Shown here in pieces: positions 1 to 32,000 of a stretch of 32,000 nucleotides of DNA. The notes below the pieces were generated by a model. The model was not told the origin of the DNA and did no database searches. It saw nothing but the letters and a program-made list of their open reading frames with translations. Position numbers and translations under genes: made by a program. Positions within the stretch are counted from its first letter, which is position 1. Each line of letters opens with the position of its first letter. The stretch covers positions 18,199 to 50,198 of the forward strand of contig CAYLJU010000005.1 in NCBI GenBank assembly GCA_964384115.1, written 5' to 3'. This DNA is from an uncultured Muribaculaceae bacterium (GTDB taxonomy: Bacteria; Bacillota_I; Bacilli_A; RF39; UBA660).

Positions 1-1
1 A

Positions 2-181
2 GAAAGAATAATCAATTCAAACAATGAAGACGCTTTAGAAGTAAAATTAGCTGACTTAAAACATAATATGGATATTTCAAGAATTGAAAAACCAACAATA
101 AAAGACTTTGAACGAATCGAAAAAAGATATCGACCAAATTATATAAAAATTCAAAATAAACTAAACGAAAAGAGGAAATAA
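2..181 (+). CDS. 3' end of an upstream ORF (partial, unknown function)
   Basis: Frame 2 is open from the window edge to TAA at 179-181, one nt before the serS ATG. No recognisable motif. Confidence 0.3.
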   Translation, partial: ERIINSNNEDALEVKLADLKHNMDISRIEKPTIKDFERIEKRYRPNYIKIQNKLNEKRK

Positions 182-182
182 A

Positions 183-1421
183 ATGTTAGACATAAAATTT
201 GTAAGAGAAAATCCAGAAAAAGTAAAAGAAAATATTAAAAAAAAGTTTCAAGATAACAAACTACAATTAGTAGATGAAGTAATAGAAATAGACAAAAAAA
301 TAAGAGACTTAAAATCTAAAGGCGATGAATTAAGAAGTAATCGTAACAAAATAAGTGATGAAATAGGACTTTTATTCAAAGAAAAAAAAGTTGAAGAAGC
401 AAATAACAATAAAGAAAAAGTAAAAAAAATTAATGAAGAATTAGAAATAATTGAAAAAGAAGAAGAAAATTTAAGTGAAGAATTAAAGAAAAGAATGATG
501 GTAATACCAAACATTGTAGACGATTCAGTACCAATAGGAAAAGATGATTCTGAAAATGTTGAAATTGAAAAATTTGGTGAACCACTTGTCCCAAATTATG
601 AAATACCATATCATGCAGATATACTAGAAAGCATTAATGGTTTAGATAAAGAATCATCAGGAAGAACAAGTGGTAATGGCTTCTATTATTTAATGGGAGA
701 TGCTGCTAGATTAACAAGTGCTATGCTTTCATATGCAAGAGATTTTATGATAAATAAGAACTTTACATATTGCATACCACCATTTATGATAAGAAGCGAT
801 GTTGTAAATGGTGTTATGAGTTTTGCGGAAATGGATGCTATGATGTACAAAATAGAAGGTGAAGATCTATACTTAATAGGTACAAGTGAACACTCAATGA
901 TAGGAAAATTTAAAGGTCAAATAATAAAAGAAGAAAGTTTGCCAATAACCATGACATCTTATTCACCATGTTTCAGAAAAGAAGTAGGAGCTCACGGCAT
1001 TGAAGAAAGAGGAATATATAGAGTACATCAATTTGAAAAACAAGAAATGATAGTAATTTGTAAACCAGAAGAATCAATGGAATGGTACAATAAAATGTGG
1101 TCATACACAGTTGAATTGTTTAGAAGTTTAAATATTCCAGTAAGAACATTAGAATGCTGTACAGGAGATTTAGCAGATTTAAAAGTAAAATCATGTGATG
1201 TCGAAGCATGGAGCCCAAGACAACAAAAATATTTTGAAGTAGGATCATGCTCAACACTTGGTGACGCTCAAGCTAGAAGATTAGGAATAAGAGCAAAAGG
1301 TGAAAGTGGTAATTATTATGTTCACACATTAAATAACCTCGTAGTTTCAATATGCACTCACATACAAGAGTGGTGGAAGTCCTTGAATTTACAAGGGAAT
1401 TTAATGGTTTCAAATACATAA
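183..1421 (+). CDS. serS: serine--tRNA ligase paralog with a disrupted C-terminus (possible pseudogene)
   Basis: About four-fifths aa identity (by eye) to the downstream serS up to ...HTLNN. Homology is lost after about nt 1337. The conserved C-terminal ASPRGMIAVIEN... segment (class II motif 3 region) is replaced by unrelated sequence and an early stop. Confidence 0.75.
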   Translation: MLDIKFVRENPEKVKENIKKKFQDNKLQLVDEVIEIDKKIRDLKSKGDELRSNRNKISDEIGLLFKEKKVEEANNNKEKVKKINEELEIIEKEEENLSEELKKRMMVIPNIVDDSVPIGKDDSENVEIEKFGEPLVPNYEIPYHADILESINGLDKESSGRTSGNGFYYLMGDAARLTSAMLSYARDFMINKNFTYCIPPFMIRSDVVNGVMSFAEMDAMMYKIEGEDLYLIGTSEHSMIGKFKGQIIKEESLPITMTSYSPCFRKEVGAHGIEERGIYRVHQFEKQEMIVICKPEESMEWYNKMWSYTVELFRSLNIPVRTLECCTGDLADLKVKSCDVEAWSPRQQKYFEVGSCSTLGDAQARRLGIRAKGESGNYYVHTLNNLVVSICTHIQEWWKSLNLQGNLMVSNT

Positions 1422-1576
1422 CAAAAGATAACGGAAGAGTAAAAGTTAAGGTAGAAAACCTAAAAATAGTAGTAGCTATGTGTATCTAAGGGGCATACAC
1501 AAAACTTTTCTATAAAAAATTAATTTAATATCGGTCAAAGTTAAAAAAATATACAAATGGAAGGAATTGAAGAGAA

Positions 1577-2860
1577 ATGCTAGATATAAAATTTGTAAGA
1601 GAAAATCCTGAAAAGGTTAAAGAAAATATTAAGAAAAAATTTCAAGATGCTAAATTACCTTTAGTTGATGAAGTTATAAAATTAGATCAAAGAATTAGAG
1701 AATTAAAATTAGATGGTGATTCTTTAAGACAAGAAAGAAATACAACAAGTAATGAAATTGGTTCATTAATGAGAGAAAAGAAAATTGATGAAGCAAATGA
1801 AAAGAAACAAAGAGTAGTAGAAATTAATAGTCAATTAGTTAACATAGAAAAAGAAGAAACAGAGTTATCAGAAGAATTAAAAGAAAAAATGATGGTAATA
1901 CCAAATATTATTGATGATTCAGTTCCTATCGGAAAAGATGATAGCGAAAATGTAGAAATAGAAAGATTTGGAGAACCAGTAGTTCCAGAATATGAAATAC
2001 CATATCATGCAGATATTTGTGAAGCTTTAAATGGATTAGATAAAGATGCAGCTGGTAGAACATCTGGAAATGGATTCTATTATTTAATGGGAGATATTGC
2101 AAGACTTCATTCTGCAATGTTAAGTTATGCAAGAGATTTTATGATTGATAAAGGATTTACTTATTGTCTTCCACCATTCATGATTAGAAGTGATGTAGTG
2201 ACTGGAGTTATGTCATTTGCTGAAATGGAAAATATGATGTACAAAATAGAAGGTGAAGATTTATATCTAATTGGTACTTCAGAACATTCAATGATTGGTA
2301 AGTTTAAAGGTCAAATTGTTAAAGAAGAACAATTACCAATTGCTTTAACATCATACTCACCTTGCTTTAGAAAAGAAGTAGGTGCTCATGGTCTTGAAGA
2401 AAGAGGTTTATATAGAGTACATCAATTTGAAAAACAAGAAATGGTAGTATTGTGTAAGCCAGAAGATGCAATGGATTGGTATAACAAAATGTGGAGTTAT
2501 ACAGTAGAGTTCTTTAGAAGTTTAGATGTTCCTGTAAGAACACTTGAATGTTGTAGTGGAGATTTAGCAGATTTAAAAGTTAAATCTTGTGATGTAGAAG
2601 CATGGTCACCAAGACAACAAAAATATTTTGAAGTTGGTTCTTGTTCAACATTAGGAGATGCACAAGCAAGACGTTTAGGAATTAGAGCAAAAGGTGAAAA
2701 TGGAAATTATCTACTTTCAACACTAAACAATACAGTAATCGCAAGTCCTCGTGGGATGATCGCTGTAATTGAGAATAACGTAAACGAAGACGGAACAGTC
2801 AATATTCCTAAAGCATTACAACCTTATATGGGTGGAAAAGAAAAGATAGAATTAAAGTAG
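1577..2860 (+). CDS. serS: serine--tRNA ligase (full length)
   Basis: 427 aa. N-terminal coiled-coil arm (MLDIKFVRENPEKV...), a class II core (FRKEVGAHG, YRVHQFEKQE) and an intact C-terminus. RBS GGAAGGA lies upstream. Confidence 0.95.
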   Translation: MLDIKFVRENPEKVKENIKKKFQDAKLPLVDEVIKLDQRIRELKLDGDSLRQERNTTSNEIGSLMREKKIDEANEKKQRVVEINSQLVNIEKEETELSEELKEKMMVIPNIIDDSVPIGKDDSENVEIERFGEPVVPEYEIPYHADICEALNGLDKDAAGRTSGNGFYYLMGDIARLHSAMLSYARDFMIDKGFTYCLPPFMIRSDVVTGVMSFAEMENMMYKIEGEDLYLIGTSEHSMIGKFKGQIVKEEQLPIALTSYSPCFRKEVGAHGLEERGLYRVHQFEKQEMVVLCKPEDAMDWYNKMWSYTVEFFRSLDVPVRTLECCSGDLADLKVKSCDVEAWSPRQQKYFEVGSCSTLGDAQARRLGIRAKGENGNYLLSTLNNTVIASPRGMIAVIENNVNEDGTVNIPKALQPYMGGKEKIELK

Positions 2861-2866
2861 TTTCAT

Positions 2867-2890
2867 AGAGTCAATTTTGACTCTTTTTTT
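2867..2890 (+). terminator. rho-independent terminator after serS
   Basis: Perfect 7-bp stem agagtca/tgactct with loop attt, followed by a T6 run. Confidence 0.8.
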
Positions 2891-2919
2891 ATGGCGTAAA
2901 AAAGAAAGGATGATGTATA

Positions 2920-3708
2920 ATGGCAGTATTTAAAGTAGAAAAAACAAAAAATTACACGGTTATGAGCAACTTTCATTTACAAGATAAAAGACTTAGTTTA
3001 AAAGCTAAAGGATTGTTGTCTTATATGTTATCTTTGCCTGAAACTTGGGATTATTCATTAAGTGGATTATGTGCGATTTGTAAAGAAGGTAAAAAAGCAA
3101 TAAGAAATATTTTATCAGAATTAAAAGAATATGGATATTTAGAAGTTAGACAATATAGAGAAAAAAATGGATATTATAAGTATGAATATATTATAAGAGA
3201 AATACCATTAGAAATAGAAAAATCAAAAGATAATAATCCAGGTATCCCAAAAGGGTATGCCGTTGAAGGAGATACCGAAAAGGGCACAGAAAAAAATAAA
3301 TATACATTCCAAGACAAAGAAGAAATAGTTAAAGGTGTTAAAGCAAATAATACACCTTTTTTTGATGAAAAAGAATTAAATCCATTAACACTTGAATTAA
3401 TAAATAGAGAATATATTGATGAAAATGATGTTCAAATTTATTATTATGATAAATTATTTCGTGAACTTCTCCAAAGTGGACGATCCTATAAAGATTTAAT
3501 AACGATGACTCATTATATTGTATCAAGTGTTGTAGGTAGAAATTTTGTAGATGAAGATGGTAATAAAGTCACAAATAAGTATGGATTTTTTAAAGGTGCT
3601 ATCAATAACTGTATTAATAAATTAGAAGCTAATGAGTTAGAAATTGATGAAGAAACAGGATGGTTTAAAGAAGAAGTAGAAGATGATTACGAATATGAGT
3701 ATTTTTAG
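2920..3708 (+). CDS. winged-helix replication-initiator/DnaD-like protein of mobile elements
   Basis: The N-terminus (F..V.K...Y..M.N..LQDKRLSLKAKGLLSYMLSLPETWDYSLSGL....KEGKKAIRNILSELKEYGYL) matches the common phage/plasmid/ICE wHTH replication-protein pattern. Confidence 0.6.
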   Translation: MAVFKVEKTKNYTVMSNFHLQDKRLSLKAKGLLSYMLSLPETWDYSLSGLCAICKEGKKAIRNILSELKEYGYLEVRQYREKNGYYKYEYIIREIPLEIEKSKDNNPGIPKGYAVEGDTEKGTEKNKYTFQDKEEIVKGVKANNTPFFDEKELNPLTLELINREYIDENDVQIYYYDKLFRELLQSGRSYKDLITMTHYIVSSVVGRNFVDEDGNKVTNKYGFFKGAINNCINKLEANELEIDEETGWFKEEVEDDYEYEYF

Positions 3709-3725
3709 CAAAATAAAAAAATATG

Positions 3726-4121
3726 TTATTTCATATTTTTTAAAAGACTATGTAATATTTCTAAACGTTCACTATTAGTGTTTAGAATAATGCTATGTAA
3801 TACTTCTAAATCCTTACCATTATACGATTCTACTTTATTGGTAATGTCAATTATTAATTTTGTTCTTTTGAGTTCTTCTTCACTTGCATTTGATTGATAT
3901 TTTTCAATCAATATCTGCAAGTCAACTGTTTTCATATCTAACCCTTTAGCTATAAGACTTAGATAAGTTAATGAAATACCAACCGAACCATATTTCCTAT
4001 TAATAATTTTACTTATATAAGATTTACTGATTTCACTTTTTCGTGCAAATTCAACTGGCATTAGATGATGGTCATCACAATAATCTAATATTATTTGCCT
4101 TATTGCCTCTTCTTTAGTCAT
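3726..4121 (-). CDS. XRE/Cro-CI-type HTH transcriptional regulator (candidate island repressor)
   Basis: HTH segment EFARKSEISKSYISKIINRK. It is divergently oriented from the + strand operon and sits next to an inverted-repeat operator. Confidence 0.7.
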   Translation of the reverse strand: MTKEEAIRQIILDYCDDHHLMPVEFARKSEISKSYISKIINRKYGSVGISLTYLSLIAKGLDMKTVDLQILIEKYQSNASEEELKRTKLIIDITNKVESYNGKDLEVLHSIILNTNSERLEILHSLLKNMK

Positions 4122-4178
4122 TTAAAATCTCCTCTCGTAAAATACTTCAATAATATTGTACTATTTTTTTGAAAAAAA

Positions 4179-4226
4179 GTCCACCATCGTGAACAATTTT
4201 AAATCGTTTAGTTCACGGTAGTGGAC
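4179..4226. promoter_or_regulatory. imperfect 16-bp inverted repeat (candidate operator)
   Basis: GTCCACCATCGTGAAC (4179-4194), a 16-nt spacer, then GTTCACGGTAGTGGAC (4211-4226). 14/16 positions are complementary. It lies in the divergent intergenic region next to the HTH gene. Confidence 0.6.
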
Positions 4227-4547
4227 AATTTGAAATAAATTTGATATTATATTTAGTATATAACGCCAGTTATATTTTATTAGCAGTTTGGAGGTAGTAA
4301 AGTATGATAGATAAGATTAGGGTGATGTTTTCATCCTGACGATTCTAGGAGAGGCAGGTGAAATTTTGAATAAAAGGCAGTCTTCAGAACAAGGGTGTAG
4401 TAAAAAAATACTTATAAAGACAGATGAAAACGGTTTGCAATTATCTACCCAGTTGGATATAGAATCAACGATTCGCATTTTAGAAGTATGTCTGAGAAAT
4501 ATGAAGGAGAAGACATCACAAAATGTAGTACCAATTGGAAAGGAAAA

Positions 4548-4874
4548 ATGATAAAAATGTTCAAAGAAGAAAGAAATGAAGTAAGTGCAGTAAAAGAAGT
4601 AGAAGTAGTTTTAGCAGTATTTAGGGAATATCTTGATAAAAAAGAAGATATGCCTTATGAAGTAATGAAGTGTGTTGTACAAAAATTATATGATATTGAA
4701 AAAGATTACGATGCGGCTGTAAAAGATAATTCAGCATCTAATTCTTTGATAATAAAATTAGAAAGACTATATGAAGTAATTGGTACTATCGGTACTATTT
4801 CAATTGAAGACGAAGATAAATTAGATAAAACATTGAATATTCTAGGTGATTATGTTAAGTCAATAAAAGATTGA
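4548..4874 (+). CDS. hypothetical protein
   Basis: The ORF track starts at 4488, but the in-frame ATG at 4548 follows RBS GGAAAGGA. No recognisable domain. Confidence 0.5.
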   Translation: MIKMFKEERNEVSAVKEVEVVLAVFREYLDKKEDMPYEVMKCVVQKLYDIEKDYDAAVKDNSASNSLIIKLERLYEVIGTIGTISIEDEDKLDKTLNILGDYVKSIKD

Positions 4875-4990
4875 AAATAGTATCGGCTGTATAGATTTTC
4901 TATACAGCAATTTATTTGAAATAAAAAAATTATGGGTGTGGGTATTGACTTTTATAAAAATAAAGGTTATTATTTTAGTATAAGAGTTTA

Positions 4991-5003
4991 CTATCGTGAA
5001 CTA
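4991..5003 (+). promoter_or_regulatory. CTATCGTGAACTA box (copy 1), shares its core with the 4179-4226 operator
   Basis: An exact 13-mer is repeated at 5137-5149. Its core ATCGTGAAC is also the half-site of the inverted repeat at 4186-4194. Confidence 0.5.
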
Positions 5004-5065
5004 CTTAATATAATACGGAGGTGATTTATTATAGCTCGGAAATATTAATGTTTTAAGCAGTATTT

Positions 5066-5098
5066 AAGTAGTAGTAGTAAAATTAGGCAGTATAAAAT
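5066..5098 (+). promoter_or_regulatory. AAGTAGTAGTAGTAA...TTAGGCAGTATAAAAT motif (promoter-like), copy 1
   Basis: A 15-mer identical to 10409-10423, followed by TTAG(G)CAGTA and a -10-like TATAAAAT. It is intergenic, upstream of the 5172-7261 gene string. Confidence 0.45.
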
Positions 5099-5136
5099 GT
5101 AGTAAATATATTTTATTTTTTTAAAGTTGTAGTTTC

Positions 5137-5149
5137 CTATCGTGAACTA
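5137..5149 (+). promoter_or_regulatory. CTATCGTGAACTA box (copy 2)
   Basis: Exact repeat of 4991-5003, located 23 nt upstream of the GTG start at 5172. Confidence 0.5.
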
Positions 5150-5171
5150 TAAAACAAAAAAGTAAAGTGAG

Positions 5172-5360
5172 GTGGTAGTGATTTTTAAAGAAAAAGAAAG
5201 ATACCGTATATATAATACATTATCTGAAAATCACGGCTATTTTTTGACTATCATTAAAATAAAAAACAATATTGTTTATTATTTCTTTGATGGTGATGAT
5301 GAAGTACATTGGTTTGATGTTAGAAGTAATTTTGCAGTAGATTTAATAAAGGTAGTATAA
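5172..5360 (+). CDS. small hypothetical protein
   Basis: GTG start preceded by GAGGTGG. 62 aa with no motif. Confidence 0.4.
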   Translation: MVVIFKEKERYRIYNTLSENHGYFLTIIKIKNNIVYYFFDGDDEVHWFDVRSNFAVDLIKVV

Positions 5361-5399
5361 GACGTTAGATTCATCAGTTTTATGAGAGGAGCAACTATT

Positions 5400-5666
5400 A
5401 TGAATTTTTCTGATGAAAGGATTGTAATTCCTGAATGGATATTGCATCATCTAAGAAAATATGGTAATTGTTGCTGTGGAAGAGAAATAGTCAAAAAAAT
5501 AGGAAGGGATGAAATTTTACAGCTACTAAGGCAACTTGGTTTTCCTTGTATATTACGTATAGTTTATGATAATAAATTTTACAGACCAAAAAGGAAAGTA
5601 AAATATCCTCTTAATGCCTGTTATATTTTAGAAATTGAATGTGTAGTAAATAGTTATTTTATATGA
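5400..5666 (+). CDS. hypothetical Cys-rich protein, candidate antitoxin partner of MazF
   Basis: ATG at 5400 lies 8 nt after AGAGGAG (the track start at 5382 is less likely). Its stop overlaps the toxin start (ATGA). No MazE/AbrB-like sequence was recognised. Confidence 0.5.
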   Translation: MNFSDERIVIPEWILHHLRKYGNCCCGREIVKKIGRDEILQLLRQLGFPCILRIVYDNKFYRPKRKVKYPLNACYILEIECVVNSYFI

Positions 5667-6013
5667 GAAATTTTAAAAGAGGAAACGTATTTTTAGTTGA
5701 TTTAAAAGATGCGTATTCTCATGTTCAGTCAGGAAGACGACCTTGTTTGATTATTCAAAATAATTTAGGAAACACTTTTTCACCCAATTTAATTGTTGTG
5801 CCTTTAACTTCAAGAATAAAAAAACAAAATATGTCCGTTCATGTTATGACTGATGTTAATGAAATGGCATTATGTGAATGTATTTTAACTATTTCTAAAA
5901 AGCAAATCATTTATTATATTAAAACTTTAGATGAAAAAACTATGAAACTAATAGACAGAGCTTTATCCATATCGTTAGAAATTGAAAAGGAGGAAGAATT
6001 ATTAAAAAGTTAA
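5663..6013 (+). CDS. mazF: PemK/MazF-family type II toxin (endoribonuclease)
   Basis: RGNVFLVDL....HVQSGRRPCLIIQNNLGNTFSPNLIVVPLTSR matches the MazF/PemK signature (G.RP.l.lQnd.gN..sp.vIv.PiTs). Confidence 0.85.
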   Translation: MRNFKRGNVFLVDLKDAYSHVQSGRRPCLIIQNNLGNTFSPNLIVVPLTSRIKKQNMSVHVMTDVNEMALCECILTISKKQIIYYIKTLDEKTMKLIDRALSISLEIEKEEELLKS

Positions 6014-6018
6014 AGCAG

Positions 6019-6582
6019 ATGTATGAAGATTTGTGTAGTGGAAGTTCTGAGAATTATTGGCGTAGTGAAGGTAATAATAAGAGAATGAGAAGTTATCACA
6101 AATTATCTAAAATATTAAAAATAACCAAAAATATTTTACTTATAGGGTTAGCGATATATTGTGTTATTTTAGCAACAAATAGTATATTTTGTTTGTATGA
6201 TAAATTTATTTGTTGTAATACTGAAATTAGTATATTAAGTTTTATAGATTTTAGAAATTTTATTTTAGATATTTATATAGCAACTTTTATTATAGCTTTA
6301 TTTGTAGTTCTTTATTTCAGTAGAAAACAAAAGTATTCAATAAAACAAGTTATAAATGTTATTGTGAATAGTTTGTTATTTCTACCTGTTAGTAGTTTGT
6401 TAGTTTATAACTTTGTAGTATTAGAAAGTCTTATGAGTAGTTTTTATTTATTAGTAGTATTTGTAGTAGTGAATTTAATAATTAATCAATTAACTAATAG
6501 AATTGATAAATTATATGATGTAGCAGTAGGAAATATTGAAATGAATAGAAAAGGAGATAAGAAAGTATGCAAGGGAAAGTAA
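6019..6582 (+). CDS. membrane protein, unknown function
   Basis: Several long hydrophobic segments ([60 protein letters not shown]). Confidence 0.55.
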
Positions 6583-6800
6583 AATGGTTTAGTAGTGAGA
6601 AAGGATATGGATTTATATCTTGTGAAGGAGTATCAAATGATATTTATGTTCATTTTTCAGATATTCAAATGAGAGGTTTTAAATCATTAGAACAAAACGA
6701 TTTAGTTGAATTTGATTATGATGAAGAAATGCAAAAAGCAGTTAATGTAAGAAAAATAAATAATTCACTTGATTCAGATAATAATGTTGATAGTGAATAA
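6567..6800 (+). CDS. cold-shock domain protein (CspA family) with an acidic C-terminal tail
   Basis: [15 protein letters not shown] (RNP1-like) and VHFSDI (RNP2-like). The start overlaps the previous ORF by 16 nt. Confidence 0.85.
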
Positions 6801-6805
6801 CTAGA

Positions 6806-7261
6806 ATGACATTAGATAATACAGTATTAGAAGTAGATGTAGATAAAACAATAAAAAATGGTAAAAAAATTTATGAACAATATCAACCACTTGTTGAAAA
6901 AAGAATAAAACAGTTAAAGAAAAGTCAAATAAATTCTGCTAGTTTTATAGTTTTCTCAGGTGATAAAAATAGTAGAAATTCTAATGAAAAAAAGTTGATA
7001 GATGCACTTGCTTGGAATGATGATCAAATTGGTAGTTTTATAAAATTTGTATTAAATTTACAAAAAAGAGAAAAAGTAATTGGTGGTATTTTAAAGTGGA
7101 AATGTTTTTATGGGATGACTGATAAAGAAATTTCTGCTAAAATGAATATACCAGAAAGAACTATAAGATATAATAAATCTAAAGCATTTTATCAATTAGC
7201 TGTTTATTCAAATCAAGTTGAATTTATATATGAAAAAACTTATTATTTCTGTCTTGATTAA
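6806..7261 (+). CDS. sigma-70 region-4-like HTH protein (element-encoded sigma/transcription factor)
   Basis: C-terminal MTDKEISAKMNIPERTIRYNKSKAFYQLA resembles sigma region 4.2. Its size and context resemble the small sigma-like factors of ICEs and phages. Confidence 0.55.
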   Translation: MTLDNTVLEVDVDKTIKNGKKIYEQYQPLVEKRIKQLKKSQINSASFIVFSGDKNSRNSNEKKLIDALAWNDDQIGSFIKFVLNLQKREKVIGGILKWKCFYGMTDKEISAKMNIPERTIRYNKSKAFYQLAVYSNQVEFIYEKTYYFCLD

Positions 7262-7326
7262 ATAGAATTATTAGAAAATGTGGCATATTTAAGCCACATT
7301 GGATACATAGAAGTTGGAGGAGTATT

Positions 7327-8373
7327 ATGAAAAAGAAAATAGTATTAATAATTATAATTGTATTTATTGTATTCTTAGTAGGATTATATTTTCTAATATT
7401 TAAGAATACCGATAAAATTGTTTTAAATAAAGATGAGTTTGTTTTTGAACTCGGTGAAGATATTAGTGCAGATGTATCTTACTATCTAAAAGATGCTGAT
7501 TCTACTAAGAATATAAAAAGTTATAAGTTATCATCAGAAACATTAAAAATAGAAGGAAATAAATTTATTTTAGAAAATACTAATTATATTGAATTAGGTG
7601 AGTATAAAATAAATATTACATATAAAAAAATAAACAAAGAATTTTTTATAAAAGTTATTGATACTACTTCTCCAGAGTTTGAAGATTTTAAAGAAGTAAT
7701 TGAATTGGAAGAAACAACAGAAAATGTTGATTTAAAAAATTATTTTAAAGTTAAAGATCTAACAGAAACAAAAATTCAAATAGAAGGTGAGTATGATTTA
7801 ACAATACCAGGTGAATATAAAATAAATGTGATAGCTGTTGATTCAAGTAATAATGAAATTACAAAAGAATCAATAATTAAAGTGAAAGAAAAACCTGAGG
7901 AAACTTCTAAAGCAAATGATACAACAATAAACAAAACAGGAACACCAAAAGAAGAATCAAAATCATCTAATAGTACCCATTCTTCTAACAATACAACAAC
8001 AAACAAAACAGAAACTCCAGTTGTTGCATCACCAAGATATAGGAAAGATATTTCTGATGTTTATGTAGCGCAAGTGAACGCATATAGAAAAGCAAATGGT
8101 TTATCAGAATTACCAGTCACAACTGAAGCTCAAAATGAAGCTGATAGGAGAGCAAAAGAAATATCAACTTATTATTCTCATGATGGTGCAGGATATGGAT
8201 TTGGAGAAAATATAGGTGAGGGTTCAGTTGGAGTAGATTTTTTCACAGCATGGAAGAATAGCCCATCACATAATGCAGCAATGTTAAGAGAACAAAACAC
8301 AGCTATTGCTGCTAGTGTTTATGAAGTAAATAATCATTGGTATGCAGTAATATCTTTTAGAATGAATTATTAA
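7327..8373 (+). CDS. membrane-anchored/secreted CAP (SCP/PR-1, YkwD-like) domain protein
   Basis: N-terminal hydrophobic anchor, Ig-like repeats, a T/S/N-rich linker and a C-terminal CAP domain (NAYRKANGL..L, YSHDG, GENIG, WKNSPSHNAAML). Confidence 0.8.
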   Translation: MKKKIVLIIIIVFIVFLVGLYFLIFKNTDKIVLNKDEFVFELGEDISADVSYYLKDADSTKNIKSYKLSSETLKIEGNKFILENTNYIELGEYKINITYKKINKEFFIKVIDTTSPEFEDFKEVIELEETTENVDLKNYFKVKDLTETKIQIEGEYDLTIPGEYKINVIAVDSSNNEITKESIIKVKEKPEETSKANDTTINKTGTPKEESKSSNSTHSSNNTTTNKTETPVVASPRYRKDISDVYVAQVNAYRKANGLSELPVTTEAQNEADRRAKEISTYYSHDGAGYGFGENIGEGSVGVDFFTAWKNSPSHNAAMLREQNTAIAASVYEVNNHWYAVISFRMNY

Positions 8374-8413
8374 TTTATATGATATAATATTATTGTGCTA
8401 ACAGGAGGAAATC

Positions 8414-9067
8414 ATGATGGAAGAATTAATATTAAGACGATTAAAAATAACTAAAGAAGACTTAAATGAAAAGTATAAATTAATACAATATGATGAGTAC
8501 GTTGAGTTAATAAAAAAAATTTACAACAATATTTTAAATTTAGAAGTATTAGAAGAGTTGTTTAATAATGAATTAAATCTTAATTGTACAACAAATAATG
8601 AGTCAAATAAAATAGTTTTAATTCCTTCTAAATTACTTTTGATAATTGAAGGACAACAAGCTATTGATATAATAGAAAATTTTATAATTTACAATTATGA
8701 AGACAATAAACCTTTGTTTACTTGGGAAATTAAAAAGAGTTTATTATATGATGAAAAGCAAGAACAAATATTAGAAGAATTATATGAAACTAAAAATATA
8801 GAAGAGGTAAAAGAACCGTTTATAAAGCAAAACTATTTTATGTATAATGATGAAATTTATTTTCTATCTTCAGTTAGTTTATCTGCTTCAAATTTTGGAG
8901 AAAAGTATGAAATTATGATGTTTAAAAATAATATTAAACTAGCTAGTGATGAAATTGTTTATGAAGAACGTTTTTCATCTAAAGAAGAGTTATTAACCAC
9001 TTATAATGAGTTATTAAATAAGATAGTTAAGCAACCAGAAATTCTAAAAGATTATGTTGAACAGTAA
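8414..9067 (+). CDS. hypothetical protein
   Basis: 217-aa ORF with RBS AGGAGGA upstream. No motif recognised. Confidence 0.55.
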   Translation: MMEELILRRLKITKEDLNEKYKLIQYDEYVELIKKIYNNILNLEVLEELFNNELNLNCTTNNESNKIVLIPSKLLLIIEGQQAIDIIENFIIYNYEDNKPLFTWEIKKSLLYDEKQEQILEELYETKNIEEVKEPFIKQNYFMYNDEIYFLSSVSLSASNFGEKYEIMMFKNNIKLASDEIVYEERFSSKEELLTTYNELLNKIVKQPEILKDYVEQ

Positions 9068-9077
9068 AAAAAGATGA

Positions 9078-9344
9078 TCACTCATCTTTTTTATTTTCGT
9101 CATCCATAAGTTCTTCGTATCCGTCAAAAAATCTTCTAATGTCAAATTTGTATTTTTGTGCTAGAAAGAATAAGGTATCAAGTGAAATTCCAATATCATA
9201 GTTTGGACTTTCCACGTGCGAAATGAAACTTCTACTCATATCAGCATCCTCTGCCATTTTTTCTTGAGATTTACCAACGAATTCTTTTCTTATGGATTTC
9301 ATGTTTTTTCCTATTAGCGTGAAAAGTTCATAAGTGTCTTTCAT
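9078..9344 (-). CDS. XRE-family HTH regulator
   Basis: KSQEKMAEDADMSRSFISHVES is an HTH_3-like pattern. Confidence 0.7.
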   Translation of the reverse strand: MKDTYELFTLIGKNMKSIRKEFVGKSQEKMAEDADMSRSFISHVESPNYDIGISLDTLFFLAQKYKFDIRRFFDGYEELMDDENKKDE

Positions 9345-9486
9345 CTGCGAATACCTCCTAATACTATTTTATAGGAAATATCGTTTTAATACTGCGCCTT
9401 GATAAGGAGCAAAATAATTAATAAAAAATCAAAAAAGTATGTTATAATTTAATTAGCACGAAAAAAGAATACTTTTTAATGTATTC

Positions 9487-9750
9487 TTATCGTCTAGGAA
9501 TCCGACGATTTTCAACAAAATCTCGTTTTTCAAATAATTGAAATAACTCAACGTCAAGAACAGTTGCGATGTGACCGATATAGTCAATTCGTGTGTTTCT
9601 TTTAGCATTTTCAAGATTAGAAACGTATGTAGGTGTCGTTCCAAGTTTATCTGCGAAATCCTCTTGGGACCAACCATGTTCTAACCTGTAATACACAATA
9701 TTGTTAGCTAAAATCTCACGCGCATAAGGTTTTAGATTAATAGTCATCAC
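9487..9750 (-). CDS. XRE-family HTH regulator
   Basis: LEHGWSQEDFADKLGTTPTYVSNLENAKRN is a canonical HTH_3 pattern. Confidence 0.8.
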   Translation of the reverse strand: MMTINLKPYAREILANNIVYYRLEHGWSQEDFADKLGTTPTYVSNLENAKRNTRIDYIGHIATVLDVELFQLFEKRDFVENRRIPRR

Positions 9751-9910
9751 ATCCTTCCTTTCTTACTACTATTGTAATAAGTTTAGAGAAATCTAACCAT
9801 ACTAACTATGTAGTAAGTTATTAAATTATACTAGAAAGAAAAGCGATTATTTTGGAGAATTTTGTGCTAAAACTAAAAGGTAGATTAACAAATAAAAAAA
9901 GGAGCTAGAG

Positions 9911-10399
9911 ATGAAAAAAGAAAACTTAAATGAATATGTTAATAAAATGTCTGAAGTTTTAGACGAAAAATTTAAAATAATTACCTCAATAGAGTATCAT
10001 TATGATTTAGAAAAAATGATGTCTTTTATGGAAAAATTATCTAACGAAGAAGTTGAAACTGTATTAGAAAATTTGATTAATTCAAAATTAGAAGAAATTA
10101 AAAAATTAGGTGATGAAGATTTATTACAAAAAAATAATAAATTAGTAGATGAAGTCACTGAGTTCTTTTATGACAATGAAGAAGATGGTGTTAGTGGTGA
10201 AGAAGGCAGCTGTATTGCAACTGATCTTATTCTTAAAGTCTTCGGAAAAAATGGTCGTAAAATATCTCTTCCAATTAACATTGAATACATAAAAGACTAT
10301 TGTATTAGTAATGTAGTTGAGGAAAAAGATGTAAGAAAAACATTGATGTGGGTAGCTTTAGAGCTATCAACAGTAAGTTATTTTTTAAATAAAAAATAA
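9911..10399 (+). CDS. hypothetical acidic protein
   Basis: 162-aa ORF with RBS AGGAG upstream. No motif. Confidence 0.5.
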   Translation: MKKENLNEYVNKMSEVLDEKFKIITSIEYHYDLEKMMSFMEKLSNEEVETVLENLINSKLEEIKKLGDEDLLQKNNKLVDEVTEFFYDNEEDGVSGEEGSCIATDLILKVFGKNGRKISLPINIEYIKDYCISNVVEEKDVRKTLMWVALELSTVSYFLNKK

Positions 10400-10408
10400 T
10401 AACTTATG

Positions 10409-10440
10409 AAGTAGTAGTAGTAATTAGCAGTACCTATAAT
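10409..10440 (+). promoter_or_regulatory. AAGTAGTAGTAGTAA TTAGCAGTA cc TATAAT motif (promoter-like), copy 2, upstream of the DGR
   Basis: Same 15-mer plus TTAG(G)CAGTA as at 5066-5098. It ends in a consensus -10 TATAAT (10435-10440). Confidence 0.45.
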
Positions 10441-10522
10441 CTACCTTTTTAAGACACTTCTAATTTCTATGAAGTGTTTTATATTGAAGTAAAACGAGTT
10501 TTATATAGATAGGGGGAATATT

Positions 10523-11107
10523 ATGTTGCAAGTAAGTAGAAATAATAATTTAAAGATTCCCAAACAATTAGAAGATTGCAATGAATGTATTAATAGTAAT
10601 GAAGATAAAGTTGCTGTTAAACAAGCGTTGGCAACTGCACATGATGAAAAATTTAACAAAAAGAAAGTAATGCAATCTGTTGAGGAAGATAAAGAGTTGG
10701 AAAGAGTAAGTCAAATTCCTTCCAATGCTAACGATTTAATGGTAATAACAGTTGTAAAAAAATTAGGAGCATATATAATTGCAATTACAGAAAAGTCACC
10801 AGCTAAATATAGAGGTGTATTTGTTAATAGGATGCAGAATATGTGTTTAGATACTTTAGAAATCTTATTACAGGCAAATTTTGTTAGAATTGACTGTGAA
10901 GAGAGTAAGAGAAAAAGAGAAGAGTATCAAAAAGATGCTATTATCAAGTTAAAGATGTTAGGATACATTTCTATGGTTGCAGAGAATTCAGGTTGTATTT
11001 TAAAAAGACAATTCAAACAAATATCATTACAAATTGGAGAAGCAATTAATTTAGTAGCTGCTTGGAAGAAAAGTGATGATGATAGATGGAGGAAAAGAAC
11101 TAACTAA
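10523..11107 (+). CDS. avd: DGR accessory variability determinant (Avd, four-helix-bundle family) with an N-terminal extension
   Basis: The C-terminal ~120 aa fit the Avd pattern (KYRGVFVNRMQN..LDTLEILLQAN ... ISLQIGEAINLVAAWKKS) with a basic tail. It lies directly 5' of the TR and RT. Confidence 0.75.
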   Translation: MLQVSRNNNLKIPKQLEDCNECINSNEDKVAVKQALATAHDEKFNKKKVMQSVEEDKELERVSQIPSNANDLMVITVVKKLGAYIIAITEKSPAKYRGVFVNRMQNMCLDTLEILLQANFVRIDCEESKRKREEYQKDAIIKLKMLGYISMVAENSGCILKRQFKQISLQIGEAINLVAAWKKSDDDRWRKRTN

Positions 11108-11135
11108 TGGATTTTAAACCGAAAGGTTTTTAATT

Positions 11136-11485
11136 AAGTGGAAGATTTTATTCGTGGCTTGGTCATTTCAGTCGTCGGCTTAGATCGGTGACGGCGACGT
11201 CCGCGGCGTTAACAAAAATGGAAATAGAAACAACAACAACAGGTATAAACGTAATGGCGCCGTTCGCCCAGATTTGCTTTTGAAGAGATTAAATTATTAA
11301 TCTAAAAAACAGGTCAGAGAAATATATTTTAGGTAAAATATATCAGTATTTTAAAGCAAAGGGGTCTTCCACTTTTCTAATCGCTAAGAGAAATTAGTGC
11401 GATGGATAAATAAAAAGCACCCACACGAACAACGATAGGAATATCCTATTTTTGATAGTTATAAGGGGTGCTTTCTTTTATTTTG
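11136..11485 (+). ncRNA. DGR RNA (TR plus structured spacer); bounds approximate
   Basis: A non-coding stretch between avd and RT contains the TR and several hairpins. A 10-bp long-range pairing (11136-11145 with 11365-11374) brackets the TR. A 9-bp stem (11414-11422/11466-11474) plus U-tract lies just before the RT RBS. Confidence 0.6.
11186..11278 (+). repeat. DGR template repeat (TR)
   Basis: 93 nt align without gaps to 12830-12922 (offset 1644). All 10 mismatches are at TR adenines. A-rich AAC/AAT/AAA core between GC-rich flanks. Not within an ORF. Confidence 0.92.
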
Positions 11486-11501
11486 TAAGAGAGGAGCAAG
11501 A

Positions 11502-12521
11502 ATGAGATTAGAAGATATTTTTACTTTTGATAATTTATATAATGCACATAAAAAGTGTAGATGTTCTAAACAACAAAAAGGTGAAGTAATAAGGTTTGAA
11601 GTGAATCTTGCTGAAAACTTATACAAACTTAGAGAAGAAATAATAACAGGGAAATATAAAGTTGGCAAATATAAAGAATTTATAATTTATGAACCTAAAA
11701 AAAGATTGATAGAAGCATTACCATATAGAGATAGAGTATTACTTATGTGTTTCTGTGATAATTCTTTAATACCTAGATTAAATAAAAGGTTAATTAATGA
11801 TAATGTAGCTTGTAGAAAAGGTAAAGGAACACTATATGGAATGAACAGATTAGAATATTTTTTAAAAAAGGAATTTTTTAAAGGAAGAGATAATAACATT
11901 TATTATTTAAAATGTGATATAAGTAAATATTTTCCTAGCATAAATCACAAGATATTATTACAAAAATTAAAGAATATGGGTTTTTCCAAAGAAGAAATGT
12001 GGTTATTAGAAAAAATAATAAAAGAACAACCAAATAATGTAGATAAAGGATTACCATTGGGAAATCAAACAAGTCAATGGTTTGCATTATTATACCTGGA
12101 TAGAATTGACAGATTAATAAAAGAGGAATTGCAAATAAAAGGGTATGTGAGATATATGGATGATTTTATATTAATTCATAGAGATAAAAAATATTTGCAA
12201 TATTGTTTAAATAGAATAAACTTGGTATGTAATGAAGAATTAAAAATAGAACTAAATGCTAAAACACAAATTGGCAAAGTATATAATGGTATTGATTTTT
12301 TGGGATTTAGACACACTTTAACATCAACAGGTAAAGTTATTAGAAAGTTAAGATTATCTTCTAAAAAGAAGATTAGAAGGCATTTAAAGACATTACAAAA
12401 AATGAAAAACAAGGGTATTGTAGATGACAAATATGTTCAAATGAGAAAAAATGCTTTTTATAATCATGTATCTAATTCTGATGAAAATTATTTTAAGATG
12501 CGCCTTAAAGAGGAGCAATGA
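11502..12521 (+). CDS. DGR-type reverse transcriptase
   Basis: 339 aa. PKKRLIEALPYRDRVL, YYLKCDISKYFPSINH, the DGR hallmark LGNQTSQ (12057-12077), and the catalytic YMDD (12153-12164). The size and the adjacent TR fit a DGR RT, not a retron or group II intron RT. Confidence 0.95.
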   Translation: MRLEDIFTFDNLYNAHKKCRCSKQQKGEVIRFEVNLAENLYKLREEIITGKYKVGKYKEFIIYEPKKRLIEALPYRDRVLLMCFCDNSLIPRLNKRLINDNVACRKGKGTLYGMNRLEYFLKKEFFKGRDNNIYYLKCDISKYFPSINHKILLQKLKNMGFSKEEMWLLEKIIKEQPNNVDKGLPLGNQTSQWFALLYLDRIDRLIKEELQIKGYVRYMDDFILIHRDKKYLQYCLNRINLVCNEELKIELNAKTQIGKVYNGIDFLGFRHTLTSTGKVIRKLRLSSKKKIRRHLKTLQKMKNKGIVDDKYVQMRKNAFYNHVSNSDENYFKMRLKEEQ

Positions 12522-12608
12522 TGTAAAAAAATAAAATATTTGTAGAAAAAGTGTTAAATCTAAAGAAAAAACGCCTAAAATATGGTAAAATAATTATGGT
12601 GATGAAAG

Positions 12609-14531
12609 ATGTTTACTAATGAACAATTAACTTTACTAACTGAAGGTCAAGTATGGGGAAATGACCGTGAAAATCAGTTAGAAGTATTAAAAAAATATGG
12701 AACTAGGTCAGCAATAAGTGACTTAGTAGTATTAACAGGAGGATATTGTGAAGATTCTTGTACATATATGGCTCCTGATGATGATACGTTAAAAGGTAGA
12801 GTAGGATGGGCTTATACTCAATCTTCAGACGGTGACGGCGACGTCCGCGGCGTTAACGAAGATGGATATAGTCACTACAACTACAGGTATGGACGTAATG
12901 GCGCCGTTCGCCCAGCTTTGCTATCATCTTCTGTATTCTCTCAAATCTCCCCGAACAGAGTGAGGGGATACAACGGAACTGAAGAAGTTGAATATGGAGA
13001 GTATCCTCAATATGCTCCAGATGGAAGTACACAAAGAAGATTAGAAAGCGAATATCAAAATAGAAGATTACAAACAACTGGAAGAAATTATACTTTTGAT
13101 AGCACTCCATACGATAGATATTCTCAAGGTTTTCAAGCTGTGACTTATGATGAATATGAGTATAGTGGAAAAAAATACATTCGTGTAAAAGCAAATTCTG
13201 ATTACGGTGGAGATAGATTCAAATTATCAAATGGCGAACAATATAGAGATGGTGATTATGTTTGGGTAGAAGTATCACCAGTTAAATGGTTGATAGACGA
13301 TAGAACTAAAACTCTTGTTTCAAAAATAGGACTATTAGCTGGAATAAGATTCCATACAGATCAAAGAAGATATAATGGTGACTTTTCAACAACTGATATG
13401 AAAGAATATCTTGATAGATATATGTCAAAAGATTTGTTTCAAACAGCAACTTTGACAAGAACAGTTGATATGACACCAGAAGAAAAAAAGAAATTTGAAG
13501 AAGACCAAAGAATTGAAGAAAAAAGAAGAAATCCATACGGATTCAATTTTGGACAAGTAAGCGAAGAACAAATAATAAGAGGTGCAATTGAAAGTGGTGT
13601 TGCAGTATTCTTACATGGACAATCATCTGAAGGTAAGAGTGCTAGAGTAAAACAAATTGACCCTGATTGTGTAATAATATATCTTCGTAATGCTACACCA
13701 GAAAGTTTAAATGGTAAGAGCGTATATAATTCTGAAACAGGTGAAATGATTGATGTAAAACCAACTTGGTTGAAGAAATTAGAAGAAAGATGTGAAAAAG
13801 ATCCAGATAAATATCATATAGTTTTCTTGGATGAAATAACTAACGCATTACCTAGTATTCAAGGTATAGCATTTAATATAGTATTAGATAGAGAAGTTAA
13901 TGGAATATGGCAATTACCTGAAAATGCAAGAATAGTTGCAGCAGGTAATGATATGAAAGATTCACTTGCAGCAAATCAATTAGCAGAACCTTTATTTAAT
14001 AGATTTGCTCATGTTTATATTCAAACAACAGTAGAAAGTTGGCTACAATGGGCAAGTGAACATAATATTCATCCAGCAATATATGCTTATATAGCTTATA
14101 AGAAGGGTGAATCATTAAGAAGTAAATATGATGGTGAAAAACCAAATGCAGACCCAAGAAAATGGGAAATGGCATCTAAAATGTTATATGCGACAGGACA
14201 ACCTGAAATGTTAAGAGCATTAGTAGGTGAAGATATAACTAGAGAGTTCTGTCAATTCTGTAATCAAAGAGTTGTGACATTAGAAGATGTTTTAAGTGGA
14301 AATTATACAGAAAGAGATTTACAAATGAATACCTCTGAAAGATATGCGACTACTATTGGATTATCCCAAGTTAGTGAAGCAGATTTTGGTAAAGTAAGAG
14401 AGTTTGTTTCTGGTCTAGGACAAGAATTCTGTGCAGTATTTGATTCACTATGGACACATGGTGATGAAGCAAGAATGGAAGTTGTAGCAGAAGCAAGACT
14501 TGCAAGTACTAAAGGAGGTAGAAGAGTATAA
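12609..14531 (+). CDS. DGR target protein: N-terminal variable ligand-binding domain fused to a MoxR/AAA_5-like ATPase
   Basis: The VR encodes residues ~74-105 (DGDGDVRGVNEDGYSHYNYRYGRNGAVRPALL). Walker A GQSSEGKS (13617-13640), Walker B VFLDE (13821-13835), and the downstream ...AAGND...LFNRF pattern typical of AAA_5. Confidence 0.9.
   Translation: MFTNEQLTLLTEGQVWGNDRENQLEVLKKYGTRSAISDLVVLTGGYCEDSCTYMAPDDDTLKGRVGWAYTQSSDGDGDVRGVNEDGYSHYNYRYGRNGAVRPALLSSSVFSQISPNRVRGYNGTEEVEYGEYPQYAPDGSTQRRLESEYQNRRLQTTGRNYTFDSTPYDRYSQGFQAVTYDEYEYSGKKYIRVKANSDYGGDRFKLSNGEQYRDGDYVWVEVSPVKWLIDDRTKTLVSKIGLLAGIRFHTDQRRYNGDFSTTDMKEYLDRYMSKDLFQTATLTRTVDMTPEEKKKFEEDQRIEEKRRNPYGFNFGQVSEEQIIRGAIESGVAVFLHGQSSEGKSARVKQIDPDCVIIYLRNATPESLNGKSVYNSETGEMIDVKPTWLKKLEERCEKDPDKYHIVFLDEITNALPSIQGIAFNIVLDREVNGIWQLPENARIVAAGNDMKDSLAANQLAEPLFNRFAHVYIQTTVESWLQWASEHNIHPAIYAYIAYKKGESLRSKYDGEKPNADPRKWEMASKMLYATGQPEMLRALVGEDITREFCQFCNQRVVTLEDVLSGNYTERDLQMNTSERYATTIGLSQVSEADFGKVREFVSGLGQEFCAVFDSLWTHGDEARMEVVAEARLASTKGGRRV
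12830..12922 (+). repeat. DGR variable repeat (VR)
   Basis: Counterpart of the TR. The 10 A-to-N differences fall in 9 codons and are all nonsynonymous (K>E, N>D, N>Y, R>S, N>H, N>Y, N>Y, K>G, D>A). Confidence 0.92.
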
Positions 14532-14932
14532 TGAACGAAGCTAAAAGAGAATTGTTAATGGGTTATATTAGAAGTAATGTAGCTCCAATATTAATAGATT
14601 TTGTGGATGGTATAAATATTCCAAATAGTGTTATATTACCAGCAAATTGTAAAATGGAAGATTTAACTGGACATTACATAGAAACTGATTATGTACCACC
14701 AAAATGGATGAATCAAATATTTACAACAAATGCACCAACTATATTGGTTATTGATAAAATTGATAGTATTCCAAAAGATGAACAAACAAAGTTTGTAGAG
14801 ATATTAGAATATAGAAAAGTATCTACGTTTGAACTTCCAAAAAACACAGTAATTATAGTGACTGCAAAAGAAATAAATGAAGGAACAATTAATGAAGAAA
14901 TATATTCATTAGTTGCACATATAAAAGGATAG
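14531..14932 (+). CDS. small protein resembling the Walker-B-to-sensor half of an AAA_5 module (no P-loop)
   Basis: The start overlaps the upstream stop (TAATG). PTILVIDKIDSIPKDEQTKFVEILEYRKVSTFELPKNTVIIVTAKE parallels HIVFLDEITNALPSIQGIAFNIVLDREVNGIWQLPENARIVAAGN in the upstream ATPase. No GK[ST] motif. Confidence 0.6.
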   Translation: MNEAKRELLMGYIRSNVAPILIDFVDGINIPNSVILPANCKMEDLTGHYIETDYVPPKWMNQIFTTNAPTILVIDKIDSIPKDEQTKFVEILEYRKVSTFELPKNTVIIVTAKEINEGTINEEIYSLVAHIKG

Positions 14933-14935
14933 TTT

Positions 14936-16573
14936 ATGGGCTTTGATATAGAATCAATTAAAAGGAAAATGCTTGTAAAATATCCTTTTTTTGGAAGCGT
15001 AGTAGCTAATGTAGATTATAAGGCAAATAAAAGTGTACCAACAGCAGGAACAGACGGTAAAGTAATACATTATAATCCAGATTTCTTAGCAAATTTAAGT
15101 GTTGAAGAGCAAACTTTTATATTTGCTCATGAAGTGTGCCACATTGCCTTTAATCATATTTTGAGAAGTGAAGGAAAAGATCCTGCTATTTGGAATACGG
15201 CAACAGATGCTGTTATTAATGCTTTTTTAAAACGTGATGGTTTGAAAATGGTTGAAGGTGGAGTAGATATGGCAGATGCTATTAACTATGATGCTGAACA
15301 ATTATATGAAAAATTATTACAAGAAAAACAACAACAACAGCAACAACAAGGACAAGGAAATCAATCTCAACAGCAAAATGGACAACAAGGTCAACAAGGA
15401 CAGTCACAACAAAATCAAAGTGGTCAAGGTAGCTCTGGAGAGCAAAACCAACAAGAGCAATCACAAGATTCACAATCTCAATCTCAAAATGGTCAAGAAC
15501 AATCACAAAATTCTGAAAGTCAAAGTGGTCAAGAAGATAGTTCAGGTAGTGGAAGTTCATCTGGCTCTGATGGCGAAGAACAAGAAAAACAACAAAGTGG
15601 TAGTCAAAGTGGTGGAGGTTCTTCATCAGATTCTGATTCACAAGAAAAGAAGAATGATAGTTCTTCAGGAAGTGGAGATTCATCTTCGCAAGAAGAAAAA
15701 CAAGACGTTGGACATGATACACATAGTATGTGGGAAGATGCAATAAAAAAACATAAAGAAGAACAAGCAAAAAAAGATAAAAAAGAAAGTTTATTAGATA
15801 AATTATTTAATAGAGATAAACAAGAAAAAACACCAAAACAAAGCGAAATTGAAAAGAAACAAGAAGAAATTGAACAACTAGGAGAAAAAGAAGCGTTTAA
15901 GAAAAATTTAGAGGAAAAGAAAAAAGAACTTGAAGAATTAAAAAAAGCATTGTCGCAACAAGCTATGGGTCCAGGTTCTTCAACAAATAGAGATGTTAGA
16001 AATATAACAGATATAGGAAGAGCAAAACCATTAATAGATTGGCGTTATGTATTAAGAGAAGCAATAAAATATGATGTTGATTGGTCATATAGAAATGCAA
16101 CGATTGAAGATGGTGTAATAAGTGCAAATTTAGAAGAACAACCGATGCCAGAAACTGAGATTGTATTAGATACAAGTGGTTCAATTAATGAAACACTATT
16201 AAAAAATTTCTTGAGAGAATGTAAAAATATATTACAACATTCAAGATTAAAGGTAGGATGTTTTGATACAGAGTTTTATGGATTTCACGAAATAAGAACA
16301 GAAGAAGATATTGAAAATATGAGATTTGAAGGTGGAGGAGGAACTGACTTTGATGTAGCAGTTGGTGCTTTCTCAAGAAGGGTAGAAAATAAGATAATCT
16401 TTACAGATGGTGATGCTTATATGCCTGAAATGCCACTTGATGCAATTTGGATAGTATTTGGTGGAATTGAAATAAATCCAAAAGGTGGAAAAGTAATACA
16501 AATTGATGATGAGCAACTTGATAGGTTATATTCATACGAAATGGATACTCAATCAAAAGGTAGATCAAGATAG
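14936..16573 (+). CDS. metallopeptidase-like (HExxH) / vWA-like two-domain protein (DUF2201-type partner of MoxR-like ATPases)
   Basis: HEVCH at 15128-15142, a Q/S/G/E-rich low-complexity linker (about 15320-15705), a K/E-rich coiled coil, and a C-terminal vWA with MIDAS DTSGS (16169-16183), GGGTDF and FTDGD. Confidence 0.85.
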   Translation: MGFDIESIKRKMLVKYPFFGSVVANVDYKANKSVPTAGTDGKVIHYNPDFLANLSVEEQTFIFAHEVCHIAFNHILRSEGKDPAIWNTATDAVINAFLKRDGLKMVEGGVDMADAINYDAEQLYEKLLQEKQQQQQQQGQGNQSQQQNGQQGQQGQSQQNQSGQGSSGEQNQQEQSQDSQSQSQNGQEQSQNSESQSGQEDSSGSGSSSGSDGEEQEKQQSGSQSGGGSSSDSDSQEKKNDSSSGSGDSSSQEEKQDVGHDTHSMWEDAIKKHKEEQAKKDKKESLLDKLFNRDKQEKTPKQSEIEKKQEEIEQLGEKEAFKKNLEEKKKELEELKKALSQQAMGPGSSTNRDVRNITDIGRAKPLIDWRYVLREAIKYDVDWSYRNATIEDGVISANLEEQPMPETEIVLDTSGSINETLLKNFLRECKNILQHSRLKVGCFDTEFYGFHEIRTEEDIENMRFEGGGGTDFDVAVGAFSRRVENKIIFTDGDAYMPEMPLDAIWIVFGGIEINPKGGKVIQIDDEQLDRLYSYEMDTQSKGRSR

Positions 16574-16584
16574 ATAAAAAGAGG

Positions 16585-16612
16585 TTTAGAAATAGATTCT
16601 AAATCTTTTTTT
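16585..16612 (+). terminator. rho-independent terminator ending the DGR-target operon
   Basis: Stem tttagaa/ttctaaa with loop ataga, then tc and a T7 run. Confidence 0.55.
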
Positions 16613-16708
16613 GATGCAAATTAGATAAAACAAGGTAGAAATGGCTTTGTTATTAGGAAAATAAAGGATTTTTATGTTATAATTAATATATAATGAGATG
16701 GTGATTTT

Positions 16709-16936
16709 ATGGTTGTAGAAGAGTTGAAGAAAAAGTTTGAAACTGAAAAAGAAGTAAAATTTAAATTATATAGTTTGGAATATATAATTCAAGAAGAAGA
16801 TAGCAAAGTAATTATATATCCGTTGTTATATAGTTCAAAAAAGAATGTTTATAATTCATTTGATGAAGTTTTATATAACTATACGATTTACAATGAAAGT
16901 ATTATTGATAATTTAGATAGATTAATAATACTTTGA
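16709..16936 (+). CDS. small hypothetical protein
   Basis: 75-aa ORF. No motif. Confidence 0.4.
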   Translation: MVVEELKKKFETEKEVKFKLYSLEYIIQEEDSKVIIYPLLYSSKKNVYNSFDEVLYNYTIYNESIIDNLDRLIIL

Positions 16937-16945
16937 GGAGGACGT

Positions 16946-17503
16946 ATGAATAAATTAGTAAATACAGATTCAACCATAAATTTAGAATATGTGAAAATAG
17001 ATAAAGATAATTTTGAAATTGGGTACAACATTCAAAAACAGATTTGGGAAGATGAACCAGATTACGAAAATTTCAAAAGCAAAGCAAATAGCAATGATGC
17101 TGATAATATGTCTTGGTTAGTTTTTTATAACAATATGCCTATTGGTATTACTGGAGTTTTTACTGAAGACTTTGATGGAGAAACAATATGGTTAGATTGG
17201 TACGGAATATTACCTGAATATAGAAAACAAGGATTAGGTAAAAAAATATTATTAGATACAATTGAATATTGTAAGAAATTAGATAAATATGAGTATTTGA
17301 GATTAGATACAACATATTGGGGTGGAAGACCTGCAATTTCTTTGTATGATAGTGTTATGACATTTAAAGAAAAGTATGTTGCTGAAGATACAGAAGTTTC
17401 TCACAATTGGTGGATTTATACATATAGTTTGAAAGGTAAAAAAGAATACTGGAACAATAGAATTATTGGATTAAGTGATTATTATAATAACTTAAAAGAT
17501 TAG
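16946..17503 (+). CDS. GNAT-family N-acetyltransferase
   Basis: Acetyl-CoA-binding motif A: YGILPEYRKQGLGKKIL. Confidence 0.8.
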   Translation: MNKLVNTDSTINLEYVKIDKDNFEIGYNIQKQIWEDEPDYENFKSKANSNDADNMSWLVFYNNMPIGITGVFTEDFDGETIWLDWYGILPEYRKQGLGKKILLDTIEYCKKLDKYEYLRLDTTYWGGRPAISLYDSVMTFKEKYVAEDTEVSHNWWIYTYSLKGKKEYWNNRIIGLSDYYNNLKD

Positions 17504-17512
17504 GTGATAAAT

Positions 17513-18964
17513 ATGAGAATAGGAATAGATATTGATAATGTTATTTCAACTTTTAATGAAGACTTATTAAAAGAATACATAAATCATGATAAAGAGTTAA
17601 GAAATACAGGAGTTATAAATGAAAAAGCTGATTATATAAGAAGAGGTATGTTTGATTGGTCGGAAACAGAAGAAAAAACTTTTTATAAGAACAATATTGA
17701 AAGAATTGCTAAAAATCTAAAAGTAAAAGAAGGAGCGAAAGAATATATAGACAAATTGAGAGAAGATGGTCATTATATTTGTATTATAACAGGTAGAGAT
17801 AATGGAGAATATTCTGATCCTTATAGCATGACGAAAGAATGGTTAGATAACAATTTAATTAAATATGATAAGTTGATTTTAACAGACGCTTATACAAAAA
17901 AAGAGAAAGCAATTAAGTGTTTAGAAAATAATATTGATATTATGATAGATGACTCTGTTGGTATATGCAAATGTTGCATTGAAAATAATATTAAAACATT
18001 TTTAATGGATACACCATATAATAAATTTGCAGACATACCTAGAGTAAATAGTTGGAAAGAATTTTATGAGGTGATAAGTAATATGCCAAAGAAAAAAGTA
18101 ATATTAGATACAGATATGTATAACGAAATTGATGATCAATTTGCATTAACTTATTTAATAAAATCTTTAGATGTGTTTGAATTAGAGGCGATAACAATTG
18201 CACCATTTTCAAAAAGTGGATATGCAAATACTATGACTATTGAAGATGGTACTGAAAAAAGTTATGAAACCACTTTAAATATATTAGATATGCTTAATAA
18301 ATCTAAATATAAAGATATTGTTTATAAAGGTGCAACAAAATATTTTAAAGATAGTAAAGAATCAAATGAAGCTGTTGAAAAGATTATAGAAATAGCCACT
18401 AAAAATGATAAAACTACAATATTAGCAATAGGTGCTATAACTAATGTTGCTTTAGCAGTAGAGAAAGCCCCAGAGATAATTAATAAAATAAAAGTAGTAT
18501 GGTTAGGTGGAAATACTTTTTTAACTAAAGATAATAGTGAATTTAATTTTAGACAAGATATACCAGCAGTTCAAAAAGTATTTGATTCTAAAGTAGAATT
18601 AGTTGTTATACCTTGTAGAAATGTTGCTTCTAATTTATCAACAACAATCTATGAATTAGAGCATTATTTAAGCAAAGATACAGAGTTAAATAAATATTTA
18701 TGTGATATATTTGTAAAATGTAAGAAATCATTTATGAAAGAACCTAAAGATGAAATTGGTTCTAGTAAAACATTATGGGATTTAAGTGCTATTGCTTATG
18801 AGATTAACGCCGATTGGTTTAAATCAGAATTAATTAGTTGTCCTATTGTTTTAGATAATGGATTATATGAACAGACAACAGATAGACATAATATTATATT
18901 TGTTAATGATTTATATAGAAATAAAATATATCAAGATTTCTTTATAAAGATGGAGCAACAATAA
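17513..18964 (+). CDS. fusion protein: HAD/NT5C-like 5'(3')-nucleotidase plus inosine-uridine-preferring nucleoside hydrolase
   Basis: N-terminal half: IGIDIDNV (DxDxV), ICIITGR, IMIDDS. C-terminal half: VILDTDMYNEIDDQFAL (the IUNH DxDxxxDD signature). ATG at 17513 is preferred over the GTG at 17504. Confidence 0.8.
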   Translation: MRIGIDIDNVISTFNEDLLKEYINHDKELRNTGVINEKADYIRRGMFDWSETEEKTFYKNNIERIAKNLKVKEGAKEYIDKLREDGHYICIITGRDNGEYSDPYSMTKEWLDNNLIKYDKLILTDAYTKKEKAIKCLENNIDIMIDDSVGICKCCIENNIKTFLMDTPYNKFADIPRVNSWKEFYEVISNMPKKKVILDTDMYNEIDDQFALTYLIKSLDVFELEAITIAPFSKSGYANTMTIEDGTEKSYETTLNILDMLNKSKYKDIVYKGATKYFKDSKESNEAVEKIIEIATKNDKTTILAIGAITNVALAVEKAPEIINKIKVVWLGGNTFLTKDNSEFNFRQDIPAVQKVFDSKVELVVIPCRNVASNLSTTIYELEHYLSKDTELNKYLCDIFVKCKKSFMKEPKDEIGSSKTLWDLSAIAYEINADWFKSELISCPIVLDNGLYEQTTDRHNIIFVNDLYRNKIYQDFFIKMEQQ

Positions 18965-19488
18965 TGAAAATATATTTAGCAAGACATGGTCAAGTTCCAC
19001 ATAATGCTTCTCATCAGTATAATACTAAAGATGAAGATTTAACAGATATTGGAATAAAACAAGCATTAGAAGTAAAAGAAAAAATAAAAGATATTGATTT
19101 TGATATAGTTATTTCATCACCATTAATTAGAGCTAAACATACTGCTGAAATAATTACTAAAAATAGTGATAAGATAATTTTTGATGATAGAATAAGAGAG
19201 CGTAGCTGTGGTAGTTTAAGTGGACAACCTTTAGAAGTGACAAACAGAGAAGAGTATTGGAATTATTATACGGATATTCAGTATGGGACTAGCGAAAATA
19301 TACAAGAATTTTTTAAGAGAGTATATAACTTTTTAGATGAATTAAAAACAAAAGATTACCAAAAGGTTTTGATAGTAGGACATAGTGGAATCTCAAAAGC
19401 ATTTAATGGATATTTTGAAGGAATCCAAGATGGTAAATTTTTAAATAGAGGTCTTAAAAATTGTGAAATTAAGGAGTATGAATTATGA
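18964..19488 (+). CDS. histidine phosphatase family protein (phosphoglycerate-mutase-like)
   Basis: IYLARHGQ (RHG motif) and VGHSG. The start overlaps the upstream stop by 1 nt. Confidence 0.85.
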   Translation: MKIYLARHGQVPHNASHQYNTKDEDLTDIGIKQALEVKEKIKDIDFDIVISSPLIRAKHTAEIITKNSDKIIFDDRIRERSCGSLSGQPLEVTNREEYWNYYTDIQYGTSENIQEFFKRVYNFLDELKTKDYQKVLIVGHSGISKAFNGYFEGIQDGKFLNRGLKNCEIKEYEL

Positions 19489-20060
19489 AACTAACTAGCG
19501 ATGATGCTTTAAGATTATTAAATGAAGCAGAAAAAACAACAGCAGATTTGGGATGGATAAGACATTCAAAATGTGTTGGCGAAACTGCTGAAGTAATTGC
19601 AAAAAAACTTAATTTAGATACGGATAAAGCAAAAGCATTAGGTTATATTCATGATATTGGTAAAAGAACTGGTGAGTTTAAAAATCATGTTATGAATGGA
19701 TATAATTATTTAAAAGAATTAGGTTATGATGGTGAGTATTGCAATATATGTTTAACTCATTCATATTTAAATAATGATTATATGTGTACAGCTGGTGGTA
19801 TTCCAACTGATATACCGTTTAGAACAGAGTTTATTAAAAATCACGAATATACTATTTATGAGAAAATAATAAATTTATGTGATTTAATGTGTACAAGTAA
19901 GAGAATGTTATTAGAGCAAAGAATAATAGAAATAATGCTTCGCAGAGGATGTCATGAAAACACAGTTTATCATATTACTGAAGCACAAAAATTAAAGAAT
20001 GAAATAGATGAATTGTTGGGATGTTCAGTATATTCTTTATTTGAAGATATAAAAATTTAA
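19485..20060 (+). CDS. HD-domain phosphohydrolase
   Basis: RHSKCV...ALGYIHDIGK (H...HD motif). ATGA overlap with the upstream gene. Confidence 0.8.
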   Translation: MKLTSDDALRLLNEAEKTTADLGWIRHSKCVGETAEVIAKKLNLDTDKAKALGYIHDIGKRTGEFKNHVMNGYNYLKELGYDGEYCNICLTHSYLNNDYMCTAGGIPTDIPFRTEFIKNHEYTIYEKIINLCDLMCTSKRMLLEQRIIEIMLRRGCHENTVYHITEAQKLKNEIDELLGCSVYSLFEDIKI

Positions 20061-20081
20061 TTAGTTAAAGGAGAATTACAG

Positions 20082-20552
20082 ATGTTAGAAAAGTTAAAAG
20101 ACAAATATGTATTTTTTGATATAGATGGAACATTATCAGAGTACAGGTATGATGATCAATTATACGGAGGTAGATGTCCAGAATTAGGTTGTCAATCACT
20201 AGAAAATTTATTATTTTCTGATTTATATTACAAAGCAAGACCATTGAAAAATATGCAAAAATTAATAGAAGGATTAGATCCTGATAAAGTGTTTATAATA
20301 GGAGCTATAACTACAAATAATGAAATGGAACAAAAGTATTTGTGGTTAAAAGAAAATTATCCTAGTATAAAAAAAGAACATATATTCTTTATAAGTTCTA
20401 CTATGTTAAAACCAGAAGTTATAATTGAATGTTGCAAGCATTTTCATATTTTGTTTGAAAAAATAGTATTTGTTGATGATAGACTTGATGTTTTAAGAAA
20501 AGCTGAAGAAGAAGGAATGACGGCTTATCATCCAAGCTCATTTGTGGAATAG
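20082..20552 (+). CDS. HAD-superfamily hydrolase (nucleotidase-like)
   Basis: FFDIDGTL (DxDGT) and VFVDDR (motif IV). Confidence 0.7.
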   Translation: MLEKLKDKYVFFDIDGTLSEYRYDDQLYGGRCPELGCQSLENLLFSDLYYKARPLKNMQKLIEGLDPDKVFIIGAITTNNEMEQKYLWLKENYPSIKKEHIFFISSTMLKPEVIIECCKHFHILFEKIVFVDDRLDVLRKAEEEGMTAYHPSSFVE

Positions 20553-20557
20553 AATTT

Positions 20558-21742
20558 ATGAAAAGATTATTAAAGATAAGTTTTGATTTAGCGCTTTTAT
20601 CATTTATACCAATATTATCCTGGTTTTGTTTAAGTTTAATAATAGATAAAAATTTAATTAATATATTCACATTAACTTATCCAATACAATTTATTTGGTA
20701 TATATTAAAATCAATATTTTCAACTGGGGCTAATATAAGTAAAGAGAAAGATAAAAACGATAATGCAGTAATGTCTGGAATAGTTCTTGGAAGTATAATA
20801 GCAATCCTAATTTTTGGATTTATAGTAATTAACATAGAACAATATATTAATTTTATGAATATGGATATAACAATATATAAAACATTTGCTATATATTCAG
20901 TTATTCAACTTTTTATTCAATTAGTGTTTGCATTTGTATTGGAAAAGTTATATTATGAAGAGAAAAATGATATTGCTAATAAATATTCACTAGGATTTAA
21001 CTTATTAAATTTTATAGTGTTAATTGGAAGTTCGCTATTATGTAAAAATCAAACTATTATAATAACAATTACTTTATTATCTATTTTAATTTATACTATA
21101 TATGTTGCTATAAAATCTTTTAATAGATTCAAATTTAAACTTAATATTTTAAAATGTATTAAATATGATTCTGTTGAATTATTTAATAATATTGCCTTTT
21201 TCTTTATCTTCTTGTTTGGATTAAGCAATGCGATGGAATTTGGTGAACAATATACATTAGCTTTAACTTTTGTTGCATTAATAACTGATACTCAATGGGA
21301 TGTATATGATGCAATTTCAATAGCAGCTAAAATTGATATAAGTAAAGAAAAATTTAATTATAAAGAACATAGAAATAATGCTTATAAGTTATTATTAATT
21401 TTATTATCTACTGTATTTTTAATGTTTGTAGTGTTATATAGATTTTATGAATTAGATATGATGTTGGTAGCAATTTATTTTAGTTTTGAATTAATTAATT
21501 TCTCAATTTATCCGATTTATAAATTAAAGACTTGTTATTTGCAATTAGAATATTCTGCGATAAAAACAACAGTAAATAAAATGGTAGCTAGTGGATTGAG
21601 AATGTTTATTTCATTATTAAAAACTCCATTTTGTACAGGACTAGGACAAGTTAGTTCGTCAATATATCAGTTTGTTTCATTAAATATTATATTTAATAAT
21701 AATTATAAAATAGAGCAAAATGGATTTATTAAAAGAAAATAA
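20558..21742 (+). CDS. polytopic membrane protein (about 10 or more TM segments), unknown function
   Basis: Hydrophobic throughout. No motif recognised; possibly a flippase/transporter-like protein. Confidence 0.6.
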   Translation: MKRLLKISFDLALLSFIPILSWFCLSLIIDKNLINIFTLTYPIQFIWYILKSIFSTGANISKEKDKNDNAVMSGIVLGSIIAILIFGFIVINIEQYINFMNMDITIYKTFAIYSVIQLFIQLVFAFVLEKLYYEEKNDIANKYSLGFNLLNFIVLIGSSLLCKNQTIIITITLLSILIYTIYVAIKSFNRFKFKLNILKCIKYDSVELFNNIAFFFIFLFGLSNAMEFGEQYTLALTFVALITDTQWDVYDAISIAAKIDISKEKFNYKEHRNNAYKLLLILLSTVFLMFVVLYRFYELDMMLVAIYFSFELINFSIYPIYKLKTCYLQLEYSAIKTTVNKMVASGLRMFISLLKTPFCTGLGQVSSSIYQFVSLNIIFNNNYKIEQNGFIKRK

Positions 21743-21771
21743 GGTTTATATATAAGTATAAATCTTTTTTT
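21743..21771 (+). terminator. rho-independent terminator
   Basis: Stem ggtttata/tataaatc (one G-U pair) with loop tataag, then a T7 run. Confidence 0.5.
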
Positions 21772-21811
21772 ATGTTATAATTAAATAGAAAGACAAATAA
21801 TAATTTGTAGT

Positions 21812-21840
21812 GCAAATCAAAGAAAGATTTGCTTTTTTTT
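21812..21840 (+). terminator. rho-independent terminator (second, tandem)
   Basis: Stem gcaaatc/gatttgc with loop aaagaaa, then a T8 run. Confidence 0.55.
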
Positions 21841-21915
21841 AAATTTTAGTGTGATATTTTTGTTATTTCATTAGTTATTATAGTGAAAGCTTTCAAAAGC
21901 AACGGAGGTGGTATA

Positions 21916-22386
21916 TTGGATAATCAATTTATTAGAATCTTTAATTTATACAAAAATGATATATATAGATTAGCATATAGTTATACTAAAAATATATCCG
22001 ACTCTGATGATATAACTCAAAATACATTTATTAAGTTATATAAGCATATTGATATATTGAATAATCAGGATCAAGATATAAAAAAATGGCTTATTACGGT
22101 TACTATTAATGAATGTAAAACTTTTTTACTATCATCTTGGAAAAAAAAGATTATTGCATTTACAGAAAAAGAAGAAAATACATTGTCAACCACTTTACCT
22201 GACAATTATCTTTTAGAGGCAATATTACAATTACCCAAAAAATATAGAACTATAATTTTTCTATATTATTATGAAAATTATAAAATCAAAGAAATATCAG
22301 AGATATTAAATATATCAGTAACAAATATTCAAACTATATTATCTCGTGCTAGAAAAAAATTGAAAGAAATTTTAAAGGAGGCATAA
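21916..22386 (+). CDS. ECF-type RNA polymerase sigma factor
   Basis: Region 2 (DDITQNTFIKLYKH) and region 4 (IKEISEILNISVTNIQTILSRARKKLKE). TTG at 21916 after GGAGGTGG is more likely than the GTG at 21883. Confidence 0.8.
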   Translation: MDNQFIRIFNLYKNDIYRLAYSYTKNISDSDDITQNTFIKLYKHIDILNNQDQDIKKWLITVTINECKTFLLSSWKKKIIAFTEKEENTLSTTLPDNYLLEAILQLPKKYRTIIFLYYYENYKIKEISEILNISVTNIQTILSRARKKLKEILKEA

Positions 22387-22389
22387 CAA

Positions 22390-23145
22390 ATGAATAAGAA
22401 AATAAAAAATGCTTTCTCGGATGTTTGTGTTTCCGAGAAATTAGAAAGGAATATTTTGAATATGACAGTAAATAAGCAAAAACAAACTCATAGAAGATTC
22501 AAATTATCTTATGTATGTTCTATCGCAGTAGCAGTATGTTTATTATCAGTTACAGTTGTATATGCAAAAGAAATTAAAGAGTTTTTTCAAAATTGGAGTA
22601 CATCAATTAAATTAGAAAACGGTACAGAAGTAAAAATATCAGAAAATAATAATTTTAAAGAAATACCTGCAGATGCTATAAAAGTAAAGGAAAATTCAGA
22701 AAGTCCTAAAATGACATTTGAAGAAGTTGAAGAAATGCTAAAATTTTCAATTCTTAAACTTCCAGAAAACAATACAAAGGAAATATATTATAGAACATTT
22801 TTAAATGATGATGGTTCTATTGGTAGAGTTGATTTATGGATTCCATATTTTTATAAAGAAAATGATAATAAATATATTAGTGTATTAGTAGATATGCTTA
22901 ATAAATATGCTGATGAGGGATATGTATTAGCTTTTCAAGAAGGTATTGATGCGACTGGAAACAAAAATATTGAAAATTCATATACATCAGAAAACTTAAA
23001 TACAAATGTTGTAGTATATACAAATGATTGGAGTTCTGAAAGATTAACAGCTACATTTGTATATGATGATATTTTATATCAATTTATAGGAAAAAATATT
23101 TCAAAAGATGAAATGACTTATATAATAGAAACATTAAAATATTAA
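22390..23145 (+). CDS. membrane-anchored putative anti-sigma factor
   Basis: Immediately follows the ECF sigma gene. Short cytoplasmic N-terminus, a single TM (YVCSIAVAVCLLSVTVVYA) and an extracytoplasmic domain. Confidence 0.55.
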   Translation: MNKKIKNAFSDVCVSEKLERNILNMTVNKQKQTHRRFKLSYVCSIAVAVCLLSVTVVYAKEIKEFFQNWSTSIKLENGTEVKISENNNFKEIPADAIKVKENSESPKMTFEEVEEMLKFSILKLPENNTKEIYYRTFLNDDGSIGRVDLWIPYFYKENDNKYISVLVDMLNKYADEGYVLAFQEGIDATGNKNIENSYTSENLNTNVVVYTNDWSSERLTATFVYDDILYQFIGKNISKDEMTYIIETLKY

Positions 23146-23160
23146 ATTACAATTTATAGA

Positions 23161-23190
23161 GCAGATCTAATACAAAGATTTGCTTTTTTT
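23161..23190 (+). terminator. rho-independent terminator
   Basis: Stem gcagatct/agatttgc (one G-U pair) with loop aatacaa, then a T7 run. Confidence 0.55.
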
Positions 23191-23237
23191 CATCTTTTGT
23201 GTTATTATATACAGCAATTCAAAAAGGGGTGTTTTGG

Positions 23238-23939
23238 ATGGCTACAAAATTACAAAAAATGAAATGGGATTTGCATTGTTATAAAGAAAGACTATTATTA
23301 ATTTGGGGATTAAAAAACGGTTTGATTATACCTTATGATGACGAGTTAATTGAAAAACTAAGAAAAGTATATTATGGAGGAATACCAGCATCAGTAATAT
23401 TATTATCTAATGGTATGACTAATGGTCATTGTTATGATAGGGCATTATTAATGTCAAGGGCTTTTTTAGAAGATGAAGGAGATGTTCAATTACTTTATGC
23501 GACAATAGATAGTTTAAAATTGAATCCTAAATTCATTTGTGACGATCCTTTATATGCAGACCATTGTATTGTTGAAAGAATAACAAAAGATGGAAGACAT
23601 TTAATTTATGATACTTCGGCTGGATTTATTTATGACAAAAAACTATATTGGTTAATGGAAAATCCAAAAGTTAGAAAAGTTAATAGTAAAGAATCTATTA
23701 AAAGGTTTATAGAAGATGATGAAGATCGCTATCCTGAAGATGTAGATAGAGATAAATATGCTGCTCCTTTAATATTACCTATGATTGAAATGACTTTTGG
23801 AAGACCTACTGAGATGTATTCAGCCAAAGGAATAGAATTATTGCAAAGAGAGATTGAACATTATAAACAACAAATTAATTATGATGGTGTAGTTGAAGAA
23901 ATAGACCAGGATATGAGAAGATTAGGAATAAGAAAGTAA
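23238..23939 (+). CDS. transglutaminase-like/papain-fold Cys-His-Asp protein (paralog A)
   Basis: GHCYDRA ... ADHCIVE ... LIYDTS, in the spacing of a C-H-D triad. ATG at 23238 after AAGGGGTG is preferred over the track start at 23199. Confidence 0.55.
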   Translation: MATKLQKMKWDLHCYKERLLLIWGLKNGLIIPYDDELIEKLRKVYYGGIPASVILLSNGMTNGHCYDRALLMSRAFLEDEGDVQLLYATIDSLKLNPKFICDDPLYADHCIVERITKDGRHLIYDTSAGFIYDKKLYWLMENPKVRKVNSKESIKRFIEDDEDRYPEDVDRDKYAAPLILPMIEMTFGRPTEMYSAKGIELLQREIEHYKQQINYDGVVEEIDQDMRRLGIRK

Positions 23940-23955
23940 AAAGGGAGAATAAAGT

Positions 23956-24618
23956 ATGTTTGATAATATAAAAAAAGGATTGTATTTTTCAAAAATGCAA
24001 TTGTTATTTAACAAAGGAATCCAAGAAGGAAAAATAGTTCCTTTTGATGATGAATTTTATGAAAAAATGAGTCATACATTTTTTAATTGTATTCCTATAT
24101 CTATGCACATAAGATATTTAAAACCAATAATGCCTCCAGGTAAGTGTTATGACCGTAGTCTTTTTATGTTCTTTTGTTTTGATGATGCTTTATTAGTTCG
24201 TGGTGATAACAAGGATTTAGAATTAAGATTTGGTAAAGAAAATGCTGGGCATGGATGGATAGAGATGGGGGATTATGTTTATGACCCATCACTAATGATG
24301 AGATTTGAGAGAGATTTATATTACAAAATATATAATCCTACTGATGTGCATAAAGCAACAAAAGAAGATTATCAAAAAGTAAATGGAAGTTATTACGATG
24401 ATGTTAGAAATACAAGTGTTTCAGATTTTCAACCAGGTGGAAGTAAGAGAACTGATTTGTGCGTAAGTATTCCTTTAGTAAGAGGAATTGCTGAATATTC
24501 CACTGATGAAAGATTTAAAAGAGAACTTAATGAATATTTAACTCTAATTCAATATGACGAAAAACAAGTATATGATGAATTAGTTTCTAAATGCAATTTT
24601 GGATTTCAAAAAAAATAA
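23956..24618 (+). CDS. transglutaminase-like/papain-fold Cys-His-Asp protein (paralog B)
   Basis: GKCYDRS ... AGHGWIEMGDYVYDPS resembles the transglutaminase-core pattern HaWvE....DPt. Confidence 0.6.
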   Translation: MFDNIKKGLYFSKMQLLFNKGIQEGKIVPFDDEFYEKMSHTFFNCIPISMHIRYLKPIMPPGKCYDRSLFMFFCFDDALLVRGDNKDLELRFGKENAGHGWIEMGDYVYDPSLMMRFERDLYYKIYNPTDVHKATKEDYQKVNGSYYDDVRNTSVSDFQPGGSKRTDLCVSIPLVRGIAEYSTDERFKRELNEYLTLIQYDEKQVYDELVSKCNFGFQKK

Positions 24619-24707
24619 AAAAATTTTAAGAAATTTTAACATTGCCATTTACTTGCCTAAAAAAATGTGCTAAAATGGTAATATAGGGAAAGTGGAAGTA
24701 ATAGTAA

Positions 24708-24736
24708 AGAGAGATGAAATTTATCTCTCTTTTTTT
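24708..24736 (+). terminator. rho-independent terminator/attenuator upstream of the adhesin gene
   Basis: Perfect 8-bp stem agagagat/atctctct with loop gaaattt, then a T6 run. Confidence 0.6.
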
Positions 24737-24831
24737 GCGTCCAAAATCTCTATTTTTGCTTGAAAAGAAAGGGGATGATAGCAATTTAAAATCTTTTTTA
24801 TTAGTAGTACCAATGATTGAAAGGAGAACGT

Positions 24832-27800
24832 ATGAAGAAAAAAATTGGTAGGAAGTTAAAAAAAGTTTTAAACGTAGTAATGGTAGTAGGAATTTTAATG
24901 TCATCTTTTCCAATTACTCCATTTATACCTAAAGTAAATGCTTTAGCTAGTGTATCAGGAGATAAGATAATTGAAACAGCTATGACTTATCAAGATTGGG
25001 GATATTGGGAAGTTGGTACTTGTACAGGATTAGTCACTCGTACATTAAATAAGTTAGGAATAGGGCAATCTGTTGTAGGTATTCATCCTTACGATATAGA
25101 TAAACCTCAACCAGAGGGTACAGGTGCAAGGTATGCTCCAGATAAAATGTATCAAAATGCTTTAAATCATCCAGAAGATGCACAATACATTTGGTCAGGA
25201 TATGTTAAAGATGTAAAAGCAAATGCTCATTTATTTGAGAATGGAGATTTAGTTTTACAACGTCCAGAAGATAAAGCAAATTATAATGGTAGTGGACACG
25301 CAGCATTAATTCATATATATAATGGGAATATATCTATGTATGGTGCTAATGGTGAAAAGATGGGTATTGGTGATGCAGTAATGGCAACAGGTATTGCCAC
25401 AAGAGGTATTTCATTTAATGTAAATTCAATGGATTATATTCATGTATTTAGATTAACTAAAGCAGAACCAGAATACGCAACAACAACATCAGAAAAATCT
25501 GCACAAGAAGTTGTAGATGTATCATTCTATAAAACTGATCTTGAAACAGGTAAACCTTTATCTGGAGTGGAAGTAGAATTTTATCGTGACGATGTTAAGT
25601 TTGCGACAGGGATAACTGGAGAAGATGGGTATGCTAAAGTCACTTCAACAACAACTTATACATCTTCATCATCACCAAAAACTTATGTCACTAACTGGGA
25701 TGATTTAGGTGAAGAAGAGCAAGCTGAAGTAGATGAAAGAGGTGCTTATCATAATTTAGTGGAAGCACAAGCTGCTGCTGATTCTGAAGCATTAAAGAGT
25801 GCGACTGAAAAAGCATCACAAACTCATAAGTATAGTGTAGTAGAAGTAAAAACTAAAACTAAATATTGGTTAAATCCAGATAATACTACTGATAGTGATT
25901 CTGCAACAGGTAGTGGAAGTATAAGTCTATCTTTATCAAATGAAAGAGTGACAGCTACGGCAATTTTGTTTAAGGAAGATGCCGACGTAGGTTATGCACA
26001 AAATGAAGCTGAAATTGATGGCGCTTTGTATGGATTATACGCTAATGAAAATATTTTAGATCCAGCAGACGGTTCTATTATATATAATAAAGATGAAGAA
26101 ATAACTAGAGTTCGTATAGAAAATGGACAAGCACAGGTTGATGGGCTTTACTTAGGTAGCTATTACTGGCTTGAATTGACTAGTGGAACTGGATATAAAC
26201 TTAATAAGAATAAAGAGGTGTTTACTGTAAATTATTCATCTCAAAATGTAAAAGTAGTGACTTCTAAATCTGTATCAAAAGAAGAAGTAATTACAGCAGA
26301 TTTTGAAATAGAAAAAATTATTACTTCTGGTGATGAATCAGAAATCGTACAAAAAGAAGAGGGAGCAGAATTCATTGTTGTTGCTAAAAAGTATGTTGAT
26401 AAGTATGGTGATATAGAAACTGCTTGGGAACACAGAGATGAATTTACTGACAAAGAGTATGATAAATTAGTCACTAATAAAAATGGTTATGACAAGTCAA
26501 AACAATTGGCTTATGGAAGTTATGTTGGAAAACAAATCAAAGGTAAAATGGATACAGAATTAGTAGAAAACACATTCACTTTTACCGTATCAAAAGAAAA
26601 CCAAGATACAATTAAATATATTATTAACAATCGTCTATTTACTTCTTATGTTAAACTTCAAAAAGTAGATTCAGAAACAGGTAAATTAATCACAGCATCT
26701 AACACAACATTTAAAATTAAAAATGCTGATACTGGTGAATATTTAACTCAAAAAGTTGCTGATACTACTTATGATACTTGGAAGACATCTGATAAAGGAA
26801 TGATTCAATTACCACTAGAAGTAAAAGCTGGAAATTGGATACTTGAAGAAGTAGAAAGTCCTGATAATTATTTAATCAATAAAGAAGGTGTAAGTTTCAA
26901 AGTCACTAACACTAACATTATTGAAACAGATTCTGATGGTGACCCTCTATTAACAGTTGTGATGGAAGATAAAGCTGTAAAAGGTCAAATCAAGGTAGAA
27001 AAATCTGGAGAAGTATTAGTAGGTGTAGAAAAAGATGAAAATGGTAATATTCAATTTATTTATGAAGAAAGACCATTAGCAGATATGGTTGTTTATGTTC
27101 AAGCAGATGAAGATATATTAGATCCTGCTGATAATTCAGTTATCTATAAAAAAGGAGAAGTAGTAGATGTTATTACAACATCTTATACAGGTGAAGGTGT
27201 ATCAAAACTATTACCACTTGGAAATTATATAGTGTATGAATACCAAAGTCCAAATGGAATGTTAATTGATACAACTCAATATAAAGTGTCTTTAGATTTT
27301 ATAGATAATGAAACAGAAGTTGTTATGGAAACTATTTCAATAACAAATGAACGTCAAAAGGTAGAAATAGATTTAACTAAATTAGATTTAGATACTGATA
27401 CAGCACTTGAAGGTGTTGTTTTTGGTTTATATGCAAAAAAGGATATATATGCTCAATATCGTCCAGCTATGGAAAGAAGTTTATATAGACCTGTATTAGT
27501 TGAAGAGGGAACTTTAATTGAAACTGTTGTATCAGATGAAAATGGTAAAGTTCATTTTTCTGCTGATTTACCTATTTCTTTTGATGATGAAACTTATTTT
27601 GAAATTCGCGAATTAAAATCAAAAGAAGGGTATTATGAGAGTAGCGAAATTTTTTCAATAGATACAAAGTACAAAGGACAAAATATTGAAAAAATATCTA
27701 ATAGTCAAACAATCTATAACGAAATAATAAAAAATTATATTTTAGTTAATAAAGTTGACTCATTAACATTAGAAAATATAATTAGTAAAGACTTTAAATT

Positions 27801-28203
27801 TTCAGTATGTAGTGATGCTGAATGTAAAGATGTTATTGCAGAATATAACGCAGATGTAGAAACAGGAACAGCTTTGATTGATATAATATATGGAACAACT
27901 GTATTTATAAAAGAAAGCTCTGCACCTGAAGGATACTTATTAAGTCCAGAAGTAGTAAAAGTAAGTTTAAATTCTGAAGGGCTTTTTGTTAATGATGAAC
28001 TTGTAGAAACAGATGAAGATTTATTATATAGCATTATTTATCAAAATACTTTATTACCAGTAATTCAAGAAGAAGTAGAAGAAGGAGTACAGACTGGTTA
28101 TGATAATAATATGCCTGTATATATCGCTATTAGTGGATTATCATTAGCTGGTGTAATAGCAATAACAATCTCATTATGCAAGAAGAAAAAAAGAAGAAAA
28201 TAA
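24832..28203 (+). CDS. large cell-surface protein: signal peptide, CHAP/NlpC-P60-like Cys-His domain, multiple Cna-B/SpaA-type (prealbumin-fold) domains, C-terminal sorting signal
   Basis: ATG at 24832 after AAAGGAG. GTCTGLV...GSGHAALI. Repeated G.Y.L.E...P.GY modules (YYWLELTSGTGY, WILEEVESPDNY, YIVYEYQSPNGM, FEIRELKSKEGY, VFIKESSAPEGY). VQTG (28087-28098) plus a hydrophobic helix plus KKKKRRK. Confidence 0.85.
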   Translation: MKKKIGRKLKKVLNVVMVVGILMSSFPITPFIPKVNALASVSGDKIIETAMTYQDWGYWEVGTCTGLVTRTLNKLGIGQSVVGIHPYDIDKPQPEGTGARYAPDKMYQNALNHPEDAQYIWSGYVKDVKANAHLFENGDLVLQRPEDKANYNGSGHAALIHIYNGNISMYGANGEKMGIGDAVMATGIATRGISFNVNSMDYIHVFRLTKAEPEYATTTSEKSAQEVVDVSFYKTDLETGKPLSGVEVEFYRDDVKFATGITGEDGYAKVTSTTTYTSSSSPKTYVTNWDDLGEEEQAEVDERGAYHNLVEAQAAADSEALKSATEKASQTHKYSVVEVKTKTKYWLNPDNTTDSDSATGSGSISLSLSNERVTATAILFKEDADVGYAQNEAEIDGALYGLYANENILDPADGSIIYNKDEEITRVRIENGQAQVDGLYLGSYYWLELTSGTGYKLNKNKEVFTVNYSSQNVKVVTSKSVSKEEVITADFEIEKIITSGDESEIVQKEEGAEFIVVAKKYVDKYGDIETAWEHRDEFTDKEYDKLVTNKNGYDKSKQLAYGSYVGKQIKGKMDTELVENTFTFTVSKENQDTIKYIINNRLFTSYVKLQKVDSETGKLITASNTTFKIKNADTGEYLTQKVADTTYDTWKTSDKGMIQLPLEVKAGNWILEEVESPDNYLINKEGVSFKVTNTNIIETDSDGDPLLTVVMEDKAVKGQIKVEKSGEVLVGVEKDENGNIQFIYEERPLADMVVYVQADEDILDPADNSVIYKKGEVVDVITTSYTGEGVSKLLPLGNYIVYEYQSPNGMLIDTTQYKVSLDFIDNETEVVMETISITNERQKVEIDLTKLDLDTDTALEGVVFGLYAKKDIYAQYRPAMERSLYRPVLVEEGTLIETVVSDENGKVHFSADLPISFDDETYFEIRELKSKEGYYESSEIFSIDTKYKGQNIEKISNSQTIYNEIIKNYILVNKVDSLTLENIISKDFKFSVCSDAECKDVIAEYNADVETGTALIDIIYGTTVFIKESSAPEGYLLSPEVVKVSLNSEGLFVNDELVETDEDLLYSIIYQNTLLPVIQEEVEEGVQTGYDNNMPVYIAISGLSLAGVIAITISLCKKKKRRK

Positions 28204-28228
28204 TTCTATTTATTGAAAGGAGCAAACT

Positions 28229-31200
28229 ATGAGAAAAAAATATATTGCTATTGAATGTGAAAATTCAAAGTATTGTAAAGATGTTCCTTATATATCAAAA
28301 AAAGAATTTAGAAAAAAAGAAGACAATATAGTTGTTGGAAAAACTAGATTAAAAAAATATAAATCCAGGTCTGAAGAAAAAGATCTGGATTTATTATTAT
28401 TTGATAATAAAGAGTTTGAAGTAAAAGAAAAAATATTTGGATTTAAGAAAGGATACGTTTTTGTAGGTGATAATAATTATATAACATTGAAAAGGCGTAT
28501 TCCTTTTCTTTTAATATTTTTTGTTATTTTAACTGCTTCTGTTGTATTTGCGTGTACTCATCCTCCTAAACAGAAAGAAGAGAACCCTATTGAACCACCA
28601 GTTCAAAATGAGATAATTATTCCTGATGAAAAGGAAGATGAAGAAGTTGTTAAGGAAGAAGTTAAAGTTGCAAAACCTAACAAAGTAAAACCTTCTCCAA
28701 AACCAGAATCACCAAAAGAATATAGTATTACTTTTGATGCAAATGGTGGATATGGTAAAATGGAATCTATTGTATGTAAAATAGATGATATCTGTACCTT
28801 AAAAGAAAATAAATTTATAAAAGAAGGATATACATTTGTAGGTTGGTCGCAAACAAAAGAAGGTATAGCAAATTTTAAAGATAAAGAAGAATTAGAAAGT
28901 TTGTCTTCTAAAAGTGGAGATATAATTACTCTTTATGCTATTTGGAAAGTTAATTCATATCAAATAACTTTTTTAGATTATGATGAATCTATAATTCAAC
29001 AAAGTGAATTAGATTATGATAGTGAAATTGTTATACCTGAAGATCCGATTAGGAAAGGTTATACATTTACAGGATGGGATAAAGAATTTTCCACAGTAAA
29101 TGAAGAATTAGTTATTACTGCTTTGTATGATATTAATAGTTATGATATATCTTATATATTAAATGGAGGAACACTAAATGATGCACCTCCTAAATATAAT
29201 GTAGAAAGTGAAGATATAATAATACCTTCACCAAATAAAGTAGGTTATACATTTACTGGGTGGACAACGTCAGATAATAGCGAACCTATAATAGATTATA
29301 AAATATCCACAGGTTCTGTTGATAATGTAAATTTAGAAGCTAATTATGATGCTAATTCATATAACTTAATATTTAATTCAAAAGATAATAACGATTCTTT
29401 AATAAAAAGAGAAGTTAAATTTGACTCAGAATATGGTGTATTACCAGTAGTAGAAAAAGATGGTTATATATTTAATGGTTGGAAAAACTCTAATGGTGAA
29501 TATGTATCAAGTGATACTTTATATAATGTTCCTGAAGACATTAATTTATATGCTGAATGGAATTTAATTACTTATGATATTAATTATAATCTTAATGGAG
29601 GAACGCTAAACGAAGCACCTCCTAGTTATACAACTGAAAGTGAAGATATAATAATACCTTCACCAATAAAAGAAGGTTATAACTTTATAGGGTGGACAAC
29701 ACCATATAATAGTAAACCTATAATAGATTATAAAATATCCACAGGTTCTGTTGGTAATAAAGAATTGACTGCTAATTATAAACCTATATCTTATTATATT
29801 TCTTATAATTCATCTGAAGGTCAAGGTGAAATGAAAAAACAAGAATTTATATATAATCAAACATCTAAATTAATTAAGAATCAATTTACAAAAGAAGGAT
29901 ATACATTTGTAGGTTGGTCAACTTCAATTAATGGTGATGTAATATATAAAGATGAAGAAGAAATATATAATTTATCTTCTAAAGATGATGAAGTGATAAC
30001 TTTATATGCTAAATGGGAAATTGTAAAGTTGGATATTAAATATTATGATTTATTTGGAGCATTATTAAAAAGTGAAACTGTTGATTATGGAAATAAATCA
30101 GTAGCTCCTGAAGATCCTTTTATTGATGGTTATACATTTACAGGTTGGAATCCATCTATTGATGTAATAAAAGAGGATACTATATATAAAGCTCAATATT
30201 CTACTAATGAATATACAATTAAGTACAATCTTAATACTGGTAGCAATAATGATGCTAAAGAAATTAAATATAATGTAGAATCTGATGCAATTACATTACC
30301 AACACCAACTAGAACTGGATATACTTTTTTAGGATGGACTGGAAGTAATGGTTTAAAACCTCAATTAGAAGTAGTAATTCGTAAAGGTTCAGTTGGTAAT
30401 AAAACTTATAAAGCTAATTGGACATCTAATCCTTATAAAGTAAGTTTAAATGCTAATGGTGGAGTTGTAGAAGAAGACTATATTATGATTTCTTATAATA
30501 GTTTATATGGTACTATACCATCTCCATCAAGAGTTGGTTATACTTTTGAAGGTTGGTATTATAATGATACATTAATAACTGAAGATAGTTTACAAAACAA
30601 AGAATATGACCATGAGTTAGTTGCTAAATGGAAAGTTATTAATTATGGTATTAGTTATGAGTTGAATGGTGGCTCAGCATCATCTTTAGTAAATATTTAT
30701 AATGTTGAAACAGAAACATTTACTTTACCTATACCTACTAAGAAAGGATATAAGTTTTTAGGATGGACAGGTTCAAATTTAACAACACCATCAACAAGCG
30801 TAAGTATCACAAAAGGTAGTATAGGAGATAAGTCATATACTGCAAATTGGGAAATTATTACTTATAATATTTCTTATGATTTGGGTGGTGGTTCAGCATC
30901 ATCATTAACTAAAACTTATAATGTAGAATCTAATACATTTACATTACCAACTCCAACAAGAACAGGATACACGTTCTTAGGGTGGACTGGAAGTAATGGA
31001 AGTACACCATCAACAAGTATAAGTATTTCAAAAGGTAGTGTAGGAGATAAGTCATATACTGCAAATTGGAAGGTTATTCAATATGATATAACTTATAACT
31101 TGGCTGGAGGTTCAGCATCTCCATTACAAACAAGTTATAATGTTGAAAGTAATTCGTTTACATTACCAACACCTAGTAGAACTGGTTATACATTTACAGG

Positions 31201-31795
31201 ATGGTCTGGTACAGGATTAAGTTCATCATCTAAAAGTGTGACGGTAAGTAAAGGTTCAACAGGCAATAGAAGTTATACTGCGAATTGGACAGTAAATTAT
31301 TACACAGTTAATTATTATGTAAGTGGTTCATTATGGGCAACAAGATCGGTTGCTTATAATTCATCATTAGAAAATTTAAATGCTCAAAGTGCATTAGATA
31401 TTTATCATAAATTTAATTACTGGGAAGGTTGGGTTGATAAGATGCCAACTAACACAGTTAATTTATATGCAAATATAACAGAATCATATTGTATGCTTAT
31501 GACTGGACATGGACCTTATGGAAATGCTGAAGGATTGTTAAATGTATTTAAGTCTGCTGGATGGACAGGAAGAATAGAAGAAGCTCCATCAGCACCAGGA
31601 CAATATTGGGTAGTCACAGATTATACTTTAACAAGAGCTCAAGCAGATATTCAAAAGGATTATATAGCAAACCATACAAATTATAAGAATTATAATTTTC
31701 CTTATCTTTATTGGGTATCTGTTTCATGTACTAATGGTATTGGCGATACTTGGACTAGAAGTTTAGGAACAAAGACATTTACAAGTCAATATTAA
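28229..31795 (+). CDS. type II membrane-anchored protein with about 13 Listeria-Bacteroides repeats (InlB B-repeat/Flg_new type)
   Basis: One TM (IPFLLIFFVILTASVVFA), then reiterated Y.I.F..NGG......Y......LP.P.R.GYTF.GW modules, and a distinct ~150-aa C-terminal domain. Confidence 0.85.
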   Translation: MRKKYIAIECENSKYCKDVPYISKKEFRKKEDNIVVGKTRLKKYKSRSEEKDLDLLLFDNKEFEVKEKIFGFKKGYVFVGDNNYITLKRRIPFLLIFFVILTASVVFACTHPPKQKEENPIEPPVQNEIIIPDEKEDEEVVKEEVKVAKPNKVKPSPKPESPKEYSITFDANGGYGKMESIVCKIDDICTLKENKFIKEGYTFVGWSQTKEGIANFKDKEELESLSSKSGDIITLYAIWKVNSYQITFLDYDESIIQQSELDYDSEIVIPEDPIRKGYTFTGWDKEFSTVNEELVITALYDINSYDISYILNGGTLNDAPPKYNVESEDIIIPSPNKVGYTFTGWTTSDNSEPIIDYKISTGSVDNVNLEANYDANSYNLIFNSKDNNDSLIKREVKFDSEYGVLPVVEKDGYIFNGWKNSNGEYVSSDTLYNVPEDINLYAEWNLITYDINYNLNGGTLNEAPPSYTTESEDIIIPSPIKEGYNFIGWTTPYNSKPIIDYKISTGSVGNKELTANYKPISYYISYNSSEGQGEMKKQEFIYNQTSKLIKNQFTKEGYTFVGWSTSINGDVIYKDEEEIYNLSSKDDEVITLYAKWEIVKLDIKYYDLFGALLKSETVDYGNKSVAPEDPFIDGYTFTGWNPSIDVIKEDTIYKAQYSTNEYTIKYNLNTGSNNDAKEIKYNVESDAITLPTPTRTGYTFLGWTGSNGLKPQLEVVIRKGSVGNKTYKANWTSNPYKVSLNANGGVVEEDYIMISYNSLYGTIPSPSRVGYTFEGWYYNDTLITEDSLQNKEYDHELVAKWKVINYGISYELNGGSASSLVNIYNVETETFTLPIPTKKGYKFLGWTGSNLTTPSTSVSITKGSIGDKSYTANWEIITYNISYDLGGGSASSLTKTYNVESNTFTLPTPTRTGYTFLGWTGSNGSTPSTSISISKGSVGDKSYTANWKVIQYDITYNLAGGSASPLQTSYNVESNSFTLPTPSRTGYTFTGWSGTGLSSSSKSVTVSKGSTGNRSYTANWTVNYYTVNYYVSGSLWATRSVAYNSSLENLNAQSALDIYHKFNYWEGWVDKMPTNTVNLYANITESYCMLMTGHGPYGNAEGLLNVFKSAGWTGRIEEAPSAPGQYWVVTDYTLTRAQADIQKDYIANHTNYKNYNFPYLYWVSVSCTNGIGDTWTRSLGTKTFTSQY

Positions 31796-31807
31796 GGATG
31801 GTGAAAT

Positions 31808-32000
31808 ATGAGAAGAACAGAAAATTTACAAAACGCTATATATAAAACAAAGTATAGAGAGTTATATAAGTTAATATTTACTGCTGATATAGATAGAATA
31901 GTAGATCGTTCTAATTGGTTGCATAGTGGTGAAAAAAATTATGTAGAGATAAATAGACCACTATGGATTGTTCTGGAAAGTAAAAAAATTAATAAAAGAA
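31808..32000 (+). CDS. 5' end of a hypothetical ORF (runs off the window)
   Basis: ATG at 31808 after AAGGATGGTG. Open to the window end (MRRTENLQNAIYKTKYRELYKLIF...). Confidence 0.4.
   Translation, partial: MRRTENLQNAIYKTKYRELYKLIFTADIDRIVDRSNWLHSGEKNYVEINRPLWIVLESKKINKR

Follow-up and report, generated by a model that had tools for sequence, protein, structure and literature searches.

What does a pair of closely related repeats on either side of a reverse transcriptase (RT) gene signify, is the system to which they belong still at work, and what does it rewrite? The sequence-only reading of this 32,000-nt stretch of DNA (the window), from an uncultured gut bacterium, had answered the first two parts with an apparently active DGR (diversity-generating retroelement). 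We find it highly probable that this is indeed a DGR, chromosomal and not phage-borne, arranged as avd - TR - RT - target; the RT, the Avd-like protein, the repeats, the RNA structure and the adenine pattern of the relatives all agree on that reading. The cassette is composed as follows.

10523-11107, + strand: Avd-like accessory protein, 194 aa, matching phrog_3206 'Avd protein of DGR' (1.6e-13)
11108-11501, + strand: non-coding DGR RNA region, with a 5′ hairpin, the TR and a structured spacer of ~220 nt
11186-11278, + strand: template repeat (TR), a 93-nt gapless match to 12830-12922 with 10 mismatches, all at A
11502-12521, + strand: DGR-type RT, 339 aa, with LGNQTSQ at residue 186 and YMDD at residue 218
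12609-14531, + strand: target gene, 640 aa, with a DUF6273-related domain (residues 1 to ~290) and a MoxR-like AAA+ ATPase (~320-611)
12830-12922, + strand: variable repeat (VR), codons 74-105 of the ORF 12609-14531

Realignment of the two repeats gave the same gapless match as before, with neither indels nor non-A mismatches, and the homology ends exactly at 11186 and 11278. All ten mismatch positions (TR 11214, 11217, 11223, 11228, 11229, 11232, 11238, 11247, 11248 and 11272) were reproduced, the VR having G, T or C wherever the TR has A. Of the TR positions 31 are A, 24 G, 22 C and 16 T; 10 of the 31 adenines are changed against 0 of the 62 other positions, and the probability that all ten would fall on A by chance is 5.5e-6 (Fisher). 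A repeat finder independently returned the same pair (family D2), and a degenerate pattern in which each A of the TR may be any nucleotide matches only the TR and VR in the window, where 0 matches are expected. Scans of genome and metagenome collections with the degenerate TR pattern gave no match. As had been claimed, the TR is non-coding, lying between the Avd-like ORF and the RT, while the VR is coding, and all ten changes are nonsynonymous, being spread over nine codons (84, 85, 87, 88, 89, 90, 92, 95 and 103).

The 3′ ends of the two repeats require separate consideration.

11256-11278, + strand: IMH*-like end of the TR, GC-rich GGCGCCGTTCGCCCAG followed by ATTTGCT
12900-12922, + strand: IMH-like end of the VR, GGCGCCGTTCGCCCAG followed by CTTTGCT, encoding the conserved NGAVRPAL strand

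Beyond the GC-rich block of the TR there is zero A-to-N variation, and the adenine-pattern differences in the VR are confined to 12858-12892. The A at TR position 11272 lies opposite a C in the VR in 15 of 16 TR/VR pairs. Since this difference is fixed among the relatives it is an IMH/IMH* difference and not a product of mutagenesis, so that the number of adenine-mutagenised sites is nine; the earlier attribution of all ten to mutagenesis is retained for those nine and withdrawn for 11272. Omission of this mismatch leaves an adenine statistic of 1.6e-5. Residues R101 and P102 are invariant across the domain family. No inverted repeat was found 3′ of the IMH (the DNA fold of 12905-12985 has z = -0.17), and a terminator scan found nothing. 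An inverted repeat downstream of the IMH boosts homing in Bordetella; a GC-rich inverted repeat follows the IMH in only 34% of DGRs, and is not essential (PMC5758913).

The RNA that contains the TR is predicted to be extensively folded. RNAalifold analysis of an eight-locus alignment gave 82 base pairs, of which 27 exhibit compensatory changes. In this alignment 96.9% of cells are paired, compared with 38-51% when the partners are slid, and the covariation value was reached by none of 500 shuffles. The principal elements are

11136-11148, + strand: 5′ arm of a long-range helix bracketing the TR, pairing with 11362-11374
11273-11285, + strand: 3′ tail of the TR and first bases of the spacer, pairing with 11349-11360
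11286-11473, + strand: spacer hairpins followed by a U-run (helices 7-10: 11286-11303, 11322-11343, 11376-11406 and 11415-11473)
11362-11374, + strand: 3′ arm of the long-range helix, pairing with 11136-11148

Six of the 13 pairs of the long-range helix are changed on both sides, with 98% paired. The helix formed by the TR tail and the spacer has 12 pairs, two of them compensatory, and is 97% paired. In helix 10 compensatory changes are present in seven of eight pairs.

The adenine pattern recurs in 15 related loci. When the 16 distinct TR/VR pairs are pooled, 148 of 391 A are changed compared with 20 of 761 non-A (Fisher 1e-56). Across 120 homologues variability is highest in the columns of residues 83, 84, 89, 90, 91, 95 and 97, and these coincide with the AAC, AAA and AAT codons of the TR. 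Closely related cassettes diverge almost exclusively within the VR. Loci L002 and L006 have 0 differences over the 3,238 nt outside the VR, yet differ at 14 of 102 VR positions, 12 of which are at TR adenines; L001 and L018 have one difference outside the VR and 12 inside it. In the closest relative, with 96% identity in the target, the substitution density is 4.4 times higher in the VR.

From its intact parts, and from the recent turnover of the VR in a sister lineage, we infer that the copy in this genome is active now; it is in this qualified form that the word 'active' of the sequence-only reading survives. The exact target protein has no record elsewhere. Alternatively the cassette might be a genuine DGR that has become a fossil here, the A-to-N differences being the trace of past homing into a VR that is no longer diversified. 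The DGR is indeed patchily distributed. Among 76 species-level loci (L017-L092) an RT, either full or limited by the contig, lies upstream of the target in only about 15, most species having the ATPase module without any DGR. In five of them the RT survives only as remnants of 48-107 aa immediately before the target. Separately, the RT of the metagenome locus L016 is broken into ORFs of 132 and 184 aa, and one VR sequence (P0065) is unchanged on 19 contigs, all from a single study. Yet in the window the RT is a full 339-aa ORF that retains both YMDD and LGNQTSQ, the Avd-like protein is full length, and every covarying RNA helix is kept. Moreover a decaying pair would collect non-A differences, as in L043 where there are seven, whereas the TR and VR in the window are identical at all non-A positions over 93 nt. 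Taken with the very recent VR turnover in cassettes of the sister lineage, this makes the fossil explanation unlikely.

The machinery is ordinary; the choice of target is what is new. Unusually, the loop that the DGR rewrites lies close to the beginning of a cytoplasmic MoxR-like ATPase, and not at the C-terminal end of a surface or phage protein. The ATPase part of the target matches phrog_1297 ATPase over residues 321-611 (2.6e-48), with Walker A at 337 and Walker B at 404, and tblastn matches phage genes annotated 'MoxR-like ATPase'. The whole protein has no Pfam match (AAA_5 is weak, at 0.0035), and no signal peptide, membrane or hydrophobic segment was found. The N-terminal domain of ~290 aa is related to DUF6273, a published DGR target domain (PMC10743442), but this link is distant and partial. 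The target itself has no match to DUF6273 (PF19789) at E ≤ 0.01. Nine of 97 relatives do match, and residues 3-98 of relative P0366 score 28.1 bits on DUF6273 positions 83-168, where the gathering cut-off is 23.5. In an AF2 model the VR forms a β-hairpin with flanking loops, the strands being residues 79-82 and 88-91. When this confident model of the VR-bearing domain (pLDDT 93) was compared by Foldseek with PDB and BFVD, to see whether the VR is displayed on a C-type lectin (or Ig-like) fold, no neighbour emerged at E ≤ 1e-3.

Two further genes follow the target.

14531-14932, + strand: 133-aa ORF, always between the ATPase and DUF2201 genes
14936-16573, + strand: DUF2201_N metallopeptidase (HEVCH), a Q/S/G-rich linker and a DUF2201 VWA-like domain (DTSGS)

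The larger protein matches Pfam DUF2201_N (3e-34) and DUF2201 (2e-14), and the DTSGS is read from the sequence as a MIDAS-like motif. Its gene is kept beside the target in nearly all loci. A copy of the 133-aa ORF, typically 45-69% identical, was found by tblastn in most related loci; it has no match in Pfam, PHROGs, NCBIfam or PADLOC, and no PADLOC model matches the target or the DUF2201 protein. The three-gene module is present in 76 gut Bacilli genomes, wherever the contig extends far enough.

The nature of the target and its surroundings bears on whether this could be a phage-borne tropism-switching cassette like that of BPP-1, with a receptor-binding protein as its target. Within the annotated phage collection it is indeed gut phages that carry the nearest RTs, DUF6273 targets with N-terminal VRs have been described in phage receptor-binding proteins (PMC10743442), and the ATPase and DUF2201 families both include PHROG members. 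However, structural phage genes were not found in the window, where the flanks encode tRNA synthetases, a nucleoside hydrolase, an acetyltransferase and sortase-type surface proteins, and in L001-L008 the cassette has a DNA methylase on one side and a LysR regulator on the other, with housekeeping genes nearby. Neither 50,697 phage records nor 72,556 plasmids gave a near-DNA match, and the target, a soluble AAA+ ATPase, lacks tail-fibre features. A phage-borne cassette of this kind is very improbable.

The RT of this chromosomal DGR is closest to the Bordetella phage bRT, and the sequence matches support its placement in the DGR lineage. Its best PHROG is phrog_1423 (1.8e-102), and it is 33% identical to the product of the BPP-1 brt gene (2e-37). 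The best match of known structure is 8ub7_A (a 328-aa chain; 2.4e-39), the sequence of which has a bRT-like IGSLTSQ with which the LGNQTSQ aligns; the corresponding values for a group II maturase and a retron RT are 4.4e-10 and 4e-5. Further matches are to RTs of Faecalibacterium, crAss-like and Bacteroides phages. The DGR-specific motif that had been noticed is confirmed and intact, as is the catalytic YMDD, and neither profile nor structure-sequence searches place the enzyme in the retron, group II or Abi families. NCBIfam models for group II (2.8e-24), Drt3a (1.6e-18) and retron (4.6e-13) RTs do respond, at 86, 67 and 49 bits compared with curated cut-offs of 300, 200 and 235 respectively, as do several PADLOC DRT models. 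A chance or ordinary duplication beside an unrelated RT (i.e. of a retron, group II intron, Abi or DRT system) has a negligible probability. These generic models do match the RT, but with NCBIfam scores far under the cut-offs, and it scores best against DGR RTs. The adenine-only pattern is significant both in the window (p = 5.5e-6) and in the pooled pairs (1e-56), there is covariation in the RNA on either side of the TR, and no Rfam family, including those of group II introns and retron msr/msd, matches the window.

The gene preceding the TR and RT had been called Avd-like, and its PHROG match is in agreement. The protein has an N-terminal extension of ~60 aa. It falls below the curated cut-offs for Pfam bAvd (0.0019) and NCBIfam DivGenRetAVD (3.2e-5), and is therefore a divergent Avd.

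Comparison with the DGR of BPP-1 (avd-TR-brt, target mtd) reveals many common features. Both have an error-prone RT with I/LGxxxSQ, an Avd gene directly upstream of a non-coding TR, adenine-specific TR/VR differences and a GC-rich IMH with an IMH/IMH* difference. In both, the spacer that separates the TR from the RT gene is structured, as deduced here from covariation among eight loci. By contrast, the BPP-1 target lies upstream of avd and not downstream of the RT, the VR is at its C-terminus and not near the N-terminus (codons 74-105 of 640), and a stem-loop follows the IMH where we find none. The BPP-1 element is carried by a phage and diversifies a tail-fibre tip; ours is chromosomal and its target is a cytoplasmic ATPase.

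The phage 'tentaclin' targets with N-terminal DUF6273 (PMC10743442) likewise have the VR near the 5′ end of the target gene, and the VR segment here is sequence-related to DUF6273 and modelled as a β-hairpin with loops. Our target falls short of the DUF6273 model, however, and where the tentaclin domain is followed by the Ig/Fn3 domains of a receptor-binding protein, here a beta-rich region and an AAA+ ATPase come after it.

The DGR-linked MoxR/vWA 'VMAP ternary' conflict systems of cyanobacteria and purple sulfur bacteria also combine a DGR with a MoxR-like AAA+ ATPase and a vWA protein, and it has been proposed that their diversified domain senses invaders in the cytoplasm (PMC7159879, PMC10907252). 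In those systems the VR is in a C-terminal CLec/FGE domain, on the vWA protein or a separate target, with MoxR encoded by its own gene, and the hosts are multicellular bacteria. In our module the ATPase itself carries the variable domain, at its N-terminus, the vWA protein bears a DUF2201_N zinc peptidase, and small-genome gut Bacilli are the hosts. Among the matches to Pfam, PHROGs, NCBIfam and PADLOC there was no VMAP, TIR, caspase or trypsin effector, and the only third module gene is the matchless 133-aa ORF. Because of the N-terminal, ATPase-fused position of the variable domain we rejected membership of the VMAP ternary systems, and the resemblance is only one of logic. DGR targets of CPR bacteria (class UVR4, Midasin-type AAA; PMC5758913) also have a dynein/Midasin-related AAA+ motif, a likeness of description between proteins that differ in host phylum and VR class.

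These elements suggest how the system may function. The avd-TR-spacer-RT transcript would fold such that the long-range helix brackets the TR, while the 3′ tail of the TR pairs with the spacer. The complex of RT and Avd would then reverse transcribe the TR, copying C, G and U faithfully and misincorporating opposite A, and the cDNA would replace the VR in the target gene. The GC-rich IMH would set the 3′ limit, and the fixed A/C difference would distinguish the donor TR from the recipient VR. Priming and homing would be expected to follow the Bordetella phage model (PMC12875486). About 13 codons could be re-randomised, which according to the model lie in a surface β-hairpin and loops at residues 83-97 of the N-terminal DUF6273-related domain; the possible protein variants would number ~1e15.

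The pairing of a MoxR/AAA_5-type AAA+ motor with an adjacently encoded VWA/MIDAS partner is familiar from CbbQ-CbbO, NorQ-NorD and RavA-ViaA. These pairs are not known to include a DGR or a recognition domain that is hypervariable, and their clients are fixed. By analogy with the DGR-diversified sensors proposed for MoxR/vWA conflict systems, we tentatively suggest that the variable domain could select a ligand or substrate, delivering the proteins that it binds, possibly foreign ones, to the AAA+ motor and the VWA-metallopeptidase. It is more doubtful, but conceivable, that a recognition domain of ~1e15 variants, an AAA+ motor and a VWA-zinc-peptidase together provide programmable capture and remodelling, or capture and cleavage, of phage, plasmid or other foreign proteins. 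If so, 'hypermutated antigen sensors' would extend from multicellular bacteria to unicellular gut commensals, with a different wiring in which the sensor is fused to the ATPase, and the widespread uncharacterised ATPase-DUF2201 pair would acquire a first function.

We note that three further genes lie upstream of avd.

9078-9344, - strand: HTH_19 regulator (Pfam HTH_19, 4.1e-8)
9487-9750, - strand: HTH_3 (Cro/C1-type) regulator (Pfam HTH_3, 2.5e-13)
9911-10399, + strand: 162-aa ORF, an optional companion of the cassette

Neither Pfam nor PHROGs nor PADLOC gave a match to the 162-aa ORF. Eleven DGR-bearing loci have a copy with 65-69% identity, and it is missing from L016, L043, L053 and L065, all of which still have avd and RT. 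The HTH_19 gene lies beside avd and RT in L001, L006-8, L017, L018, L024, L044 and L092, and the HTH_3 regulator accompanies the cassette in the same subset.

The template repeat (TR, 11186-11278) and the variable repeat (VR, 12830-12922) align over 93 nt without a gap, and base-by-base comparison shows that their identity ends exactly at both edges. They differ at ten positions (TR 11214, 11217, 11223, 11228, 11229, 11232, 11238, 11247, 11248 and 11272), at each of which the upstream copy has A and the downstream copy G, T or C. Adenine accounts for 31 of the 93 bases of the upstream copy, giving p = 5.5e-6 for all ten differences falling on A; on this pattern a chance repeat is rejected as the explanation of the pair. 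The upstream copy lies between two ORFs, and the downstream copy forms codons 74-105 of ORF 12609-14531 (the target gene), where the changes occupy nine codons and all ten alter the amino acid. The account of the TR/VR pair in the sequence-only reading, i.e. a non-coding and a coding copy separated by adenine-specific nonsynonymous differences, is confirmed in every detail. The same pair was recovered by a repeat finder (family D2), and when each A of the TR is masked as N, the resulting pattern has only two matches in the window, the TR and VR themselves, where none is expected. Across codons 76-97, the TR allows for around 1e15 variants of the protein.

The difference at 11272 (TR GAT, VR GCT) lies directly 3' of the GC-rich block GGCGCCGTTCGCCCAG. 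The equivalent position is A in the TR and C in the VR in 15 of 16 pairs, and the alanine at residue 103 is conserved among homologues (entropy 0.19). This is therefore a fixed difference of the kind found between the IMH and IMH* (the GC-rich 3' ends of the VR and TR), and no product of mutagenesis; in DGRs such fixed differences mark donor and recipient (PMC5758913). Thus nine of the ten adenine changes that had been ascribed to mutagenic retrohoming (11214-11248) stand as mutagenised positions in the window, and the tenth does not. Without 11272 the statistic is still 1.6e-5. As the VR lies inside the gene, its IMH must double as coding sequence. It encodes NGAVRPAL, of which R101 and P102 are invariant across the domain family. 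No stem-loop or inverted repeat was found 3' of the IMH, as in around two thirds of DGRs (PMC5758913).

The adenine rule was examined in related loci. DNA was fetched for the best 120 of thousands of metagenomic relatives (full length, 75-96% identical to the target protein), and for 76 loci from species-level genomes. The hosts are nearly all uncultured gut Bacilli or 'Tenericutes' (e.g. Clostridium sp. CAG:417, Coprobacillus sp. CAG:605 and Candidatus Faecisoma). Wherever a locus has avd and reverse transcriptase (RT) genes, the TR occupies the same place and the VR the same codons. Among 16 distinct TR/VR pairs 148 of 391 TR adenines are changed, against 20 of 761 other bases (Fisher 1e-56), and ten of those 20 are an indel artefact of one locus. 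In L001-L008 and L017-L019 the TR is identical, and six different VRs occur. Two of these, L002 and L006, have no differences in 3,238 nt outside the VR and 14 within the 102-nt VR, 12 of them opposite TR adenines; L001 and L018 have one difference outside the VR and 12 inside. Mutagenic homing has therefore taken place recently in a sister lineage. The closest relative of the window target (L093, 96% identical protein) has diverged by 17% in the VR, compared with 3.9% elsewhere. Protein variability among the 120 homologues peaks at residues 83, 84, 89, 90, 91, 95 and 97, which are exactly the AAC, AAA and AAT codons of the TR. A search of genome and metagenome contig collections with the degenerate TR pattern (A to N) gave no match, and hence no VR variants of the window's own TR; nor is the exact target protein on record.

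Two of the loci contain exact duplications of the target gene of 1.76-1.80 kb, VR included (L043, 6001-7757 and 9637-11393; L073, 4028-5829 and 5990-7791), which are either very recent tandem duplications or assembly artefacts. In the metagenome locus L016 the RT is split into ORFs of 132 and 184 aa (8902-9911), and TR and VR still differ almost only at adenines. It appears to be a DGR that lost its activity recently, and it lies on an element that also has ParA/ParB, CHAP and serine recombinases.

The RT gene (11502-12521) encodes an RVT_1 domain, matches phrog_1423 at 1.8e-102, and has an intact YMDD at residue 218. Among all PDB sequences, the enzyme is closest to the 328-residue chain 8ub7_A (2.4e-39), in which a bRT-type IGSLTSQ faces the LGNQTSQ of the window enzyme; the next are a group II maturase (4.4e-10) and retron RTs (around 4e-5). 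In a tblastn search of annotated phages it matches the brt gene of Bordetella phage BPP-1 (2e-37), together with RT genes of Faecalibacterium, crAss-like and Bacteroides phages. Matches to the NCBIfam group II, Drt3a, retron and Drt5 RT models are far below their cut-offs. The proposal of a DGR-type RT bearing LGNQTSQ is borne out by the 8ub7_A and brt matches, and assignment to the retron, group II or Abi enzymes is rejected, since DGR RTs match best and the other models fall so far short. The Avd-like gene proposed ahead of the TR also holds: ORF 10523-11107 has a PHROG match to 'Avd protein of DGR' (1.6e-13), and weak ones to the Pfam and NCBIfam Avd models. Judged by its sequence, it is a divergent Avd with an N-terminal extension.

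The intergenic region between avd and RT is 394 nt in length, and conservation extends well past the TR. RNAalifold analysis of an alignment of eight diverged loci gave 82 pairs, 27 of them with compensatory double changes. Paired cells make up 96.9%, compared with 38-51% when the partners are slid by 1-3 columns, and the observed covariation was reached in none of 500 column shuffles. No Rfam family reached its gathering threshold anywhere in the window. The predicted elements are as follows.

Elements of the predicted RNA fold between avd and RT (window coordinates)
11110-11135: predicted hairpin
11136-11148 with 11362-11374: 13-bp long-range helix bracketing the TR, with double changes in six pairs
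11273-11285 with 11349-11360: predicted helix of the TR 3' tail and first spacer bases
11286-11303: predicted hairpin
11322-11343: predicted hairpin
11376-11406: predicted hairpin
11415-11473: predicted terminal stem, followed by a U-run

In the published model RT-Avd is recruited by a structured spacer, which also primes cDNA synthesis at the TR 3' junction (PMC12875486), and the folded avd-RT spacer fits this picture. By extension from the Bordetella model, RT-Avd would bind the folded spacer and prime at the TR 3' junction (PMC12875486, PMC5758913), making an adenine-mutagenised cDNA that would replace the VR up to the GC-rich IMH. With a canonical toolkit, adenine-specific TR/VR differences, a covarying RNA, a fixed IMH difference and recent turnover in close relatives all established, the element is a bona fide DGR. 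Its machinery is ordinary, because DGRs as such are familiar and occur in large numbers in the gut. It is plausible that the element is active in this genome at present. The compact cassette and its covariation-supported RNA make this a tractable non-phage DGR of Bacilli for reconstitution.

The importance of the element lies in its target, in which an N-terminal variable loop is fused to a MoxR-like AAA+ ATPase, with a conserved VWA-metallopeptidase partner next to it. The target has 640 residues with the VR near its N-terminus, and no signal peptide or hydrophobic segment; the diversified protein is thus predicted to be soluble and cytoplasmic, with its variable loop near the N-terminus. Residues 321-611 match an ATPase PHROG (2.6e-48) and phage genes annotated as MoxR-like or AAA ATPase. 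Walker A (GQSSEGKS) and Walker B (IVFLDE) motifs are present, and the match to Pfam AAA_5 is weak. No Pfam model matches residues 1 to around 290, a family with 1,629 representatives at 50% identity that are mostly stand-alone proteins of 280-370 residues. Pfam DUF6273 is touched by 9 of 97 relatives, and in one of them residues 3-98, the stretch bearing the VR, match profile positions 83-168 above the gathering score. Two stand-alone paralogues of the domain (L096 and L097) lie in ordinary chromosomal contexts with no DGR or ATPase nearby.

A confident AF2 model of residues 1-300 (12609-13508; pLDDT 93, pTM 0.89) places the VR in a predicted beta-hairpin of strands 79-82 and 88-91. Foldseek found no neighbour of this model at E <= 1e-3 in the PDB or BFVD; the best BFVD match, above that limit at E = 0.12, is a DUF6273 protein. 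A profile search of PDB sequences with the N-domain found nothing, and AF2 of residues 1-118 alone, aimed at a possible CLec core, was poor (pLDDT 52).

Directly 3' of the target are a 133-residue ORF of no known family and a 545-residue protein, in which a Q/S/G-rich linker joins a DUF2201_N zinc-peptidase (HEVCH) to a DUF2201 VWA-like domain (DTSGS). The low-complexity linker (15300-15700) contains imperfect direct repeats (families D1, D3, D4 and D7). In the 76 species-level loci this trio is kept in every case where the contig is long enough to show it. A full avd and RT lie upstream in only 11 of them; four more have an RT at the contig limit or truncated, five keep RT remnants, and around 55 have none within 6 kb. 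The remnants (48-107 residues; L027, L031, L032, L051 and L063) lie directly upstream of the target without avd, and are traces of DGR decay. Since the trio is widespread and full avd and RT are not, the DGR either was added to an ATPase/VWA module that already existed or has been lost from it many times. It is absent even among close relatives of the window, as L094 and L095 (89% identical target) have the ATPase and small ORF with no RT upstream. An ORF of 387 or 540 aa with no recorded family occupies that place instead. Even in species that lack the DGR, no part of the domain varies more than the columns equivalent to the VR; the entropy ratio there is 2.0, compared with 3.6 in DGR-bearing species. 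Dozens of related species have the module, some with a DGR and some without, which offers a natural comparison for what hypervariation contributes to an AAA+/VWA machine.

A MoxR-type motor and its VWA partner usually act together on a particular client. In MoxR/vWA conflict systems, a sensor role has been proposed for domains diversified by DGRs (PMC7159879, PMC10907252). By analogy we suggest, tentatively, that the variable N-domain might choose the ligands or clients that are passed to the ATPase and the VWA-peptidase that partners it. The known DGR-MoxR/vWA associations have a different wiring and come from multicellular bacteria (PMC7159879, PMC10907252). As defined, the VMAP ternary family does not include this system: here it is the ATPase, and not the vWA protein, that carries the variable domain, and neither a VMAP nor a known effector was found. 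PADLOC gave no match for the target, the small ORF, the DUF2201 protein or a 162-aa ORF (orf162). In surveys of DGR targets most VRs are described as C-terminal, in proteins of the surface or the virion (PMC5758913, PMC8144416); N-terminal VRs are rare (3/372), and AAA-type motifs were noted only for a CPR class (PMC5758913). A large metagenome survey of DGRs makes no mention of ATPase targets, and we found no paper linking a DGR with DUF2201. The gene order avd-TR-RT-target and the target architecture, in under-studied gut Bacilli, are unusual.

In L001-L008 the cassette lies between a DNA methylase and a LysR regulator amid housekeeping genes, and in the window between a replication/HTH cluster and metabolic and surface-protein genes. 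A near-identity DNA search with 9800-17000 found no match in annotated phages and plasmids. A phage tropism cassette is rejected, as no phage structural genes were found around the cassette in the window and the target is a soluble ATPase.

Two divergent minus-strand HTH regulators and the 162-aa ORF (9078-10399) accompany avd and RT in many DGR-bearing relatives, and are absent from L016, L043, L053 and L065, which retain avd and RT; they may be regulatory or an optional accessory of the cassette. Near the start of the window are tandem seryl-tRNA synthetase paralogues (183-1421 and 1577-2860), both phrog_16140, the first with tRNA-synt_2b and Seryl_tRNA_N domains. At the other end (24817-31795) are two surface proteins of >1,100 aa, one with four SpaA domains and the other with twelve Listeria-Bacteroides repeats. 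SpaA proteins likewise lie downstream of the cassette in L001-L006.

Follow-up and report, generated by a model that had tools for sequence, protein, structure and literature searches.

The window analyzed here, a stretch of 32,000 nucleotides from an AT-rich gut bacterium, carries a DGR whose variable repeat lies in the N-terminal region of a protein that ends in an ATPase, raising the question of what a hypermutable domain attached to such an enzyme might serve. To address this question, we examined the retroelement, the target protein, its partner genes and the distribution of the cassette among other genomes.

Anatomy of the DGR

The DGR is composed of avd, a template repeat (TR), a reverse transcriptase (RT) and a variable repeat (VR), the latter located within the target gene. 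The cassette is self-contained and chromosomal, and its DGR-proximal features are:

9078..9344, minus strand: XRE-type HTH regulator, 88 aa (Pfam HTH_19, 4.1e-8)
9487..9750, minus strand: second XRE-type HTH regulator, 87 aa (phrog_8, 1.1e-12)
9911..10399, plus strand: orf162, conserved directly upstream of avd
10523..11107, plus strand: avd, Avd accessory protein of the DGR, 194 aa
11186..11278, plus strand: TR, 93 nt with 31 adenines, between avd and RT
11279..11501, plus strand: TR-RT spacer
11502..12521, plus strand: DGR reverse transcriptase, 339 aa, YMDD motif
12609..14531, plus strand: DGR target, 640 aa, with an N-terminal hypervariable head, a linker helix and an AAA+ ATPase
12609..13463, plus strand: head domain, aa 1 to ~285, bearing the VR
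12830..12922, plus strand: VR, 93-nt repeat of the TR, aa 74-105 of the target

Avd matches phrog_3206 ("Avd protein of DGR", 1.6e-13), NCBIfam DivGenRetAVD (3.2e-5) and Pfam bAvd (0.0019), and the RT matches RVT_1 (1.8e-16), phrog_1423 (1.8e-102) and the PADLOC RT (6.8e-35). The TR and VR form a direct repeat (D2) with 89% identity over 93 nt, in which all 10 mismatches fall on TR adenines (P = 5.5e-6, hypergeometric, 31 A in 93 nt); the variable codons read AAC, AAT, AAA or AGA in the TR. This mapping confirms the original prediction, which had placed the VR at residues ~74-105 of the 640-residue target. The TR-RT spacer has a minimum free energy of -45.3 kcal/mol (z = -2.76 versus shuffles) and, over its 3′ ~150 nt, 84% conservation in locus L008. 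The spacer is probably part of the DGR RNA and, by analogy with the Bordetella phage paradigm, may have a role in priming.

Upstream of avd, orf162 has no family match in Pfam, PHROGs or NCBIfam. Its homologues (64-68% identity) are confined to loci that also have avd and RT, and it may be a DGR accessory gene. The 88-aa XRE regulator has relatives of 79-83% identity in DGR-bearing loci only, and accompanies the form of the cassette that has a DGR, while the 87-aa regulator, which is divergent from the DGR operon, shows 85-86% identity in DGR-bearing loci.

Activity of the DGR in nature

TR/VR similarity could be a fossil, with the target no longer undergoing mutation. DGR decay is indeed common in the target family: L008 has lost its TR, L007 and L015 have a truncated RT, only short RT fragments are left in L014, L018, L019, L037 and L048, and 7 of the 18 TR/VR mismatches in L030 are not at A. 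In the window lineage, by contrast, every mismatch is at A, and avd, the RT with its YMDD motif and the target are all intact. Moreover, a metagenomic copy of the 640-aa target from another sample (P0274) has 9 residue differences from the window protein, all encoded by VR codons with TR adenines, and none among the remaining 631 residues. This sister sequence already contradicts a relic DGR, which we regard as scarcely credible.

Further comparisons gave the same picture. In groups of 9, 7, 6 and 4 homologues the backbone is identical outside residues 83-97 and each member has a different VR, and TR/VR pairs in nine other species have mismatches almost all at A. Among 121 homologues, entropy peaks exactly at codons with a TR adenine, while the ATPase half is almost invariant. 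These population sequence comparisons reveal that the DGR is active in nature and continually alters the N-terminal head of the target at about a dozen surface codons. The hypervariable residues are 83-85, 87-95 and 97, and the GC content of the VR is 0.56 compared to 0.34 for the target gene.

The head domain

The AF2 model of the head is of very high confidence (pLDDT 95.5, pTM 0.90) and places the hypervariable residues on and just after a β-hairpin (strands 79-82 and 88-91). The C-type-lectin-like neighbour that had been sought was not found; despite the confidence of the model, Foldseek identified no structural neighbours of any kind in PDB or BFVD, and sequence-profile searches revealed no solved relative. 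The target has 2853 protein matches at E<=1e-3, with full-length homologues in 75 species, and the head constitutes its own family of 1629 clusters at 50% identity. No head homologues were present in 50,697 isolate-phage records or 72,556 plasmids, and one pattern scan of IMG/VR found nothing. Profile comparison of the head with the DUF6273 phage family gave an E of 1.9e-4 (hhalign), and Pfam DUF6273 matches it partially, over profile positions 77-168 and below the threshold of that model. The first ~105 residues, which contain the VR, are weakly related to the C-terminal half of DUF6273 and, given this relation, the head is probably a lectin-like scaffold of the kind that DGRs use elsewhere.

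The ATPase and its partner proteins

The remainder of the target and the two genes that follow it comprise:

13566..14531, plus strand: AAA+ ATPase module, AAA_5/midasin/MoxR-like, aa ~320-640 of the target
14531..14932, plus strand: p133, 133 aa, P-loop-deleted paralogue of the ATPase α/β core
14936..16573, plus strand: DUF2201 protein, 545 aa, with an HExxH domain, a linker and a vWA-like domain
14960..15502, plus strand: HExxH metallopeptidase-like domain, aa 9-189 of the DUF2201 protein
16160..16507, plus strand: vWA-like domain with MIDAS motif DTSGS, aa 409-524 of the DUF2201 protein

The C-terminal half of the target matches phrog_1297 ("ATPase") at 2.6e-48 over residues 321-611 and contains Walker A (GQSSEGKS), Walker B (VFLDE), sensor-1 (AAGN) and the arginine of an NRF motif. 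The Walker motifs, the sensor-1 asparagine and the NRF arginine are invariant in 25 homologues, including two phage ATPases, and the half is, as proposed, an intact P-loop ATPase. Its more specific assignment to the MoxR/AAA_5 type fared less well; the protein is an AAA+ ATPase, but its tie to MoxR appears to be one of resemblance rather than membership, as Pfam AAA_5 scores 16.2 bits, below the cutoff of 22, and the best solved relative is a midasin AAA domain (E 5.6e-4). ATPase homologues are present in 774 phage records.

Both downstream genes proved to be arranged and composed as had been read from the DNA. The target stop and the p133 start overlap by 1 nt as TAATG, and a 3-nt gap precedes the third gene. 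p133 aligns to the ATPase profile (E 3.2e-5, hhalign) with a gap exactly at the Walker A/P-loop, and its Walker B has DK instead of DE. It was found in 51 loci, none of them of the Clostridia type, and is restricted to Bacilli. The DUF2201 protein matches DUF2201_N (3e-34), DUF2201 (2e-14) and phrog_1314 (1e-67); its HExxH and MIDAS DTSGS motifs are conserved in 59 homologues, while the low-complexity linker rich in Q, S, G and E is not.

None of the three proteins has a signal peptide or TM segment by Kyte-Doolittle hydropathy, with highest 19-residue means of 1.13 (target), 1.32 (p133) and 0.93 (DUF2201 protein) compared to 3.46 for a membrane protein in the window. The target is therefore predicted to be cytoplasmic, in keeping with the proposal of N-terminal DGR targeting in a protein lacking export signals. 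The protein or a cleaved head could nevertheless exit by lysis or unrecognized export and bind external ligands, as classical DGR targets do: cellular DGR targets are mostly surface proteins (PMC8144416), gut phages use their DUF6273 targets as receptor-binding proteins (PMC10743442), and release of the head by the peptidase is possible in principle. Yet export signals are lacking in all three proteins, no conserved secretion genes lie nearby, and the head is joined covalently to an ATP-dependent engine whose catalytic motifs are invariant, making extracellular binding highly unlikely.

Distribution and genomic context

Across gut Bacilli and Clostridia, the target/DUF2201 module was found in 75 species. 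The target and DUF2201 genes are kept together in 68 of 78 loci, and the genes of the module abut or overlap, while the flanks are unrelated between species. This co-conservation and the gene junctions suggest that the target and DUF2201 protein, with p133 where present, are a functional unit. The original prediction had asked whether avd, TR and RT always accompany the operon, and they do not: a full RT adjoins the target in 11 of 75 species-level loci (about 11 species), and 37 of the loci, each having at least 2.5 kb of upstream sequence, contain no RT. Other loci harbor DGRs in decay, or target paralogues in tandem whose ATPases are nearly identical and whose heads diverge. Most of the homologous loci have no DGR, so the module does not depend on hypermutation for its function.

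In RT-less tandem target paralogues (L032, L033, L040, L055) there are far fewer varying columns in the ATPase halves than in the heads, with mostly 0-2 per 20 columns in the former (L032, L033, L040) and up to 17-19 in the latter. In L082, standalone head genes are found beside such target modules. The pattern is one of a constant engine and a variable head.

Most of the 147 sampled neighbours of the module are housekeeping genes; with just 2 integrases and 2 IstB genes among them, the context gives no clear sign of a defence island. PADLOC gave no significant match for the target, p133 or DUF2201 protein. Among related MAGs the module is sporadic and not core. Homologous ATPase/DUF2201 pairs are common in lytic phages (N4-like and jumbo).

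These contexts bear on two other readings of the cassette. It could belong to a mobile element, or the remnant of one, and serve that element rather than the host, by excluding competing elements, by counter-defence against host immunity or by addiction; the DGR would then let the element track variable host or rival proteins. Consistent with this, the window encodes a replication-initiator-like gene, a repressor, MazF and an activator upstream (2920-7261), the cassette has two XRE regulators of its own, the module occupies unrelated contexts across species, and the ATPase and DUF2201 protein both fall in phage families (phrog_1297, phrog_1314). However, the head is missing from the phage, plasmid and IMG/VR data searched, integrases are rare beside the module (2 of 147 neighbours) and no structural or transfer genes lie nearby; we consider a selfish or offensive role possible but unlikely.

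Alternatively, the proteins could form a chaperone or assembly machine that matures or processes a cellular complex, with the head adapting to a fast-evolving client. The homology to the phage pair, in which MoxR and vWA-metallopeptidase proteins have been read as chaperone and cochaperone (PMC7824862), points in this direction, as do the mostly housekeeping flanks and the finding that MoxR-vWA pairs generally act in remodelling or metal insertion (PMC9976466, PMC13036017), with roles shown for NorQD, CbbQO and RavA-ViaA. A machine with a housekeeping client, however, would have no need of a head hypermutated by a DGR, of tandem head paralogues or of standalone head genes. Beside the module there is no conserved gene that could encode the client, and the sporadic presence of the module among related MAGs also argues against such a machine, which we judge quite unlikely.

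A model for the cassette

We favor, with a probability of roughly 0.5, a receptor-programmable AAA+/protease conflict system whose specificity is re-drawn by the DGR. In this model the head would be the ligand-recognition module and the AAA_5/midasin-like ATPase the constant engine, which would probably form a ring that possibly takes in the P-loop-less p133. The DUF2201 protein would dock in the manner of the vWA partners of MoxR ATPases, via its vWA/MIDAS domain, and contribute a zinc peptidase. A head variant would bind a cytoplasmic target molecule, most plausibly a protein from a phage or mobile element that has entered the cell, and ATP-driven remodelling would then hand the bound target to the peptidase or turn the peptidase on. 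Of the adaptive intracellular receptor first proposed, the active DGR on a predicted cytoplasmic ATPase stands; the defence role is one we infer, with neither PADLOC nor the largely housekeeping flanks lending it support. The engine, moreover, is not intrinsically a defence device, because the homologous phage pair has been proposed to function in virion assembly.

Comparison with known systems

The claim that this architecture is undescribed was overstated, as there are several precedents (PMC7159879, PMC10907252, PMC5758913, PMC7824862), although its exact combination and orientation were not found in the literature searched. The closest concept comes from Kaur et al. 2020 (PMC7159879) and Doré et al. 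2024 (PMC10907252), who describe cytoplasmic systems, both MoxR-vWA (VMAP ternary) and STAND, with lectin-like sensors that a DGR diversifies. Like the cassette, VMAP ternary systems combine a cytoplasmic MoxR-like AAA+ ATPase, a vWA protein and peptidase activity, and their DGR hypermutates a lectin-like sensor; in concept, both couple an NTPase to an intracellular antigen sensor that can be hypermutated. There, the FGS/CLec VR domain is C-terminal on the vWA protein or on a separate target, whereas in the cassette it is N-terminal on the ATPase. The cassette lacks the VMAP protein, its third component being the P-loop-less ATPase paralogue, and its peptidase is a DUF2201_N zinc peptidase fused to vWA rather than a trypsin- or caspase-like effector. 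The hosts also differ, being small-genome gut Bacilli and Clostridia instead of multicellular cyanobacteria, actinobacteria and Chromatiales. STAND/NLR-like DGR NTPases (PMC10907252) share the tripartite arrangement of sensor, NTPase and effector and the predicted cytoplasmic location, but their NTPase is NACHT/nSTAND1 where that of the cassette is AAA_5-like, their sensor is C-terminal and their effector is fused or adaptor-recruited.

Earlier work cited in Doré et al. 2024 (PMC10907252) describes DGR targets of CPR bacteria in which a lectin-like or unclassified VR is joined to an AAA ATPase, and Wu et al. 2018 (PMC5758913) reported "Midasin" UVR4 DGR targets, with an ATPase matched to midasin, also the best solved relative of the window ATPase. 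According to their published descriptions, these CPR/DPANN targets resemble the cassette in uniting a DGR variable region and an AAA-type ATPase in one polypeptide; they are set apart by other phyla and habitat, by a C-terminal sensing region, as placed by Doré et al., with the ATPase as transducer, an order reversed in the cassette, and by the lack of a reported DUF2201 partner.

The engine itself has its counterpart in the pair of MoxR and vWA with an N-terminal metallopeptidase described in jumbo phages (Iyer et al. 2021, PMC7824862). This pair (phrog_1297 and phrog_1314) is homologous to the ATPase and DUF2201 protein, and in N4-like and jumbo phages no more than a few kb separate its two genes. 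The phage ATPases, at ~340-370 aa, lack the head and DGR that the cassette target has, p133 was not seen there, and the role proposed for the pair is virion assembly and processing.

For the head, tentaclins offer a parallel, having a VR-bearing globular N-terminal domain in a multidomain target, with the VR forming a β-hairpin and flanking loops (PMC10743442; bioRxiv 10.1101/2024.10.15.618418). DUF6273 DGR targets of gut phages, tentaclins among them, share with the window head a VR motif type ending in ...G(V/I)RPAL. These are, unlike the cassette target, virion receptor-binding proteins with Ig-like domains, and the window head fails the Pfam model, corresponds to its C-terminal half only, has ~180 further residues and lacks phage homologues.

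Thus, because DGR-diversified cytoplasmic MoxR-vWA, STAND and AAA sensors have already been published, the cassette is a new variant and not a new category. That bacteria hypermutate intracellular sensors has been proposed before; the cassette provides a new architecture of that idea.

Anatomy of the DGR cassette

The cassette is a co-directional string of avd, TR, RT and three ORFs, the parts of which lie at the following window positions.

10523-11107, avd (phrog_3206, 1.6e-13; NCBIfam DivGenRetAVD, 3.2e-5, below its curated cutoff)
11186-11278, template repeat (TR), 93 nt with 31 A, adjoining avd
11502-12521, reverse transcriptase (RT) (RVT_1, 1.8e-16; phrog_1423, 1.8e-102; YMDD in the translation)
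12609-14531, target ORF, 640 aa
12830-12922, variable repeat (VR), residues 74-105 of the 640-aa ORF
14531-14932, 133-aa ORF (p133)
14936-16573, 545-aa ORF (DUF2201 protein)

TR and VR form the sole long direct repeat of the region, and all ten of their mismatches fall at TR adenines (hypergeometric P = 5.5e-6, with 31 A per 93 nt), the variant TR codons being AAC, AAT, AAA and AGA. Both the RT and Avd are recognized by independent libraries. The anatomy proposed in the original prediction is real in each of its parts (gene string, TR/VR, RT and Avd), and the junctions it described, a stop/start overlap (TAATG) between the target and p133 followed by a 3-nt gap, are exact. With a YxDD-type RT, TR/VR differences confined to A, an Avd beside the TR and ongoing VR diversification in populations, the locus displays the features that define a DGR.

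The spacer between TR and RT (11279-11501) folds better than its shuffles (z = -2.76) and contains a nested hairpin with a T-run after it (~11417-11485). In the related locus L008, whose TR is deleted, the 3′ part of the spacer shows 84% conservation. No GC-rich hairpin of the IMH-associated kind was present 3′ of the VR, and a promoter and terminator scan returned nothing above chance in the AT-rich DNA of the window.

The DGR is active in natural populations

The window protein was aligned with its 120 best database relatives, all of which are full length and 75-96% identical. In this alignment, column entropy is approximately zero over the ATPase half and peaks at residues 83-85, 89-91, 95 and 97. 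Grouping the same relatives by their sequence outside residues 83-97 yielded sets of 9, 7, 6 and 4 proteins with identical backbones, and within each set every member carries a different VR. The closest comparison is provided by P0274, a related protein from another sample that falls in the same 90% cluster as the window protein. The two differ at nine residues (85, 87-92, 95 and 97) and nowhere else in 640 aa, and all nine differences are templated by A-containing TR codons. Such VR-only differences are what mutagenic homing is expected to leave behind in natural populations, and the DGR is active. The alternative, that it is a relic that no longer mutates its target, is contradicted by these VR-only, A-templated differences in P0274.

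The diversified head is a distinct domain family

The head (residues 1 to ~285) is a domain family in its own right, for which a full-library HMMER search gave 1629 clusters at 50% identity. Its members are found standalone, fused to the ATPase, tandem-duplicated or joined to other domains, such as DUF4116 repeats and LRR_5. P0253 and P0263 are genuine standalone heads; many other representatives that look standalone are genes truncated at the end of a contig (e.g., P0176), so the number of standalone heads is overestimated. Two ATPase-lacking relatives have composite architectures: in P0131 (818 aa), six DUF4116 repeats follow a tandem pair of heads, and P0203 (863 aa) joins a head to a BspA-type LRR.

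An AF2 model of residues 1-300, based on an alignment of 89 diverse relatives, reached a pLDDT of 95.5 and a pTM of 0.90 and places the VR on and just after a β-hairpin (strands 79-82 and 88-91). Foldseek searches of this model against the PDB and BFVD, which bear on a possible C-type-lectin-like fold of the head, revealed no neighbor at E < 0.07, only noise with TM ~0.1, and head sequence profiles (A2 and A5) retrieved no solved relative from the PDB.

The sole family link of the head is to DUF6273. The Pfam DUF6273 profile does not match the window head; it gives weak matches in 4 of 90 head family members, and one homolog matches profile positions 77-168 at 21.7 bits versus a cutoff of 23.5. 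By hhalign, head residues 21-147 align with positions 71-211 of a Faecalibacterium-phage DUF6273 family (E 1.9e-4, probability 48%). The aligned DUF6273 segment is the C-terminal, VR-bearing part, including W..T/WWL and VRPAL, and the VR of the head lies at the C-terminal end of its DUF6273-related part, with a G-x-R-P-A/V-L ending. An above-cutoff DUF6273 match was obtained only across the junction between the tandem heads of P0131. That match raised the idea of a circular permutation, in which the N-terminal half of DUF6273 would be represented by head residues ~215-280 and its C-terminal half by residues 1-105. However, none of nine artificially permuted heads gave a DUF6273 match over the full length and hhalign matched the C-terminal half alone, and we do not claim a permutation. 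Searches of INPHARED phages and PLSDB plasmids and one pattern scan of IMG/VR gave no head match; thus, direct borrowing from a phage receptor-binding protein is unsupported.

A constant AAA+ engine and its partners

The C-terminal half of the target, which had been predicted to be a MoxR/AAA_5-like ATPase, is an AAA+ ATPase with intact motifs. Residues ~320-611 match phrog_1297 ("ATPase") at 2.6e-48, and in an alignment of 25 sequences, including two phage homologs, Walker A (GxxxxGKS), the Walker B DE, the sensor-1 Asn and the Arg of NRF are invariant in 25/25 (G33, G38, K39 and S40; D104 and E105; N143; and R161 in ATPase-half numbering). The AAA_5 part of the assignment is less firm, as the Pfam match, which covers only residues 401-466, scores 16.2 bits against a gathering cutoff of 22 (E = 0.011). 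In a profile search of solved structures the best relative was a midasin AAA domain (E 5.6e-4). Because AAA_5 is sub-threshold and midasin ranks first among structures, we use the name AAA_5/midasin/MoxR-like for the domain and make no claim that it formally belongs to MoxR. The pairing of the MoxR class with a vWA/MIDAS partner is nevertheless present: a DUF2201 vWA-like protein with a conserved DTSGS lies downstream of the target in 68 of the 78 loci. For the full-length target, the shallow alignment (27 sequences, 75-96% identity) gave an unusable AF2 model (pLDDT 43.5), and a search of the PDB with the single full-length sequence returned nothing meaningful.

Both partner genes proved to be what had been predicted, a P-loop-less AAA fragment and a DUF2201 metallopeptidase/vWA protein. 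p133 aligns with the α/β core of the target ATPase (hhalign E 3.2e-5) with a gap exactly at the P-loop, and it retains a Walker-B-like hhhhD and the strand that follows. In the DUF2201 protein, PF13203 and PF09967 both score above their gathering cutoffs (119.3 bits versus 23.2 and 54.2 versus 26.4, respectively), and the HExxH motif, the MIDAS DTSGS, the T and the D are conserved in 59 homologs. Its peptidase and vWA parts are joined by a Q/S/G/E-rich, low-complexity linker with internal direct repeats that is not conserved (15299-15950, residues ~125-340), and homologs range in length from 355 to 761 aa. No hydrophobic segment was detected in the target, p133 or the DUF2201 protein, a result that is consistent with a cytoplasmic location and counts against the improbable rival reading of the diversified head as an exported binder.

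Distribution of the module and decay of the DGR

A species scan, with one genome per species, identified 75 loci encoding a full-length head-ATPase protein (47-79% identity). The carriers are gut MAGs labeled Bacilli, "Tenericutes", CAG:417, CAG:605 and Candidatus Faecisoma, as well as Clostridia (Zhenpiania and Lentihominibacter, for example), and they include a complete chromosome of 1.46 Mb. Of the 78 loci, 51 have p133, and the Clostridia-type loci lack it.

The original prediction had asked if avd-TR-RT always accompanies the operon. This is not the case, as a full RT lies immediately upstream of the target at only 11 of the 75 species-level loci, nine of which have TR/VR mismatches almost all at A, and an RT is absent from 37 loci whose upstream sequence extends for 2.5 kb or more. 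Intermediate states were also found: L008 has lost its TR and kept the spacer, L007 and L015 have a truncated RT beside an intact target, and RT fragments of 48-107 aa precede intact targets in L014, L018, L019, L037 and L048. In L030, 7 of 18 TR/VR mismatches lie outside A. The same locus carries, at 7989-17451 beside the DGR, the target in four tandem copies that have a common VR and are essentially identical, differing only at their extreme termini; either a recent amplification beside a decaying DGR or an artifact of assembly could account for this array.

In many RT-less Bacilli loci the VR-equivalent segment is GC-rich and A-poor (GC 0.45-0.56 versus ~0.32 for the gene), suggesting past or in-trans targeting. 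The RT-less carriers include a complete genome, CP091726.1. Several RT-less loci contain two to five tandem target paralogs with nearly identical ATPase halves and highly divergent heads; such arrays occur in L032, L033, L040, L055 and L082, and in L082 standalone head genes lie next to two modules (the target with its partner genes) as well. These paralog arrays amount to a germline alternative to DGR diversification.

Genomic surroundings

The cassette is preceded by a run of genes resembling those of mobile elements (2920-7261):

2920-3708, replication-initiator/DnaD-like gene
3726-4121, minus strand, repressor
5663-6013, MazF toxin
6806-7261, transcriptional activator

This run suggests an element remnant. 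ATPase homologs also occur in 774 phage records. These include N4-like and PA5oct-like jumbo phages, where phrog_1314-type genes lie no more than a few kb away. In a rival and less likely reading, the module serves an element in an offensive function. The flanks of the module vary between species and consist mostly of housekeeping genes.

Closer to the cassette are two XRE regulators and orf162 (9911-10399), which accompany only its DGR-bearing version. orf162 has no family match; since it is found only in loci with avd and RT, it may be a DGR accessory gene. PADLOC reported RT matches only, plus an insignificant mad8 match (E 0.027).

The window contains several other genes. Tandem seryl-tRNA synthetase genes (183-1421 and 1577-2860; 412 and 427 aa) both encode Seryl_tRNA_N and a class II core. 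Just upstream of the cassette, a 348-aa membrane-anchored CAP/SCP-domain protein (7327-8373) has a strongly hydrophobic N-terminus. Two very large ORFs lie at 24817-28203 (1128 aa) and 28229-31795 (1188 aa); an identity as rpoB/rpoC was rejected, as neither matches any solved RNA polymerase subunit, and the first bears a weak resemblance to a cell-wall surface anchor protein (E 3.3e-5).

A possible mechanism

The system combines a constant AAA+ engine with intact catalytic motifs, a conserved vWA-zinc-peptidase partner and a head that is diversified by three routes: the DGR, tandem paralogs and extra head genes. DGR scaffolds are ligand-binding surfaces, and the head would capture a cytoplasmic ligand. 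ATP-driven remodeling would then link ligand capture to the peptidase, which would either receive the captured protein or be activated. vWA proteins are known to bridge MoxR-type rings to their substrates via the MIDAS site (PMC9976466, PMC13036017). A chaperone for a variable client is a rival and less likely reading. The pattern of diversification points to a ligand that changes quickly, most plausibly an invader protein, and it is on this basis that we infer a conflict system.

At its fullest, the conflict reading describes an evolvable protease, to which we assign, taken jointly, a probability of only about one in four. The DGR would give the receptor head of an AAA+ unfoldase new substrate specificities, and the unfoldase would deliver captured invader proteins to a dedicated vWA-zinc-peptidase, constituting an anticipatory, protein-directed immunity of small-genome gut Bacilli; germline paralog arrays and standalone heads would supply the alternative repertoire in RT-less lineages.

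What cytoplasmic DGR targets recognize, and what happens next, is a long-standing question. With sensor and engine on one polypeptide and a single dedicated peptidase partner, the system is more compact than any earlier version, and its compactness makes both ligands and downstream output directly testable with three proteins. The family also contains natural controls, namely live DGRs, decaying DGRs, tandem head paralogs and a headless phage version. Should the head prove re-targetable, the system could serve as a scaffold for programmable intracellular binders or proteolysis.

Comparison with known systems

The original prediction did not recognize the architecture as a described one. As a concept it is not new: DGR-diversified intracellular sensors coupled to MoxR-vWA or STAND NTPases have been published (PMC7159879, PMC10907252), as have DGR targets of CPR bacteria that are joined to an AAA ATPase (PMC5758913, and as cited in PMC10907252), and a MoxR/vWA-metallopeptidase pair is known from phage (PMC7824862). 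What stands of the original interpretation is an N-terminal DGR target, predicted to be cytoplasmic, on an AAA+ protein with a DUF2201 partner; novelty of the concept does not. The published DGR-diversified intracellular NTPase sensors are from multicellular bacteria and CPR/DPANN, and the present cassette would add to these hosts the abundant, uncultured Bacilli with small genomes, as well as the Clostridia, that live in the human and animal gut.

The cassette differs from the VMAP ternary systems in two defining features. In those systems the third protein carries a VMAP domain (effector/adaptor), whereas here the third gene is p133 and there is no further conserved neighbor. Their VR-bearing FGS/CLec domain is on the vWA component, whereas here the VR is in the ATPase gene and the vWA protein has none. 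Missing both features, the cassette is not a member of the VMAP ternary family, although the two probably work in a related way. Among open-access papers and preprints we found none that describes the architecture of the cassette, which is distinguished by its combination of a head placed N-terminally on the ATPase itself, a P-loop-less paralog as third gene, a DUF2201 partner and gut Bacilli/Clostridia hosts.
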